Shown here: positions 1-64,000 of the stretch, in pieces
How positions within the stretch are numbered: position 1 is the stretch's first letter
Layout of the letters: the number at the start of each line of letters is the position of its first letter
Source of the DNA: Pseudomonadota bacterium
GTDB taxonomy: Bacteria; Pseudomonadota; Gammaproteobacteria; UBA1113
NCBI GenBank assembly: GCA_021781965.1
Contig: JAJXVU010000009.1
Span: 806 to 64,805, forward strand
Reading direction: 5' to 3'
Length of the DNA: 64,000 bases
The notes under the pieces: model-generated
Seen by the model: only the letters and a program-made list of their open reading frames with translations
Told to the model about the DNA's origin: nothing
Databases searched by the model: none
Made by a program: the position numbers and the translations under genes

Positions 1-167
1 CCTATCTGGGGCGGGCATTCAAAGCAGCAAGATTGGGTTTTGAAGCCCTATTGAAAGACAATCCTAATGATGGGGTTTTAGCGTTTTATATACAAAGCTG
101 CCTCTATTACGAGCAAACGTCACCCCCAGCTGAGTGGCAAGCAGAAATAGAAATGCGGTTTAAATGA
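1..167 (+). CDS. 3' end of a CDS that begins upstream of the window (C-terminal 54 aa ...AEIEMRFK, stop TGA 165-167)
   Basis: Open frame from the window edge to TGA at 165-167. No recognisable family from this fragment. Confidence 0.35.
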   Translation, partial: YLGRAFKAARLGFEALLKDNPNDGVLAFYIQSCLYYEQTSPPAEWQAEIEMRFK

Positions 168-195
168 AAACGTAACTACTCGCGCTTTGTACTAA

Positions 196-290
196 GAAAA
201 ACGTATATTGGATAGATTAGAGTATATCTTCGCCTTCCGTGACCGAAAGGGCGCAGATAGGGAGAATAGTTACTATTTATCACCAACAAT
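196..290. repeat. Dispersed GC-rich REP-like intergenic repeat (copy A), immediately downstream of the MFS gene stop
   Basis: tagagtatatcttcgccttccgtgaccgaaagggcgcagatagggagaatagtta is shared with the copy at 1596-1720 (taaagtatatctcagccgcc...gatggggagaatagttattc). Confidence 0.6.
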
Positions 291-291
291 A

Positions 292-1542
292 TCACTCCCT
301 AACCGGCTCGCGGATCCACACTAATACCAACAAAGCTAACAAAAGAGAAACAGGTAATATACTTAAGGCCATCGTATAGGACGATATCGAAAAATTGGTT
401 GTATTCTGTGATACCTCCTGACTCTTCAACAAAAATCCCACTAAAGGCATAAACAAAGGCGCACCAAAGATAATGCTCAGCATATTAGTAAAACCCATGG
501 CTGTACCGCGGACTTCCTCTGGGGCAATTTCATTGACCAAGGCGAAAGGCAACATATAAACACTGGAAAAGACCCCCGTTAAAAAGAATAAAGCAATAAC
601 ATACGCAAAACGCAAATGCGGAATATACAAAGCCATGCTGAAAGTAACAAAAGCGGCTAAGGCGCCGATAGCCATCACATTCTTTCTACGACGAAAGAAA
701 TCCGACAAATGCCCTAAGAATGGACAACCTAGCCCCGCACCTAAAAATAAAGCCAAATTCCCTATGGCCGCTACCTGTATTTTAACCCCATAACGCACCA
801 TTAAATAAGGAATACACCAATACGTGGCTAAAAGGCTAATCACAGGGAATATTAAGCCTGAAAATAAACCATTCAACCAAACTTGAGGTAATCTTAAAAC
901 AGCTGTCAATTGTTGTTTAATGGATAAATCGGAAGCAGCCTTTTTCAGATGGTTGCTTTGTGCCGGTCGATCCCGTAAAAAAATAGCCATAAACACTGTC
1001 AACACTAAACAGAAAATACTGGCACAAACCAGCACAGTACGCCATCCCACATGAATTGCTGCCGTAGAAATGATTTCACTGCCTACTCCTCCCGAAAGCA
1101 TTGCTAAGGCTTCACTTAGGCCCACCACAAAAGCAAAATATACGGGCGTAAACCAAGTGCCAATTAGATAAAAACCACAGGCCAATGCTGGAGCTGTACC
1201 CAAGCCCGTGAGCATCCTAGACCAAACTGCTGTGTGCACATTCGGACTCATTGCAAATAATAAAGTCCCCGCGGCGCAAATAATTGAGCCTGCAACCAAG
1301 ATGGTTTTAGGCCCTAAGCGATCGACCAACATCCCCCCGGGTATTTGTAACAATAAATAAGTCCAAAAATAACTAGAAGAAACTATTCCTATCGCCGCTA
1401 CATCCGTATTAAAATCTTTTGCTAAGAAGGGAGCCATGCCACTGACAGAGCCTTGTAGTACAAATTGTAGTAATAAAAAGATAATGGCCAGGCCCCACAT
1501 AAACCAGGCTTTAGAACTAGGGACTTCGTCGCGTGTAAACAT
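292..1542 (-). CDS. MFS transporter, 12-TM
   Basis: 416-aa ORF, hydrophobic throughout, MFS-like loop motifs (GxLVDRLGPK). Confidence 0.8.
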   Translation of the reverse strand: MFTRDEVPSSKAWFMWGLAIIFLLLQFVLQGSVSGMAPFLAKDFNTDVAAIGIVSSSYFWTYLLLQIPGGMLVDRLGPKTILVAGSIICAAGTLLFAMSPNVHTAVWSRMLTGLGTAPALACGFYLIGTWFTPVYFAFVVGLSEALAMLSGGVGSEIISTAAIHVGWRTVLVCASIFCLVLTVFMAIFLRDRPAQSNHLKKAASDLSIKQQLTAVLRLPQVWLNGLFSGLIFPVISLLATYWCIPYLMVRYGVKIQVAAIGNLALFLGAGLGCPFLGHLSDFFRRRKNVMAIGALAAFVTFSMALYIPHLRFAYVIALFFLTGVFSSVYMLPFALVNEIAPEEVRGTAMGFTNMLSIIFGAPLFMPLVGFLLKSQEVSQNTTNFSISSYTMALSILPVSLLLALLVLVWIREPVRE

Positions 1543-1595
1543 CTTATTCTCTCTATGTAACTATTTGCGCCTTATTGGAAGAAGCTCATATTGCG

Positions 1596-1720
1596 TGCAT
1601 TAAAGTATATCTCAGCCGCCCGCTCTCTAACACCCGCGGCTCGGAAAGTCGCGGCTCAGTTCATCCGTTTGAAACGGATCATCAACCGTTAGGGAGCGGA
1701 TGGGGAGAATAGTTATTCTT
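1596..1720. repeat. Dispersed REP-like repeat (copy B, composite) between the MFS gene and the carbamoyltransferase stop
   Basis: Contains cccgcggctcggaaagtcgcggctc, a perfect hairpin atccgttt-g-aaacggat, and ccgttagggagcgg, which is the reverse complement of the core ccgctccctaacgg. Confidence 0.6.
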
Positions 1721-3440
1721 TAACTACTAACACATCTTCCATGATCAAATACCGTAAATCACAACCAAAAAACATATTTAAAGCATCTTCTGGCGTACAC
1801 ACCATAGGCTCACCACGACGGTTTAAAGAAGTGTTTAATACCACGGCATTACCCGTTAAACGTTCTAAAGCACTGATCAACTCATAATAACGCGGATTGG
1901 ACTTTTGTGTCACCACCTGTGCTCGTATAGTACCATCTTCATGCACTACCTCAGGTATGCGCGCTTTCCATTCTGGTGCCACATCAAAGGTTATGGTCAT
2001 ATAAGGTGCAGGATGTGTGCTTTGTAAGATATCTTTAGCCACACTGTCCAATAGGCTGGGGCAAAAAGGCCGCCAACGCTCACGATACTTAATCTGTTGA
2101 TTGATTTTATCTGCGATGCCCGGAGCATTAGGACAACCTAAAATGCTGCGGTTGCCCAAGGCCCTAGGACCAAATTCCATACGCCCCTGAAACCAAGCCA
2201 AAGGTTCACCCTTAGCTAGCAATTTAGCCGCATACTCTACCGTATTATCCAATATTCGAAAGCTAGGTCTAGCGACGTGTTGCTCACAGGCCTTTACACA
2301 CGCTTCTGTTGTATAACTAGGTCCTAAATAAACATGCTCTAAAGGCTGTACCGGAATGGAATGTAAAGATGTAGCATAAGTAGCAGCGCCCACTGCCGTA
2401 CCGGCATCATTGGCTGCGGGTTGCACAAATAATTCTTTTAATCCGGGTAGCTGTAATAGCCTTTGGTTGAGCTTCACATTTAAAGCCACTCCACCGGCAA
2501 AACATAAACGCCCCGTTTCTTGAATAATATCACCTAAATAATGTTGTACTAAAGCAAGCACGCTATCTTCCAACATTTTTTGAATGCCTGCGGCATAATG
2601 TACATACGGTTCATCAATCTCGTCACCCACGCGCATGGGCCCTAGCCAATCGACCAACTTCGAACTAAAATAATAAGATTGTCCGCTTTGTTTATGGCGT
2701 CGTAAGCCTACGGTATTAACCAAACGCGTATTGACTCTAAATTTTTTGCCATTAAAATCCAATAAAGGCGATAGATCATAACGGCTAGCATCGCCATAGG
2801 GCGCCATGCCCATCACCTTAAATTCACCATCTAGCATTTCAAAGCCCAAATATTGGGTCATAGCACCATATAAACCGCCCAAAGAATCGGGATCGAAGAA
2901 TTCTTTGATCTTATGAATGTGACCATTTTCATCAGCATAGCCTAGAAAAGTAGAGGCATATTCTCCCTTACCATCTACTCCCAATATGGCTGCTCTACCT
3001 TTAAAACCGCTTAAATGATAAGCACTGCTGGCATGAGTTAGATGATGCTCTATAGGCATAAATTGTGTTTTTTGCAGATCAAAGCCCAAATCGGTTAAAA
3101 AAGAAAATACTCTTTTTTCATTGCGCTTATAGTGCCGATTACCATTAAATAAAGCATCTAAGGCTCTATCCGGAGCATACCAATAGCGTTTGGCATAGTG
3201 CCACCGCGCGGCCGTTCCTAAACCAATGGGAGCGAAAGGAAAAGCGACAATGTCTATATCTTTAGGATTTAGCCCCGCATCTTGCAAACACCAGCGCGTT
3301 GCTTCTAATGGCAATTTATTTTTAGCATGTTTATCGCGTATAAAGCGTTCTTCTTCCGCAGCACAAACCAATTTTCCATCCACAACCAACGCCGCTCCCG
3401 CATCGTGCGATACAGCCCCGGATAATCCCAAAATTTTCAT
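1713..3440 (-). CDS. Carbamoyltransferase (NodU/CmcH family)
   Basis: 575 aa. N-terminus MKILGLSGAVSHDAGAALVVDGKLVCAAEEERFIRDKH is typical of NodU-type O-carbamoyltransferases. ATGA overlap with the upstream kinase gene. Confidence 0.85.
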   Translation of the reverse strand: MKILGLSGAVSHDAGAALVVDGKLVCAAEEERFIRDKHAKNKLPLEATRWCLQDAGLNPKDIDIVAFPFAPIGLGTAARWHYAKRYWYAPDRALDALFNGNRHYKRNEKRVFSFLTDLGFDLQKTQFMPIEHHLTHASSAYHLSGFKGRAAILGVDGKGEYASTFLGYADENGHIHKIKEFFDPDSLGGLYGAMTQYLGFEMLDGEFKVMGMAPYGDASRYDLSPLLDFNGKKFRVNTRLVNTVGLRRHKQSGQSYYFSSKLVDWLGPMRVGDEIDEPYVHYAAGIQKMLEDSVLALVQHYLGDIIQETGRLCFAGGVALNVKLNQRLLQLPGLKELFVQPAANDAGTAVGAATYATSLHSIPVQPLEHVYLGPSYTTEACVKACEQHVARPSFRILDNTVEYAAKLLAKGEPLAWFQGRMEFGPRALGNRSILGCPNAPGIADKINQQIKYRERWRPFCPSLLDSVAKDILQSTHPAPYMTITFDVAPEWKARIPEVVHEDGTIRAQVVTQKSNPRYYELISALERLTGNAVVLNTSLNRRGEPMVCTPEDALNMFFGCDLRYLIMEDVLVVKE

Positions 3441-4879
3441 AATAAGCCAGCCTCTTTAAAAGCAGTAACAAAGGCTTGCTGCAATACAGGCCTGTTCCGC
3501 CAAATTTTTAAGAATCGTTTAACATCTTTGTTAAACGTGCGCGTAAATAATAACTTCCAAGGATACACGCGCAGATTATCTAAGCCCAATAAATACAACT
3601 TATCGCCACAAACCTGGAAATTCTCCGATTTTACATCGCGGTGACACAAACGATTTTGTTTTAAAGCATTCATCGTTTGTACCACTTTAGCAATCATCTG
3701 CTGTTGTTGTTCATGCAGATCGCAAAAAGAATGCAGATAATCCTGCAATGTTTGTCCGGGCACATATTCCATTACAAAATAATCGCGATGCTGCAACACT
3801 CCCCATTTTTTTTGTAATATGGCTATGGGCTTTGCGGTCAAAATCTGCAATGATTGCAAGCGATTTGCGTTTTGCCACGATAGTCCCGCATGTGTGTCTT
3901 TAATAACATGCTTTAAGCCATGCCACCAAGACCCGGCACTATATTGCTTCACCACCCAATCGCGTTCATTCCATTGATAACGAAAAATATTATTGGCTTT
4001 GCCGTGTTTTAAGATCTCAAAATAAGTTTCTGGTTGCTGTGTAAAATGATGAAACATGGTGGCTACAGATTCTTTTTGTTCTACAGCCGCAACATACTTG
4101 TAAGACCCTAATTTGCCTAGTGTAAAAGCACTGCATTCTCGCCATGCTTTAGACTGCGTCTTTCTTTGCCTGTACAGGCTTTTTTGAGTAATTTTCTTCT
4201 GCAATAGAGGCACCCAAGCCTCAGGAAATGCAAACAGTTGTGAGGCCTTTTCCATTAATATCGTCCACAATAGTTCTTGATCTAGTGTAGAAAATTGAAT
4301 AAAAAAGTCGGCTAGATTACTTAATTGTGCACGATACGACAAAAAACCGACCTTTCTAGCACATTTAACATCCATACCATCAATTATATATAATTGTTTT
4401 GCATCCGTTAAGATATTGTCTAAATGTAAATCGTTATGATATATACCTTGCTGATACATTTTTGCTAATTGTTGCAGCATAGAGGATAAACAGTCTTTTT
4501 TTTGCTGATCGTTCCAAAAACCCCACTCTGAAGCCACGGTATGAGTATTTTCTAAATAGGAGAGCACTAATAAAATACTGTCTTCTAACACGGAATATTC
4601 TAACACCTTGCTAGTGGCAATACCGCATTGCTGTAATAACTCCAGTCCTCTCATTTCGCGACGCACATGACGCAGACCTTGTTTGTCATAGAACAATTTA
4701 ACAATACTTTTTTGCCCTTGGTATTCTGCCAAAAAAGTAGCACGTCGTGCTGTTAAATCGCGCAGCATTTTTTGCAAGAAAATAGGTTGATCAATTGCAC
4801 CCCGAACCCAACACAAAGGCTCTTGCCACTGTTTTTGTCGCAACAAATCTAATAATTGTGCAGTGTTGATTTTATTCAT
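3437..4879 (-). CDS. LPS-kinase family protein with two tandem kinase-like domains
   Basis: 480 aa. N-terminal domain has YHNDLHLDNIL and IIDGMDV (Kdo/WaaP-type lipopolysaccharide kinase motifs). C-terminal domain has CHRDVKSENFQV (HRDxKxxN catalytic loop). Confidence 0.7.
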   Translation of the reverse strand: MNKINTAQLLDLLRQKQWQEPLCWVRGAIDQPIFLQKMLRDLTARRATFLAEYQGQKSIVKLFYDKQGLRHVRREMRGLELLQQCGIATSKVLEYSVLEDSILLVLSYLENTHTVASEWGFWNDQQKKDCLSSMLQQLAKMYQQGIYHNDLHLDNILTDAKQLYIIDGMDVKCARKVGFLSYRAQLSNLADFFIQFSTLDQELLWTILMEKASQLFAFPEAWVPLLQKKITQKSLYRQRKTQSKAWRECSAFTLGKLGSYKYVAAVEQKESVATMFHHFTQQPETYFEILKHGKANNIFRYQWNERDWVVKQYSAGSWWHGLKHVIKDTHAGLSWQNANRLQSLQILTAKPIAILQKKWGVLQHRDYFVMEYVPGQTLQDYLHSFCDLHEQQQQMIAKVVQTMNALKQNRLCHRDVKSENFQVCGDKLYLLGLDNLRVYPWKLLFTRTFNKDVKRFLKIWRNRPVLQQAFVTAFKEAGLL

Positions 4880-4895
4880 ATTTAATACAAACCCA

Positions 4896-5735
4896 TCATA
4901 CGCTACTCAACTTACCTGAAAAATTTTTCCATAAATTTTTTATTTTTCGCGATTGCCGTGGTTTGCTCAATCTAAGAGACATCCTTTGCCACAAAGCTTT
5001 TATGTCCTTTTTACTCGCACCGGCTCCCAGATAGGCCTTAATAAAACGCCATTTATCTGTGGCCTGGATTTTATTAATTCTGGTTCTGAATAAACTGTCC
5101 AGATCTATGCTTTCACAATATTGTTTAGAAAATCCATAGCGTAATTTTTCTAAATCAATGATACTGATTTTCACTTCATCATTATCAAGATTCAAAAAAA
5201 CATGCTTAAATACCAAGCAACAATGTTTATAATGATTCTGATGGATTTTGCCAACTACCCTGGCTAATTCATTGATAATGCGATTAAGCAACGCGCGTTC
5301 TGGAAAACCTGTTGCCTCCCATTGTTCAACCCATTCTTTTAGTGACTTATAGCCGGTGAGCTCTTCTGTCATTAAAATAGCTTCTTTACCGCGTTGGCTA
5401 TAGTAGATAGGAGTCACCGTAGGAATTTGATGTTTATTAAAACGGCTAATATTGCAAAATTCACGATTAAAAGTAGGTCTCCCCTTAATAGGATGTAAAA
5501 ATGAAGGGCACATATGTTTCGCTTGTCTTTTTAAAAAGACCGGCCTTTCTATTCCTGTAGTATCACGCAACACGATGCGTACCACGCCGCTCCAGCCGCC
5601 ACGTCGTCGATTAGGCTCTTCTACCCAACGTGTTTCAAAATTTTTGTTTTGCTCACAATTCCAAATATCCTCAAAAGAATTGAGGCCTTGTAGTCGTAAA
5701 ATATCTTCCCATTCTTTGGCTATATATGTTTTCAT
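4896..5735 (-). CDS. Lipopolysaccharide kinase family protein (InaA/WaaY/Kdo-kinase-like)
   Basis: 279 aa, conserved kinase-loop region (HQNHYKHCCLVFKHVFLNLDNDEVKISIIDLEKL), in LPS core locus context. Confidence 0.65.
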   Translation of the reverse strand: MKTYIAKEWEDILRLQGLNSFEDIWNCEQNKNFETRWVEEPNRRRGGWSGVVRIVLRDTTGIERPVFLKRQAKHMCPSFLHPIKGRPTFNREFCNISRFNKHQIPTVTPIYYSQRGKEAILMTEELTGYKSLKEWVEQWEATGFPERALLNRIINELARVVGKIHQNHYKHCCLVFKHVFLNLDNDEVKISIIDLEKLRYGFSKQYCESIDLDSLFRTRINKIQATDKWRFIKAYLGAGASKKDIKALWQRMSLRLSKPRQSRKIKNLWKNFSGKLSSV

Positions 5736-5769
5736 TGTAAATTCTTCTCCTTATAAATTTTAGGGTTCA

Positions 5770-7158
5770 CTATCCAACCCCCTTACGCACTGCTTTTTGT
5801 TGTAAGCTATGCGCTTTGCGCTCTACACGCTGCCATAATTTCTTTTGCAAACGATACGGCTTCCCGCCATTATAGCAGCGTATAAAATACAACACATCAC
5901 GGGCGCTAACACCATACTCAAACGCAGAATAATATAAAGCGCTTAAGTCTTTAATACGCCAGCGTCGGGAAAATCTTTTGTGTTGCATGCGATGCAAATC
6001 AATCAAATAATACTTATCGTCTTCATCCAATGCCTTTAAAAAATGACATAGATATAAATCCCTATGAAACCAACGTTCATCGTGTATAGCTTTAACATAA
6101 TTGGCCAATTGACGTATAAGCTTGTTTCTTTCGTTTCTAGAAGGCGGATTGTTACGCCACTCTTGACAATAGCTTTCCAGGCTCTCTGTTGCAGTCAATT
6201 CACGCGTCAATAAAAAAGATTGTCGTTTAAAGGAAAGCATTCCTCGTTCAGCAAAGGCAACCGCATCCAACGTAGGTAATTTTAATGATTTTAATTTAGC
6301 AATGGCTTGCCATTCCGTGCGCGCACTGACTATAGGCGAGCGTAATGATAACCAATTCTTTAGCCACTCATTAAAACCTATACCCTGATGCAACTTGGCA
6401 TAAAAACCTTGGCCCTCACACTCAAAACGCAGTGTTTTGCGCCCTTCTTTGTATCGTACTACTTCGCCTTCCAGCTCCATAATGCGATCAAATATCGCAG
6501 GCTCGCAGCCATAATGAGCCATAGCCGCATTGGCGCCAAAAGGTTTCAATAATTTTGGTTGCTCCAAATATTCTAATAAATAATCCCCGAAGCCGCCGCC
6601 TAAACTTTGCCCTCTTTGCAGAGGATGGATCTGTATGTTGGTTTGCGATTGTTCGCAGGTCTCTAAACTTAACCAATGCAAGCGACTCGCTGGCGTACGA
6701 TAATGTACTTTGATAGCCCGCAATACCATTAAGCTGGATGATACTACCTGGCAATGGCTAGTCATCGATAAAATGCTTCTTTCAAATTGTAGGCGTTGTC
6801 GATGGCGTGGTATAGAACGCCGTGCCCCCTGCACTAATTCCGCAATACAAGGTTCCTTAGCATAATAAATATCTAGTCCAGGAATAGCATTAAAGCCCAC
6901 CACGCAATCATATTGTTCTTTAATGCGCGCATCATGTACAAAACGTGCTAAATAAGCATATTGTCTAAAGAGAGGGACGCCTTGTTTTTTAATACTGTGT
7001 ATAGTAGCACCCTTAGGTTGATCGCCACGCCATTCTAATGTATAAATATCTACACTATGCCCTGCCTCTAAGCATTTATTAATTGTGTTCAAAAAATCGT
7101 GCTGCAGATCTTCGCCAAAAACATAGCTAAAAATAACAAAACATAATCGTTGCTTCAA
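5770..7158 (-). CDS. waaP: WaaP-like LPS core heptose kinase with an extra N-terminal domain
   Basis: 462 aa. The C-terminal half carries WFHRDLYLCHFL, matching the WaaP catalytic motif FHRDCYICHFL. ATGA overlap with the waaC stop. Confidence 0.65.
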   Translation of the reverse strand: MKQRLCFVIFSYVFGEDLQHDFLNTINKCLEAGHSVDIYTLEWRGDQPKGATIHSIKKQGVPLFRQYAYLARFVHDARIKEQYDCVVGFNAIPGLDIYYAKEPCIAELVQGARRSIPRHRQRLQFERSILSMTSHCQVVSSSLMVLRAIKVHYRTPASRLHWLSLETCEQSQTNIQIHPLQRGQSLGGGFGDYLLEYLEQPKLLKPFGANAAMAHYGCEPAIFDRIMELEGEVVRYKEGRKTLRFECEGQGFYAKLHQGIGFNEWLKNWLSLRSPIVSARTEWQAIAKLKSLKLPTLDAVAFAERGMLSFKRQSFLLTRELTATESLESYCQEWRNNPPSRNERNKLIRQLANYVKAIHDERWFHRDLYLCHFLKALDEDDKYYLIDLHRMQHKRFSRRWRIKDLSALYYSAFEYGVSARDVLYFIRCYNGGKPYRLQKKLWQRVERKAHSLQQKAVRKGVG

Positions 7159-8183
7159 GATGGAACCTCCTGCAATAACGATTGTAGTGTTTGCATGACG
7201 TAGTTATCACTTAAAGTATTGTAACAAGGCGGAGTTTCGCCCTCTTTCACCCAACGACATTGTTGTTGCAAACAAGGCGCACAATGATATTGCACGCTTA
7301 GATGCTGTTGATTGTGGCCGCGTGTGCCGGTTTTATTGGCATCCGTTGATCCATATAAAGAAAGGGTGGGCACTGACAGAGCCGCTGCTAAATGACCCAA
7401 GCCCGTATCCACAGCGATTACTGCTTGTGCATTGATGAGCTCTAATGCTATCTCACGCAAATTTAAGGGAGGTAATACCTGTCCATCACAGGCCTTTGCA
7501 ATCGCTTCCGCACGTTCCTTTTCAACGGTATTACCCCAAGGCAAGCGAATTTGATAACCGGCTTTTTTTAATTTCTGTCCTAAGGCTTGCCATTCTGGTA
7601 ATGGCCATAATTTAGTATCCCAAGTCGTACCGTGTAAGAATAGAATATATTGAGCAGATTGTGCTGACAAATAAGGATTAAAGAAAGCCTGTAAACCATA
7701 ATCGGCTTCCGTATTAGGCATAGGATAATGCAAAGCCTTAGCGAACAATTGCCGTACACGCTCTATGGCATGCGTTTGCCAATCTATAGCGTGACGATGA
7801 TGGTATAACCACGGTGCAACCGGATCGCGTGATGAACCCATAGCCAAACCATGTCTTTTCCCTTTGGCTACAAAAGCCATGAGCGCGCTTTTTAACAGCC
7901 CTTGAGCATCAATAATGATATCGTAGTGATTTTGTCTTAATTGCTTGTATACGGATTGCCAATGCCCTTGTTGCCAAGCTTGCCATGGTGTTTTGCGCCA
8001 TTTGCGAAACTCTATTTCTATAATGCGTTTGACGCCTTTATGCCAGCGCAAGGGTTCGCTGAAATTTTTTTCCACCAGCCAATCGACTTCTAAATCGGGA
8101 TATACGCGCAAAGCATCCGTCAATGCAGGCAAAGTATGGATGACATCTCCCAAAGAAGACGTTTTAACAATCAAAATTTTCAT
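7155..8183 (-). CDS. waaC: ADP-heptose:LPS heptosyltransferase I
   Basis: Internal start MKILIVKTSSLGDVIHTLPALTDA is the canonical WaaC N-terminus, so the ORF-track N-extension is rejected. The ATG at 8183 overlaps the waaF stop TGA (ATGA). Confidence 0.9.
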   Translation of the reverse strand: MKILIVKTSSLGDVIHTLPALTDALRVYPDLEVDWLVEKNFSEPLRWHKGVKRIIEIEFRKWRKTPWQAWQQGHWQSVYKQLRQNHYDIIIDAQGLLKSALMAFVAKGKRHGLAMGSSRDPVAPWLYHHRHAIDWQTHAIERVRQLFAKALHYPMPNTEADYGLQAFFNPYLSAQSAQYILFLHGTTWDTKLWPLPEWQALGQKLKKAGYQIRLPWGNTVEKERAEAIAKACDGQVLPPLNLREIALELINAQAVIAVDTGLGHLAAALSVPTLSLYGSTDANKTGTRGHNQQHLSVQYHCAPCLQQQCRWVKEGETPPCYNTLSDNYVMQTLQSLLQEVPS

Positions 8184-9217
8184 GCAGCTACCTCTGCCGC
8201 TGCCATGAGCTTTTGTAAAGATTGTAACACTTGCGATGGTGCGATTTGTTTTAAACAGTTTAGATGGCCCAAAGGACATTCGCGTTGAAAACACGGGCTA
8301 CAGGGTAAAGACAATTGCACTATGGCAACGCGCGAGCTTAATGGCGGTGTAAATGCAGTAGAAGAAGAGCCATAAATAGCGACCATGGGTTTATCCAGCG
8401 CTGCGGCTATATGCATTAAACCTGAATCGTTGGTAACCACAGCATCCACTGTAGATAATAAATCAACGGCTTGTTTGAGATCCGTACGACCACATAAATT
8501 ATCACAAGCTTGCGGCACCACCTTCATGATTTCATCGGCTAACACTTCGTCTTTTTTAGACCCCAGCAACCACACTGCGTAGCCTAAATCATGCAAATGC
8601 TGCGCTAATTCGCCGTAATAGTGTGTAGGCCAGCGTTTAGCCGGACCATATTCCGCACCCGGACACAAGGCTACTACTGGCTTATCATTGCTTAAACCCA
8701 GTTGTTGTTTTAATTGTACGGCTGCAGTGGTATCGCCCACTAAACTAGGATACGGATAAGGTTTAGATAAAACAGCGTTTTTTTCCAAGCCCAGGGCCAT
8801 GAAGCGTTCAATCATCAGTGGATATTTTTGTTTATCTAAAAAACGCATTTCGTTTAATAAGCCAAAACGCATTTCGCCCTTAAAGCCGCGGCGTTTTGCA
8901 ATGCGCGCTACCCAGGGAATGAGTGCTGATTTCCATGAATTGGGTAAAACGATAGCCATATCGTATTGTTCGCGGCGTAAGGCACGGCCTATACGCCAAC
9001 GGTCTTTGAGTCCTAACACACCATGGCCTAGGGGTAAAACATGGGCATGGCTGACCTCTGGCATTTTCTGCGCCACAGCCGCAGTCCAGGCCGGGGCTAA
9101 AATATGCAGCGATGCCATAGGATAGCGGCCCTTGAGTAATTTAAACAAGGTTTGAGCCATTACCATGTCACCAACCCAAGCCGGTGCGATTATCAGTATT
9201 TTTTTCATGTAAATCAA
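8180..9217 (-). CDS. waaF: ADP-heptose:LPS heptosyltransferase II
   Basis: MKKILIIAPAWVGDMVMAQTLFKLLK is the canonical WaaF/RfaF N-terminus (GT9 family). Confidence 0.9.
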   Translation of the reverse strand: MIYMKKILIIAPAWVGDMVMAQTLFKLLKGRYPMASLHILAPAWTAAVAQKMPEVSHAHVLPLGHGVLGLKDRWRIGRALRREQYDMAIVLPNSWKSALIPWVARIAKRRGFKGEMRFGLLNEMRFLDKQKYPLMIERFMALGLEKNAVLSKPYPYPSLVGDTTAAVQLKQQLGLSNDKPVVALCPGAEYGPAKRWPTHYYGELAQHLHDLGYAVWLLGSKKDEVLADEIMKVVPQACDNLCGRTDLKQAVDLLSTVDAVVTNDSGLMHIAAALDKPMVAIYGSSSTAFTPPLSSRVAIVQLSLPCSPCFQRECPLGHLNCLKQIAPSQVLQSLQKLMAAAEVAA

Positions 9218-9327
9218 TCAGCTACAATTTAAGTTGCCTAGTCAGAATCCGCTTTTAGGCCGTTGTGGATCTGTTCAAAATAAGGTCTCTATTGTACCAC
9301 TTTTGCCTAAAATAAAAAAGGCCCAGA

Positions 9328-9352
9328 GCCGCGACCGAAAGGGAGCGGTTAA
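9328..9352. repeat. REP-like repeat core (variant, reverse orientation) downstream of gloB
   Basis: gagccgcgaccgaaagggagcgg is the reverse complement of ccgctccctttcggtcgcggctc, a 2-3 nt variant of the core. Confidence 0.5.
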
Positions 9353-9373
9353 ATGATTATCTCTTAATTCATT

Positions 9374-10147
9374 CTAAAAATTATTTTTCCATTCTCTTAT
9401 GGCTGAAAATACCTTGACTGCTGTCGCTAAAGGCTGCCCTACTTCCGCTTCTGCCGCTGCAATCACCGTGGCTACATCCGTACGCAAAAATGGGTTAATC
9501 TTTTTCTCTAAGGCTAAGGTTGTAGGCACACTAGAATTGTTGCCTAGACTAGACACAAACGCCAAGTGACATACTATATCTTCATTTTTAGGCTCCACCT
9601 GCTTTGCAAATTGCAAATTTTTGAGCGTATATTCATGGGCACAATAGACGAGTGTATCCTCAGGCAAACTGGCTAAAGTCATCAACGAATCGACCATTTG
9701 CGACATGGTGCCTTCAAAAACACGGCCACAGCCGGCTGAAAATAAAGTATCACCGCAAAAAAGTAAATGTTCCTGCGCACAATAATAAGCGATATGCTCT
9801 AAAGTATGTCCGGGAATAGCCAATACTTCGAAAGATAAATTACACTCGGGTAAAAATATTTTTTGCCTATCCGTCACTACATGGGTCGCCAAAATATTGC
9901 TGTGCTTTGGGCCATAGACCGGAACAGTGTATTTTGCCTGTAATTCGGCGACACCCCCGCAATGATCGTGATGACGATGCGTGATCAATATCCCACAAAG
10001 GTTTAAACCCTGCGTTTTTATATACTCTATCACAGGCTTAGCCTCACCCGGATCGACCACCCACAGGCTTTTATTCGTCTCATTGGCGAGAGCCCAGATA
10101 TAGTTATCTGTAAAGGCTTTAATGGGATCAATATGGATCGACCTCAT
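9374..10147 (-). CDS. gloB: Hydroxyacylglutathione hydrolase (glyoxalase II)
   Basis: 257 aa with the metallo-beta-lactamase motif THRHHDHCGG and GloB-like length. Confidence 0.9.
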   Translation of the reverse strand: MRSIHIDPIKAFTDNYIWALANETNKSLWVVDPGEAKPVIEYIKTQGLNLCGILITHRHHDHCGGVAELQAKYTVPVYGPKHSNILATHVVTDRQKIFLPECNLSFEVLAIPGHTLEHIAYYCAQEHLLFCGDTLFSAGCGRVFEGTMSQMVDSLMTLASLPEDTLVYCAHEYTLKNLQFAKQVEPKNEDIVCHLAFVSSLGNNSSVPTTLALEKKINPFLRTDVATVIAAAEAEVGQPLATAVKVFSAIREWKNNF

Positions 10148-11520
10148 TGTTTATTCTCCTTTTCTATACCTGCGTAAAAACGGTGAGCAACCCTATATCG
10201 TTTATAATACGGCAACAGTATGGCTGCAGCGACAATAAAACCACTGCCAAAGCCTAGGCGTAAAGCAATTGGGCCATAATGCATTACAATGCCGATAATA
10301 TAGCATGCTGGAATACCGACAAACCATAGACCGACAATCCCAATGAGCATCGGAAATTTAGAGTTTTCCATGCCTCTGAGCACATTCGTTAAGAGATTGC
10401 GGATGGCATCAACAAACATAATAGGGATAGATATGACCAACAGCCAATAGGTTAGCCGAATCAAGCTTGTGTTATTTGCATCATGCACATTCACAAACAA
10501 TGCCATCAGTTGTAGTGGCATAATAAATATTATCACTGCAAACAGCGCAAATAATACTATGACTAATATAAACGCCGCCCTAAGATATTTTTCAATCAAA
10601 TGCTGATGACCACTTCCGCGGCTAGCAGCGGTCAAAATCGACAATGCTTGAGCAATGCCCATAACGATCATCACAGCAAAAATGGTATATTGCGACACAA
10701 TCTGTACACTAGCTAAAGCAATAATCCCTAAATAACCCATTATATAGGTGGATACCGTTATAGCCCCTAATTCGCCCAAGAACTGCAAACCAATGTGGAT
10801 ACCAATTTTATAAACTTGCTTAATTAAGCCCCAATCATATAGCTTTACGGGGTTAGAACATAGATAATGCCAGGCATAACTAAAGCGCATATAAATAACC
10901 ACCATAACCAAAACTATAAGCTGTGCGATCAGAATCGCACATGAGCTACCGGCTAAACCCATGTTGGCAGATCCCAGGATAAATGCATAACTGAGGCCAA
11001 TGATGAATGGTAGGAAAAAAAAGCTAAAAATCGTACTCACCATGGGTTTGCCAATTCCATTATAAAATTGCCCCGCTGTGGCACAAAGCATCGTTGGTAT
11101 GATGCTAAGGGCTGCATACTGAAAAAAATCAGCCGTTAATGCCACTATTTCTGGCGGTTGATTAAACAAGGATAAGATCTGACTGCCATGCCATAAAACC
11201 AGTGTTGCTGGAAGGCCTAAAATTAAGCAGAGCCAAAATCCACTCACTAAAGTATTCGCTACCTTTCCCTTATCACCACCCGCATGAAATTTACCAATTA
11301 AAATACTCACCGAGTAAAGGCTTGCAACCGTAAAAGCTCTTACCGTGATATAACTAATATTGGCAATAGCAAATGCAGCTAATTCGGGTTTACCCAGTTT
11401 CCCCAACATCATCGTAATAAAAAATGTGGGGATCACCCCCAGTAGATTCGTGGCACTGATCGGCACTGCGTAGTGGATGATGCGCTTTAATAATATGGGT
11501 AGAGATTCACTATGGTTCAT
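10144..11520 (-). CDS. MATE family efflux transporter
   Basis: 458 aa, 12 TM, NorM/DinF-like. Stop overlaps the gloB start (ATGA). Confidence 0.75.
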   Translation of the reverse strand: MNHSESLPILLKRIIHYAVPISATNLLGVIPTFFITMMLGKLGKPELAAFAIANISYITVRAFTVASLYSVSILIGKFHAGGDKGKVANTLVSGFWLCLILGLPATLVLWHGSQILSLFNQPPEIVALTADFFQYAALSIIPTMLCATAGQFYNGIGKPMVSTIFSFFFLPFIIGLSYAFILGSANMGLAGSSCAILIAQLIVLVMVVIYMRFSYAWHYLCSNPVKLYDWGLIKQVYKIGIHIGLQFLGELGAITVSTYIMGYLGIIALASVQIVSQYTIFAVMIVMGIAQALSILTAASRGSGHQHLIEKYLRAAFILVIVLFALFAVIIFIMPLQLMALFVNVHDANNTSLIRLTYWLLVISIPIMFVDAIRNLLTNVLRGMENSKFPMLIGIVGLWFVGIPACYIIGIVMHYGPIALRLGFGSGFIVAAAILLPYYKRYRVAHRFYAGIEKENKQ

Positions 11521-11532
11521 AATAGAACATCC

Positions 11533-12405
11533 CTACTGCCGTTGCAACCACTCGATGATCCCTGAGAAATCTTTATCCTGGCCACCTGCATCGCAAAACG
11601 CTTGATACAAATCACGCGCCTTATCGCCCAAGGGTGTTGCGGCAGTTACACTGTCGGCGGCATCTTCGGCTAAATTCAGATCTTTTAACATCATTTTGGC
11701 CATAAAGCCCGGTTCATAATTTTTGTTAGCAGGCGTATGCGGTAGAATTCCAGGCACGGGGCAATATTGTGTTAAAGACCAGCATTGTCCAGAAGCTTCC
11801 TTACAAATATCAAAAAAAGCTTGGGGTTCTAAGCCTAGCGCCTTGCCTAAATTAAACGCTTCACACACACCGATCATAGAAATACCTAATAACAGATTAT
11901 TGCAAATTTTTGCCATTTGCCCACAGCCAGCAAGACCCGCATGAAATATTTTTTTGCCCATGGCTTCTAAAATCGGTTTAACCGTTGCAAAGGCTTCATC
12001 GCTACCACCCACCATAAAGGTTAAAGTGCCTGCAGCAGCGCTGGCGGTACCGCCCGAAACCGGCGCATCCACACATACACCACCCTTTTGTGTAACCGCT
12101 GCATGTATGTCTTTTGCGGTTTGTACATCGATAGTGGAACACTCCATGTAGATGATCGCTTTAGGCGCGTGTGCTAGCAATCCCTTATCACCCAAATATA
12201 CCTCGCGTACATGCGCACCCGCAGGTAACATAGACACTACATAATCCACATCTTGTATAAGTTCGGCTAAACTTGCTGCTATTTTAACGCCTGATAACGA
12301 TACCGGAGTTACATCGTAAACGGTTAAGCTATGCCCTGCTTTAACTAGATTCACTGCCATAGGCCCACCCATATGACCTAAACCTATAAACCCTATTTTA
12401 GCCAT
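11533..12405 (-). CDS. mmsB: 3-hydroxyisobutyrate dehydrogenase
   Basis: MAKIGFIGLGHMGGPMAVNLVKAGH Rossmann N-terminus, 290 aa, HIBADH family. Confidence 0.85.
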   Translation of the reverse strand: MAKIGFIGLGHMGGPMAVNLVKAGHSLTVYDVTPVSLSGVKIAASLAELIQDVDYVVSMLPAGAHVREVYLGDKGLLAHAPKAIIYMECSTIDVQTAKDIHAAVTQKGGVCVDAPVSGGTASAAAGTLTFMVGGSDEAFATVKPILEAMGKKIFHAGLAGCGQMAKICNNLLLGISMIGVCEAFNLGKALGLEPQAFFDICKEASGQCWSLTQYCPVPGILPHTPANKNYEPGFMAKMMLKDLNLAEDAADSVTAATPLGDKARDLYQAFCDAGGQDKDFSGIIEWLQRQ

Positions 12406-12496
12406 TGTATTTTCTCCTTTTGCTATTATTACCTCAATATATTCGTAACTACTCGCGCCTTGTTGTGAGAAAAATGGTAACTGCTCTCCCCATGCT

Positions 12497-12530
12497 CTCT
12501 AGTAACTTTCCGCTCCCTAACGGTCGCGGC
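12497..12530. repeat. REP-like repeat core downstream of recJ
   Basis: ccgctccctaacggtcgcggctc is identical to the core of the units at 61371-61488. Confidence 0.6.
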
Positions 12531-12534
12531 TCTG

Positions 12535-14271
12535 TTATTCCACTACTTCTAAATGTTCAATCATCAGTTGCACATTGCGTTTGCTTTGATATTCATTCAC
12601 ATCCAATCTATACACGGCACGCACGCGTTCAGCGCGACGATTCGGCCATTCATCGGTATTAATATTAAAATAAATCGCATCTAAAACACGATGACTACCC
12701 GGAAAACCCAATTGCAATTTTAAATGTTTGGCGCCGACGATGCGTTGATTCAGTACATTAAACTCACCATCAAAACTGGGTTCCGGAAAAGCCTGTCCCC
12801 AGGGCCCGCCTTCACGTAATTGAGTCGCCATATCTAAAGTATATTCGTCTAAAGCCAATTCGCCATCGCTGTAATAAACGCCTTGCAGATCGTCTGCCGT
12901 TAAACACTTACCTATTTCAGCAGCAAAAGCAGCGCTAAATGCGGCAAAATCTTTTTCATTTAAACTTAAGCCCGCGGCCATTGCATGACCACCGAAACTG
13001 AGTAACACCCCCGGACAGTGTTTATCCACTAAATCTAATACATCGCGTATATTAACACCCTTCACCGAACGTGCCGAACCCTTTAATACCGTACCCTCAT
13101 TATGCGCAAAAGCAATCACCGGGCGATGATAGGCTTCCTTAATACGCGAGGCCAAAATACCAATAACACCTTGATGCCAGCTGCGATCGTATAAACACAA
13201 ACCCGCGGGTAGATCTTTACCTTCGCCTAAATGCAGAGCTTGAACGATTTGCATCGCTTGCAATTGCATGTCATCGCCTATTTGTTTGCGCTCTTCATTT
13301 AATAACGACAGTTGTTCGGCAATATGGCGTGCGTGATCGTGATCCTCTGTAAGCAAACACTCAATGCCCAAGGACATATCATCTAGACGTCCAGCGGCAT
13401 TTAAACGTGGGCCTACGCCAAATCCCAAGTCGGTCGCCACTAACTGATGTACGCTGCGGCCCGAAGCTTCTAATAAAGCACGTATACCCGGGCGCATACG
13501 CCCTAAACGCATACGTCTTAATCCTTGATGCACTAAAATACGATTATTGCGATCCAATGGCACCACATCGGCCACCGTGCCTAAAGCCACTATATCTAAA
13601 GCATGCGCTAAATTAGGCTCGACAATATTATTTTCTTGAAACCAATTTAATTCTCGTAAACGCGCGCGCAACGCTAATAATACATAAAAAGCAACGCCCA
13701 CACCGGCCAAAGCTTTGCTAGCAAAGTGGCAGCCCGGTTGATTGGGATTAATAATCACTTCCGCAGAAGGCAAAGTATCCCCAGGTAAATGGTGATCGGT
13801 GACCATGACCTTCATGCCCAATTCATGCGCTTTGGCTATGCCCTCGTGACTGGAAATGCCGTTATCCACGGTGATAATCCAATCCGGATTGCGTTCTTTA
13901 GCTACCAACACAATTTCCGGCGTTAAACCATAACCGTATTCAAAACGATTCGGTACTAAATAATTCACTTCTTGCAAGCCAAAAGAGCGTAATACCGAAA
14001 CTAATAACGCCGCACTGGTGGCGCCATCGGCATCGAAATCGCCAATGATCAGTACCCGCAATTGTTGTTGTAACATTTCCACCAAGTATTGCGTGGCAAG
14101 TTCTATATTCAGTAAATCGTGATAGGGTAAAAGTTGATTGAGTTCGTGATCCAATTGCGCCATATCCGACACATCGCGAGCCGCATAAATACGCTGTAAT
14201 AAAGGCGGTAAGTGATCCCCTAATTTTTGTTGGTTATTTTCATTGGCGTGCCTGCGCACAATCTTTGGCAT
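12535..14271 (-). CDS. recJ: Single-stranded-DNA-specific exonuclease RecJ
   Basis: 578 aa with DHH/DHHA1 motifs (VLIIGDFDADGATS, VTDHH) and an OB-fold C-terminus. Confidence 0.9.
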   Translation of the reverse strand: MPKIVRRHANENNQQKLGDHLPPLLQRIYAARDVSDMAQLDHELNQLLPYHDLLNIELATQYLVEMLQQQLRVLIIGDFDADGATSAALLVSVLRSFGLQEVNYLVPNRFEYGYGLTPEIVLVAKERNPDWIITVDNGISSHEGIAKAHELGMKVMVTDHHLPGDTLPSAEVIINPNQPGCHFASKALAGVGVAFYVLLALRARLRELNWFQENNIVEPNLAHALDIVALGTVADVVPLDRNNRILVHQGLRRMRLGRMRPGIRALLEASGRSVHQLVATDLGFGVGPRLNAAGRLDDMSLGIECLLTEDHDHARHIAEQLSLLNEERKQIGDDMQLQAMQIVQALHLGEGKDLPAGLCLYDRSWHQGVIGILASRIKEAYHRPVIAFAHNEGTVLKGSARSVKGVNIRDVLDLVDKHCPGVLLSFGGHAMAAGLSLNEKDFAAFSAAFAAEIGKCLTADDLQGVYYSDGELALDEYTLDMATQLREGGPWGQAFPEPSFDGEFNVLNQRIVGAKHLKLQLGFPGSHRVLDAIYFNINTDEWPNRRAERVRAVYRLDVNEYQSKRNVQLMIEHLEVVE

Positions 14272-14272
14272 A

Positions 14273-14887
14273 TCATTGCGCCTTTTTGGCGAAATGTAGT
14301 GCCAAATACAGCGTTTGTAGCGTAGTAATCGCAGCTAAAATCACCCAAAATGCCAGTACATAACCGGCCCAAATCGGTTGAAAAATACTAACCAGTATTA
14401 CCAACAACATTAAAGGATACATCTCGCCACGATTTAAGATCCGCCAAATCTTCGTTTCGTTGGGATCGTCCACCGCTTTTCTATGATTAGCATAAGCGAC
14501 TTCAAAAGACGGCATGATGGCACAAAATACGGCGAGCGCCACCCAAGAACCCAAGGACCAATAGGGCGTGATGATCGCCAATTTAAAATAAGCAAAAATC
14601 ACAAAGAAATCGACGAAGCGATCTAGGCTACCATCTAGAAAAGCACCGTAATGGCTACTCTTTTCACCAGCCCTAGCGACTGCGCCATCGATAACATCAA
14701 ATAGGCCTGCTAAAATAAAAAAAATGAGGCCTGTAATTGCATAAGCATGGGCAATAAACACATAACCTAAAACACCCAGCAGCAAGGTTATCCATGTATA
14801 CGCATTGGCACTGAGTGGAAAACGCAACATGCGCCGTCCCAATTGCTCGGAAGTGCGCTGCCACCACACACATTTTTCTTTGATCAT
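14273..14887 (-). CDS. CDP-alcohol phosphatidyltransferase family protein
   Basis: DGAVARAGEKSSHYGAFLDGSLDRFVD matches D-G-x2-A-R...G-x3-D-x3-D. Start set at the internal MIKEK, 1 nt after the dcd stop. Substrate (PC, PG or PS type) unresolved. Confidence 0.7.
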   Translation of the reverse strand: MIKEKCVWWQRTSEQLGRRMLRFPLSANAYTWITLLLGVLGYVFIAHAYAITGLIFFILAGLFDVIDGAVARAGEKSSHYGAFLDGSLDRFVDFFVIFAYFKLAIITPYWSLGSWVALAVFCAIMPSFEVAYANHRKAVDDPNETKIWRILNRGEMYPLMLLVILVSIFQPIWAGYVLAFWVILAAITTLQTLYLALHFAKKAQ

Positions 14888-14888
14888 T

Positions 14889-15455
14889 CTAAGTCCTTGG
14901 TAGAGTAACGCCCACTTGCCCTTGATATTTACCCTTTCTATCGGCATAAGAAACGGCGCACTCTTCATCCGATTGTAAAAAGATCATTTGCGCAATGCCT
15001 TCATTGGCATAAATTTTTGCAGGCAGCGGTGTGGTATTGGAAATTTCCAAAGTCACATGTCCTTCCCATCCTGGTTCTAATGGTGTCACATTAATGATTT
15101 GCCCACAACGCGCATAAGTGGACTTCCCCAAACAAATGCACAATACATCGCGCGGAATACGAAAGTATTCGACAGTACGTGCTAAGGCAAATGAGTTCGG
15201 CGGAATGATACATACATCTGTTTCTATATCCACAAAGCTATTTTCGTCAAAAGCTTTAGGATCGACTATGCTGGAATTAATATTCGTGAAAATTTTAAAC
15301 TCCCTTGCACAACGCACGTCATAACCATAGCTGGAAGTACCGTAAGAAATAATGCTGTGGCCATCTGTTTGACGTACTTGTTCGTTACAGTAAGGCTCTA
15401 TCATGCCATGGGTTTGGCTCATATCCAGTATCCAACGATCCGCTTTAATACTCAT
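14889..15455 (-). CDS. dcd: dCTP deaminase
   Basis: [12 protein letters not shown]... with about 190 aa after trimming the ORF N-extension. Dcd family. Confidence 0.9.
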
Positions 15456-15479
15456 AGTAAATATCTCCTCTTCTTTCAA

Positions 15480-15601
15480 TAAAAGCCCATATGGACTCAG
15501 TACTCACTTCGTTCGCACTTCGCCCTTCGGGCGCACTGGCGTGCGTCAAAAATGTTCGCCGCGCTTCGCGCTTTTCGCGCACATTTTTTGGGCGCATCGT
15601 C
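15480..15601. other. GC-rich structured intergenic element between dcd and apbC (multiple short hairpins including gccc-ttcg-gggc and gcgc-ttc-gcgc)
   Basis: A local GC spike of hairpin-forming sequence in an AT-rich genome, downstream of the apbC stop. Confidence 0.3.
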
Positions 15602-16684
15602 TTATTCCACTACAATTTTGGCAAAACGCCGTTTCATTGGTGCGGCACGTAATGCCAAGCGCGCTGCCATTTTAACAGCAATGTGTTGATACAATTGTGC
15701 AATCTCTGATTTGGGCTCGGCTACGACCAAAGGCACACCGGCGTCACAAGCGCGGCGAATGTCGGTATTCAAAGGTAAGGCGCCCAGCAGATCTAAGTCA
15801 AACATTTCTGCCATACGCTTCCCACCCGCTTCACCGAAAATCGCATCTACATGCTGACAGTTCGGACAATGATAATACGCCATATTTTCCACTACGCCTA
15901 ACAGCGGTACGGCTACCTTCTTAAACATGCTCACTGCTTTTTGTACATCTAGCAACGCCAGGTCTTGGGGCGTAGTGACTATGACTGCTCCCGAGACTGG
16001 AACTTTCTGTGCTAAGGTCAGTTGTATATCGCCCGTACCGGGGGGCATGTCTATAAGCAAATAATCCAGTTCATGCCATAGCGTATCGTATAATAGTTGT
16101 TGCAAGGCGCCGCTGACCATCGGTCCACGCCATATAACGGGCGTTTGGGCACTGTCGAGTAAATAACCTATGGACATAGATTGTACATCGTATTTGAGCA
16201 TGGGGATTAATGCCTTACCTTGCAGTTGTGGCTTTTCCGTAATCCCCAAAAGATTCGGTTGGTTAGGACCATAGATATCTGCATCTAGAATACCCACCCG
16301 TGCTCCTTCTGCGGCCAGCGCTAAGGCCAGATTGGTCGTAACCGTTGATTTCCCTACTCCCCCCTTTCCAGAGGCAATAGCGATGATATTTTTGACTTGA
16401 GGCAACGTCTTAGCCCCTACTGGTGTGTCCATTGCAGCTACCGTACTTTGCCATTTCCACTCTAAGCTATTGATTTTTAAATTATTATCTTTAGATAAGT
16501 CTTGCAAAATGGCGTTTTGCCACAGTAAATGAATTTTATCGTGTACAAAGGGTAACACAAGCGTAATGGTATAATGATTTTCTTTATTTTCAATGACTTG
16601 GACCCAAGTATCGGGAATGCTTGTGATAACCAAGGCGGCTGCTAATACATTTTTTACACTATTGGCTATGGTGGAGACAGACAT
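15602..16684 (-). CDS. apbC: Fe-S cluster carrier ATPase Mrp/ApbC
   Basis: 360 aa with the P-loop GKGGVGKST, a CxxC pair (CPNC) and ParA/Mrp family features. Confidence 0.9.
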   Translation of the reverse strand: MSVSTIANSVKNVLAAALVITSIPDTWVQVIENKENHYTITLVLPFVHDKIHLLWQNAILQDLSKDNNLKINSLEWKWQSTVAAMDTPVGAKTLPQVKNIIAIASGKGGVGKSTVTTNLALALAAEGARVGILDADIYGPNQPNLLGITEKPQLQGKALIPMLKYDVQSMSIGYLLDSAQTPVIWRGPMVSGALQQLLYDTLWHELDYLLIDMPPGTGDIQLTLAQKVPVSGAVIVTTPQDLALLDVQKAVSMFKKVAVPLLGVVENMAYYHCPNCQHVDAIFGEAGGKRMAEMFDLDLLGALPLNTDIRRACDAGVPLVVAEPKSEIAQLYQHIAVKMAARLALRAAPMKRRFAKIVVE

Positions 16685-16744
16685 AAAAACCCCCGTTTTG
16701 AAAACAGGGGTATCTTATCATGTTTATAGAGAAATGTGCTCAGC

Positions 16745-17308
16745 CTAGTAAGGTAATATCTGTACCTTAGTACCGATGGTCACGAAGTTATCGCTTAACC
16801 ACCCTGCATCGCTAGGATGCATGCGTACACAACCATGGCTAGCATTGTAATTAGGTACATCACCTGAACCATGTAGAGCATAACCGCCGTTAAAGAACAT
16901 GCAGTACGGCATTGGCGCACCCCCTTCAGGTATAGGGAATATTGTGGATTTACAATCTGCCCCACCCTTACGATATACATTAAAAGTACCTGCTGGTGTC
17001 TTACAAGGTTGACCTATATCAGGGCAAAAATCCCTACCTGTTGAAGCCGGCCCTTCGGCCACTAGCACTCCATCAGGGCCGTAAGCACCCCAAGCATGCT
17101 CATTTGGATCAACAATAATGATCTTGCTACCTGTAGCCGGACGCGTAGCTGGAAATTGATACCGTGGTGCTTGTGGCACGGCTTGTGCTGCTATGTTACT
17201 GCCATTCACCGTAGGCACGGATTGATTGAAATCCGATCCATTATTCATCGCACAACCTGCAAGCATTACGCTAGACAGCAGTAATACTGCTTTAATTGGT
17301 AGTTTCAT
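16745..17308 (-). CDS. L,D-transpeptidase (YkuD domain) lipoprotein
   Basis: Catalytic motif HGSGDVPNYNASHGCVRM. Signal peptide with the lipobox LAGC at the internal start MKLPIKAVLLL. Confidence 0.8.
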   Translation of the reverse strand: MKLPIKAVLLLSSVMLAGCAMNNGSDFNQSVPTVNGSNIAAQAVPQAPRYQFPATRPATGSKIIIVDPNEHAWGAYGPDGVLVAEGPASTGRDFCPDIGQPCKTPAGTFNVYRKGGADCKSTIFPIPEGGAPMPYCMFFNGGYALHGSGDVPNYNASHGCVRMHPSDAGWLSDNFVTIGTKVQILPY

Positions 17309-17499
17309 GATACGTCCCCTTAATGAAAAACTTTTTATTATAATCATAAGGATAGCACGCTTTAGGGCCTTACGTTATCTTTTGAATCGAATTTTATCAG
17401 ATGTTCATTTTGCGTTAATATAGCAAAGTGGATGATTTTACTAGGTTTTGATCGCTTTTTAAAGAGGCTGCATAAATATTAATTCCAGGTAATTATGGG

Positions 17500-19833
17500 T
17501 TACATTGAACACCCAAATTCTAATGGATTACTCGGTGATGTTTCCCTCATTTCACTCATAAATATTCTCTTGAACCTATAGTCAGGAATCAATTGCTTTT
17601 TTCTTTCTTGTAATACATTATATCTATCGATTATTTTCTTTGGAGAATGTTCGCTCACCTTACCTAATAGCTCTAACCTTGCCTCAACGCCTACCAATGT
17701 TAAGTTATCGATGTTTCCATTGACAGAATGAATCTTTTTCGCAAAAAAACCATGTCTAGAATCACGAAGTTCTGCTCTCAAGGCCTCTCTACCCACTTTA
17801 AGCCCAAAATGGGCATGGAATACATTCCCAATCGTAATCAATCCTTTGGCAACCATTGAAATGGCCGTAGTGGCAACAGAAGAAGAAGCGGCATTCTGCT
17901 CGCCTGTTTGGGCAGGCCCTGTGTTCAAATGTTCAATGCGCTTTCCCATGTTCTTTAAAAACAAACCTGTAACAGAGAGCACAGCACCGCCCACATAAGC
18001 CCCTGTTGAAATAAAATAAATGCTTTCGTCCAAAACTTTAAATCCAGCACGAATGCAAGAGGTCATTGCTGAATTTTGTCCTGGCGAAAATGGTTTCTCG
18101 CCATTTTGCGTTAAAATATCGTCTAAGCGCTTTAAACAACGGCTCTTGCTGCCTTCCAAATGCAACAACATGGAATGTTTATAAACCAGAACGAGTAAAG
18201 CTTGTTTCACTACTTCAGGCTCGCCGCCTCGCTTCATGATCTTTAAGGCTTCTTTTTGAATGGTTTCCGCTCTAAGATGTTCTGCTTTTTTCTTAAAAAT
18301 ATCGTGACCAGCTTTCTTGCGTTGATACTGAAAGGTGGCGCTATAAATGTTTTGGCTTAGAGCCGCTACTTCATTTAAAGCATTGTTTTTTTGTTTGGCT
18401 TTACCACTAAACTTCAAAGCACTCACCTTGTCGGGATAAACCAACTCAATAGCAGACAAAGATTCAAGTAAAGGAGTGCCTTGAGGTTCTTGAGGAACCA
18501 ATACAAACTTATCTTCTTCTGTTTTATGCGCGATTAAATTTTGATTTATTAAATAACAATGTAAGTTCGGACTTTCTACCTTCATACGCTTAAGTTCTTC
18601 GTGCACAGCCTCTAAACTTGCCATTATCTTACCGCTGTCTTGTGGGAAACCCGGGTCATATATTCCTTTTTCAAATAAATAATTGAAAGTTTTAGGATAG
18701 GTTATCTTGAACAATTCACGGTCTAATTTATTCACAAAAAACCAGCTGTCCCTCACATAATATTCTAATTGTTGCGCCAATTTTCGCTGAACCTTGGGCA
18801 TGGGTAAACCGTTCAGCAGAGTAACAGCCTGACCCGCCTTCGCGCAATTTTCTTCCTGTAAATGGTGCAAAGCAAATTCATTGCACAAATAAGCATTGCT
18901 TATTTTATACGCTGAATGTTCAATTATTTCTTTGCTCTCTTCAGGTGCTTCATCATCCGCTTGCTCAGCATTTACATATATATGGGGAGAAATCTCTTTT
19001 TGTTCAACTATTGTCGTACCTGCATGATTCACAAATGCTGGCATTTCTTCATACGAGGAACCATTGGTAATTAAAAATGAATAGAGCATAGACCATACGA
19101 TATGCCCTGTACTCTCTCGGCCATCTTCCACCCGACTGCTGCCAGGATGTACGTCGTACAGAGGTAACAGAGCCCTTTTAGTTTTAGGGGAAGCAAAAAT
19201 AAGACGCGTCATATCTTGGGGTTTAAAGTCGGGGCGCATTTCATGACTGTGCAATGGAAAAATAGCTGTATCCGCTATGGCCGGAATTATGCATGATTCT
19301 GGCACACCCTTTGCAGTAATGCCAGCAACAGGATCCGCCGCAAAAATATTGAGCTTTAGCGCATTTAATTTTTGAAGAAATACTTCGTCTTCCTTAGAAA
19401 GCGTCCCGTTTTCCTCTAACTCTTTTATATACGCTTCTAAGTAATTGGCAATGCGTATAGCGGTCACCGCCCCCCGGCTAAAACCAGTCAAATTAACCTT
19501 GAACTCCCCATTTTCTTCAAGGGATTTACCATCTAGCCACTTAATGATTCGAGCAACGCCGGTGCGTGCATTTCTCTCTACTTCCAAACCCGACAAAGAA
19601 ATACCATCTAAATAACTCTTCTCGTTTTGGCAGCCATCATAAAACTGACGGATAAAGGTTCTCTGCTGCATGTCGTGCGATTCACGGGTACCATAGAGAA
19701 ATAGGTTATAGATATTTGTTTTTTTTGCGCCTGTTTCTTCTGTGCTTATGTTCTCTGCATAGGGTTCTTTTGCACATACTTCTGCTGCGCTTGTATATTC
19801 TACGAGTCTTTCGTCTGGGGTCACACCGCTCAT
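17500..19833 (-). CDS. Large hypothetical protein (777 aa) with a GxSxG serine-hydrolase motif (GFSRG, DUF2235/Tle1-like alpha/beta hydrolase N-domain) and a long helical C-terminus; candidate secreted effector
   Basis: Long AT-rich ORF. The motif LTGFSRGAVTAIRIANYL follows a beta-strand-like stretch. No housekeeping homolog recognisable. Confidence 0.6.
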   Translation of the reverse strand: MSGVTPDERLVEYTSAAEVCAKEPYAENISTEETGAKKTNIYNLFLYGTRESHDMQQRTFIRQFYDGCQNEKSYLDGISLSGLEVERNARTGVARIIKWLDGKSLEENGEFKVNLTGFSRGAVTAIRIANYLEAYIKELEENGTLSKEDEVFLQKLNALKLNIFAADPVAGITAKGVPESCIIPAIADTAIFPLHSHEMRPDFKPQDMTRLIFASPKTKRALLPLYDVHPGSSRVEDGRESTGHIVWSMLYSFLITNGSSYEEMPAFVNHAGTTIVEQKEISPHIYVNAEQADDEAPEESKEIIEHSAYKISNAYLCNEFALHHLQEENCAKAGQAVTLLNGLPMPKVQRKLAQQLEYYVRDSWFFVNKLDRELFKITYPKTFNYLFEKGIYDPGFPQDSGKIMASLEAVHEELKRMKVESPNLHCYLINQNLIAHKTEEDKFVLVPQEPQGTPLLESLSAIELVYPDKVSALKFSGKAKQKNNALNEVAALSQNIYSATFQYQRKKAGHDIFKKKAEHLRAETIQKEALKIMKRGGEPEVVKQALLVLVYKHSMLLHLEGSKSRCLKRLDDILTQNGEKPFSPGQNSAMTSCIRAGFKVLDESIYFISTGAYVGGAVLSVTGLFLKNMGKRIEHLNTGPAQTGEQNAASSSVATTAISMVAKGLITIGNVFHAHFGLKVGREALRAELRDSRHGFFAKKIHSVNGNIDNLTLVGVEARLELLGKVSEHSPKKIIDRYNVLQERKKQLIPDYRFKRIFMSEMRETSPSNPLEFGCSM

Positions 19834-19901
19834 TTTCTTACCTTTCGCTTATAATTGAATCAAAAAAGCCAGAGCTTTTGGCTGATTATACAAGTCGAAC
19901 G

Positions 19902-28687: not shown

Positions 28688-29982
28688 GCTTCTATCTCAG
28701 CTACTGTTTTAATAAGGCCTGCACTTAAAACCTCGCATCCCTGTGATGTCACGACTACATCATCTTCAATGCGCACACCTATACCACGCCATTTTGCATC
28801 TACGGTCATATCGTTAGCATCAATGTAAAGACCAGGCTCCACTGTTAGCGTCATGCCTGGTTCAAATAGTCGCCATTGACCGTCTATCTTATAAGCCCCA
28901 GCATCATGCACATCTAAGCCTAAGAAGTGGCCGGAACCATGCATATAAAATTGTAAGAATGCTTTTTCCTCGATCAGCGTAGTGACATTGCCTTTGAGTA
29001 GACCCAATTTGACTAACCCTGCAGTAAGGATCTGTAACATCACATGCTGCACTTCATTCCACGCAGTGCCTGGTTTCACTGCGGCAATACCCGCTAATTG
29101 TGCCACTAAAACCAACTCATAAATTTGTCGTTGTGCCTCGCTAAAACGGCCATTGACAGGGAAAGTACGCGTTATATCAGAAGCATAATAGTTATACTCA
29201 CCACCTGCATCGATCAACAATAAATCGCCATCCCGTAACGGCGCTGTGTTTTCTATATAATGCAAAATACAGGCATTAGCCCCACCCGCTACGATGGGTG
29301 AATATGCTTGTAAACGGCAATTTTCTAAGCCGCAATGATAATTAAAATGTGCTTCAACTTGGTATTCATGCAAACCCGGTTTAGCATATTGCATCACTGC
29401 TAGATGGGCTTTAACACTGCTTTGTGCCGCATAACGCATCAATTGGATTTCATACTCGCTTTTGATGACACGCATTTCATCCACCATGCGTTGCACATCG
29501 ATGAATTCCGTAGGCCAAGAAACGCCTCTACGCACTTGTTTTTTTAAGTCCTCTTGCGCGTTCTTAATAAATTGGTCTAATTGGGGAATTCTTCCCCACG
29601 GGGCATAAACATGTTGCGCTTGTTGCAAGTAATTCGGTAATTTTTGTTGAAACTCAGTGATAGGATAGGCTTCGTCCATGTCCAATTCGCTCACAGCGCC
29701 TTCTAGTCCCAGCATAAAACCATTCCAGCGTTCCAGTTTGGGATCACGTGGACGGTTAAATAAAATACATTGCCCGCCTAAGTCCTTGGATAATATCATC
29801 AATACCGCTTCAGGCTCGGCTAAACCGCTTAAATAGAAAAAGTTGCTCTCCGGCCTATACGTAAAGGTGCTATCGCCATTGCGTAATACTTCTGGGCGTG
29901 CCATCAGCAAGGCTATACTACGAGGTTTTAACTGTGCTTGTAAGGCTAGACGGCGGCGTTTGAATTCAGCTCTATTGTTCAT
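28672..29982 (-). CDS. pepP: Xaa-Pro aminopeptidase
   Basis: 436 aa, M24B family with a pita-bread fold (HGSGHFLGLDVHD). Confidence 0.9.
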   Translation of the reverse strand: MNNRAEFKRRRLALQAQLKPRSIALLMARPEVLRNGDSTFTYRPESNFFYLSGLAEPEAVLMILSKDLGGQCILFNRPRDPKLERWNGFMLGLEGAVSELDMDEAYPITEFQQKLPNYLQQAQHVYAPWGRIPQLDQFIKNAQEDLKKQVRRGVSWPTEFIDVQRMVDEMRVIKSEYEIQLMRYAAQSSVKAHLAVMQYAKPGLHEYQVEAHFNYHCGLENCRLQAYSPIVAGGANACILHYIENTAPLRDGDLLLIDAGGEYNYYASDITRTFPVNGRFSEAQRQIYELVLVAQLAGIAAVKPGTAWNEVQHVMLQILTAGLVKLGLLKGNVTTLIEEKAFLQFYMHGSGHFLGLDVHDAGAYKIDGQWRLFEPGMTLTVEPGLYIDANDMTVDAKWRGIGVRIEDDVVVTSQGCEVLSAGLIKTVAEIEAWMAK

Positions 29983-30128
29983 TTTTTGTATTACCTTGGA
30001 TTTGCAATAATTGTCTAATTATAACATAACACGTCCTTTGATAGGTTATATCCGCTCGCCACTGAAAATACTGGATCTTGCAGTTATTTTCAATGTGATT
30101 TCGCATTATGCGAAATGTCAGCTGATAG

Positions 30129-30542
30129 CTAAATCGCGAGCTTAGTATTCAGCACGATAATGGCGTCTACTTCGACTAAAGCGCCTTTAGGCAATCGCGA
30201 TACTTCTACCGTAGTGCGTGCCGGAAAAGGAGGCGATAAATAATATTCTTGCATCACTTCATTCAGCAAAGGAAAATGATTTAAGTCTAGTAAATACACG
30301 GTGAATTTAGCGCAATCTTGTAAAGTAGCGCCGCAAGCTTTAGCCACATTTTCTAAATTCGTAAATACTTGACGCATCTGTGTTAACACATCGTCTCCTG
30401 CCATTTCACCCGTTTGTGGGAGCAAGCCTATTTGCCCGGCTAAATAAACCGTCTGCCCTACTTTCAACGCTTGTGAATAAATACCACTCGGTTCAGGGGC
30501 ATAATCGGTATAAATGGCTTTGCGTTCGCTGTGTTCTGTCAT
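30129..30542 (-). CDS. ridA: RidA family enamine/imine deaminase
   Basis: Aligns to YjgF/RidA along its length (PARTTVEVSRLPKGALVEVDAI). Confidence 0.9.
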   Translation of the reverse strand: MTEHSERKAIYTDYAPEPSGIYSQALKVGQTVYLAGQIGLLPQTGEMAGDDVLTQMRQVFTNLENVAKACGATLQDCAKFTVYLLDLNHFPLLNEVMQEYYLSPPFPARTTVEVSRLPKGALVEVDAIIVLNTKLAI

Positions 30543-30553
30543 ATTTTATACTC

Positions 30554-32695
30554 CTAAACTCTAACTACTCGTATCGTTGTTTCCAATGCGCGAATGCGTC
30601 GTAATACTTGCGCTAAATGTTTTCTATCGCGCACGGTCACCAACATAGAGACTTCACTGTAACGACCATCTTTATCTTTCACTTTCACATCTTCAATATC
30701 TGCCGAAGAATGTGAAATGGTTGCTGCCAATTCTGCTAAAACACCGCGTTTATTGTACACATCGGCCACTATCTCGGTATAAAATTCACGCGGCGTTTCG
30801 TCTTGCCAACTCAAATAAATACAGGTAGGTGTACCGTGTAAATGCTGAACCTCTTTACATTGCTCGCGATGAATCACCATACCGTGACCGGCAGATAAAA
30901 TACCAATGATGACGTCCCCCGGAATAGGTCTACAACAATCAGCAAAAGTAACCACCAACCCTTCACTGCCTTTGATGATCAGAGGGTGTTTAGCAAGTAG
31001 GCGCGTTGCTTTTTGTTTTTCTTTTTCTTCTTCTAGCACTTCATCTTTAACAGCAAAAGCCAACCGCCGTGCCACGGCTAAGGGGATCTGACTACCCAAA
31101 CCCATAGATTCTAATAATTGATCTAAGTTTTTAAATTTTGATTCTCGCAACACATGGCGTAGATTTTCTGGCGAAATGTCTTCTAAGCGTAATGATAAAG
31201 TACTCAATGCCCGCTCTAACAAACGTCGTCCCAATTGAATCGATTCGCCCAATTTTTGTTTTTGCACCGATTGTCTAATTTCGCTGCGCGCCTTGGCCGT
31301 CACCACAAAATTTAACCACGCAGGATTGGGTCTGGCTTCAGGTGCTGTGACAATTTCCACAGTCTGTCCACTCAATAGTTGGGTGCTCAAAGGCGATAAA
31401 CGGCGATTAATTTTAGCCGCCACACATGCATTGCCTATATCGGTGTGAATAGCATAAGCAAAATCAACCGGACACGCACCACGCGGTAGTTCTAAAATAT
31501 TCCCCTTAGGAGTAAACACATACACTTCATCGGGAAATAAATCGATCTTAACATTTTCAATAAATTCTAAGGAGCTATCGCCCCCTTTTTGCATCTCTAC
31601 CAAACCTTGCAGCCATGCTTGGGCGCGCAAATGAGCGCGATTTTTGCTTTTGGCAGAACTTTTATATAACCAGTGTGCAGCAATACCACTCTCAGCCATT
31701 GCATCCATGTCGTCAGTACGAATTTGAATTTCAATCGGGACGCCATAAGGACCAAACAAAACCGTATGTAAGGATTGATAACCATTGGCTTTGGGTATAG
31801 CGATATAATCTTTAAAGCGCTCTGGCACTGGTTTAAATGAAGTGTGCATCGATCCTAAAACGCGATAACAGCTGTCTACAGAGCTGACAATGATGCGAAA
31901 AGCATACCTATCCATGATTTCGGAAAAAGCAATATGTTTATTGACCATTTTTTTATAAATACTATACAGATGCTTTTCGCGCCCTAGTATTTTAATAGCA
32001 GCAATACCCGTATTCCGTAAGGCTTTTTGCAATGTGGCTTCAATTTCAGTCAAGATTTCTTTACGGTTACCGCGCGCTTTGGTCACGGACTTTTTTAACA
32101 CTTTATAACGCAACGGATAACGAGCAGCAAAACCCAGTTCTTCAAATTCAATCCGAAAACTATGCATCCCTAAACGATTGGCTATAGGTGCGTAGATTTC
32201 TAGCGTTTCTAAAGCAATACGGTTGCGTTTAGCTTCCGGCAATACGCCTAGGGTGCGCATATTGTGTAGTCTATCGGCTAATTTGATGATCACCACGCGT
32301 ATATCTTTGGCCATAGCCAAAACCATTTTACGAAAGTTTTCGGCTTGGGCTTCTGCTTTGTTTTCAAATTTGATTTGCGTTAACTTACTGACGCCATCGA
32401 CTAATTCCGCCACATCCTGACCAAACTGCTCTGCGATCGCTTGCTTGCTCACTTTGGTATCTTCAATGACATCGTGTAATAAAGCGGCTTGTAACGTAGG
32501 GGCATCCAAATGCATTTGCGCCAGAATGCCTGCAACGGCAATGGGATGGGTAATATACGGTTCGCCACTAAAACGGCTCTGCCCTTCATGGGCTTCATGG
32601 GCTACAAGATAGGCCTTACGTATGGATTCTATGGCAGCTGGAGAATAATGTGCAGATAAAATTTTAGCCAGAGGCGCAAAATAATCATCCACCAT
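30554..32695 (-). CDS. spoT: Bifunctional (p)ppGpp synthetase/hydrolase
   Basis: 713 aa. The HD motif (HDVIEDT) is intact, followed by RelA/SpoT synthetase, TGS and ACT domains. Confidence 0.9.
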   Translation of the reverse strand: MVDDYFAPLAKILSAHYSPAAIESIRKAYLVAHEAHEGQSRFSGEPYITHPIAVAGILAQMHLDAPTLQAALLHDVIEDTKVSKQAIAEQFGQDVAELVDGVSKLTQIKFENKAEAQAENFRKMVLAMAKDIRVVIIKLADRLHNMRTLGVLPEAKRNRIALETLEIYAPIANRLGMHSFRIEFEELGFAARYPLRYKVLKKSVTKARGNRKEILTEIEATLQKALRNTGIAAIKILGREKHLYSIYKKMVNKHIAFSEIMDRYAFRIIVSSVDSCYRVLGSMHTSFKPVPERFKDYIAIPKANGYQSLHTVLFGPYGVPIEIQIRTDDMDAMAESGIAAHWLYKSSAKSKNRAHLRAQAWLQGLVEMQKGGDSSLEFIENVKIDLFPDEVYVFTPKGNILELPRGACPVDFAYAIHTDIGNACVAAKINRRLSPLSTQLLSGQTVEIVTAPEARPNPAWLNFVVTAKARSEIRQSVQKQKLGESIQLGRRLLERALSTLSLRLEDISPENLRHVLRESKFKNLDQLLESMGLGSQIPLAVARRLAFAVKDEVLEEEKEKQKATRLLAKHPLIIKGSEGLVVTFADCCRPIPGDVIIGILSAGHGMVIHREQCKEVQHLHGTPTCIYLSWQDETPREFYTEIVADVYNKRGVLAELAATISHSSADIEDVKVKDKDGRYSEVSMLVTVRDRKHLAQVLRRIRALETTIRVVRV

Positions 32696-32721
32696 CTTAT
32701 CTCCCTTCTTACATAAGATTT

Positions 32722-33003
32722 TTAGAGCGTATCATCGTCCAAGGGTAATGGGTGATTCTGTGCCATTTGCTGGGACATGGGGATAGGTTGATATAGTTTA
32801 TCCCACTCATCTAATTTATCGAAGCTAATTTCGCCTACGGCCACTTCACGCAAAGCCACCACCGTGTTTTTGTCATTTTCCGCTTCAACCAACGGCTGCA
32901 TAGCTGTCATCGTTAATTGGCGAGCACGTCTTGCCGCTAATAAAACCAAACTAAAGCGATTATCGGTGTGTTTTAAACAATCTTCTACGGTAACGCGGGC
33001 CAT
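32722..33003 (-). CDS. rpoZ: RNA polymerase omega subunit
   Basis: [10 protein letters not shown]...[15 protein letters not shown]. Confidence 0.95.
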
Positions 33004-33046
33004 ATTTAATTCCTCTTAACTTTGTCATAGGCGAATGATTCTCCTA

Positions 33047-33670
33047 TTATAACAGGATTTTATCCAAAATGTCTCTATTTCTGGCAAGTTGGCGCTGTGT
33101 TTTCAAACTATTGGCCGTAAAAATGGCTTGTAGCTCCGCTAAGGCGCAGGAAAAATCATCATTGATTATAATATAGTCATATTCGTGACTATGCGACATT
33201 TCTTTGGCCGCTTCACCCAAACGGCGTTTAATGACTTCTGGGCTATCTAAGCGTCGCGCTTCTAATCGTTGCTGTAAGATGGCTTTTGAAGGCGGCAGTA
33301 TAAAAATCAATAGGCTATCGGGGTGAAACATACGACATTGCCTAGCGCCCTGCCAGTCAATTTCCAAAATAACATCGGTACCTTGCGCCAAAATCTGCGC
33401 CACCCAATCGTGGGAAGTGCCATAATGGTAACCAAAGACCGTGGCATATTCCATGAAACTGTTATTAGCCACCATTTGTGCAAATGTAGCTTCATCCACA
33501 AAAAAATAATTGACACCATGAACTTCACCCGCGCGCGCGGGTCGGGTTGTATAAGAAATAGACACCTTTGCATTGCTGAGTTGCGGCAACAAAGCATTGA
33601 CTAGGCTGGTTTTACCGGCTCCGGATGGGGCAGAAATAATGTATAAAGTTCCTTGTTGTGTCATCACCAC
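33047..33670 (-). CDS. gmk: Guanylate kinase
   Basis: P-loop SAPSGAGKTSL, 207 aa. Confidence 0.95.
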   Translation of the reverse strand: MVMTQQGTLYIISAPSGAGKTSLVNALLPQLSNAKVSISYTTRPARAGEVHGVNYFFVDEATFAQMVANNSFMEYATVFGYHYGTSHDWVAQILAQGTDVILEIDWQGARQCRMFHPDSLLIFILPPSKAILQQRLEARRLDSPEVIKRRLGEAAKEMSHSHEYDYIIINDDFSCALAELQAIFTANSLKTQRQLARNRDILDKILL

Positions 33671-34540
33671 TTACTCAATATTTTGGACTTGTTCGCGCAT
33701 TTGTTCTATGAGCACTTTTAGATCAACCGCCGCCTTAGAAACCTGACTATCTAAGGACTTTGATGCCATAGTATTGGCCTCACGATTGAGCTCTTGCATC
33801 ATAAAGTCTAAAGTCTTACCCACGCTACCTGTTTGCTGTAACAGGCGGCGCACTTCGGCCACATGCGTTAATAGCCGATCGACTTCTTCGCTATTATCAA
33901 TCTTTTGTGCCCAAAATACCAATTCTTGCTCTAGGCGCTGTGCATCGCCTTGTACTGGGCTTTGTTGCAACCGCTCCAGCAACTTCGCCTGCTGGCGTTG
34001 CAATAATTCCGGTTGACGCAAACCTATTTCTTTGGCCAAAGCTTCTACCCTGTGCAAACGTTCAATAATAGCTTGTTTTAAGGCTTCGCCCTCTCTTTGA
34101 CGACTGTCATTTAAAAGCTTTATGCTTTGTTCTAAGGCCGTTACAGCGATGGTTTCGATCTGTGTGACATCGATTTCCACTTCGCTAATAATGCCCGGAT
34201 ACATCAACAAACAATCTAAAGAAGGCGCACTGTGTGAAAAGGGCGATAGCGTTTCAATACGTTCTACTGCAGTCAATAAAGCCTTCAGACGCGTTTCATC
34301 GCATTGTAAAGTGCCTGTTTTATCTATAGACCATTGTAATTTTAAGCTTACGTCAATGCGCCCACGCTCAATATGCTGGCGTATGACTTCGCGAAAACGC
34401 ATTTCCAATGCGCGCACGGCCTCGGGCAGACGCATTTGAATGTCTAAGAAACGGTGATTCACCGCCCTGATTTCCCAAGATAAAGCTCCTTGCGGATGCG
34501 CCAACTCATGGCGCGCAAACCCCGTCATACTGCGTATCAT
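33671..34540 (-). CDS. yicC: YicC-family stress-induced protein
   Basis: N-terminus MIRSMTGFARHE with YicC N-terminal and C-terminal domains. Confidence 0.9.
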   Translation of the reverse strand: MIRSMTGFARHELAHPQGALSWEIRAVNHRFLDIQMRLPEAVRALEMRFREVIRQHIERGRIDVSLKLQWSIDKTGTLQCDETRLKALLTAVERIETLSPFSHSAPSLDCLLMYPGIISEVEIDVTQIETIAVTALEQSIKLLNDSRQREGEALKQAIIERLHRVEALAKEIGLRQPELLQRQQAKLLERLQQSPVQGDAQRLEQELVFWAQKIDNSEEVDRLLTHVAEVRRLLQQTGSVGKTLDFMMQELNREANTMASKSLDSQVSKAAVDLKVLIEQMREQVQNIE

Positions 34541-34671
34541 AATGACCCCTTAAATTTCTGCTTAAGGTAACAGATTTTAGGGTTCAAATCTAGCAGACAG
34601 AACCTTACTGATCTTCTCTTATATTTCTAGTATGCAAAGCTCAAATTATAAAAAAGAGGTTATCTGTGGCA

Positions 34672-37600
34672 TCATTCTTGAATTGCTTCAGTGCATACTT
34701 CTTCAAGGTACTTATTTAATTTAGATGTGAGTGCTTGCACATGCGGCTCAAAAAGCATGGTTTCATGGTTTCCTAAAGAAGGTTCTACAATTAAATTACT
34801 TTCAGATAAAGGGCGCCAGTAATTATCTTCAGATTGCATGGACTCAAAAAGATCCCAGTTTTCACTAGCCTTGAAGAGGACGATTTTGGATTTTATAGGC
34901 TTAAGTTGATACTTTTGAAGTAGCATAGATCGATGCTGCTGTATAGCTAGAAGTTCATGTATATTTTCAATTCCGCGGTCTTGATATTTTTCAAGAAATC
35001 TCTTTCTCTGAGCCTTCATAATTTTCTTGAAGCTCTTTTCGTCTTTTAACTGTTCAGGATAAACAGCCCAACCATCAAACATGGCAATGAAATCGACTTT
35101 TTCTCCAGTTAATTCTAGTTGCCTAGACATCTCAAAAGCAACAGTTGCGCCAAAGGAAGCCCCTCCTAGAACGTAGTTGCCACTGGGTTGAATCGTTTTG
35201 ATAAGTTCAATATAGAAAGATGCCATTTGCTCTATGCTACTAAATAATATCTCTCTAGATTCGAATGATGGATCTTGTATGGCATACACAGAAAAATTAT
35301 TATTTATTTTTTTTGATAATTCATTATACCAGAAAACACCGCCACCAATTGGGTGTATTAGAAATATATTTTTACCGCTACTTGCTGGCCTTATCAAAAA
35401 GATAGATTTATATTTATCATAAAATTCCGTACCGAAATCATTTTTACTTCTCTCTATGATTTCACTTAGATTAATAAGAATTCTATTTTCTAATATGTCT
35501 TTAACCATCAGCTTAACATTAAAAACTTCTTTTACTTTGGCTATGAGCATCATAGCGGAAAGCGAATCTCCTCCCAATTCGAAAAAGTCATCAGTAATTT
35601 GAGGTTTTTTTGACTGGAAAATATCGGCCCAAATTTCAATAAGGTTACGAGTCACTTCTGATAGGTTTTGATTGCCTGTATTAAAATCTACAGTCGCGTG
35701 GTTTTCTAGGGCTTTTCTGTCTATCTTGCCACTAAAATTAACGGGGATGTTATCTATAAAGTATATCTTTTTCGGGATCATATAAGACGGTACTTCAGCC
35801 TTCAAATAATCATATATCTTATTGACAGATAAGTTTTTATTCGTAGAAACGAGATAAGCCTCTAATCTAAGATCTCTATTAGCCCCCTCAATAGTGATTA
35901 CTGTACACTGTTTAATGTCTGGATGAGTCAATATAACCGCCTCTATTTCTTGCGGCTCTACACGATATCCTCTAATTTTAACTTGGTTATCTTTTCTACC
36001 CATGAACTCTATCGCACCATCATCGTAGTAAAAGGCTAAATCTCCCGTAGCATATAATCTGTTATAGGGCTCATATTGCTCAAATTTAGAAGAGATAAAT
36101 TTTTTAGCTTGGATATCTGGCTTATTTAAATAGCCTAATGCAAGCGATTCTCCGGTAATATACAGCTCGCCTAGGAACCCGGGTGGGCAGATATTATAAT
36201 AATCGTCTAAAATATAAGTTTTTACATTATGTGCTGGTTTGCCTATAGGGATGCAGTTACCATATGTATTAATATTTTTATTTGTCATGGTATGTTGTGT
36301 CATTGCCACAGTGCATTCAGTAGGCCCATACTCATTCACTATTTTCTGTAATGGATTAATATTCATCCAGCGTTCAACATCTGATTTTACTAAGGTATCA
36401 CAACCTAGAAGAACCCATTTTAGTTGGGTTAGTCTAGCAATCAGTAATGGGTGATCAAGTAATCTGCTCATATAGGCTGGTGTGCATTCAATATGTGTGA
36501 CATTATTTGTTTTAATAAAGTTTAGATAATCATAGGGGTCTGCTTTTGTTTCTTCATGGCATATTATTACTTTAGCACTGTTAAGAATAGGTACAATTGT
36601 ACAGCTAATGGATAAGTCGAATGCGATAGAGGAAGAGAATTCTATTGCGCTTTGTTCTGTAAAGTTAAATGAATCTGAGAACCAAGAGGAATAATTAAGA
36701 ACATTTTTATGGCTAACCATTACGCCCTTTGGTTTTCCCGTTGAACCAGATGTATAAATAATATAACATAAGCTTTCCCCGCCTATTTCAGCAATGTCAA
36801 TTTCATCAACATTAGCGGTTAGTTCAAAGGCTTTATCAAACCCAATCATATTGATTTTATATTTTTCAAGTAATTCTATATTTGGTGTGTTTTTCTTGTA
36901 AATAATAGCTTTTGCACCACTGTCCGTTAATATGTAGTTAATTCTTTCCAGCGGGTAATCCATATCTATCGGAACATAAGCCGCGCCTGCACACAAAATG
37001 CCAAAGAGAGTAATAAACAGTTCAAGACTTCTGTCCATATAAATAGCAACAAAATCACCTGAACAGATACCTTCTGAGCGGATATATTGAGCAAATAACT
37101 TGCTTTTATTATATAGCTGTAGATAAGTTAAATAGCCACAATCATCTGTTACAGCAACTTTATGTGGGTGTATACGGCTCAGATCCCTCAGGATTGTATG
37201 TATTGTTTTTTGTTTATATCTAGACGGCTTTTCTGTAGCATTCCATAGCCCTTTTATTCTTTCAAGGTTAATATCATTATCCATAGGTATTTTGTTTATT
37301 TGAATATCAGGTTCTACAATGACTCTTTCTAAAATATTCCGAACATAATTACTTATGTTTCTGTAGAAAGTTACCATTTGCATATTACTTTCCTCTCTAC
37401 AAAAAACAGATGCTTTCTCTCCGTCTGTTGAAATGAAAAAGTATAGCTGATGGTGATCTATAAAATATGAATTATTAATCCGATCCGTTATAATAAATAC
37501 CACGGGGATATCATTACAAGATATGTTTTTACTCCGCCTTAACCACAGGTCTCTCAAGAAAGTTTCTTTTTCATAGACAGTTCTAACTTTTTGGGAGATT

Positions 37601-38916
37601 TCGTTTTTTGCCTCATCAAATGAAACTAAAGGTGAAAAATTTGTTGTTAGCAAAACATAAGGAGATAAAGTCAAAGTTCTCTTATACAATTTTGTTAGGT
37701 TATCATGATTTAGCTTAACTGATAAATTTTTATATTGAGAGAGCCTATAAAGCAATACTAATATACTGCTTATCGTTGTGTCTAGTCTTTTTTCTATAGG
37801 TGCCATTTTTATAATGCTGGCAATGTCAATATGTTTTGGATTGATTCTAGATTTAAATTGGTATGTAGGCTCTGGCGGAAGTAGAGGCAAAGGACATTTG
37901 TAAGCGCTATTTATTTGGTCTAACCAAAAGCTTTTATGTTTATTGGCTTTAAAGAAATCTTCTTTTAAAAGAGGTTTAGAATCATATAAAATGTCGTTAA
38001 ACTTTTTATTCTTTTCTAATCCAGAATAATCAATGAGACTTTTTAAGCTTACTGGTTGGCCTTCACATGTATATATAGAAGATATCTCAACATCTTGACT
38101 TCCCGTACTAATTTGTAGAGAATTATCAGTTATATTAGTAATTATGCCAGGCGATGTGTTAGTAATATGAGTTAATTTTTGAATACTCTTAATAAGGTAG
38201 CACTCATGGCCTATAATGGTTTTAGGGTGGCCCAATAAGTTCTCTTTATTCTCAAAGAAAAGTGCTCTACACAAAGTATCTATATTGTCAGCGGTGTCAT
38301 GCCAATCAATAAAACCAAAATTTGGGACATGGTACTCTTTTCCAAAAAAGGTTCTAAGACTCATGTCTTGAGGAGATCTTTTATAGGAGCTATGCTGTAA
38401 TTCAATGACGAGCTCTCTAAACGTTTGTATGGCAGCGAACGAACACTTAACATAAAGTGTATGTGCGGTTTCGTTGTGGTCGATCGTAAAGGTTTTTTGC
38501 TTAAGAATATCTCCGGCATCAATTTCATTTGTCATAACATGCCAAGTGATACCATGTTGAGTTTCTTGGTTTAGTATGGCCATAGGTACCGCATGGAGTC
38601 CAGCATAAGTGGGGAGCAATGAATTATGGTAATTTATACAGAGCACCGAAATTTTTTCTATGACGTCCTCAGGAATAATTTTGTTATTAACTATGCTAAA
38701 AAGATAATCAATTGAATTGGTTTCCAAAAAAAGTCGCAGTGGCGCTAAATCTCGGCTATATTTTACACCATGAATGCTTGCGCAGTGCTCTATTTTTGGA
38801 TTGCAAGTAACAATCCAACTTACTTGATTTCCCATCTCTAATAATAGATGGAAGCACTCCAATGTTACACTGTCATCGCCAATGAGGGCGGATTTAAAAG
38901 AGTGTTTATTCGTCAT
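34672..38916 (-). CDS. Single-module NRPS-like megasynthase: N-terminal formyltransferase (Fmt-like) domain, about 260-aa region of unclear homology, adenylation domain, PCP and C-terminal thioesterase
   Basis: Fmt motif HNSLLPTYAGLH...HVMTNEIDAGDIL. A-domain core motifs YTSGSTGKPKGV and YATGDLAFYYDDGAIEFMGRKDNQVKIRGYRVEPQEIE. PCP motif LGGDSLSAM. TE motif GGASFGATVAFEM (GxSxG). Very AT-rich relative to flanks. Confidence 0.85.
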   Translation of the reverse strand: MTNKHSFKSALIGDDSVTLECFHLLLEMGNQVSWIVTCNPKIEHCASIHGVKYSRDLAPLRLFLETNSIDYLFSIVNNKIIPEDVIEKISVLCINYHNSLLPTYAGLHAVPMAILNQETQHGITWHVMTNEIDAGDILKQKTFTIDHNETAHTLYVKCSFAAIQTFRELVIELQHSSYKRSPQDMSLRTFFGKEYHVPNFGFIDWHDTADNIDTLCRALFFENKENLLGHPKTIIGHECYLIKSIQKLTHITNTSPGIITNITDNSLQISTGSQDVEISSIYTCEGQPVSLKSLIDYSGLEKNKKFNDILYDSKPLLKEDFFKANKHKSFWLDQINSAYKCPLPLLPPEPTYQFKSRINPKHIDIASIIKMAPIEKRLDTTISSILVLLYRLSQYKNLSVKLNHDNLTKLYKRTLTLSPYVLLTTNFSPLVSFDEAKNEISQKVRTVYEKETFLRDLWLRRSKNISCNDIPVVFIITDRINNSYFIDHHQLYFFISTDGEKASVFCREESNMQMVTFYRNISNYVRNILERVIVEPDIQINKIPMDNDINLERIKGLWNATEKPSRYKQKTIHTILRDLSRIHPHKVAVTDDCGYLTYLQLYNKSKLFAQYIRSEGICSGDFVAIYMDRSLELFITLFGILCAGAAYVPIDMDYPLERINYILTDSGAKAIIYKKNTPNIELLEKYKINMIGFDKAFELTANVDEIDIAEIGGESLCYIIYTSGSTGKPKGVMVSHKNVLNYSSWFSDSFNFTEQSAIEFSSSIAFDLSISCTIVPILNSAKVIICHEETKADPYDYLNFIKTNNVTHIECTPAYMSRLLDHPLLIARLTQLKWVLLGCDTLVKSDVERWMNINPLQKIVNEYGPTECTVAMTQHTMTNKNINTYGNCIPIGKPAHNVKTYILDDYYNICPPGFLGELYITGESLALGYLNKPDIQAKKFISSKFEQYEPYNRLYATGDLAFYYDDGAIEFMGRKDNQVKIRGYRVEPQEIEAVILTHPDIKQCTVITIEGANRDLRLEAYLVSTNKNLSVNKIYDYLKAEVPSYMIPKKIYFIDNIPVNFSGKIDRKALENHATVDFNTGNQNLSEVTRNLIEIWADIFQSKKPQITDDFFELGGDSLSAMMLIAKVKEVFNVKLMVKDILENRILINLSEIIERSKNDFGTEFYDKYKSIFLIRPASSGKNIFLIHPIGGGVFWYNELSKKINNNFSVYAIQDPSFESREILFSSIEQMASFYIELIKTIQPSGNYVLGGASFGATVAFEMSRQLELTGEKVDFIAMFDGWAVYPEQLKDEKSFKKIMKAQRKRFLEKYQDRGIENIHELLAIQQHRSMLLQKYQLKPIKSKIVLFKASENWDLFESMQSEDNYWRPLSESNLIVEPSLGNHETMLFEPHVQALTSKLNKYLEEVCTEAIQE

Positions 38917-39273
38917 AATTTATACCCCTATCTTCGCATTATATTTACCCAGCAACGCGACTGCAAAATAATATTATCTTACTCCAATGAGATCTTACTT
39001 TCTATAACCTATTGATTTTTAAGTAACAGAAAGTGATAAATGTGCTACTTATGCTATTTAGCATTTGACAATCATAAAGCCATAAAAAACCGAAAAGTCA
39101 TGCCTGGCGCCCTTCCAATAATAAGTCATTCCATGATATTATTAGAACTAACGGACAATGTGGTGAACTTTTTACGTTATAGTATACACATATTGAGCAC
39201 AATAATAAAGATTTTATTACAATGGTCAGGGCATATGGCTAGTGATAACATTATTACTGTCTTATTTCAATGA

Positions 39274-41787
39274 ATGGGAGGTTATATGAATACAGCGTCA
39301 CGCGGTAGTTCAGAGGATATTACGCATACAGAGAGATTTTGTAACTATAGTAATGATATTTTGATAAGCCTTTCAAAAAATTTTATAATCACTTCCTTTA
39401 ATCGACAAGCAGAAAAATTCTATAACTTACCAATAGAAGACAGTTTAGGCAAAAAATACGACAAAATATGCGGCCAAAACAAGATAAATTATAAAGAGTT
39501 AGTCAACGCTATCAATGACGCATTATCTAGTAAGAGTCAAACGTCTGTTGAAGAAAATCTATATGACAGTGTTTTCATTAAATGGAAAGTTATTCCCGTA
39601 GAGTCATTGGAAAATAACAAACCAATTGTATTGCTTATTGGTAGAAACATATCTGAACAACATAAAAATAATGCTGAACTTATGAATGCTCGGCTTGAGG
39701 AAGACAGGAAAAATAAACTTATTAATGATCTGGAGACTTCTATAATGATCATTAAAAATGAGTTGCGTCATGAGCGTGATACGAGGATAAGTTTAGAAAA
39801 TCTACTGGCTCATATGCCAGGTAATGTTTATTGGATGGATAAGAGCGGTATACAGTTGGGTTGCAATAATAATGTCCTTTCCATGTTGGGGATATCTCGT
39901 GAAAATTATATTGGTAAAACCTATGAGGAACTAGCGCAAATGGCCAACTGGCCTGAGGGACTGTCTGAAAGATTTAAGCAAGATGATATTGAAGTGATGC
40001 GGACGGGGCTACCTAAATTCAATGTAGAAGATCCACCCTTGCCCCATACTAATGGTACTTTTTTACATTTACTGACAAGCAGAGTTCCTTTGCGAGATGC
40101 TGAAAATAATATCATTGGTGTTGCTGGGATCTCGATTGATATCACTGAACGCAAGAAATCTGAACAAGAATTACTCAGAGCTAAAGAAGCAGCTGAAGCA
40201 GCCAATAAAGCAAAAACTGATTTTGTGCAAAATATGCAGCATGATATTAGGACACCCTCTGCTGGCCTTTGGGGTGTGCTCGATGTTTTAGCTAAAGCAG
40301 AAATTGACGGTGATAAAAAAGAAGCCTTGAATATGGCAGTTACTGCTAGTAAGAGGCTTTTGGATTTATGTAATGATGCTGTTGAATTTGGAGATTTGGA
40401 AGGAGGGAATACTAGACCTCAACTTGAAAAAGCTCTGGATGTGCGTGCGCTTGTTAAATCTGTGGTTGAGCTTAATCTACCCGCTGCTTTCGCTAAAGAT
40501 TTGGCAGTTGACTTTAAAGTTGATAGTTCAGTCCCTAACTATATCATGAATGATGAGTTTAGAATAAGTCGGATCTTAATCAACTTGCTAGGGAATGCGA
40601 TAAAATTTACTAATGAGGGAGAAATATCCTTAAATATGACGGCAAAAATTAATAAAGAAGAACGCCGTGGATTGTTAATAATAAAGATAAAAGATACCGG
40701 CGTCGGAATCGCCCAAGACAAGATCAAAAGTATTTATGAGAAATTTACCCGTGCCGTGGCTTCTAACACTAATAAATATCCTGGGACGGGGTTGGGTCTT
40801 TATGTGGTAAAGACTTTTATTGATGAGTTAAATGGTGATATTGAAGTTGAAAGTCATGAGAACCAAGGCTCTTCTTTTATATTGTCGATTCCATTTAAAA
40901 TCCGATGGGCGGATTTAGATAATCCTGGAGAACAGATTGATGAGCGATTTACTTCTCCTCTTCGTGGGAAAGAAGAAGAGAAGAGCCACGTTTTAAAAAC
41001 GAAATCCGAGTCTACAAAAGAAAAAACACCGTTTACCCATGAGCTGTTCATTATTGAAGACGACAAAATTTGTCTTTTTGCAGAGAAACAATTGTTGACA
41101 GCGTTCACAAATAAAATTGATAGTGCAGAAAATGTAGCTGAAGCTTTAAAAAAACTAGCATTAAAGCGCTATGATTTAGTAATCTCCGATTTAGGTTTGC
41201 CCGATGGCTCGGGTAACGATATTGTTGCAAAGATCAAAACTATGCCAGAATCACCTAATTATAAAACACCTTTTGTAGCGATGACAGCGCATAAAGATGC
41301 ATTAAAGCATCAACAAGCTATGGACGCAGGATTTGCAGCCACTAACACTAAGCCTTTAGGGACAGATAAAGCAGTAGAACTTTTAAAAACATATCCCGCA
41401 CAAGGGGCAGTAACATCGCCTAAAGAAGAAGGGCTTGCAGTAATTGATTTAGCTTTAGGGATGCAACGAATTGCGGCTAAGAGTGAAGGCGAGGCAATAG
41501 AAGCCTTAGGTATTCTATTTGAAACTCTGCAAGAAGATATCCCCGCATTGCAAGAGGCAGAAAAGAATAACGATATTAGAGGAGCGCGTGAGGTCTTGCA
41601 TAAAATACGCGGTGGTTTGTGTTATAGTGGTACGCCACGTTTAGAAAAAGCTTTTGCGGTATTACATGATGAAGTGAAGCGTACACCGGAGCCGCGCAAA
41701 ATAGACTATCTGTTTTCGTTAGCTTATGATGAAGTCAAACTTTTCTCTGAACAATTTAAGGAGTTGATCTGGGGGAAACGAAGCTAG
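39274..41787 (+). CDS. Hybrid sensor histidine kinase: PAS/PAC x2, HisKA, HATPase_c, REC and C-terminal HPt
   Basis: H-box MQHDIRTPSAG. G-boxes GTGLGLYVVKTF. Receiver LVISDLGLPDGSG. HPt LHKIRGGLCYSG. No signal peptide or TM segment, so cytoplasmic. Confidence 0.85.
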   Translation: MGGYMNTASRGSSEDITHTERFCNYSNDILISLSKNFIITSFNRQAEKFYNLPIEDSLGKKYDKICGQNKINYKELVNAINDALSSKSQTSVEENLYDSVFIKWKVIPVESLENNKPIVLLIGRNISEQHKNNAELMNARLEEDRKNKLINDLETSIMIIKNELRHERDTRISLENLLAHMPGNVYWMDKSGIQLGCNNNVLSMLGISRENYIGKTYEELAQMANWPEGLSERFKQDDIEVMRTGLPKFNVEDPPLPHTNGTFLHLLTSRVPLRDAENNIIGVAGISIDITERKKSEQELLRAKEAAEAANKAKTDFVQNMQHDIRTPSAGLWGVLDVLAKAEIDGDKKEALNMAVTASKRLLDLCNDAVEFGDLEGGNTRPQLEKALDVRALVKSVVELNLPAAFAKDLAVDFKVDSSVPNYIMNDEFRISRILINLLGNAIKFTNEGEISLNMTAKINKEERRGLLIIKIKDTGVGIAQDKIKSIYEKFTRAVASNTNKYPGTGLGLYVVKTFIDELNGDIEVESHENQGSSFILSIPFKIRWADLDNPGEQIDERFTSPLRGKEEEKSHVLKTKSESTKEKTPFTHELFIIEDDKICLFAEKQLLTAFTNKIDSAENVAEALKKLALKRYDLVISDLGLPDGSGNDIVAKIKTMPESPNYKTPFVAMTAHKDALKHQQAMDAGFAATNTKPLGTDKAVELLKTYPAQGAVTSPKEEGLAVIDLALGMQRIAAKSEGEAIEALGILFETLQEDIPALQEAEKNNDIRGAREVLHKIRGGLCYSGTPRLEKAFAVLHDEVKRTPEPRKIDYLFSLAYDEVKLFSEQFKELIWGKRS

Positions 41788-42024
41788 TATTTTATCAAGC
41801 TTGCTGAGTTGTATAGAAAAGATACATGGCTGTCAACCAATATTCTGCTGCTCACAAACAAATAATTAGAACTATGGGTTATTACAGTGGTTACCTCATT
41901 GTTAATCAATGAATTTGTGTAGACTATTTGATCCCTAAATAAAGAATATATTGTCCACAAAGTCGCCATAATCCCTGCTCAGTAACATTCTCGACGTAGC
42001 TGGCTTTCTACCCCCAATTTTGCG

Positions 42025-42030
42025 TATAAT
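42025..42030 (+). promoter_or_regulatory. Candidate -10 hexamer TATAAT upstream of rph
   Basis: tttgcgTATAATgctgtc lies 29 bp upstream of the rph ATG. Confidence 0.3.
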
Positions 42031-42058
42031 GCTGTCATTTTCTAAAACGAGGTTAACC

Positions 42059-42775
42059 ATGCGCACCAATGACCGCTCTAATGATGAGCTACGCCCGATC
42101 CGCTTTACCCGTTCCTATACCAAACACGCCGAAGGATCGGTATTAGTCGAATATGGCGATACCAAAGTCTTGTGCAACGCCAGCATCATCAGTGGTGTGC
42201 CGCGCTTTTTAAAAGGCAGTGGCAAAGGTTGGTTAAGCGCCGAATATGGCTTATTGCCTAGAGCCACGCACGAGCGCAACGAACGCGAAGCCGCTAGAGG
42301 CAAACAAAGTGCGCGTACAGTGGAAATTCAGCGTTTAATAGGTCGCGCACTGCGTCCAGCTATTAATTTATCATTGCTGGGTGAAAATACCATACAATTA
42401 GACTGCGATGTCATTCAAGCCGATGGTGGCACGCGTACCGCCGCTATCAGCGGTAGTTGTGTAGCCTTATACGATGCCATTGCTTATTTGCGCAAACGCC
42501 AATTTTTAAATGAATCGCCGCTAACGCATTGGGTTGCAGCAGTATCAGTAGGTTTCCACAATCAAAAAGCTTTACTGGATTTGGAATATACGGAAGACAG
42601 TCAAGCTGAAACGGATCTCAATGTAGTGATGGATGAAGAAGGTCGTTTTATAGAAATTCAAGGTACAGCTGAAGGACAAGCTTTTAGCCGCAACGATCTA
42701 GATCAAATGCTGCTATTAGCAGAAAAAGGGATCAAAGAAATTATTGAATTACAAAAAAGTGTAGTGTCTGCATGA
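42059..42775 (+). CDS. rph: Ribonuclease PH
   Basis: Colinear with E. coli Rph from the start [14 protein letters not shown]. The ORF-track N-extension is rejected. Confidence 0.95.
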
Positions 42776-42797
42776 CACGCGGAGACTGAATTTTATT

Positions 42798-45700
42798 ATG
42801 CCAGAAAAATTTGACATTAATACGCTCTTTAAAAATCATTTTTCTCCAGGATGCGTAAGTTACGGTCGTGAAATATTTTTACATAAGCAAGTATCTAAGT
42901 TAACCTTTCGCAGCGGGCAAGCCGTGGGCGCAACGGTACAAGGCAGCGGCACGCAAACTTACCGCGTTAATATCGTATTAGAACCCTCAAAGCACGCACG
43001 CAGTAATATCATTGGCACTTGCTCTTGTTCCATGGGTTTTAATTGTAGGCACGTAGCCGCAGTGTTGTATCAGTTGGAAGCCAATATGGATAAGGCTATA
43101 CGCAATTATGCCGGTTTTGAAAAAGCCAGGTATCACCTCTGGGAAACTTGGTTAGACGAAACTTATACCTCTACAAAAGAAGACTCCTTAAAAGAGAACT
43201 TGCAAGACGAAGTATTATTATATGTGTTCTCTTTTGGTTTTGAAGAAGATCAACCGCGGCATTTATTTATCGACTTGTATCAAAGCAAGGCGCTCAAAAA
43301 AGGAGGCTATAGCCTCAATGCCATTAAACCGGCTAAACTGGTCGATATGCGCGATTTAGCATTACTAAGCAGCATCGATATTACTTTATTACAGAACCTA
43401 CGGCAATACCGCCTATACAACTCTGCCGACTTAGGCGAGCGTTATCGCTTACACTCAGAAACACCGGCAGACATGATCAGCACCATAATCAAAACCGGAC
43501 GTGCTTTTTGGCAAGCAGCAACAAAACCCTTAACCTGGCAAGAAGAAATAGAAACCATCCACTTAGATTGGCATCGTTTAAGTCACGGTGGCTTTAAATA
43601 TTTAGCGCACACAAAAGATAATGCGATATTATCACTATGGCCAGTTACACCCTTTCTATATTACAACGCCAAAACCCAACAAGTAGGTCCTATTGACACT
43701 GCCTTATCGACTAACACTTTGAAACACTGTTTGGCCATGCCAGTTTATTATCCCGATCAAGGTGAATTTTTAAAACCTGCTTTTGATGCTTGGGCACAAG
43801 CACACAAGCTACCTCCTTTGCCAATTGCCAGCAAAACTGAACAGCGCATCGTAACACCTACCGCAACTCTCACTTTATACAGCACGGACAGTTCACGCAT
43901 ATTATCGTCTAATTCTACTGTGGCACGTTATCATCGTTACGAATCTAATTATAGCTATGCAGGCATCACCTTTCATTATGAAGTCGTTTCCTGCCAACCC
44001 GATACTTATGAACACAATTTATATGATTTAGACGGTGACATGTTGTTTGTCTATCCTAGACAATGGGATATTGAAAAAAGCTATCTACAACAATTAAGCG
44101 AGCGGGGCGTTTATCGTTTTGATGAGAAAAGCCCTGTTTTCGTGAAAAAGGATTTTGCACATTATTTCCATATAGGTGATAGCAAAGCAGATGTATCTCA
44201 TTTTTTAGCCTCGGCAGAGCAAGAATTGCCACCCTTAGGATGGGACATCCTTTACGACCCGAGTTTCATCTATGCCCCTGCCGCTGTCTATGATGATTGG
44301 TATGGTGAAATAAAGGAAAGTACCAAAAAAGATTGGTTCTCTTTAGAAGTCGGTATTGTGATCGATGATGAAAAAGTTAATTTGATCCCCGTGTTGGCGA
44401 AGCTGTTACAAACCAATTATGCAAATTCCAGTCTGGCGGCTATTTTAGATCTAGATCCCAATGAATTATTAGAACTCATTTTAGACGACGGCAAAAAAAT
44501 AGCGATCCCTATGCACCGTTTTCAAGCCATTTTACTGACCTTAACTGAAATTTATGACAAAACCAATTTAAAAGACAATGAATTGCCTATCAATGCTTTA
44601 TTCGCCTCGCAACTCATAGGTCATAAGGAAAACTTCTCCTTACCACAAATACAATGGCAAATACCGCCCGAATTACAACATCTCAGTCAAAAGTGGCATG
44701 CTTTTCCTTTATCTAAAGATATATTACATCCCACCGATAGTTTTAAAGGTGAATTAAGGCACTATCAATTGGAAGGCTTAACTTGGTTGCAATTCTTAAG
44801 AAAACACAATTTAGCAGGCATTCTAGCGGATGATATGGGCTTGGGTAAAACAGTGCAAACGCTAGCACATTTAGCGATGGAAAAAGATCTGGGTCGCGCT
44901 AAGAAGCCTATCTTAATTATCTCACCTACAAGCTTGGTGACTAATTGGCACAGTGAAATCAAAAAGTTCACTCCCAGTTTAAGCGTATTAATACTACAAG
45001 GTACAGACCGCTCTAACGAAAAAGAGGTATTAGCGCAACATGACATTATCCTCACAACTTATGCCGTCATCTTGCACGATCAACCCTTGCTAGAACAATT
45101 GTCTTATTACTACATCATTTTAGATGAAGCGCAATGGATCAAAAATGCCAATACCAAAGCCTTTGCTACCGTAACACAATTAAAAACCGAACATCGTTTG
45201 TGCCTAACTGGCACACCTATGGAAAATCATCTGGGCGAGCTATGGTCTTTATTCCATTTCTTATTACCCGGCTATTTAGGCAATCAAAAATCATTTAATA
45301 GATTATTTAGGCAGCCTATTGAAAGAGATAACGATGCCGCTCGCAGATTAGCCTTACAAAAACGCATTGCTCCCTTTTTATTACGCCGTGCTAAAAGCGT
45401 CGTCGCCGCTGACTTACCACCCAAGAATGAAATGATACAATTAATTGACATGAACGAAGAGCAAGCAACCCTTTATGAAAGCATACGACTGAGTGTAGGC
45501 AACAAAATACAAAAAATACTGGCACAAAAAGGTTTTGCGCAAAGTCATATTGAGATCTTAGATGCACTATTAAAACTGCGCCAAGCGTGTTGTGACCCTC
45601 GTTTAGTCAAATTGGCCTCAGCACAAAGTATTGCCCAATCGGCTAAATTAGAATATCTGCTGTCGGTCTTACCCGAAATGATAGAAGAAGGCCGCAAAAT

Positions 45701-46151
45701 ATTGTTGTTTTCCACCTTCACCAGTATGTTAAGTTTAATTGAACCCGAATTAAAAGCATTAGGAATTCCTTATGTTTTATTAACGGGTAGCACCAAAGAC
45801 CGACAAACCCCAGTGAGCCGCTTTCAAAATGGCGAAGTGCCGCTATTCTTATTAAGCTTAAAAGCTGGCGGCACTGGCTTAAACCTAACTGCTGCCGATA
45901 CGGTGATCCATTATGATCCATGGTGGAATCCTGCCGCCGAGAACCAAGCCAGCGATCGCGCCCATCGTATAGGGCAAAACAAAGCGGTCTTTATCTATAA
46001 ATTGATTACTAGAGGCTCCGTAGAAGAAAAGATCATCCATCTGCAACAGAAAAAGCAAATGCTATTAAACGATATTTTCGCTAATGATGCCTCCGCTGGC
46101 GGTCGCTTAGAAGCGGACGATCTGAAGTATTTATTGGCGCCTATGGAATAA
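42798..46151 (+). CDS. SWIM zinc-finger / SNF2-family DEAD-like helicase (1117 aa)
   Basis: SWIM finger CSCSMGFNCRHVAAVL. SNF2 motifs LADDMGLGKT, DEAQWIKN and helicase-C GGTGLNLTAADTVIHYDPWWNPAAENQASDRAHRIGQ. Confidence 0.85.
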   Translation: MPEKFDINTLFKNHFSPGCVSYGREIFLHKQVSKLTFRSGQAVGATVQGSGTQTYRVNIVLEPSKHARSNIIGTCSCSMGFNCRHVAAVLYQLEANMDKAIRNYAGFEKARYHLWETWLDETYTSTKEDSLKENLQDEVLLYVFSFGFEEDQPRHLFIDLYQSKALKKGGYSLNAIKPAKLVDMRDLALLSSIDITLLQNLRQYRLYNSADLGERYRLHSETPADMISTIIKTGRAFWQAATKPLTWQEEIETIHLDWHRLSHGGFKYLAHTKDNAILSLWPVTPFLYYNAKTQQVGPIDTALSTNTLKHCLAMPVYYPDQGEFLKPAFDAWAQAHKLPPLPIASKTEQRIVTPTATLTLYSTDSSRILSSNSTVARYHRYESNYSYAGITFHYEVVSCQPDTYEHNLYDLDGDMLFVYPRQWDIEKSYLQQLSERGVYRFDEKSPVFVKKDFAHYFHIGDSKADVSHFLASAEQELPPLGWDILYDPSFIYAPAAVYDDWYGEIKESTKKDWFSLEVGIVIDDEKVNLIPVLAKLLQTNYANSSLAAILDLDPNELLELILDDGKKIAIPMHRFQAILLTLTEIYDKTNLKDNELPINALFASQLIGHKENFSLPQIQWQIPPELQHLSQKWHAFPLSKDILHPTDSFKGELRHYQLEGLTWLQFLRKHNLAGILADDMGLGKTVQTLAHLAMEKDLGRAKKPILIISPTSLVTNWHSEIKKFTPSLSVLILQGTDRSNEKEVLAQHDIILTTYAVILHDQPLLEQLSYYYIILDEAQWIKNANTKAFATVTQLKTEHRLCLTGTPMENHLGELWSLFHFLLPGYLGNQKSFNRLFRQPIERDNDAARRLALQKRIAPFLLRRAKSVVAADLPPKNEMIQLIDMNEEQATLYESIRLSVGNKIQKILAQKGFAQSHIEILDALLKLRQACCDPRLVKLASAQSIAQSAKLEYLLSVLPEMIEEGRKILLFSTFTSMLSLIEPELKALGIPYVLLTGSTKDRQTPVSRFQNGEVPLFLLSLKAGGTGLNLTAADTVIHYDPWWNPAAENQASDRAHRIGQNKAVFIYKLITRGSVEEKIIHLQQKKQMLLNDIFANDASAGGRLEADDLKYLLAPME

Positions 46152-46217
46152 CACTTGATGCTCACCCCAAAATAGGTTAGCCTAAGTAAATGAATTTCCT
46201 CTAGAAAAAGGATCTCA

Positions 46218-47789
46218 ATGAAACGACTCATTATTTTTAGCTTTTTACTTCTTATTCTGCCCGTCATTATCGTCCTCATGATGTGGTTTCCCCTCAAATT
46301 CATCATCGTTGCTGGCGTGTTTCTCGTCATTATCGGCTCTTATGACTTGCTACAAACCAAACATGCCATTTTGCGCAATTTCCCTATTTTGGGGCACCTA
46401 CGCTTTATACTGGAAGTGATCCGCCCTGAAATACAACAATATTTTATTGCTACTAATCAAAGCGAACGCCCTTTTAGTCGCGCAGTCCGTGCCCTAGTCT
46501 ACCAACGGGCCAAAAACGAACGCGATACCGAGCCTTTTGGCACACAAAATGATGTACGCACACCAGGCTATTTTTCCATACGCCATTCATTATCTCCCAC
46601 ACACTTAAGCCATGATGAAAGCTATGTCATGGTAGGCGGACCACAATGCAGCCAACCGTACTATGCCTCGCGCCTGAATGTGTCCGCATTAAGTTTTGGT
46701 GCCCTAAGCCCCAATGCTATTATGGCGCTGAATAAAGGAGCTAAATTGGGATCTTTTGCTCACAATACCGGTGAAGGCGGTTTAAGCCCTTATCATCTAC
46801 AAGGCGGCGATATCATTTTTCAACTGGGTACGGGCTTGTTTGGTGCCAGAACCCATGACGGTCATTTTTCTCCCGAAGAATTTATTAAAAAAGCTACATT
46901 AGACGTGGTTAAAATGATAGAAATCAAATTATCTCAAGGCGCTAAACCCTCACATGGCGGTATTCTTCCTGCAGCCAAGGTCAACGAAGAAATTGCAACC
47001 ATCCGCGGTATACCTCTAGGTAAAGATTGTATTTCCCCTCCCACTAACCCTGAATTCTCTACTCCCGAAGGCTTGTTACAATTTGTAGCGAAATTACGTG
47101 AATTGTCAGGCGGCAAGCCAGTGGGTTTCAAGTTATGTATAGGCGTACGTTCCGAATTTTTAAGTATCTGTAAAGCAATGCTTAAAACCGGCATTTTACC
47201 CGACTTTATTACAGTAGATGGATCTGAAGGCGGTACAGGCGCCGCTCCTGTAGAATTTGCCGATCACCTAGGCGAACCCTTGTTTCCTGCACTACGCTTC
47301 GTACGCAATGCCCTGGTGGGTACTAACCTCAGAGATAAAATTCGTATTATTTGCGCTGGTAAAGTGGCTACTGGTTTTGACATGATCGATAAATTCTGTT
47401 TGGGTGCAGACATGTGTAATTCCGCCCGTGCGATGATGTTTGCCCTAGGTTGTCTGCAATCGCTGCAATGCAATGCTAATACCTGCCCCGTAGGTGTCAC
47501 CACACAAAATCCACGTTTGGTCAAAGGCTTAGTGGTTAGCGACAAAGCGGTACGTGTTAAAAATTATCACGCTGCTACCATTGCAAGTTTGCTGGAATTA
47601 GCAGGCGCCATGGGAATTAAAAGTATTGCGGATTTAACCCCTAAGCATTTATTTAGACAAACCAGTAATTTTACGTCTAAAACGTATGCTGAATTGTATG
47701 AATTTCTAGAACCAGGCGTACTCTTAGGCAATGACATCCCAGAAAGTTTTGTGACGGATTGGGCGAATGCCAGTGCAGAGCGGTTTTAA
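46218..47789 (+). CDS. FMN-dependent glutamate-synthase-family protein (GltB central domain homolog) with N-terminal TM helices
   Basis: 523 aa. FMN/Fe-S region with Cys cluster CNSARAMMFALGCLQSLQCNANTCP. Hydrophobic N-terminus. Confidence 0.75.
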   Translation: MKRLIIFSFLLLILPVIIVLMMWFPLKFIIVAGVFLVIIGSYDLLQTKHAILRNFPILGHLRFILEVIRPEIQQYFIATNQSERPFSRAVRALVYQRAKNERDTEPFGTQNDVRTPGYFSIRHSLSPTHLSHDESYVMVGGPQCSQPYYASRLNVSALSFGALSPNAIMALNKGAKLGSFAHNTGEGGLSPYHLQGGDIIFQLGTGLFGARTHDGHFSPEEFIKKATLDVVKMIEIKLSQGAKPSHGGILPAAKVNEEIATIRGIPLGKDCISPPTNPEFSTPEGLLQFVAKLRELSGGKPVGFKLCIGVRSEFLSICKAMLKTGILPDFITVDGSEGGTGAAPVEFADHLGEPLFPALRFVRNALVGTNLRDKIRIICAGKVATGFDMIDKFCLGADMCNSARAMMFALGCLQSLQCNANTCPVGVTTQNPRLVKGLVVSDKAVRVKNYHAATIASLLELAGAMGIKSIADLTPKHLFRQTSNFTSKTYAELYEFLEPGVLLGNDIPESFVTDWANASAERF

Positions 47790-48361
47790 CATGTTAGACT
47801 TCTCACCTCTAAAGTTGCATCTGGCATACTGGCTATTATTTTTTTGGATATCGCGCTTCGTTGGAAAAATTGTACATAATCGCTATTAAAGGTTAAATTA
47901 GGCTCTTCTAGTTCTTCGTCTAGTTCTTCGTCTAGCTCTTCGTCTAGTTCTTCGTCTAGCTCTTCTTCTAGCTCTACAGCCTTTTTTTGTAAATTGACAA
48001 GGTTTTTCTCTAGTTCAGGCATAAGCTTTTGAGCGGCCTTAACCTCAGGTGAAATACCATCTACTGATTCTAAAATCCCTTGAATTAAAAGATTCTTTTT
48101 ATCAATTTCAAGCTTTGTTTGAGCTATAAGCTGGGTAATGAGTTCTAAGTTTCCCTGATTTTTTTCTTTGCTCTTGTTACATTTCTGCTGTTGCTCCTCT
48201 AACATTTCCTGAATCTCTATAAGCTCTTTTACATCTTCTTTTAAACAAGGTACAGTGCACCTCAATAGATTTTCTTTATTGTGTTCTATTTCGTGATGTT
48301 GTTGCACAATGGCGCTTTTAATACGTTCAAGAAGCACTACGCTCTCTTTATTTTTAGGCAT
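47786..48361 (-). CDS. Coiled-coil protein with a C-terminal acidic (EELD)n repeat; eukaryotic-like, candidate effector
   Basis: Start set at MPKNKE, where the preceding Shine-Dalgarno is AGAGGA. Heptad-rich. The run ELEEELDEELDEELDEELDEELEE is encoded by the 12-bp tandem repeat. Confidence 0.6.
   Translation of the reverse strand: MPKNKESVVLLERIKSAIVQQHHEIEHNKENLLRCTVPCLKEDVKELIEIQEMLEEQQQKCNKSKEKNQGNLELITQLIAQTKLEIDKKNLLIQGILESVDGISPEVKAAQKLMPELEKNLVNLQKKAVELEEELDEELDEELDEELDEELEEPNLTFNSDYVQFFQRSAISKKIIASMPDATLEVRSLTC
47903..47976. repeat. 12-bp tandem repeat (GAGCTAGACGAA-like, about 6 copies) encoding the (EELD)n tract
   Basis: ctagttcttcgtctagttcttcgtctagctcttcgtctagttcttcgtctagctcttcttctagctc. 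Confidence 0.85.
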
Positions 48362-48512
48362 GATTACTATCCTCTTTATAATTCGGCAAAAAATTAACAA
48401 GGATTCTAACACAAAAATAATATAAATCAATGGGATGATGGAAAAAAGCTCTTTTCTGAAGTAAACTCCCCCGCCTTTTACAGAGGAGTTCGGATAAATT
48501 ACTGCTATATTA

Positions 48513-50351
48513 TCAACAGAGGCCGTTGCCCACACTTAATATACCGTCGGTATGTTGTTCCAAGTCTACAGATGGCAGAACCGTTATCGTACTTTCCTTA
48601 GGCCCAGAAGAAATCTGTTCTTTCCCTGCATTTTGACTAGCACTTCCTACCTGTACGGGAGCGGTGAAGAATGTTCCACGAGCAGCAATCTTCTGTAATT
48701 TATTTTCCACTTTGGCTTTGAGTTCACTTTGTTCAGATTGATCTGACGCATCCGCTATAGTCACTCTTTTTTTATTTACCGCTTGCTGTACAGGTATTGT
48801 TTGGACTACATAATTCGGATAGCTATCAGCGTAAAGTGTTTCTATTGCTCTAACTACATCTTCAATTGCAGATTGTCCTTTATTATAAAGGGTAACCTGT
48901 TCTAAAAATTTCTTTTTACGGGCCCTATCTGGGTCCAGATTTGCTATTATATACATTCTTATTAGCTCAGGCAGAATGAGCTTTTTTTGTATATCCGCTC
49001 CCTCATCAGCCGCAATCGCCATTTTTTTAGCCCTAACAGCAAGTTCATCTTTAAACTTGGCAACAGTATCGTCTTCTTTAACCGTAGTATAAGCTTCTTT
49101 TATCTTATCTATAATATCATTAATGTCAATGCTATTTTCTCGATCGTGATCATGCAAAGTTTCTATTTGAATAAGCTTGTAGCCATTTTTTTTAGCCTCC
49201 GCAATTTGATTCAAAAATTCTTCAGACGTTTTTTCATCAATAAATACTATATACGCATCTCCCTCATCATGAGATTCATCATCAAATACAAATGAACCGC
49301 GAATATTTTCTTTAAAAAAATAAATGTCTATAAATGCCTTAACTTTATCAGTGTTAGAAAATTGAAATATATTCAAGGGATTTAATTCATTATGCGAAAG
49401 AGGAGTTTTTCCATAATATCTTTCACACTTGGCCGCAATTAAACAAAGCTCTTCTTCGTTTAACTGGATTTTCTGCTGAGACCCAATACTCCGCAACTTA
49501 GCTATAAGCTTTTTAACAATCAATTTATCCCGCTCTGTGCGTGCAATATCCCGAAAGCGAAGGGTTTCGTTTTCTCCCTTTCGGTGTATAATTAACACAC
49601 AAGCATTATCTTCATTATCAAAGTATAAGCAGAAGCAAGATCTAGTGGTAGTCTTTTTACAGTCATTAAGCGTCTTATTAGATATAAAATAATGAGTATA
49701 ATTTTCAAAGAGGTTTACTCTTTTAGCTTTTAGGTCTTTCAAAATCGGTTTTGGTGGTTCTTTCTTCAAAAGAGCGGTGATCTTATCCTTAAAAATATCT
49801 GCATCAACGGGTCTTTCATCTACCTGCTGCTCAACAGGGGCTATTTTAATTTTGCTATCATTCGCATTGCTAATCCAGTATTCTTCTTTAGCCATCGTAT
49901 TGAACGCGTGAATTATTTGCTGCATGCAAGCAGCTTGCTCCTCCTTCAATGCGTTTATCATCGTCTTTGTTGATGTTGACTGCCTGGGCTCTGATGGCTG
50001 ATCATATGTACCCAGCACAACATCTAAATCAGTAATAACCATAAAAAGCTTATTATAACTATTAATTTGCGTTATAAGCCTGCCATTAATCTCTCCCTTA
50101 CATTGTTCATTTAATAATATGCATATCTCTTTCAAGTTATATAAAACATGTCCTCTGGTAACCCCATGTACCGCCATTCTTTTACAACTAGCAGCAAGAT
50201 TTTCTTTAAATTCGCTAATAAATGGGGATTGATCATTGATAGCATGAGACTGATGTATCTTATCTATAGCACTATTGATATCCGTGGCATTTTCAGATTT
50301 CAAAATATTTATTGGTGTTCCTGCTTTTACAGCACTTTCTACACTAGACAT
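48513..50351 (-). CDS. Hypothetical 612-aa protein, AT-rich orphan; candidate effector
   Basis: Long ORF with no recognisable enzymatic motifs and Lys/Glu-rich helical regions. Confidence 0.55.
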   Translation of the reverse strand: MSSVESAVKAGTPINILKSENATDINSAIDKIHQSHAINDQSPFISEFKENLAASCKRMAVHGVTRGHVLYNLKEICILLNEQCKGEINGRLITQINSYNKLFMVITDLDVVLGTYDQPSEPRQSTSTKTMINALKEEQAACMQQIIHAFNTMAKEEYWISNANDSKIKIAPVEQQVDERPVDADIFKDKITALLKKEPPKPILKDLKAKRVNLFENYTHYFISNKTLNDCKKTTTRSCFCLYFDNEDNACVLIIHRKGENETLRFRDIARTERDKLIVKKLIAKLRSIGSQQKIQLNEEELCLIAAKCERYYGKTPLSHNELNPLNIFQFSNTDKVKAFIDIYFFKENIRGSFVFDDESHDEGDAYIVFIDEKTSEEFLNQIAEAKKNGYKLIQIETLHDHDRENSIDINDIIDKIKEAYTTVKEDDTVAKFKDELAVRAKKMAIAADEGADIQKKLILPELIRMYIIANLDPDRARKKKFLEQVTLYNKGQSAIEDVVRAIETLYADSYPNYVVQTIPVQQAVNKKRVTIADASDQSEQSELKAKVENKLQKIAARGTFFTAPVQVGSASQNAGKEQISSGPKESTITVLPSVDLEQHTDGILSVGNGLC

Positions 50352-50492
50352 AGTATTTACCTCGCTATCCCCTGAAATTTAGGGGTATTTATATTATTTT
50401 CGAACGAATATTATACCGTAATAAATTAAAAAAACAATGTGGTATATAAACAGCTGATTTTACTAAACTTTTATGAGGAAATAAGAGGATAT

Positions 50493-51398
50493 TTAGTTTT
50501 CGCGCCTAACTACAAAGGTCAATAAGTCTTGCAAACGCGAGGTATCTAGCGTTATAGGCTGCAACGCGGTCATACCTTGTAGATATAAGGCTTCACGCAT
50601 CTCACAGGCTTTGTCTAAACCCACCACTGCGGGATAAGTCATTTTATTAAGCTCCGCATCGCGGCCTTGTGGCTTGCCTAAATGGCCCTCCACGCTAACC
50701 ACATCGAGTATGTCATCTTGAATTTGATAAGCTAGCCCCAGAGCTTCGCTATAAGTAGTAATGGCTTGTGTTACAATAACATCGGTTAATCCAGCGCAAT
50801 CGCAGCCCATCAAAATACTGGCTTCCAATAAAGCGCCTGTTTTCAAGCGATGCATTTGTTGTAATTGGGCTAAAGAAAGTTTTTCTACGCTTCCGGTATA
50901 AATTAAATCTATCATTTGTCCACCCGCCATACCCTGTACACCACTGGCCTTTGCCAAACGCTGTACCAATTTCAATCGTGTGGCCACCGAGAGTTGCTCA
51001 TCGTTGGCTAACACTTCAAAGGCCAAGGCTTGCAAAGCGTCGCCCGCTAAAATGGCGGTGGCTTCATCGTAAGCGATATGGCAAGAGGCTAAGCCTCGGC
51101 GTAACGGACTATTGTCCATAGCCGGTAAATCGTCGTGAATTAAAGAGTAGGCATGCACAAATTCCACTGCCACGGCCGCGGCATCGGCGTGATCTAAAGA
51201 GGCGCCGAAGGTTTGACTCGTGGCATATACTAAAGCAGCGCGCAAACGCTTACCGCCCTCCAGATTGGCGTACGACATCGCGGATAACAAACGTTGTGCT
51301 GCGGCTGGCGCTTCTTTTAAATGGCCTTCTAATTGGGGCAATACCCGCTCTTGAGCGGCGCGTAAACAATCAGGCGTCAGCATCGTTGTCGGCATCAA
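50493..51398 (-). CDS. ispA: Farnesyl diphosphate synthase (geranyltranstransferase)
   Basis: DDxxD motifs (IHDDLPAMDN, IQDDILD). Sits in the conserved xseB-ispA pair. Confidence 0.9.
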   Translation of the reverse strand: MMPTTMLTPDCLRAAQERVLPQLEGHLKEAPAAAQRLLSAMSYANLEGGKRLRAALVYATSQTFGASLDHADAAAVAVEFVHAYSLIHDDLPAMDNSPLRRGLASCHIAYDEATAILAGDALQALAFEVLANDEQLSVATRLKLVQRLAKASGVQGMAGGQMIDLIYTGSVEKLSLAQLQQMHRLKTGALLEASILMGCDCAGLTDVIVTQAITTYSEALGLAYQIQDDILDVVSVEGHLGKPQGRDAELNKMTYPAVVGLDKACEMREALYLQGMTALQPITLDTSRLQDLLTFVVRREN

Positions 51399-51621
51399 AA
51401 TCTTCTAATTCAGCACTGTTGTTTTTTTCAATTAAAATCTGCACTTTTTGTTCGGCTTGTTTTAAAGCCGTTTGGCATTGCTTGGTTAATTTAGTTCCTT
51501 TTTCAAATAAATCCAAAGACTCTTCCAAGCCCAATTGCCCTTTTTCCAGAGTATCAACGATATCCGTTAATTCCTGTAAGGCCGTTTCGAATTGAAAGGC
51601 AGCTGACTGTTTTTTGCTCAT
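51370..51621 (-). CDS. xseB: Exodeoxyribonuclease VII small subunit
   Basis: 83 aa, FETALQELTDIVDTLEKGQLGLEESLDLFEKG. Confidence 0.9.
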   Translation of the reverse strand: MSKKQSAAFQFETALQELTDIVDTLEKGQLGLEESLDLFEKGTKLTKQCQTALKQAEQKVQILIEKNNSAELEDFDADNDADA

Positions 51622-51710
51622 ATTATCTCGTTATCCTGTGCAAGATGCTTCTTTTGAGAGCATGATACTACGCTTTTTGCCCCTTTTTGACAAGGGAAAG
51701 TGGTCTAAAG

Positions 51711-52988
51711 TTATTCTAACAACCACTGCCATACGGGTTTTATTTGGATTTTATAATGGCAATTATCTTCTACTATAGTCCATTCGTCACTTTCATCAAA
51801 AGTTAAAATAAGTCCTTCTGTTAAATGATAGGTCTTTAGTGCTTCCAATAAACCCGCTATCTCTCTTGTTTTTGTATCGCTATCAAGAAGATTGTGACTC
51901 ACTTGTATGGCTGCCACAATATTCAGGCCACTTTTTAAGATAAAATCACATTCTTTCTTGTCTCGGTGGAAATAGATATCCAATTTTTTACGTTTTAATT
52001 GATGATAAACAATAGTTTCTAGCATACGCCCTTTATTTTCAGAAAATTGAAATGACACAGCATTGGCAAGACCAGTATCAACTACATACAGCTTTCTGTC
52101 ATTGTGATACTGGTTTTTGAGAGAATGATCATATTTATACACTTCGTCCATCAAGAAGACTTCTTCCATATAAGAAAGGTAATCGCTTATGGTTTTAGAA
52201 TGTATTTGTAATGCTTCCGCTACTCGACGATGACTGAACAGTTTGGTGGAATTCGTAATATGATATATGGCTAATTCTTTTAATTTAGACACATTAACCT
52301 CGTGCCTGCTGGCAATGTCCTTATAAACAAAATCTTCGAAATAATTATTTAATAGTTCACGCTGTAGCACGTCGCGCAAAGCAATAGCGGGAAATGCGCC
52401 TATGTCCCTATATTCAACAAATAACTTCATTATTGTACTTTTACGCTGCGGCGAAACCGGTAAAATGACATCTTTCTCACCTCTAAAACGCAGATACTCA
52501 GCGAAAGACAGCGGTGCAATGGATAGTTTTATATTACGGCCCGTTAACAATTCAGCATACTCACGCTTGATTAAAGTTGAATTAGGCCCTGTAATCCAAA
52601 TTTGTTCGAGTTCTTTACGATCATACATTTTACGAATGAATGGCACCCAATCGCTACACTGTTGCACTTCATCAATCAACAAATAATCTATGGGTTGCCG
52701 TGACAAAAAAACATAATAAATTTCAGCCAGCGTATACCGTTTTAGTAATTCATCATCAAAATTAATATAGAGTACTTTCTTATTCGTTTCCAAAGCATGT
52801 GCCAACACTTGATAAAGTAAGGTGCTTTTCCCTGAACGCCTCACCCCTTCTAAAATCTTGATCTCTGGGATGGTGGTATAAGGAATAAGGTCATACATGC
52901 GAGGAATGCCTACTAATTTAGGTAATAATTGTCCATTTTCTAACCATGGGTTCCATTCTAGTAAGGCGGCTATAATTTGATCGTGCAT
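51711..52988 (-). CDS. AAA+ ATPase with a C-terminal DUF4143 domain
   Basis: P-loop GVRRSGKST. This family is typically sporadic and accessory. Confidence 0.7.
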   Translation of the reverse strand: MHDQIIAALLEWNPWLENGQLLPKLVGIPRMYDLIPYTTIPEIKILEGVRRSGKSTLLYQVLAHALETNKKVLYINFDDELLKRYTLAEIYYVFLSRQPIDYLLIDEVQQCSDWVPFIRKMYDRKELEQIWITGPNSTLIKREYAELLTGRNIKLSIAPLSFAEYLRFRGEKDVILPVSPQRKSTIMKLFVEYRDIGAFPAIALRDVLQRELLNNYFEDFVYKDIASRHEVNVSKLKELAIYHITNSTKLFSHRRVAEALQIHSKTISDYLSYMEEVFLMDEVYKYDHSLKNQYHNDRKLYVVDTGLANAVSFQFSENKGRMLETIVYHQLKRKKLDIYFHRDKKECDFILKSGLNIVAAIQVSHNLLDSDTKTREIAGLLEALKTYHLTEGLILTFDESDEWTIVEDNCHYKIQIKPVWQWLLE

Positions 52989-53039
52989 TGGAAACCTCTA
53001 ATAATGCTTCAATATATTGTAGCATAATATGATAAAAAT

Positions 53040-53057
53040 GCTATAGTATACTATAGC
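53040..53057. promoter_or_regulatory. Perfect 18-bp palindrome GCTATAGTATACTATAGC, about 52 bp upstream of the AAA-ATPase start; candidate operator
   Basis: Flanked by repeated tagcataa motifs in an AT-rich leader. Confidence 0.35.
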
Positions 53058-53122
53058 ATAAATTAAGTTTTGTGCTGTGATGTATTATATATGCCTGATA
53101 TATATGGCTATTAAGAACGATA

Positions 53123-54184
53123 TTATTTCACCGAAATAATCGCTTTCAACTCACTCAATGGCCAACGTGGTTTTACGCCTACAGTTAGTTCTGCGCGTTC
53201 GCCCGCTTGTAAACGTAGACATCCGGCATAAGCGATCATGGCGCCGTTATCGGTGCAATATTCTAAACGCGGGAAAAATACTTTGCCACCGTGCTGTTGC
53301 ATAAATTGTTGTAGATTGTGCCGCAATAAACGATTGGCGCTAACACCTCCGGCAACCACCAATTGCTTCAAACCCGTTTGGGTTAGGGCTCGCTTACATT
53401 TAAGTAATAAGGTATCTACCGCTGCTTCTTGAAAGGCGGCAGCAATATCGGCGCGCGCTTGTTCAGTATCCTCGCCTTGTGCTAATAAAGCTTTATACGT
53501 CACCATCGCATGCGTTTTAAGGCCGCTAAAGCTAAAATCCAAATGCGCTCTGTCTGTCATGGGTCTAGGAAAACTAAAACGTTTGGCATCCCCTTGTTCA
53601 GCCATTCGAGCTAATGCCGGACCGCCGGGATAGCCTAAGCCCAATAACTTAGCTGTTTTATCGAAGGCCTCACCCACAGCATCGTCTATAGATTGCCCCA
53701 AGATTTTATAAACACCCAAGGCTGTAACTTCAATGAGTAAGGTGTGCCCACCGGAGACCAGTAAAGCTAAAAAAGGTAATTCGGGTTTTTCTGTTTCCAA
53801 TAAGGCTGCTAATAAATGTCCTTCCATATGATGTACCCCTATAGCAGGGATATTCAAGCCATAGGCAATACTACGTCCCAATAAAGCACCGACTAATAAA
53901 GCGCCTACTAATCCGGGGCCAGCGGTATAAGCAACGCCATTCAATTCTTGTGCGCTTATTCCTGCTTTGTTTAAGACGGTTTCAATCAATGGCAAAGTTT
54001 TGCGTATATGATCGCGTGAGGCTAATTCAGGAACCACTCCACCATATCGTTGATGCAATTCCACTTGGCTATAAAGCGCATCGGCTATAATACCCTGCTC
54101 ACTATCGTAAAGTGCGATACCGGTTTCATCGCAAGAAGTTTCTAATCCTAAGACTTTCCAGTTATTGTTATTGATTAATCCCAC
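53123..54184 (-). CDS. tsaD: tRNA N6-adenosine threonylcarbamoyltransferase
   Basis: [18 protein letters not shown] is the canonical TsaD N-terminus. HxxEGH metal site (HHMEGH). Confidence 0.9.
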
Positions 54185-54740
54185 TCACTACGCCCTGTTG
54201 AAATTGAATTGTTAAAGATTGTCCTCCTTGCAATTGATATGTCCATTGGGTAGTCAGCGGTAATGCCGAGGTGTCTTTTGCATATTGATAACTCACTTGT
54301 GTAGCGTTACCACAGCGCGAAGCCAACACATCAGCTGTATCCCCAACGCGTACAAAACCACCATTAGGACAATTACCCGTTGAAACAAAGTTACCATTGA
54401 CTGCCAAGCTGGTGATCTTATTATTATTGATTTCAACCACCAAAGAATTGCCTGCAGTATTAACCTTTATACTGTTGTAAGGCGTTGGTCCTGAGACCTG
54501 CTGCGGCAACATTTGCATAGTTTGTTGTTCGTAATTCCAATATTGCGTCGCATTAAGACGGCCCTTACCGTTGTCTATTTGTACCGCGCTATTAGGCTGT
54601 CCGCAAGCGGCTAAAACATCTTGCTGGCTCATCCCCTGTTCAACCCAACCATTGGTTCCTTGTGAGGTATTACAAAACATCGCCCACGATACGGATGTTA
54701 TTAAACTCAGTACAGTAATGTAAAAAAGCATCCTTTTCAT
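54168..54740 (-). CDS. Hypothetical secreted protein (signal peptide) with an internal duplicated Cys-containing module
   Basis: N-terminal hydrophobic signal. Repeats [16 protein letters not shown] and [16 protein letters not shown]. Confidence 0.55.
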
Positions 54741-54757
54741 GGTTTTATCCTTAAATA

Positions 54758-54824
54758 AACCGTAGGGGCAGGCCCCTGTGCCTGCCCTAGATAGGGCAAA
54801 CCACGGGGAGTTGCCCCTACGGTT
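54758..54824. terminator. Nested-hairpin element downstream of rpoH (13-bp outer stem aaccgtaggggca/tgcccctacggtt, then TTTATTT on the transcribed strand); probable intrinsic terminator
   Basis: An inverted repeat plus a T-rich tract is present in the minus-strand transcript. Confidence 0.4.
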
Positions 54825-54840
54825 CTTCGCAAAATATAAA

Positions 54841-55707
54841 CTACGCCCCTATATATTCCTGTATATGATTTTTTAACTTCTGCATCGCCCCTTTTTCGAT
54901 TTGGCGTACGCGCTCTGCTGAAATTTGATAACGAGCAGCTAGATCTTCTAAAGTGGCTTTTTTATCCACCAACCAACGTGCACTTACAATATCGCGACTG
55001 CGTTCATCTAAGCCGTCTAAAGCCGCATATAAGTTTTGTAGTCTGTGACCTTCTTCGTCGTTGTTCTCAACTTGTAAGCTGGGGGCAAAACGCATGTCTT
55101 CTAAATAATGCGCTGGCGCTACTGCAGCGCTATCGTCATCGTCGTCCTGTGCGTCAAAAGCCATATCATGTGCATACATACGTATTTCCATTTCACGCAC
55201 ATCTTTATGAGAAACATTTAACTCTGCGGCTAAGGCAGCAACTTCATCTGCCGTAAAAGAAGTGCCAACTTCTTTCTTGGCATTACGCAGATTAAAAAAT
55301 AATTTACGTTGCGCTTTAGTCGTTGCAACTTTAACAATACGCCAATTGCGGATTATATATTCATGAATTTCGGCTTTGATCCAGTGAATGGCAAAAGAGA
55401 CCAAGCGTACACCCATATGGGGGTTAAAACGCTTAACCGCTTTCATCAAACCAATATTGCCTTCTTGGACTAAATCGCTTAATGGCAGGCCATAGCCCAA
55501 ATAACCATTGGCTATGCGCACTACAAAGCGCAGATGAGCCATAACGAGTTGCCGTGCCGCATCTAAATCGCCTTGCTCATAAAAACGTAAAGTAAGTGCC
55601 GCTTCTTCTGCTTCCGTTAATATCGGTAGTGCATAAGCGCGCTGGATATAGGTTTCTAAACTACCTAGGGGTAGTGCCATCTCTTTGATTTGCAATGTTT
55701 TATTCAT
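54841..55707 (-). CDS. rpoH: RNA polymerase sigma-32 (heat-shock sigma factor)
   Basis: Colinear with E. coli RpoH, including the RpoH box region [18 protein letters not shown] and the C-terminal region 4. Confidence 0.95.
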
Positions 55708-55786
55708 GCTTAGAACGGCTCCCGTCACAGGATGACTTTGTTGGACTAAACTATTACAAGGATATCACAAAACCCACTGTTTTGGC

Positions 55787-55854
55787 TAGGGCTTGTAGCC
55801 ATTGGGTTTGTCGAAGCGAAAACAGCCGGACAAACCCAATGGCTACAAGCCCTA
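55787..55854. other. Perfect 26-bp inverted repeat (stem tagggcttgtagccattgggtttgtc, 16-nt loop) between the sspB stop and the rpoH promoter region
   Basis: Both arms are seen directly and match exactly as reverse complements. No U-tract follows on the transcript. Confidence 0.6.
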
Positions 55855-55857
55855 AGT

Positions 55858-56292
55858 CTATTTCACGACCTTTAGAATAGGCTTTTTAGTGTTACCCTTC
55901 GGCCCTGGTGATTTAGGCGGCGTACCCGGCCTGTTTTCCCCAATAGTGCCACCACCATTATCCCCTTCCTCTTCTTCCTCAAGGCTAATATCGAAAGCCA
56001 TGCCCTGCCCTGTTTCTTTAGCATAAATCATGGTTAAAGCGCGCATAGGCGCTTCGATAGACTGTGAAAGGCCAGAAAAACTAGCGCAAAATGACAAATT
56101 TTGATTGGTTAAATTTAAATCTTGGGTTGCAGACGGGGAGATATTCAAAACAATTTGGTCATCTTTAATGTATTGTACAGGAACTTTGACCCCAGGAATG
56201 GTTGTATTCAAGGCCACAAAGGGGGTTAAATTGTTATCCAGCATCCATTCATATAAAGCTCGGACTAAATAAGGTTTAGTTGATGTTGCCAT
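55858..56292 (-). CDS. sspB: ClpXP adaptor / stringent starvation protein B
   Basis: YLVRALYEWMLDNNLTPFV matches the SspB N-domain. An acidic linker and a C-terminal ClpX-binding tail (ILKVVK) are present. Confidence 0.9.
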   Translation of the reverse strand: MATSTKPYLVRALYEWMLDNNLTPFVALNTTIPGVKVPVQYIKDDQIVLNISPSATQDLNLTNQNLSFCASFSGLSQSIEAPMRALTMIYAKETGQGMAFDISLEEEEEGDNGGGTIGENRPGTPPKSPGPKGNTKKPILKVVK

Positions 56293-56306
56293 GGGGTTAT
56301 TTTTCC

Positions 56307-56936
56307 TTAAACTAACATTTCATGCTCAGCACTACTCAAACTACTATAAAATGTTTCACGCTCAAACATGCGTTGCGCGTATTCGGTAACTGCGCGCGCA
56401 TGGTTAGGCAATTCAATACCGGCATAAGACAAACGCCACAATAATGCCGATAAACAACAATCGACTAGGGTTAGATCGTCGCTTAAAAAATAAGAGTTAT
56501 TCTTGAATGCCGGTGCAATGGTAATTAAAGAATCACGCAATTGCTGACGTGCCAACGTTCTATAAGCTTCTTCTTTAGCGGTCATTATTTGCTGATATAA
56601 GCCAAATAAATCTTTTTCAATCCGCGACAAACGTAAGCGGGTTTCCGCTCGTGCCACGGGATATACCGGCATTAATGGCGGGTGCGGAAAGCGCTCATCT
56701 AAATACTCTAAGATGATATTCAATTGATATAAAACTAAATTTTTATCCACTAAGGTAGGTACAGATTGGTATGGATTTAGGCTTAATAGCTCCTCAGCAC
56801 GATCTTCAAATTTGAGATCGATGATGTCTACCGCTAAAGCTTTTTCGGCAATAACAATACGTACACAATGCGATTGCAGATCGGTAGGTTCCGAGTACAA
56901 AGACATCAGTGATCGTTTATTAGCTACAACCGTCAT
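56307..56936 (-). CDS. sspA: Stringent starvation protein A (GST-like)
   Basis: 209 aa with a GST fold. Forms the conserved sspA-sspB pair. Confidence 0.9.
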   Translation of the reverse strand: MTVVANKRSLMSLYSEPTDLQSHCVRIVIAEKALAVDIIDLKFEDRAEELLSLNPYQSVPTLVDKNLVLYQLNIILEYLDERFPHPPLMPVYPVARAETRLRLSRIEKDLFGLYQQIMTAKEEAYRTLARQQLRDSLITIAPAFKNNSYFLSDDLTLVDCCLSALLWRLSYAGIELPNHARAVTEYAQRMFERETFYSSLSSAEHEMLV

Positions 56937-57120
56937 TTTTTTCTCCTGTGTATAACCTCACTGTCTAAAAAATAAAGCCATGAGGCGGGTCCTGCAATAA
57001 TGTATTATGAATAACGTATACAACGCTATGCTTGTAAGTTGGGAGTATTGTACAGGAAAATGATTCGGATTTCAATATTTTTGATTAATTTATGAGCAGC
57101 TGCGGCGTAAAAATTTTACT

Positions 57121-57777
57121 CTACTTTTGATTTACCGATAATGCGGCCGAAGTGGCTGCTTTTTCTACAATAGCAGGATGATATATCCCTTTTTGACTTA
57201 ATACGACCAATGGGGTTTTGATCAGAATTTTTAGGTCTAATAAAATGGTCCAATTTTCTACATACCAAACATCGTACTCTAAGCGTTCTTCGTAGGGCAA
57301 CGTATTACGCCCATTAACCTGCAGCCAACCGGTCAAACCAGGACGCATTTGCAACTTACAGGCTTGATGAGGGGTGTATCGTGCCGCTAAAGATAGCAGT
57401 GCTGGCCTAGGGCCTACCATGGACATATCGCCCTTAAGGATATTGATAATTTGTGGCAGCTCATCCAGGCTAGTCTTACGCAACCAATGCCCAACACGGG
57501 TAATACGTTCATCGTGTTCACCTACTGCCGGACTATGGGCATCCGCATCCGAAACCATGGTACGGAATTTCCAGCATATAAAGGGATGGCCCCACCGACC
57601 CATACGTTCATCGCGAAAAAAAACAGGTCCTGTGGAGTCTATTTTGATCAGAAAAGCAATTATAGGCAGAAATAATAAAAATAGGGGCAATAACAGCAAG
57701 GAGAAAAATAAGTCGAAAATACGCTTTATCGCGGATTGGATAGGGTGTTTCGCTTTTATTTTAATCATTTCGTCCAT
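57121..57777 (-). CDS. Bacterial sugar transferase (undecaprenyl-phosphate sugar phosphotransferase, WbaP C-terminus/PglC-like)
   Basis: DELPQIINILKGDMSMVGPRPAL conserved block. Single N-terminal TM. Confidence 0.85.
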   Translation of the reverse strand: MDEMIKIKAKHPIQSAIKRIFDLFFSLLLLPLFLLFLPIIAFLIKIDSTGPVFFRDERMGRWGHPFICWKFRTMVSDADAHSPAVGEHDERITRVGHWLRKTSLDELPQIINILKGDMSMVGPRPALLSLAARYTPHQACKLQMRPGLTGWLQVNGRNTLPYEERLEYDVWYVENWTILLDLKILIKTPLVVLSQKGIYHPAIVEKAATSAALSVNQK

Positions 57778-58030
57778 TATTCGGCCTGCTATTGATTATA
57801 AATTAGACATGATTGTAACTCAAATGGGGATTAAATACAAGATACTGATGCCCCCGTTTCAGAAAGGCATCTACTCATTACACTTCAAGATTCAACTCAT
57901 GCTAAGAGAGACATTATATTCTACAGTGCTATTCTATGGGCGGCTTGCTTGTGAGCAACCCCTACACGTTCCGAGGCACGGTTTGTGTAGGGGAAAGCCA
58001 AAGTTACTATAGGATAGGATTCCTACCACT

Positions 58031-58414
58031 TTATTCGACGGTTACAGGAGCTTGGTCTAAACGGTCCACGAGTTCAATAATAGCCATAGGAGCGGTATCA
58101 CCCGGTCTAAAACCAGCTTTCAGAACACGAGTATAACCACCGGGTCTAGCATTAAATCTAGGGCCAATTTCGTTGAAAAGCTTGGTCACCGTTTTACGGT
58201 CACGTAAACGATTAAACGCTAAACGACGATTAGCCAATGAATCGGTTTTAGCCAATGAAATCAGTGGCTCAACGATACCACGCAAGTCTTTAGCCTTGGG
58301 AAGCGTCGTGGAAATGATTTCATGCTCTAATAAAGAAATTGCCAGATTTTGAAACATGGCCTTACGATGAGCACTGGTGCGATTTAATTTTCTACCACTA
58401 TTACGATGTCGCAT
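58031..58414 (-). CDS. rplQ: 50S ribosomal protein L17
   Basis: [20 protein letters not shown]. Confidence 0.95.
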
Positions 58415-58442
58415 TTTTTTATCCTTCCACGGTCATTTAAAT

Positions 58443-59540
58443 TTACTGTTCTTTATCACTGTCTTCTTGCTCAGCCGCTGCCGCTGCTGCTGCGGCCGCT
58501 TTTTTAGCAAAGTCTTCATCTGCTTTAATAATACGTCTGGGCTGAACCCAATTTTCAACACGCATCCCTAAAGATAATGAGTTTGCCGTCAAAATGGCTT
58601 TGATTTCTGTCAATGATTTCTTGCCTAAATTAGGCGTTTTTAACAAATCGGTTTCAGTACGCTGGATCAAATCTCCTACAAAGAAGATATTTTCCGCTTT
58701 CAGGCAATTGGTTGAACGCACTGTCAATTCTAAATCTTCAATGGGTCTCATTAACAAAGGATCTAGATTTTGTAATAGGTGGCTGGCAGAGCGACCATGT
58801 ATATCTTTTAAATCTACAAAGGCCATCAATTGTTGTTGCAGCAACGTAGCCGCATTACGGATAGCTTCGTCTGGAGATATGGCACCATTGGTTTCCAATT
58901 CGATAACTAATTTATCTAGATTAGTTCGTTGTTCTACGCGCGCATTTTCAACTCTATAGGTAACCCGTTTAACTGGCGTAAAGGATGCATCCACCAACAA
59001 CATACCTACAGGCTTAGCTTCTTCTTCATCTTGATAACGACTTACCGCGGCTTGATAACCTCTACCCATTACTAATTTCGCTTCTAAACTAATAGAGCCG
59101 TTAGAAGATAAATGAGCAATGACGTGGTTCTTGTTGATAATGTCTACATCTGAATCCACTTCTATATCGCCTGCATAAACAATACCCGGACCTTTTTTAT
59201 TGATTTTTAAAATGGCCTCACGGCGAGAATGCATTTTACATGCCAGTCCTTTTAAATTTTGCAAAATTTCAATTACGTCTTCTTGTACGCCTTCCATGGG
59301 GCTATACTCATGCAATACGTTTGCTATCTTAACTTCAACTACAGCAGCGCCAGGCATAGATGACAATAAAATACGACGCAATACGTGACCTAAAGTATGA
59401 CCAAAACCTCTTTCCAAAGGCTCTAATGCAATTTCATAGGTACTACGACCGATTTCTTTAACCACTATATTACTAGGGGCCAAAACTTCGTAGGGATTTT
59501 GCAGATCATAGGCTTTGTGTTCATAGCTCGTTTGCAACAT
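58443..59540 (-). CDS. rpoA: RNA polymerase alpha subunit, with an unusual 35-aa C-terminal poly-Ala/acidic extension
   Basis: Colinear with RpoA to ...LGMRVENW, then [34 protein letters not shown]. Confidence 0.9.
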
Positions 59541-59557
59541 AAAATATTCCCCCAGGG

Positions 59558-60178
59558 TTATCGTGAATAAAATTCAACGATTAAATTTTCATTAATTTCT
59601 AATTGCACTTCATCGCGTTGTGGTACCGCAGAAAACTTGCCCTTAACTGCGGCAATATCTACTTCTACCCACGCTGGAAAACCCAATTGCTGCTGGCTTT
59701 CTAGCGCAGCTCTGATACGCAATTGTGCTTTGCACTTTTCTTTCACTTCAATAATGTCACCCGCTTTCACTATGTAAGACGGGATATTGACAATGCTGCC
59801 ATTGACGAGAATAGTACGATGACTCACCATTTGTCGTGCTTCAGCACGCGTGCTGGCAAAACCCATACGATAAACAACGTTATCTAAGCGGCATTCTAAT
59901 AATTGTATAAGGTTGGTGCCTGTAGAACCTTTTGTGCGCGACGCTTTGTCCATGAAACGCTTAAATTGTCGCTCTAACATGCCATAAATACGACGTAATT
60001 TTTGTTTTTCGCGTAACATGGTACCATAGGTTGATAAGCGGCTACGACGCGCCACTTTTTGCCCGGGAACCATTTCCATATTACATTTTGATTCTAATGA
60101 TCTGAGCTTGCTTTTTAGCATTAAATCCATGCCTTCACGACGTGCTAATCTACAAGTAGGACCTCTATATTTTGCCAT
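59558..60178 (-). CDS. rpsD: 30S ribosomal protein S4
   Basis: [16 protein letters not shown]. Confidence 0.95.
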
Positions 60179-60206
60179 CTAATTATCTACTCCTCAAATA
60201 CTATCT

Positions 60207-60599
60207 TTACACGCGTCTTTTCTTGCGTGGTCTACAGCCGTTATGCGGCAACCTGGTAACATCTTTAATTCCAATCACATTTAAGCCTAAGGTCACTAAG
60301 GCACGAACTGCGGATTCACGTCCTGGTCCAGGTCCTTTCACCATAACAACAACATTTTGCAAACCTTGTTCCATTGCTTTTTTACCGGCAATTTCCGTAG
60401 CCACACCGGCTGCAAAAGGCGTACTTTTTCTGGATCCGCGGAAACCAGAGCCCCCAGCTGTTTGCCAAGCAATTACATTACCTAGCTTATCCGCAAAGGT
60501 TACAATTGTGTTATTAAAAGTAGCCTGGATGCAAACCATTCCATCTACTACTTTACGTTTAATTTTTCGAGCCGTTTTTTTAATTGCTACTTCAGCCAT
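60207..60599 (-). CDS. rpsK: 30S ribosomal protein S11
   Basis: [15 protein letters not shown], and [13 protein letters not shown] at the C-terminus. Confidence 0.95.
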
Positions 60600-60756
60600 A
60601 ATTCTCTACTTCCACACTCAGTTAATGTACTCTACACCTTTGAACTTAGTCTTAAAGCCTTCGTCCATCTCGTCCAAGTCATGTATGAGTACAATACACT
60701 CTGTGGACTCGAGGGCTAGGCGCCTCGCCTAAAAATCAGCGGCTAGGAGTACTGTT

Positions 60757-61125
60757 CTATGCCGCCGCCGTACTAGTACGGTTACGGCCTTTACGCGTAC
60801 GCGCATTTGTTTTGGTACGTTGCCCGTGTACTGGCAGACCACGACGATGGCGCACACCACGGTAACAACCTATATCTTTCAAACGCTTAATATTTGTAGC
60901 CACTTCACGGCGCAAATCGCCTTCTACTACATATTGCGCTTTAGCGATACATTCACGAATTCGCTCTACATCTTCTTCTGATAAATCCTTAGCTTTACGA
61001 TGTCCTTCAACCTCAGCAGCTTTACAAATCTTATCCGCTAAGGTATGCCCTATGCCATAAATGGCGGTTAAGGCGATGCAAATATGTTTGTTCGGTGGAA
61101 TATTAACACCGGAAATTCGAAACAT
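60757..61125 (-). CDS. rpsM: 30S ribosomal protein S13
   Basis: GDLRREV...[28 protein letters not shown]. Confidence 0.95.
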
Positions 61126-61222
61126 AGAATACTCCCAACTTTAATTCTTAATCTAAAAAATAGCGGCTAAGGATATCTGCTTTTGCAATAAAAAGCAAGG
61201 GTTCCTTACGCATACCCTCATT

Positions 61223-61336
61223 CTAGCCTTGTCTTTGTTTGTGCTTGGCATCAGCACAAATAATGCGCACAACACCACGGCGCTTAATGACCTTGCAATT
61301 TCTGCACATTCTTTTTACAGATGCTCTTACTTTCAT
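61223..61336 (-). CDS. rpmJ: 50S ribosomal protein L36
   Basis: Hand translation of the minus strand gives [37 protein letters not shown]. It is below the ORF-track size cutoff. Confidence 0.9.
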
Positions 61337-61370
61337 AATACGCTCCAAATCTTTCATCATCAAATCTAAT

Positions 61371-61488
61371 CCGCTCCCTAACGGTCGCGGCTCGGATACT
61401 TATTTCCTTCCGATCCCTAACGGTCACGGCTCGGACATTTATCGTAACACCCTGACGGTCGCGGCTCGGACATTTACCGTAATAATCC
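61371..61488. repeat. Three tandem 36-39-bp units of the REP-like core (CCCTAACGGTC[G/A]CGGCTCGGAxATTTA...) in the secY-rpmJ spacer, overlapping the secY 3' end
   Basis: ccgctccctaacggtcgcggctcggatac... / ccctaacggtcacggctcggacatttatcg... / cctgacggtcgcggctcggacatttaccg... Confidence 0.85.
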
Positions 61489-62799
61489 TGCACCAGGCCT
61501 ATTTTTACCTTTAGTGTTAGCCTTTTTTAACAAAGACTCATATTGCACAGACATCATATGCGCTTGCACTTGCGATATAAAATCCATCAACACCACTACC
61601 ACGATCAACAACGAGGTACCACCGAAGTAAAAAGGCACACTGAGTTTACTGATCAAAATTTGCGGCAATAATGCCACAAAGATTAAGTAAATAGCCCCCA
61701 CCAAAGTCAATCGCGTCATAACCGTATCAATATATTTTGCCGTTTGCTCCCCTGGCCGTATCCCAGGAATAAAAGCGCCAGAGCGCTTTAAATTATCAGC
61801 CGTATCACGCGGATTAAACACCAATGCCGCATAAAAGAATGCGAAAAAGATGATACAAGCCGCATACGCTGCCATATAAACAGGGCTAGAAGGCTGCATC
61901 CAATAGGACACATTCTTCAACCAACCCAGACCATGCACACTACCCAAAAACTGGCTTAGTGAACCTGGCAGTAACAAAATACTCATCGCAAAAATAGGCG
62001 GTATAACCCCGGTCATATTGACCTTCAATGGCAAATGACTGGTCTGCGCCGCATACATTTTTCGTCCCTGCTGACGCTTAGCATAATGGATCGCAATACG
62101 TCGTTGTCCGCGCTCTACAAATACTACAAAGGCAAAAACTGCCAAAATCAACACAGCTACAAACAACAACACCAGTACGTCCATTTGCCCTTGTCTAGAT
62201 TGCTCTAACACACGCACAACTGCGGCGGGTAAACCCGATACGATACCGGCAAATATCAGCAAGGAAATTCCATTGCCCACACCACGTTCATTGATTTGTT
62301 CACCTAACCACATCAAAAACATTGTCCCTGTGGTTAAGGTAAGGGTAGAAATCAAATAAAACCCAAAATCTGGCGACAATGCGATGTGATTGCTGACTAT
62401 ATATTTTGTCATACCCAGCGCTTGGAACATCGCTAAAATCAAGGTACCATAACGCGTATATTGGTTTATTTTACGTCGTCCAGACTCACCTTCTTTTTTT
62501 AACTGCTCTAACTGCGGTACAACCGAAGTCATCAGCTGCACAATAATGGATGCCGAAATATAAGGCATCACACCCAACGCAAATAGACTAAATCGTCTTA
62601 ATGCACCACCGGAAAATACGTTAAAAACGCCTAGCAAACCACCTTCCTGTGCTTTAAAAAAATCAGCCAAGCGCTCTGGGTCTAGCCCCGGCACAGGAAT
62701 ATGTGTACCTATACGGTAAACAATAATCGCCACCAGTAAAAACAACAATCGTTGTTTTAGCTCACTCAATCCTGAAGTAGCAGGAGATGCAGCACTCAT
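61474..62799 (-). CDS. secY: Preprotein translocase subunit SecY, with the C-terminal tail recoded by the repeat
   Basis: Colinear with SecY to ...[12 protein letters not shown], then [10 protein letters not shown] read from repeat-derived sequence. The usual end is ...LKGYGR. Confidence 0.9.
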
Positions 62800-62877
62800 A
62801 AAATTTTATCCTTCTACTCTTCGCAGTTGAGTTTTAGGCGAGGCGCCTCGCCTAAAACTCAACTGCTGTGAGTATAT

Positions 62878-63312
62878 TTAAATTAATACCTGCCCGCCGG
62901 CGGCTTCTATCAATACTTTAGCGCCTGCCGTAGCGGCGATTCCTTTTAAGGTCACAGCTCTATTGATAGCACCCGTAGCAATAACCTTAACAAATTTTAC
63001 ATTATGGCCAACCACGCCCATATCTTTTAGATCTTGCAAACCTATTTCGGTGGCACTTAACTTATCTAATTGCGACAATCGTATTTCGCGGGTAGCGCGT
63101 TTTTTCCATGAGTTAAAACCACTCTTAGGCAAACGTCTATGTAAAGGCATTTGTCCGCCTTCAAAACCAATGGCAACCTTACCGCTACCACGTGATTTCT
63201 GACCGTTACTACCCTTACCACAGTTTTTGCCAACGCCAGAGCCCCAGCCACGACCTACACGGATCTTAACTTTGTGTGAACCTTCTGCAGGTTTTAATGT
63301 ATTTAAATGCAT
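62878..63312 (-). CDS. rplO: 50S ribosomal protein L15
   Basis: MHLNTLKPAEGSHKVKIRVGRG. Confidence 0.95.
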   Translation of the reverse strand: MHLNTLKPAEGSHKVKIRVGRGWGSGVGKNCGKGSNGQKSRGSGKVAIGFEGGQMPLHRRLPKSGFNSWKKRATREIRLSQLDKLSATEIGLQDLKDMGVVGHNVKFVKVIATGAINRAVTLKGIAATAGAKVLIEAAGGQVLI

Positions 63313-63318
63313 GCTGTG

Positions 63319-63504
63319 TTACTCCTGGACTTCCAACAAATAAGAGACTTTGTTTATCATGCCACGAATGGATGGCGTATCTTCCACTTCAACGGTATGA
63401 CCTATACGACGCAGACCTAAACCGATTACACAAGCTTTATGATTTGCCAAGCGACCTATAGTGCTTTTCTTTAAAGTAACTTTTACGGTTTTAGACTTGC
63501 TCAT
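63319..63504 (-). CDS. rpmD: 50S ribosomal protein L30
   Basis: [36 protein letters not shown]. Confidence 0.9.
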
Positions 63505-64000
63505 GTTCGGCCTCTCTCCATATTTCTTGTACTGATTTACCGCGCTTTGCCGCTATCCAATCTGGAGAATGAATAGAGGTCAGTGCTTTTAAGGTTGCTC
63601 TAACGACGTTGATAGGATTACTGGATCCCGCCACCACTTTCGCCAAAACATTTTTAACGCCAATCACGTTGAACACGGAGCGCATCGCACTACCGGCAAT
63701 AATACCCGTACCTTCAGAAGCAGGCTTCATAAATACCGTACTGGAACCATGTTTTGCCTTAACTTCGTGGAATAAAGTATCATTATTCAATTCTATCGTG
63801 ATCATATTGCGTTTGGCGGCTTCTGTTGCCTTTTGTATAGCAGCAGGCACTTCACGTGATTTACCTATGCCTATACCAACACGTCTATGACCATCGCCTA
63901 CCACCACTAAAGCGGAAAAACCAAAGATACGTCCACCTTTGACCACCTTAGCAACACGGCGTACATGCACTAATTCTTCAATATAACCATCTGATTTAAC
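63491..64000 (-). CDS. rpsE: 30S ribosomal protein S5 (5' end beyond the window edge)
   Basis: [44 protein letters not shown]. The frame stays open to position 64000. Confidence 0.9.

Follow-up and report, generated by a model that had tools for sequence, protein, structure and literature searches.

A 64,000-nt stretch of a contig from an uncultured gammaproteobacterium, henceforth referred to as the window, carries short GC-rich repeats dispersed among unrelated housekeeping genes. The question raised by this locus is what kind of element these repeats represent and what brought them to positions directly behind stop codons, where the initial annotation had read them as either REP/BIME-like elements or terminator-associated repeats. 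The repeats belong to an already known but obscure kind of element. Specifically, we estimate a probability of about 0.75 that they represent a non-autonomous REP-like family that is associated with class 3 HuH-Y1 (TnpA-Y1) enzymes.

The window repeats are variants of a 23-nt core, GAGCCGCGACCG-NN-AGGGAGCGG, which occurs four times at ≤ 3 mismatches against an expectation of 0 from 100 shuffled sequences. The core has a G+C content of 74% in a genome of 41% G+C. A looser scan, in which the two central loop bases were ignored and for which shuffles give 0 matches at ≤ 5 mismatches, identified eight units, either full or decayed, at five intergenic sites (A to E), which also contain a single partial 5' arm. 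Units on the plus strand lie at 234–256 (6 mismatches, decayed), 1677–1699 (5' arm decayed) and 9326–9348 (perfect). Those on the minus strand lie at 1620–1642, 12510–12532 (perfect), 61371–61393 (perfect), 61410–61432 (2 mismatches) and 61445–61467 (3' arm decayed). All of the coordinates given in the initial annotation were correct, the copy placed at 196–290 being the decayed variant at 234–256. A search with a profile derived solely from units of other phyla recovered six of the window units at E < 1e-3 together with two partial arms, and no further matches anywhere in the 64 kb.

All five sites are intergenic although 92.4% of the window is coding, and none falls within coding sequence. 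Each site starts 0–25 nt past the stop codon of the adjoining gene, as had been claimed for every copy; since nearly all genes are encoded by the minus strand and the elements take up much of the short spacers, location downstream of a stop is partly a reflection of intergenic location. The three plus and five minus orientations show no clear strand bias in this small sample and correspond, relative to the minus-strand genes, to five sense and three antisense units.

The unit is a strand-specific imperfect hairpin of 25–27 nt, 5'-CnGA-G-CCGC-GA-CC-GNNA-GG-GA-GCGG-3', in which a CnGA tetranucleotide foot precedes a 4-bp lower stem, a tandem G.A/A.G internal loop, a 2-bp upper stem and a GNNA loop. 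Seven window units and the partial arm, all with an intact 5' arm, have the foot CCGA, CAGA or CTGA; of 548 foreign units, 70% carry CnGA. The reported variation at the unit centre is real and consists of a TAAC or TTTC loop and a G/A change in the stem. The hairpin is maintained across units. Pair 10–17 is C-G in 407 units, G-C in 46 and A-T in 12, with approximately 2% non-Watson-Crick combinations, while G.A at 8–19 is invariant and the loop is GNNA; T-G wobble variants were seen at pair 11–16. A single unit folded with DNA parameters is of modest stability (−5.2 kcal/mol, z = −1.2). The G+C content of the core has not ameliorated to the host value, as might be expected if a sequence-specific partner constrains it.

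The five sites differ considerably in architecture. Site A (172–273, plus strand) is a composite of ~ 102 bp between convergent gene ends, with a plus-strand ORF stop at 165–167 and the stop of an MFS gene at 292. It contains a left module beginning GTAACTACTCGCGC (172–202), a 5' flank AGTATATCT (221–229), the decayed unit at 234–256 and a right module AGGGAGAATAGTTAC (259–273). Site B (1557–1716, plus strand) is a composite of ~ 160 bp that fills the spacer between a carbamoyltransferase gene and an MFS gene. It runs from a left module GTAACTATTTGCGCC (1557–1571) through a flank AAAGTATATCT (1602–1612), the minus-strand unit with a CCGA foot reaching 1644, the minus-strand partial 5' arm CTGAGCCGCGAC (1648–1659), a small hairpin ATCCGTTTGAAACGGAT (1663–1679) and the plus-strand unit with its decayed 5' arm to a right module GGGGAGAATAGTTA (1702–1715), which overlaps the stop codon at 1713–1715. 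The two units of site B form a head-to-head inverted doublet, a feature of BIMEs and REPINs. Site C (9324–9348, plus strand) is a single perfect unit with a CAGA foot and a GAAA loop; 25 nt separate its end from the gloB stop (9374), and its start is 106 nt upstream of the start of a heptosyltransferase gene (9217). Site D (12445–12534, minus strand) combines a left module GTAACTACTCGCGCC (12445–12459), an inverted right module GTAACTGCTCTCCCCAT (12477–12493) and a perfect unit, the CAGA foot of which reaches 12534 and directly abuts the recJ stop at 12535–12537. Site E (61371–61469, minus strand) is an array of three tandem units, each with a CCGA foot, at periods of 39 and 35 nt. It lies inside the spc operon between the secY stop (61474–76) and the rpmJ start (61334–36), 4 nt from the former.

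The composites have outer arms (GTAACTAYT... / ...GGGGAGAATAGTTAC) made of mosaic modules specific to the lineage. Only the core is present at sites C and E and in all copies from other phyla. Core units at site E and in a relative (locus L317) likewise have an 'AGTATAT' arm in front of them, which marks this arm as extending the REP unit on its 5' side and not as the end of a transposon.

The core is far from confined to the window. Scans of public sequences found it in > 119 genome loci from Acidobacteriota, Planctomycetota, Chloroflexota and Gammaproteobacteria and a core variant in > 120 metagenome loci. Four or more bacterial phyla share what is essentially the same 23-nt core. Hosts include Bryobacterales/Solibacteraceae, Planctomycetota and Gammaproteobacteria such as Legionella adelaidensis, and copies are also present on finished chromosomes. 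The L. adelaidensis 'plasmid' records (~ 180 kb) are pieces of chromosome with scattered units, some of them inside CDS, and a plasmid search with the Planctopirus variant returned nothing relevant. A flank variant from L. pneumophila, GAGCCGCGACTGTGAGGGAGCGG, is widespread in metagenomes and is not locus-specific. Pairs within 120 nt at foreign loci include 97 tail-to-tail and 58 head-to-head ones, and perfect 64-nt palindromes occur at one locus (L019). Additionally, 81 of 683 units carry tandem copies of the foot and 5' arm alone, here termed 'stutter'. All-against-all ORF clustering over 119 loci yielded no recurrent neighbour gene other than ABC ATPases and SDR dehydrogenases.

The best named SecY matches of the window organism are Legionellales. 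Comparison with close relatives shows filled and empty sites. In a sister lineage with SecY 96% and RecJ 97% identical, the repeats are missing at three orthologous spacers (sites C, D and E), including secY-rpmJ, and the copies were therefore gained or lost recently. The locus that lacks site C is L316, and the site E array is missing from relatives with SecY 96%, 93% and 88% identical. A relative with RecJ 81% identical has its own unit right behind the recJ stop and three more units over 21.7 kb.

Family identity was established by sequence. A full-text literature search with the core returned no match, and the match came from a supplementary table. Table S1 of Quentin et al. 2018 (BMC Genomics 19:475, PMC6006769) gives REP-like hairpins beside class 3 TnpA-Y1 genes, and its class 3 rows for L. 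pneumophila (CCGAGCCGCGACCGTAAGGGAGCGGA) and S. usitatus (CAGAGCCGCGACCGTTAGGGAGCG...) differ from the window core only at the variable central loop bases. Three window units match the published class 3 hairpin at all positions except these two bases, the remaining five are decayed relative to it, and the predicted fold of the window units is the published dot-bracket, .....((((..((....))..)))). As described there, the class 3 elements of Legionella pneumophila, Solibacter usitatus and Planctopirus limnophila have the same stems, internal loop and closing loop bases as the window units, with the CnGA foot, 2x2 purine internal loop and GNNA loop in common. They likewise reach high copy number over a Planctomycetes, Acidobacteria and Proteobacteria range. 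According to the same source, class 3 genes occur in Planctomycetes, Acidobacteria and some Proteobacteria (Legionella), and the host range of the core is the same. Relative to the class 3 account in that paper and its Table S1, the window host is a new uncultured gammaproteobacterial lineage in which no class 3 gene has so far been seen, and the lineage-specific mosaics, the spc-operon tandem triplet and the 5'-arm stutter are seen only here.

The REP/BIME-like reading of the initial annotation thus held, the core being the class 3 hairpin of Table S1, with the refinement that the units have a CnGA foot in place of the canonical GTAG tag. The units resemble canonical REP/BIME/REPIN sequences with a RAYT (TnpA-REP, class 2; E. 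coli, Pseudomonas, Stenotrophomonas) in several respects. Both are short hairpins that are strand-specific and carry a tetranucleotide on the 5' side; their copies number in the hundreds, lie outside genes and are found singly, as inverted doublets or in clusters that include extra motifs; and a HuH-Y1 partner is presumed to act on them in trans. In contrast, the foot of canonical elements is GT[AG]G whereas that of the window and foreign units is CnGA, their sequences are species-specific whereas the window core is nearly invariant over at least four phyla, and their partner belongs to a Y1 class different from class 3. The subterminal hairpins of IS200/IS605 and PATEs similarly pair an imperfect palindrome with a 5' guide tetranucleotide, single-stranded DNA and a Y1 transposase, but no transposase gene lies between the hairpins described here, and the units are solitary or multimeric and not left-end/right-end pairs. 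Class 3 HuH-Y1 enzymes are rare and, to our knowledge, covered in the literature by a single short description and by no biochemical work.

Part of the evidence would suit an RNA-level element, that is, a terminator, an mRNA 3'-end stabiliser or a cis-regulatory RNA that is selected for its role and is not mobile DNA. The GAGCC strand folds well as RNA (−13.8 kcal/mol, z = −3.45), a GNRA-like loop and tandem G.A pairs are typical of RNA motifs, the wobble variants at pair 11–16 are compatible with RNA pairing, and a location right behind stop codons would suit 3'-end protection; E. coli REPs are described as having mRNA 3'-end effects in the background given by PMC6006769. However, the units occur in both orientations, and the antisense strand folds no better than shuffles (z = −0.77). 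No T-run directly follows the GC-rich stem on the transcribed strand, a terminator scan passes over the units, and one array sits between secY and rpmJ inside an operon, so an intrinsic terminator was rejected and the suggestion of terminator-associated repeats is not supported. Rfam 15 at its gathering threshold placed no family on the window or on 12 foreign loci, and a search of a perfect doublet at E ≤ 10 returned generic hairpin and miRNA models only, far below threshold. Mobile DNA behaves in this way, being present or absent between 96–97% identical relatives and forming tandem or inverted multimers, and an RNA-level origin is accordingly considered improbable.

We are similarly disinclined to regard the composites at sites A, B and D as MITEs of a TIR-type IS that carry the REP core as cargo or received it by later insertion. 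TIR-type MITEs, known from intracellular Gammaproteobacteria and other bacteria and exemplified by Coxiella QMITEs and Neisseria Correia elements, are small, dispersed and intergenic, as are the window composites with their short inverted repeats. An imperfect 9-bp inverted repeat (GTAACTAYT...ARTAGTTAC) marks the two ends of sites A and B, which share ~ 55 nt at the left end and ~ 15 nt at the right end, and a 117-nt stretch of site B folds as one long hairpin (−48.8 kcal/mol, z = −5.2). Nevertheless, no target-site duplication was found at the composites, of which there are three copies only, with site D rearranged. The outer modules were absent from the other loci fetched before close relatives were added, and the later-fetched relatives contributed one weak 3-mismatch match, to the right module only. 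The core itself lacks terminal inverted repeats and target duplications, is common to distant phyla, and stands without outer modules at sites C and E and outside the lineage; the 'AGTATAT' arm before core units at site E and in L317 also argues against a transposon end. A chance resemblance, an artefact of assembly or adapters and a CRISPR-like array are all of negligible probability. Some IMG/VR contigs do carry copies at a regular spacing of 67–69 nt, but shuffles gave zero matches, independent assemblies of the window organism (L120, 99.8% identical) carry the same sites, and copies exist on finished chromosomes. As candidate CRISPR arrays, the 68-nt arrays in L256 and L292 were rejected as tandem duplications with identical 'spacers', and the window array was rejected with spacers that are related and not unique at its periods of 39 and 35 nt.

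The preferred reading, that of class 3 HuH-Y1-associated elements, points to a partner enzyme. The initial annotation had proposed a search for an IS200-like tnpA/RAYT gene, a check that leads to the right literature. A regex for the HuH...Y motif, and phmmer run with an IS200 TnpA as query, found no HuH-Y1 ORF in the window and no such gene in the repeat-centred loci, which amounted to ~ 2.5 Mb and comprised 239 loci from genomes and metagenomes, 65 from IMG/VR, the L. adelaidensis pieces and the relatives. Because no Y1 gene was present in the searched loci, the link between gene and repeat rests on the manual inspection of a few genomes by Quentin et al. By analogy, a class 3 enzyme is probably encoded in the window genome, and the units may have side effects on mRNA.

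Mobilisation of the units in trans by such an enzyme, acting on a single-stranded DNA hairpin, is likely. A guide tetranucleotide and a single-stranded DNA mechanism are experimentally established for related classes (PMC8266576). By analogy with IS200/IS605 TnpA and the TnpA-REP of E. coli and Marinomonas, a putative class 3 Y1 enzyme, its gene located elsewhere in the genome, would bind to the hairpin that single-stranded DNA forms, with the foot guiding the choice of a nearby cleavage dinucleotide. Cutting and rejoining would copy or move units into intergenic DNA, where selection would keep just those insertions directly behind stop codons. Units would then accumulate as singlets, inverted doublets, tandem arrays and BIME-like lineage-specific mosaics with extra arms. 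An element independent of any resident class 3 transposase, spread by inter-phylum transfer or by host copying such as template switching at the hairpin loop, is unlikely but deserves some weight. That idea arises from a near letter-for-letter core in four phyla, from 74% G+C in a 41% G+C genome, and from turnover between 96–97% relatives, yet no Y1 gene in 2.5 Mb. If it is true, the tandem copies of foot and 5' arm would be the scar of a copying process.

An unannotated repeat family of an uncultured gammaproteobacterium is thereby placed in the little-studied class 3 HuH-Y1 system. Three observations make this system more tractable: a core that hardly varies over phyla, unlike species-specific canonical REPs; unambiguous filled and empty sites when close relatives are compared, among them the insertion in the ribosomal spc operon; and a recurrent 5'-arm stutter, which may report on the copying mechanism. 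Annotation of such genomes calls for caution with 'RNA hairpins' between genes and with sequence close to stop codons, and the units are useful as strain-typing markers.

The 23-nt core CCGCTCCCTAACGGTCGCGGCTC was matched four times in the window at up to 3 mismatches and not at all in 100 shuffles. Scanning for the opposite strand of the core, read as GAGCCGCGACCG-NN-AGGGAGCGG with the two central loop bases disregarded, yielded eight REP-like hairpin units, and shuffles scanned at up to 5 mismatches yielded none. The units lie at 234-256 (site A; plus strand, decayed), 1620-1642 (minus) and 1677-1699 (plus) at site B, 9326-9348 (site C; plus), 12510-12532 (site D; minus), and 61371-93, 61410-32 and 61445-67 (site E; all minus). 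An nhmmer profile trained solely on copies from other organisms retrieved six of the eight at E<1e-3, along with two partial arms at site B, and gave no further matches in the rest of the window. The repeat coordinates and the variation at the unit centre given in the initial annotation are correct. The feature is real, and its REP/BIME-like reading is also correct. Chance or artefact as the source of the repeats is ruled out by the shuffles and by independent assemblies of the same organism (L120, 99.8% identical) that also carry the secY-rpmJ array.

The window has a G+C content of 41%, a GC skew that is negative across its full length, and genes almost all on the minus strand. Although 92.4% of it is coding, all five repeat sites are intergenic. 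The proposed placement just 3' of stop codons was confirmed, with 0-25 nt between the stop and the start of the repeat at each site. The gap to the next start is 34-106 nt except at sites A and B; site A sits between convergent gene ends and has no downstream start, and the site B composite occupies its entire spacer, ending 14 nt upstream of an MFS start. The flanking genes are unremarkable (MFS transporter, carbamoyltransferase, heptosyltransferase, gloB, MATE pump, 3-hydroxyisobutyrate dehydrogenase, recJ, rpsM, rpmJ and secY). The host is an uncultured gammaproteobacterium whose top named SecY matches are a Legionellales MAG (70%) and Legionella impletisoli (66%); RecJ matches were less informative.

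A core query, CCGMTCCCTWWCGGTCRCGGCTC, was present at at least 119 genome loci in a database holding one genome per species, the taxa among the matches listed being Bryobacterales, Solibacteraceae, other Acidobacteriota, Planctomycetota, Anaerolineae and three gammaproteobacterial contigs. A core variant was found at at least 120 metagenome loci and a degenerate unit pattern in 65 IMG/VR contigs. Matches in a plasmid collection were confined to Legionella adelaidensis records, which are chromosome pieces. In one such record (L250), slightly decayed units at 6682-6704 and 40083-40105 lie within annotated CDS (one at the 3' end of ttcA, the other where a mechanosensitive-channel gene overlaps aspS), and an IS110-family transposase is annotated at 28572-29534. 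The taxonomic spread of the core pointed to the rare 'class 3' of HuH-Y1 proteins, defined in Planctomycetes, Acidobacteria and Proteobacteria by Quentin et al. 2018 (PMC6006769). Table S1 of that work gives hairpins for L. pneumophila (CCGAGCCGCGACCGTAAGGGAGCGGA), S. usitatus (CAGAGCCGCGACCGTTAGGGAGCG...) and, in a more diverged form, Planctopirus limnophila, with the structure .....((((..((....))..)))). The window core with its foot, the tetranucleotide 5' of the hairpin, differs from the L. pneumophila and S. usitatus hairpins solely in the two bases at the centre of the loop, a pair that varies within the family. The foot is CCGA, CAGA or CTGA in all window units whose 5' arm is intact.

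Family statistics were drawn from 548 relaxed matches at 239 loci of other organisms, using a search pattern that held the outer stem fixed and so made its variation invisible. The foot is CnGA in 70% and nCGA in 16% (n=548), and the loop is GTGA, GTAA, GTCA or GTTA. Pair 10-17 is C-G in 407, G-C in 46 and A-T in 12 units, with ~2% non-Watson-Crick; G.A at 8-19 is invariant, and position 9-18 shows A.G, replaced by C.A in a linked subtype. This subtype, GAGCCGCGCGCGTNAGCAAGCGG, has a compensatory G-C at pair 10-17, occurs in Bryobacterales (L021, L030, L035, L073, L083 and L085) and usually pairs, in inverted orientation, with a canonical unit, an arrangement that recalls the Y/Z REP types of E. 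coli BIMEs. Neighbouring units up to 120 nt apart are arranged tail-to-tail (97 pairs), head-to-head (58) or in tandem (66). A stutter on the 5' side, comprising 1-5 tandem copies of the foot and 5' arm alone with a period of 15-21 nt, accompanies 81 of 683 full units across phyla (L018, L024, L039, L041, L047 and others), and the window has a counterpart at 1648-1659. Two IMG/VR contigs classed as viral carry five-fold tandem arrays (L256, 1365-1659; L292, 13157-13451) of a 67-69 nt block made of a partial arm, a full unit and GTCGTCACGCTGCTCCCCAACC.

The composite copies with an extra conserved arm described in the initial annotation were also seen. Two outer modules recur at sites A, B and D, GTAACTAYTYGCGCC...AAGAA at one side and ATRGGGAGARYAGTTAC at the opposite side, and their tips form an imperfect 9-bp inverted repeat; site D is rearranged. 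The modules were not found in any other locus fetched before the later relatives, which gave one weak match to the right module (3 mismatches) and no others. Bare units at site E and in L317 (a relative whose RecJ is 81% identical) are likewise preceded by the 'AGTATAT' arm, which marks it as a clade-specific extension on the 5' side of the unit. The composites may be BIME-like mosaics rather than a separate transposon.

Mobility of the units is supported by filled and empty sites among relatives. The secY stop and rpmJ start are ~27 nt apart in L248 (SecY 96% identical), compared to 137 nt in the window, where the spacer contains three tandem units; the array was not found in relatives with 93% and 88% identical SecY. 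The sister lineage L316 (RecJ 97% identical) has no units in 21.7 kb; in its spacer between gloB and the heptosyltransferase gene, the conserved promoter-proximal half is retained and the unit is missing. The 21.7 kb covered in L317 hold one unit immediately behind the recJ stop and three others. Unit content therefore turns over within a few percent protein divergence. Downstream of recJ in L316 (~11790-11950), where the window has a REP composite, lies an unrelated ~170-nt element, a long palindrome with long terminal inverted repeats CGTCATTGCGAGCTTGCGAAGCAATCCAGGA...TCCTGGATTGCTTCGCAAGCTCGCAATGACG.

The window also contains a second GC-rich palindromic repeat, unrelated to the REP-like units: a 60-nt palindrome, near-perfect and with TTTAGGCGAGGCGCCTCGCCTAAA at its centre, in the rplO-secY spacer (62815-62874) and a half copy in the rpsM-rpsK spacer (60714-60751). 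Since the rplO-secY spacer is just ~22 nt in L248, this palindrome also looks inserted. At 55787-55854, between ORFs 54841-55728 and 55858-56292, is a perfect inverted repeat (TAGGGCTTGTAGCCATTGGGTTTGTC...) whose 26-bp arms flank a 16-nt loop. A 12-nt tandem repeat (TCTTCGTCTAGY) at 47904-47987 falls within ORF 47786-48535, which had no Pfam matches. At least six tandem 99-nt repeats at 22360-23142 encode ankyrin repeats of a 632-aa protein (ORF 21478-23376, minus strand), near a DUF5621 protein (17500-19833); both protein types are typical of intracellular Legionellales-like bacteria. G+C falls to 33-38% at 34000-40000, which encodes a 1414-aa NRPS-like protein (formyltransferase / adenylation / carrier / thioesterase) followed by a hybrid histidine kinase and may be an acquired island.

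The initial annotation's hairpin-forming segments held up as RNA for the GAGCC strand (-13.8 kcal/mol, z = -3.45) and not for its complement, whose folding did not surpass that of shuffles; for DNA, folding also predicts the hairpin, with only modest stability. The repeats are unlikely to be chiefly RNA-level elements, as the units occur in both orientations, the hairpins lack a following T-run, one array is located within an operon and Rfam gave no family match; secondary effects on mRNA are possible. The identical spacers of the periodic arrays rule out a CRISPR array.

Established work on IS200/IS605 TnpA and class 2 TnpA-REP shows the enzyme binding single-stranded DNA at an imperfect hairpin, with the tetranucleotide on its 5' side helping to pick the cleavage dinucleotide via cross-complementarity (PMC8266576, PMC3333891, PMC3479197). 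By analogy, the CnGA foot would play this part for class 3 enzymes, for which a mean pairwise identity of 60.7% is reported (PMC6006769). Neither the window nor the ~2.5 Mb of loci retrieved was found to contain a Y1 ORF. Conservation across phyla, without amelioration to the 41% G+C host, would be the mark of recognition by a conserved protein. Judged by sequence, the window repeats belong to a class 3-associated REP-like family that is known but has hardly been characterised, and they extend it to a new host lineage; their interest lies in the cross-phylum invariance, the filled and empty sites and the 5'-arm stutter.

Follow-up and report, generated by a model that had tools for sequence, protein, structure and literature searches.

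The inner core of the Pseudomonas aeruginosa PAO1 lipopolysaccharide (LPS) is encoded by the gene series waaF-waaC-wapG(waaG)-waaP-wapP-wapQ-PA5006-wapO, whose functions have been described (PMC3147165, PMC8005017). The assignment of PA5005 (wapO) to 7-O-carbamoylation of heptose II has itself been called putative (PMC8005017). It was not possible to inactivate wapP in P. aeruginosa, and the inner-core kinases of this organism are regarded as drug targets (PMC3147165). P. aeruginosa WaaG (PaWaaG) is divided into domains spanning residues 1-165 and 170-355; the C-terminal domain makes most of the UMP contacts, and the nucleotide contacts of the N-terminal domain, Phe13 and Arg18, lie in the Gly-rich loop after strand 1 (PMC10579960). 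In the E. coli enzyme, residues 103-132 form the membrane-interacting segment (PMC7558818). Core phosphorylation in E. coli has a known, unexplained dependence on waaG (Yethon et al. 2000, as cited in PMC10579960).

The window analyzed here, a 64-kb stretch of DNA taken as a whole, comes from an uncultured freshwater gammaproteobacterium. Positions 1713-9217 carry six co-oriented genes on the minus strand, forming one operon for inner-core LPS synthesis and decoration. The limits of all six open reading frames (ORFs) were checked, and the features are as follows.

8180-9217, minus strand: waaF, heptosyltransferase II; ORF from TTG 9217, likely start ATG 9208, 342 aa
7155-8183, minus strand: waaC, heptosyltransferase I; 342 aa from ATG 8183, listed ORF reaching GTG 8294
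5770-7158, minus strand: ORF of the 462-aa fusion protein, comprising the next three features
6649-7158, minus strand: WaaG/WapG-derived N-terminal Rossmann domain, aa 1-170 of the fusion (phmmer, Foldseek)
6514-6648, minus strand: relic of the WaaG C-terminal (donor-binding) domain, aa 171-215 (one strand and one helix)
5770-6513, minus strand: WaaP (RfaP) heptose-I kinase domain, aa 216-462 of the fusion (NF011703, PF06293)
5736-5769, minus strand: scar of a deleted wapP-type kinase gene, 34 nt (DNA alignment with relatives)
4896-5735, minus strand: wapQ ortholog, 279 aa, Kdo/WaaP family (PF06293, E 4e-36)
3437-4879, minus strand: PA5006 ortholog, tandem double kinase, 480 aa (BLASTP, alignment)
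1713-3440, minus strand: wapO (PA5005) ortholog, O-carbamoyltransferase of the TobZ/NodU family, 575 aa (PF02543 and PF16861)

An operon with the same gene order was found in nine independent contigs or metagenome-assembled genomes (L001-L009), of which L001 re-reads the window's own contig and L002-L009 are eight other loci; L010 denotes the P. aeruginosa locus. Because the operon recurs in this way and dN/dS lies between 0.03 and 0.16 across all six genes, the genes are real and not chance ORFs. Translational coupling had been proposed throughout the operon by a reading made from the sequence alone. It holds for three of the five junctions, waaF/waaC, waaC/fusion and PA5006-like/carbamoyltransferase, where 4-nt overlaps are present: the waaC start overlaps the waaF stop, and the TTG start of the fusion overlaps the waaC stop. 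The other two are spacers of 34 nt (fusion/wapQ) and 16 nt (wapQ/PA5006-like). The three kinase motifs quoted in the sequence-only reading, FHRDLYLCHFL, YHNDLHLDNIL and CHRDVKSENF, were all located in the translations. A Pfam scan placed PF06293 in the 462-aa and 279-aa proteins and both carbamoyltransferase domains in the 575-aa protein.

Orthology was assessed by reciprocal BLASTP against the fetched P. aeruginosa locus and by a neighbor-joining tree. The result was one-to-one orthology for each of the six genes. Order and orientation agree with PA5012-PA5005, as the sequence-only reading had held, and the tree together with the reciprocal best hits resolves the kinases as WaaP, WapQ and PA5006 orthologs. 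WaaF is 53% and WaaC 46% identical to the P. aeruginosa protein, each as reciprocal best hit. Both heptosyltransferases score well above their equivalog cut-offs (TIGR02195, 474 bits versus 135 for WaaF; TIGR02193, 341 bits versus 185 for WaaC), and WaaF matches PF01075 with E 1e-72. The gene calls of L001 give 342 aa for each, in agreement with the likely ATG starts.

The C-terminal part of the 462-aa protein is a WaaP-type kinase. It matches PF06293 (E 3e-42) and the RfaP model NF011703 (264 bits versus a cut-off of 170), and it is 41% identical to PaWaaP, again as reciprocal best hit. Compared with the PaWaaP structure 6dfl (E 3e-51), the modeled domain superimposes with a TM-score of 0.80 (target-normalized) and an rmsd of 2.6 Å. 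H365-R366-D367, D387 and K255 are invariant in the alignment. ATP-dependent phosphorylation of heptose I at O-4 is predicted for this domain.

The N-terminal extension of this kinase is the N-terminal half of WaaG/WapG, whose donor-binding half has been lost. By phmmer, residues 5-164 of the fusion match residues 4-167 of PaWaaG (8b5q) with E 1.5e-18, and Foldseek aligned the modeled N-domain with 8b5q and with 2iv7 at an rmsd of 1.4 Å over ∼160 columns. The extra N-terminal domain that had been noticed on the WaaP homolog thus exists, and it accounts for waaG, which had seemed to be absent from the synteny, since its N-terminal half sits in the WaaP fusion according to phmmer, alignment and Foldseek alike. 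In comparison with 45 full-length WaaG-WaaP fusions, against which the deletion was mapped, ∼170-200 residues of the donor-binding domain are absent. In the AlphaFold2 model, the relic retains a strand (176-179) and a helix (186-198), with pLDDT of 80-94 in ten-residue blocks over residues 171-200; the fusion as a whole is modeled with a pLDDT of 90.9 and a pTM of 0.80. In the alignment with the full-length fusions, the first Glu of the EX7E motif is replaced by Gln, and the second Glu is deleted with the rest of the donor domain. The Pfam scan yielded no PF00534 match in the 462-aa protein. The donor-contact loop YFPFGGLQRDF, conserved to at least 91% in the 45 full-length fusions, is variable in 11 truncated proteins (e.g. 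VFGEDLQHDF and DSREDFQHDF). Judged from its sequence, the 462-aa protein is not a functional WaaG, having neither the C-terminal domain nor the UDP-sugar site. The donor-binding half is lost, and therefore no WaaG-type sugar, the first of the outer core, should be added by the fusion protein.

The truncated form is kept at 460-462 aa in ∼10 uncultured relatives, down to 67% identity. Of 55 positions highly conserved in the full-length fusions, 26 are still present in the truncated proteins, and the equivalent of E. coli WaaG segment 103-132 is retained in the stump. Where dS was unsaturated, dN/dS was 0.07-0.10 for residues 1-170, 0.05-0.11 for residues 171-215 and 0.06-0.08 for the kinase domain. 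With a dN/dS of about 0.08, the WaaG stump is thus held by purifying selection to the same degree as the kinase domain.

The second lineage-specific change concerns wapP. In six relatives (L004-L009), a wapP-type gene lies between the fusion and wapQ. It is complete at 249 aa in L004-L007, ∼245 aa were matched in L008, and the copy in L009 is cut by the contig end. The L007 gene (11389-12138) encodes a protein 34% identical to PaWapP (E 5e-39, reciprocal best hit). In the window, a WapP ortholog between waaP and wapQ is absent; the 34-nt scar that remains preserves the 3′ end of the wapP-type gene, which bears the ribosome-binding site of the next gene. DNA alignment showed that the window and L003 keep wapP scars of different length. 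The gene was excised in this strain, and recently. The sequence-only reading had counted three kinase paralogs as a parallel to Pseudomonas; three orthologs are indeed present, but the Pseudomonas set numbers four, and wapP is the one deleted here. The heavily phosphorylated core that was expected is therefore probably an overstatement for this strain.

The two kinase-like proteins downstream of the scar also have counterparts in P. aeruginosa. The WapQ-like protein is 32% identical to PaWapQ (E 1e-38 and 3e-39, reciprocal best hit) and occupies the same operon position. Proteins of the WapQ type lack the canonical catalytic Asp and carry a loop H-x-C-x3-K-H, which reads HCCLVFKH here and HGCFYPKH in PaWapQ. 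The 480-aa protein and PA5006 (492 aa) share 28% identity across 450 aa (E 1e-55, reciprocal best hit). It contains a Pkinase/RIO/Bud32-like stretch (60-193) and a Kdo/APH-like stretch (290-432), and the residues K61/D150/N155/D167 and K311/H413/D415/K417/N420/D434 are invariant in the alignment, so that both domains retain a Lys, a catalytic Asp/Asn and a metal-binding Asp, as expected for a tandem kinase. This double-kinase layout had been regarded as atypical; it is the standard PA5006 architecture. At E ≤1e-30 it is shared by 399 or more cluster representatives, which align over their whole length and mostly measure 460-500 aa. Even in P. aeruginosa, the roles assigned to WapQ and PA5006 are putative.

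The last gene encodes a carbamoyltransferase (PF02543, E 5e-49; PF16861, E 3e-66) that shares 65% identity with PaWapO along its full length of 575 aa (818 bits), with dN/dS of 0.03-0.05. Against TobZ (3ver) it scored ∼275 bits (E 1e-80), and with the NodU equivalog NF041651 it reached 172 bits versus a cut-off of 1000. The protein has the two Carbam_trans domains of the TobZ/NodU family; it is closest to WapO and falls below the NodU cut-off.

Taken together, the locus is probably a single inner-core operon orthologous to the P. aeruginosa cluster, with two lineage-specific changes and a predicted core that is truncated and less phosphorylated. The enzymatic steps are predicted from orthology at 28-65% identity. 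WaaC would transfer heptose I onto Kdo, and WaaF would then add heptose II. The WaaP domain would phosphorylate heptose I (O-4 in Pseudomonas and E. coli), and the WapQ-like and PA5006-like proteins may place additional phosphates on the core or help in doing so. The WapO ortholog would carbamoylate heptose II (O-7 in Pseudomonas) from carbamoyl phosphate and ATP, as TobZ does. The WaaG stump would serve as a non-catalytic accessory domain of WaaP, most likely by bringing the kinase to the inner membrane and to its acceptor, Hep2-Kdo2-lipid A, or as a structural need of the kinase. Docking is proposed because the stump keeps the counterpart of the segment with which E. coli WaaG interacts with the membrane; selection on the stump is evidence for some function, which may be docking. 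The core would be a phosphorylated and carbamoylated Hep2-Kdo2 without a WaaG-added sugar and without the WapP phosphate. The predicted product is a short, outer-core-poor lipooligosaccharide that ends near heptose II, is carbamoylated and carries fewer phosphates than in Pseudomonas. We offer only tentatively the more specific proposal that a "pseudo-glycosyltransferase", once an acceptor-binding domain and now put to a new use, docks WaaP on inner-membrane Hep2-Kdo2-lipid A, that the lipooligosaccharide of the clade ends at a carbamoylated, phosphorylated heptose II without outer core, and that natural strains can dispense with WapP.

The WaaG-derived part might instead be a functionless deletion leftover, kept only to provide the WaaP start codon and translational coupling. 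Such a leftover would fit the absence of the donor-binding domain, the free variation of the donor-contact loop and the fact that a start codon for the protein (TTG/GTG) is present only at its WaaG-equivalent N-terminus. However, a neutral leader of 215 residues would be expected to decay or shorten, whereas both of its parts show the dN/dS of the kinase domain, no indels occurred over ∼30% amino-acid divergence at a nearly constant length, about half of the conserved positions are retained, and the fold is predicted with high confidence. We consider a leftover quite unlikely. Split GT-B enzymes exist, as in Alg13/Alg14 and some bacterial capsule transferases, and the stump could be the Alg14/Alg13-like half of such an enzyme, with its partner encoded separately, a sugar still added to heptose II and the outer core not truncated. 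The retained N-domain fold and the many conserved residues would agree with this. Yet the loop of nucleotide-contacting residues (Phe13 and Arg18 in PaWaaG) is variable in the truncated clade, and tblastn searches that used PaWapH, the C-domain of PaWapG and four glycosyltransferase modules of full-length fusions as queries gave no donor-domain match at E ≤1, either in the window or across L002-L009. Within the 64-kb window, neither a donor-domain coding sequence nor another glycosyltransferase gene was found, and none of the other ORFs had a glycosyltransferase Pfam match. The search covered 64 kb of one contig and the syntenic flanks of the relatives, so that the rest of the genome may contain a separate WaaG-like or other outer-core transferase or another wapP; a split enzyme nevertheless appears quite improbable.

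A reading outside LPS synthesis would make the kinase-like genes protein kinases, Bud32/RIO proteins or aminoglycoside phosphotransferases, with the carbamoyltransferase acting on an unrelated small molecule. The 480-aa protein does match Pkinase, RIO1, APH and Bud32 models, some sources label it Bud32, and the carbamoyltransferase family includes antibiotic-tailoring enzymes. These model matches are far under the curated cut-offs, however, and for every protein the reciprocal best hit is the P. aeruginosa LPS-operon gene at the same position. The bit scores of the carbamoyltransferase rank WapO far above TobZ and NodU, and waaF-waaC directly precede the kinase and carbamoyltransferase genes in every relative. 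This reading is very improbable. Unrelated kinase families or a TobZ-type carbamoyltransferase would have spoken against the sequence-only reading; what was found are WaaP-family kinases and a close relative of WapO.

An inner-core operon with a WaaG-derived accessory domain on WaaP remains the preferred reading. Each gene that is present shows the Pseudomonas-type programme of inner-core phosphorylation and carbamoylation to be conserved in this unrelated freshwater organism, an uncultured gammaproteobacterium. Nature has run two experiments at the locus. In one, the WaaP kinase has kept just the acceptor-side half of WaaG; in the other, wild strains have lost wapP, to be set against the resistance of this gene to inactivation in P. 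aeruginosa (PMC3147165). The fusion also bears on the waaG dependence of core phosphorylation in E. coli and suggests a link between WaaG and WaaP at the protein level.

A search of a literature library found no description of a truncated or full-length WaaG-WaaP fusion. The full-length fusions, of 600-700 aa and from uncultured Gamma- and Betaproteobacteria, consist of a GT4 N-domain, Glycos_transf_1 and a Kdo kinase. They share the domain order and the kinase junction with the window protein, at 30-38% identity in the N-domain and 35-44% in the kinase; unlike them, the window protein has lost most of the donor domain, the second Glu of EX7E among it, and has a degenerate Gly-rich donor loop. 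It shares the N-terminal Rossmann domain with the WaaG enzymes of E. coli (2iv7/2iw1) and P. aeruginosa (8b5q) but lacks their C-terminal domain. The 575-aa protein has the same architecture of Kae1-like N-domain and YrdC-like C-domain as TobZ, NodU and CmcH but is by far nearer to the LPS enzyme WapO. Compared with PAO1, gene order and orientation are the same and the 4-nt overlaps similar, but of wapG just the N-terminal domain is left, as part of a fusion with waaP, the wapP gene found in relatives has been deleted here, and an MFS transporter gene follows wapO in place of the outer-core genes (wapH, PA5003-PA5001 onward). The locus is a variant of a known system, and neither the fusion nor the loss of wapP overturns the current understanding of it.

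The six genes of the LPS inner-core operon were assigned by family scans and compared with the corresponding locus of Pseudomonas aeruginosa (L010).

Genes of the operon, with family-scan results and P. aeruginosa counterparts
9217..8180, minus strand: waaF ORF; TIGR02195 474 bits (cut-off 135); 53% identity to WaaF, E 3e-128
8294..7155, minus strand: waaC ORF; TIGR02193 341 bits (cut-off 185); 46% identity to WaaC, E 2e-109
7158..5770, minus strand: 462-aa protein; PF06293 at residues 227-429, E 3e-42; RfaP equivalog NF011703 264 bits (cut-off 170); residues 217-460 41% identical to WaaP, E 2e-56; residues 5-173 28% identical to WapG residues 3-175, E 9e-21
5735..4896, minus strand: 279-aa protein; Kdo/WaaP family, E 4e-36; 32% identity to WapQ, E 1e-38
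4879..3437, minus strand: 480-aa protein; two kinase-like stretches; 28% identity to PA5006 over 450 aa, E 1e-55
3440..1713, minus strand: 575-aa carbamoyltransferase; both carbamoyltransferase domains; 65% identity to WapO over 575 aa, 818 bits

The scans bore out the family that the sequence-only reading had assigned to each of the six ORFs. The likely true starts of waaF and waaC are ATG 9208 and ATG 8183, each giving 342 aa and matching the source-contig gene call. Of the five junctions in the operon, three are 4-nt overlaps; at the other two, the genes are 34 nt and 16 nt apart, and the earlier description of all genes as translationally coupled thus holds only in part. Scans for promoters and terminators gave the same counts as shuffled sequence, and the operon limits were therefore not taken from them. 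No rRNA or other Rfam match was found in the 64-kb window.

For the comparison, P. aeruginosa WaaP residues 19-237 were rebuilt from a PDB alignment, and locus L010 was fetched through the protein cluster found in this way; the clusters of ten representatives of the PA5006 family did not lead to Pseudomonas. The gene order in L010 is waaF (345 aa), waaC (355), wapG (373), waaP (268), wapP (244), wapQ (252), PA5006 (492) and wapO (585), followed by outer-core genes. BLASTP in both directions and a neighbor-joining tree of single kinase domains gave clean one-to-one pairs between the window and P. aeruginosa. Membership of the kinases in unrelated families was rejected on this pairing with LPS-operon kinases. 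A TobZ- or NodU-type carbamoyltransferase was likewise rejected, as the window enzyme is far nearer to WapO than to TobZ (about 275 bits) or NodU (172 bits, cut-off 1000). The LPS assignment of the kinases and the carbamoyltransferase thus held against both alternatives that the earlier reading had itself raised.

On homology and modeled structure, the N-terminal extension of the 462-aa WaaP protein is half of WaaG. Residues 5-164 match P. aeruginosa WaaG (8b5q, residues 4-167, E 1.5e-18), and E. coli WaaG was also matched. In a confident AlphaFold2 model built with 65 homologs (mean pLDDT 90.9, pTM 0.80), the C-terminal part was superposed by Foldseek on PaWaaP 6dfl with a TM-score of 0.80 normalized to the target, and the N-terminal part on the WaaG N-domain at 1.4 Å over about 160 aligned columns. 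In PaWaaG, residues 1-165 and the cross-over helix 359-370 make up the N-domain, and seven of the ten UMP contacts come from the C-domain, residues 170-355 (PMC10579960). No Glycos_transf_1 domain was found by Pfam in the 462-aa protein. The closest tier in the homolog search contained ten proteins of 460-462 aa with 67-95% identity, and the next tier contained full-length WaaG-WaaP fusions of 600-700 aa with PF13439, PF00534 and PF06293. Alignment with the full-length fusions showed that the window protein is without most of the C-terminal Rossmann domain. A strand and a helix (residues 171-215) are left as a relic, where the first Glu of the EX7E motif is replaced by Gln and the second is deleted. 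The Gly-rich loop YFPFGGLQRDF, the site of the PaWaaG N-domain nucleotide contacts Phe13 and Arg18 (PMC10579960), shows conservation of 91% or more across 45 full fusions, and is degenerate and variable among 11 truncated proteins. Judged from its sequence, the WaaG half-domain, or stump, cannot work alone as a glycosyltransferase. An assembly artifact behind the truncation was ruled out because independent NCBI, ENA, JGI and Logan assemblies carry the 460-462 aa protein.

Full-length WaaG-WaaP fusions (600-700 aa; proteins P0011-P0068) are common in uncultured Gamma- and Betaproteobacteria. At one locus (L011, 10001-13361), such a fusion is directly followed by a PA5006-like gene, without wapP, wapQ and wapO and with several ankyrin-repeat genes around. 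A literature search on WaaG-WaaP fusions found nothing relevant.

Stump length is constant throughout the clade. Of 55 positions with 90% or higher conservation in the full fusions, the stump retains 26, including those in the equivalent of E. coli WaaG residues 103-132, which interact with the membrane (PMC7558818). In four comparisons with unsaturated dS, Nei-Gojobori dN/dS was 0.07-0.10 for residues 1-170, 0.05-0.11 for the relic and 0.06-0.08 for the kinase. Helix 186-198 of the relic was modeled by AlphaFold2 with ten-residue-block pLDDT values of 91-94. From the fixed length, the retained positions, the low dN/dS and the confident relic helix, we infer that the stump is a non-catalytic accessory domain for WaaP. 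A neutral leftover is disfavored, with the selection data against it. The stump could also be half of a split GT-B enzyme whose donor half is encoded by a separate gene. This reading is disfavored as well: the nucleotide loop is degenerate, and the C-domain of PaWapG, PaWapH and the GT modules of four fusions, used in tblastn against the window and L001-L009 (L001 is the window's own contig, L002-L009 are the eight other loci), gave no donor-domain sequence at E≤1. As an accessory domain, the stump would most likely either dock WaaP at the membrane and acceptor, or be an obligatory structural partner inherited from the fusion ancestor. Such a role fits the older observation in E. coli, ascribed to Yethon et al. 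2000 (cited in PMC10579960), that waaG mutation reportedly interferes with core phosphorylation.

A scan of one genome per species yielded seven related loci with 67-95% protein identity, all from MAGs of uncultured bacteria (Gammaproteobacteria/Proteobacteria), of which one or more came from a lake series. The identical operon is also present on the NCBI MAG contig DAIDTR010000001.1 (GCA_027457125.1) and on one ENA metagenome contig. Gene order is unchanged in the relatives wherever the contig reaches far enough. All six genes had dN/dS values of 0.03-0.16 when the window was compared with its two closest relatives. The L005 values for waaC and K3 were left out, their coordinates being off.

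In L004-L009, the fusion gene and the wapQ ortholog are separated by an extra gene, which is complete in L004-L007 (249 aa), matched over about 245 aa in L008 and cut by the contig end in L009. The L007 copy (11389-12138) and P. aeruginosa WapP are reciprocal best hits (34% identity, E 5e-39). In its place, the window (5736-5769), L001 and L002 have only 34 nt, consisting of the first few and the last roughly 30 bases of the wapP-type gene, and the ribosome-binding site of wapQ is thereby retained. L003 has a longer scar (11389-11480) of about 95 nt, whose 3' breakpoint differs and lies at a short GATT(A)CGA repeat. Distances among the window, L003 and L007 are nearly equal, nucleotide identity being roughly 92% in one half of the operon and 89% in the other. 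The different scar lengths and this near-equidistance indicate a recent loss of wapP, through either nested events or independent ones in two lineages. Ancestrally, the clade had all four kinases of the Pseudomonas set. Inactivation of wapP in P. aeruginosa was not achieved, and its product is thought to add the second essential phosphate on heptose I (PMC3147165). Purifying selection on the other genes persists in the strains without wapP.

The wapQ ortholog (4896-5735) is a mosaic, with "HKYYSIGSPFK" in L004 and L007 and "HMCPSxLHPIK" in the window, L003, L005 and L006. Between the window and L007, dS was 0.85 for this gene vs 0.3-0.48 for its neighbors. Together, the mosaic pattern and the raised dS suggest recombination inside the operon. 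The catalytic loop reads HCCLVFKH in the window protein (residues ~160-170) and HGCFYPKH in PaWapQ (L010, 11538-12296). WapQ-type proteins of both the window and P. aeruginosa are without the HRD catalytic aspartate, yet the metal-binding Asp of IDLEK is kept; they may be pseudokinases or use a different mechanism.

The double kinase had been described as atypical, which proved incorrect: PA5006 is itself 492 aa long, and its family has the same tandem build. The apparent rarity of the 480-aa protein was rejected, since the 14 relatives from a word-indexed search reflected a sensitivity limit. When 1.84 billion cluster representatives were searched exhaustively with HMMER, 2073 relatives were found, 399 of them at E≤1e-30. 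Of the best 150, nearly all have lengths of 460-500 aa, and their alignments run from about residue 30 to about 475. Across 19 diverse aligned members, PA5006 among them, a Lys, the catalytic Asp, an Asn and the metal-binding Asp are invariant in each half; the invariant residues are K61/D150/N155/D167 in the first half and K311/H413/D415/K417/N420/D434 in the second. The invariant catalytic residues in both halves and the uniform length indicate that the tandem architecture is a property of the entire family, whose members probably have two competent active sites. Some family members (P0199, P0205, P0214, P0239, P0270, P0304 and P0326) are 741-806 aa or 1126 aa long, owing to fusion, at one end or the other, with a further module of at least about 290 aa.

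Elsewhere, the window encodes a 632-aa ankyrin-repeat protein (21478-23376) and a 777-aa protein with DUF5621 (17500-19833). Such proteins are typical of host-associated bacteria, e.g. amoeba symbionts. As the sole clue to lifestyle or lineage, they hint at a host-associated lifestyle and at a Legionellales placement, which they are not sufficient to establish. A literature search on DUF5621 found nothing relevant. A 1414-aa NRPS-like protein (34672-38916) has formyltransferase, adenylation, carrier and thioesterase domains. The 33-39% GC and the GC-skew sign change around its gene (36000-42000) could mark a strand switch or an island gained by horizontal transfer. No Pfam match was found for the ORFs 24749-26200 (483 aa), 47786-48535 (249 aa) and 48513-50351 (612 aa). 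Just past the left end of the window, L001 has a called 1743-aa gene without a Pfam family (14016-19247).

By orthology, WaaC and WaaF would build Hep-Hep on Kdo, and WaaP would phosphorylate heptose I. The WapQ-like and PA5006-like proteins would add to phosphorylation, with exact roles that are unsettled even in Pseudomonas. The WapO ortholog would carbamoylate heptose II, the putative function of WapO (PMC8005017). No other glycosyltransferase genes were found in the 64-kb window, and no WaaG-type sugar is expected from the predicted products of the operon. An MFS transporter gene comes after the window operon, whereas outer-core genes come after wapO in P. aeruginosa. Taken with the stump, these features suggest that the core may be short. 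Orthology supports the phosphorylated, carbamoylated heptose core of the sequence-only reading, whereas "heavily" or triple phosphorylation is doubtful for the window strain. The predicted core would be Hep2Kdo2 carrying a carbamoyl group and one to a few phosphates, with neither GalN nor Glc on heptose II. The operon belongs to a known system, the inner-core operon of Pseudomonas type, here in a lineage that is new and uncultured. Two changes specific to this lineage deserve note: WaaP carries a conserved pseudo-glycosyltransferase domain, and wapP has been lost naturally.

Follow-up and report, generated by a model that had tools for sequence, protein, structure and literature searches.

A tandem array of class 3 REP-like repeats between secY and rpmJ in an uncultured Legionellales-like gammaproteobacterium

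In this study, we examined a stretch of 64,000 nt (the window) from an uncultured Legionellales-like lineage, in which three short repeats lie within the spc/alpha ribosomal operon, between secY and rpmJ (Table 1). The spacer between these two genes is 137 nt long and reads, on the transcript strand and with the repeat units in parentheses, TTA TTA CGG TAA ATGT (CCGAGCCGCGACCGTCAGGG)TG TTACGATAA ATGT (CCGAGCCGTGACCGTTAGGGATCGG)AAGGAAATAAGTAT (CCGAGCCGCGACCGTTAGGGAGCGG)A TTAGATTTGATGATGAAAGATTTGGAGCGTATT ATG, from the last secY codons to the rpmJ start. Tandem Repeats Finder reports an array at 61375-61482 with a period of 35, 2.9 copies, 82% matches and a score of 128, and a separate repeat search delimits the copies at 61370-61403, 61409-61442 and 61444-61477, with spacings of 39 and 35 nt. 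The 21-nt core of the repeat has four matches in the window at three or fewer mismatches, where 0.00 are expected from 100 shuffles. The three head-to-tail repeats, which a sequence-only reading of this DNA had described between secY and rpmJ, are thus confirmed by tandem-repeat, repeat and core searches alike. Since assemblers can be misled by short GC-rich repeats in an AT-rich genome, the array might be thought to result from misassembly or from a chimeric join between reads that contain the repeat. However, this three-unit array with the same flanks is found in three further assemblies of the same species made from different samples (L121, L122 and L123; ENA ERZ27236847, NCBI GCA_027325585.1 and ENA ERZ936015), which differ by natural SNPs, including one in the middle unit B, where L123 has C in place of the T found here. 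This excludes an artefact for practical purposes, and we give that explanation almost no chance of being right.

Table 1 Features of the secY-rpmJ region and further REP copies in the window
Feature	Position	Strand	Remarks
secY	61474..62799	-	441 aa; stop TAA 61474-61476; from the ORF list, PF00344
rpmJ (L36, 37 aa)	61223..61336	-	from translation; PF00444 called in L125
rpsM	60757-61125	-	spc/alpha ribosomal operon
rpsK	60207-60599	-	spc/alpha operon; rpsD, rpoA and rplQ next
rpmJ Shine-Dalgarno GGAG	61343..61346	-	distance to ATG as in relatives without the array
Inserted block as aligned, three REP units and linkers	61370..61473	-	between secY stop and TTAGA; missing in L129
REP unit A (secY-proximal)	61445..61469	-	CCGAGCCGCGACCGTCAGGG followed by TGTTA; 3' arm truncated; within first 35-nt copy
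REP unit B (middle)	61410..61434	-	CCGAGCCGTGACCGTTAGGGATCGG; two substitutions give a U-U mismatch in the outer stem
REP unit C (rpmJ-proximal), intact	61371..61395	-	CCGAG + CCGC GA CC [GTTA] GG GA GCGG
Fossil secY 3' end TTACGATAA (Leu-Arg-stop)	61439..61447	-	opens second 35-nt copy; direct sequence reading
REP copy CAGAGCCGCGACCGTTAGGGAGCGG	12510..12534	-	begins with the base following the recJ stop; sense; -12.1 kcal/mol, z = -3.4
REP copy CAGAGCCGCGACCGAAAGGGAGCGG, GAAA loop	9324..9348	+	intergenic, antisense to both neighbours; -14.5 kcal/mol, z = -4.1
Degenerate REP mosaic TCCGCTCCCTAACGG, TGAGCCGCGAC, CCGAGCCGCGGGTGTTAGAGAGCGG	1620..1700	-	intergenic spacer

A second spacer of the same operon, between rpsM and rpsK (60600-60756), is also expanded, measuring 157 nt here compared with 28, 37, 73 and 125 nt in relatives. 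Its ends are conserved and its middle is lineage-specific, including the GC-rich GGCGAGGCGCCTAGCCCTCGAGTCC, and it is unrelated to the REP units. A 17-nt direct repeat (60729-60745 and 61153-61169; transcript strand TAGCCGCT[G/A]ATTTTT[T]AG) lies upstream of rpsK and of rpsM. The rpsM copy is kept in relatives and comes after a terminator-like hairpin and T run (61195-61209), and the repeat may mark an alpha-operon promoter or leader. Elsewhere, the window holds a 99-nt tandem repeat (22465-22997; 5.4 copies, 85% matches, also scored with a 198-nt period), which would equal protein repeats of 33 residues, and the 12-nt tandem repeat TCTAGCTCTTCG (47907-47975; 5.8 copies, 92% matches).

Comparison with relatives separates what the array changed from what it did not. 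A search with SecY found 8000 homologues, whose C-termini we compared. The extended tail of the window SecY is identical in relatives with 96% (P0001, L129) and 93% (P0002, L124-L126) SecY identity, both of which are without the repeats. At 88% identity (P0003) the protein ends in ...SKGRTQPGAGLLR and at 73% (P0004) in ...PKGRTSPGAGLLR, and GAGLLR or GLLR endings are found in many relatives at 67-73% identity; at 67-70%, where some of the sequences are named Legionellales, many end in GAGLLR, MGLLR or GLLR. As the same tail and endings occur in relatives without repeats, the extended tail is ancestral to the clade. The spacer itself, from TAG to the rpmJ ATG, measures 22 nt in the 96% relative (L129); it has 22 nt at 88% (L127) and 29 nt at 73% (L128), and at 93% (L124-L126) it has 77 nt of unrelated sequence, in every case with no repeat. 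The sequence-only reading had envisaged an insertion into the secY-rpmJ spacer that at the same time recoded the SecY C-terminus, and had proposed to align the secY 3' end and spacer with relatives, where an extended tail lacking the repeats would speak against recoding. This alignment bears out the insertion, the array being missing in relatives with 96, 93, 88 and 73% identical SecY, and contradicts the recoded tail, which is present in exactly the same form in the repeat-free L129 and L124/L125. A repeat inserted in the secY coding region, replacing the conserved C-terminal tail, would have accounted for the overlap of the period-35 unit with the last three secY codons TTA CGG TAA (61474-61482, 9 nt) and for a tail 7 residues longer than that of E. 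coli SecY, which ends in ...LKGYGR. We nevertheless consider it extremely unlikely, given the shared tail of the repeat-free relatives, the frequency of GAGLLR/GLLR endings down to 67% identity, and the position of the conserved REP core, which begins 4 nt downstream of the secY stop codon. About 104 nt (61370-61473) were thus inserted in this lineage alone, wholly 3' of the secY stop, leaving SecY unchanged and the ribosome-binding site of rpmJ intact.

The unit is a 26-nt element composed of a C-N-G-A foot and the hairpin CCGC-GA-CC[GTNA]GG-GA-GCGG. It matches published class 3 REPs, so that the REP-like identity first proposed from the letters holds. Full-text literature searches for the repeat sequence and its translated peptides returned nothing, and the match came only from Table S1 of a survey of these elements (Quentin et al. 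2018, BMC Genomics 19:475, PMC6006769), in which the class 3 REP of five L. pneumophila strains is listed as CCGAGCCGCGACCGTAAGGGAGCGGA, with the structure .....((((..((....))..)))). and that of S. usitatus begins CAGAGCCGCGACCGTTAGGGAGCG. Unit C, CCGAGCCGCGACCGTTAGGGAGCGGA (with the following A, 61370), agrees with the L. pneumophila element at 25/26 positions, the sole difference being the free loop base, and the copy next to recJ equals the first 24 nt of the S. usitatus element exactly. The structure published for the L. pneumophila class 3 REP is also predicted for unit C and for the copies at recJ and at 9.3 kb (-12.1 to -14.5 kcal/mol). The foot is CCGA in units A, B and C and CAGA in the recJ and 9.3-kb copies. 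Class 3 REPs were described as having a CnGA foot, as reaching about 600 copies in Solibacter usitatus and as ranging over Planctomycetes, Acidobacteria and Proteobacteria (Quentin et al. 2018). The REPs that accompany genes for class 3 TnpA-Y1 HUH/Y1 endonucleases (REPtrons) in L. pneumophila, Solibacter usitatus and Planctomyces limnophilus share with ours the 26-nt unit, the CnGA foot, the hairpin with a 2x2 G-A/A-G internal loop and the 4-nt loop; they are likewise dispersed and intergenic, and their taxonomic spread agrees. What sets the present case apart is the arrangement of the units in direct tandem within the spc operon, one of them truncated, the lack of a cognate gene within the window, and the host, which belongs to an uncultured Legionellales-like lineage outside the 2018 paper.

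Classical REP/BIME elements with their RAYT proteins (class 2; Escherichia coli, Pseudomonas) are also short extragenic hairpins, found singly, in inverted pairs or in clusters, mostly at gene 3' ends, and are also tied to a single-copy Y1 HUH protein. However, their GTAG/GT[AG]G tag is absent from all units here, which have the foot CnGA(G); the class 3 stem is shorter and contains an internal loop, and the class 3 protein has Y....Q as opposed to the YIxxNP of RAYT. Inverted doublets with a genome-conserved spacer, as in REPINs (Bertels and Rainey 2011), also occur in relatives (e.g. L045, L108, with a hairpin of -65.9 kcal/mol, and L203), whereas all three secY units are direct, in the same orientation and without an inverted doublet. 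Further, vertical inheritance within lineages has been described for REPIN-RAYT systems, while the class 3 core is nearly invariant across phyla. Rickettsia palindromic elements, which are about 100-150 nt long, insert in frame into genes. Class 3 REPs are occasionally in frame too (read PLPDGRGSE in the valS of L063), but the secY element lies outside the coding sequence and leaves the protein unchanged, and the Rickettsia elements are unrelated in sequence. Three other candidates were rejected. A CRISPR array does not fit linkers of 10-14 nt, period-35 units that share the linker TTACGRTAAATGT, or the identical 'spacers' of L136/L172; an integron attC does not fit the 76% of units with GTCAGGG, not a GTT core, or the many single units; and the sequence does not fit a hammerhead-like CUGANGA. 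Rfam gave no match at gathering score in the whole window and none at E <= 10 in 61100-61600, and a tRNA/tmRNA scan gave none either.

REP sites in the 64 kb number at least four (at 1.6, 9.3, 12.5 and 61.4 kb), all of them intergenic. In L203, whose RecJ is 81% identical, one REP stands 5 nt after recJ and a second at the site equivalent to 9.3 kb, and there is an inverted doublet in addition. The 97% (L201) and 92% (L202) relatives have no REP; unrelated sequence takes the place of their spacers, and their RecJ proteins differ in the final three residues. From the REPs in L203 and their absence from L201 and L202 it follows that the family is old in the clade, with turnover at individual sites. 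For the recJ and 9.3-kb copies, the 97% relative offers no clean empty site, since both spacers have been replaced wholesale; gain and loss are not always separable. The end of RecJ (12535-12545) reads ...EVVE here and ...EVVD in the 81% relative, each followed by the REP, and ...EAIT with no REP in the 97% and 92% relatives. The gene end here groups with that of the distant relative and not with those of the close ones, a pattern that suggests either that the REP was lost along with the final codons or that local recombination took place. In the 97% relative, the recJ-mmsB spacer (L201 11740-11986) contains a different element of ~190 nt with long inverted ends, CGTCATTGCGAGCTTGCGAAGCAATCCAGG ... 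CCTGGATTGCTTCGCAAGCTCGCAATGACG, which has a MITE-like look.

Beyond these relatives, the cultured Legionella adelaidensis NCTC12735 carries one class 3 REP between dnaK and dnaJ and another that covers the final ~10 nt of hemB on the other strand (L199 5002-5026 and L198 6003-6027). A position within a compact housekeeping operon is thus not exceptional, and to call the secY-rpmJ site unusual, as had been done from the sequence of this window, was an overstatement. The L. adelaidensis records labelled 'plasmid' hold core genes (lysS, nrdAB, the atp operon, dnaK) and look like chromosome pieces.

In a genome scan that used one genome per species and the query GAGCCGYGACCGTYAGGG, the repeat was found at 120 or more loci. 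By record title, the matches listed comprise 53 Acidobacteriota, 48 Planctomycetota, 10 low-GC Gammaproteobacteria (two of them Legionella MAGs) and 9 others, from Binatia, Sumerlaeota, Desulfobacterota, Anaerolineae and unclassified sources. A position matrix of 147 copies has sharp edges at -3 and +23 and random flanks, with the consensus (W)(T)C-N-GAGCCGCGACCGTNAGGGAGCGG(T), in which the foot has C in 76% of copies, then N, then a G and an A that the search pattern imposes. The inner stem pair covaries: of 226 distinct variants, 154 have C-G, 24 have G-C and 5 have A-T. The third loop base is free. The GAGCC... strand is predicted to fold as CCGC-GA-CC[GUNA]GG-GA-GCGG at -12 to -13 kcal/mol (z about -2.6), compared with a weak fold of the complementary strand (-8.1 kcal/mol, z = -0.2); this stability on one strand only is due to the tandem G-A internal loop. 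Copies may stand alone or form inverted doublets whose spacers measure about 10-35 nt; others lie tail to tail or in direct arrays. At low-GC loci every copy is intergenic, and over all loci about 84% are, by crude gene calls. The same crude calls, applied to all loci, place copies in 22 convergent vs 10 divergent spacers and give an upstream gene on the same strand in 44 cases vs the opposite strand in 35; inside tandem gene pairs they give no sense-strand bias (12 sense vs 17 antisense). An orientation bias relative to transcription, suggestive in low-GC loci, is hence unsupported by these calls over all loci.

A sister repeat, CNGAGCCGCGCGCGTNAGCAAGCGG, co-occurs with the main form at many genome loci (e.g. 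L003, L054, L061, L065, L085, L101 and L109); in the sister repeat the inner stem has G-C where the main form has C-G, and the internal loop is altered. Higher-order arrays that repeat every 67-69 nt and contain five full units are found at L136 1300-1720 and L172 13100-13520, where full units are interleaved with 5' half units (TTTCCGAGCCGCGCCTG...) and the 'spacers' are identical, and thus not those of a CRISPR. The core is also present in 68 IMG/VR stretches. On one phage-like contig, REP arrays that include truncated units lie between the portal and large-terminase genes (L165 3800-4200; also L170, L186 and L190; IMG/VR), and phages may carry the class 3 REP between hosts.

To relate the repeat to an enzyme, we searched by the repeat alone. 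A metagenome scan with the query CCGAGCCGCGACCGTWAGGGAGCGGA gave 120 loci, three of which (L212, L264 and L291) contain class 3 Y1 ORFs of 160-170 aa with the motifs (S/T)NHVH, RW(A/T) and Y(V/T)(V/I)xxQ. A REP lies on both sides of the ORF in inverted orientation at L212 and L264, and a REP doublet on each side at L291. The two that were scanned against Pfam, those of L212 and L264, both pass the Y1_Tnp model (29 and 32.8 bits vs a cut-off of 23). A profile built from the three proteins matched at least 6662 protein clusters at E <= 1e-5; the best 120 of these at least 6662 matches are all Acidobacteriota-like, and their IMG name is "REP element-mobilizing transposase RayT". Within the 64-kb window, tblastn with the three recovered proteins and motif scans found no class 3 Y1 gene. 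The class 3 motif scan was likewise negative in L001-L197 (genome, viral and relative loci) and in L198-L203, a separate scan for ORFs with REPs on both sides gave no plausible candidate, ORF clustering around the 120 genome loci gave no recurrent neighbour gene, and tblastn of a class 3 protein against PLSDB gave no match. For class 3 enzymes, transposition has never been shown experimentally, and further experiments were called for (Quentin et al. 2018).

When we scanned for the RAYT-type motif YxxxNP, the sole hit was a class 2-like Y1 domain inside the valS of L063, and it was not adjacent to the REP. In this Phycisphaerales MAG (L063 2-4114), a valyl-tRNA synthetase ORF of 1371 aa contains the RAYT-like Y1_Tnp domain in frame (...RNLPHW...DHVHLL...YILNNPVKAG...; PF01797, 25.1 bits vs a cut-off of 23), along with the in-frame class 3 REP mentioned above. 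Either an essential gene tolerates large in-frame mobile insertions here, or the ORF is open by chance owing to high GC.

The inner organisation of the secY array bears on how it was formed. The 13 nt that precede the core, TTACGRTAAATGT, are the same in units A and B, and the period-35 repeat consequently takes in Leu-Arg-stop. The fossil TTACGATAA in the spacer differs from the secY end of the 96% relative L129, TTACGATAG, only in the third base of the stop codon (TAA vs TAG). Unit A stops after ...AGGG and is joined directly to the second copy, the first 35-nt copy spanning 61448-61482, and it is the upstream copy that supplies the present secY end, with a synonymous CGG. That the secY frame seems to enter a repeat unit is thus most simply explained by a 35-nt tandem duplication that copied the last three secY codons. 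Arrays with truncated units are also found at L118, L136 and L172. Taking these observations together with the comparison of relatives, we regard it as highly probable that the array consists of three copies of a class 3 TnpA-Y1 REP, which entered the secY-rpmJ spacer after the split from the closest sampled relatives. One or two units (B and C) would have been deposited first, 3' of the secY stop, by the single-strand DNA cut-and-join activity of a putative class 3 Y1 enzyme whose gene would lie in another part of the genome. Tandem duplication of 35 nt, comprising the final 9 nt of secY (TTACGATAA), ATGT and the 5' part of the REP, would then have produced unit A, with its truncated 3' arm, and left the former secY end as a fossil in the spacer. 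This order of events, with two insertions followed by one duplication, is a reconstruction, and from the single complex secY site no target-site signature is definable.

Whether such an insertion matters to the operon depends on what it does in the transcript. E. coli REPs stabilise upstream mRNA and, when located within about 15 nt of the stop codon, lower expression. From its position and orientation, a stabilising or attenuating effect of the array on the spc mRNA is possible. The three units, whose RNA fold had been suggested as a check, differ in this respect: the family hairpin is predicted for unit C alone (-12.1 kcal/mol, ((((..((....))..))))), unit B folds into a different hairpin (UCCGA/UCGGA, -10.7 kcal/mol), and unit A forms no family hairpin (-4.1 kcal/mol, z = +1.7). 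If the array had been co-opted as a cis-acting RNA element, giving protection from 3'-5' exonucleases, a processing site, or attenuated read-through or coupling into rpmJ, the SecY:L36 ratio would change. In keeping with this, the three secY units and the recJ copy are sense-oriented near a stop codon, the hairpin is stable on this strand only (-12 to -13 vs -8.1 kcal/mol), the same REP lies in the dnaK-dnaJ spacer of L. adelaidensis, E. coli REPs have the effects just described, and a simple terminator scan picks up unit C followed by AUUAGAUUUG / ATTAGATTTG as a match to a loose terminator pattern. However, such terminator-like sites in the region are not above shuffles (4 vs 1.8 +/- 1.3), the predicted stability of the whole 181-nt region does not exceed that of shuffled sequence (z = -0.51), unit A lacks a hairpin and the stem of unit B is mismatched, four relatives lack any such element, and tandem gene pairs have no family-wide sense bias (12 vs 17, by the crude gene calls). 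We therefore consider co-option unlikely. On the reading that we prefer, a class 3 REP insertion enlarged by duplication, unit C (and B weakly) could fold on the operon mRNA, given the sense orientation of the units. Any effect on mRNA decay or secY/rpmJ coupling, of the sort that E. coli REPs have, would be modest at most, and the array would most likely be a tolerated passenger.

A related question concerns the family as a whole. The 22-nt core hardly varies among Acidobacteriota, Planctomycetota, Legionellales-like Gammaproteobacteria, Binatia, Sumerlaeota, Desulfobacterota and phage contigs. The class 3 REP could accordingly be conceived as more than transposase debris, either because a single REPtron is still spreading between phyla, possibly by phages, or because the element serves as a strand-specific RNA module at gene 3' ends, though we assign this a low probability. 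Were the RNA module real, the copies after secY, recJ and dnaK would tune the fate of operon mRNAs.

In conclusion, the repeat belongs to a described but obscure family, of which the secY-rpmJ site is a new instance, and an over-reading of this locus is corrected in that SecY is not recoded. The 26-nt consensus can be used to mask spurious small ORFs (...PLPNGRGS..., ...EPRPSGSG...) in these phyla. The known range of class 3 REPs and their Y1 genes is widened well past the 24 proteins of the 2018 survey (Quentin et al. 2018), to at least 6662 protein clusters. Comparison of filled and empty sites shows the gain of a class 3 REP array in a core ribosomal operon with neither gene harmed, and the fossil stop left by the putative 35-nt duplication suggests that such arrays grow by local duplication and can, in doing so, seem to invade a reading frame.
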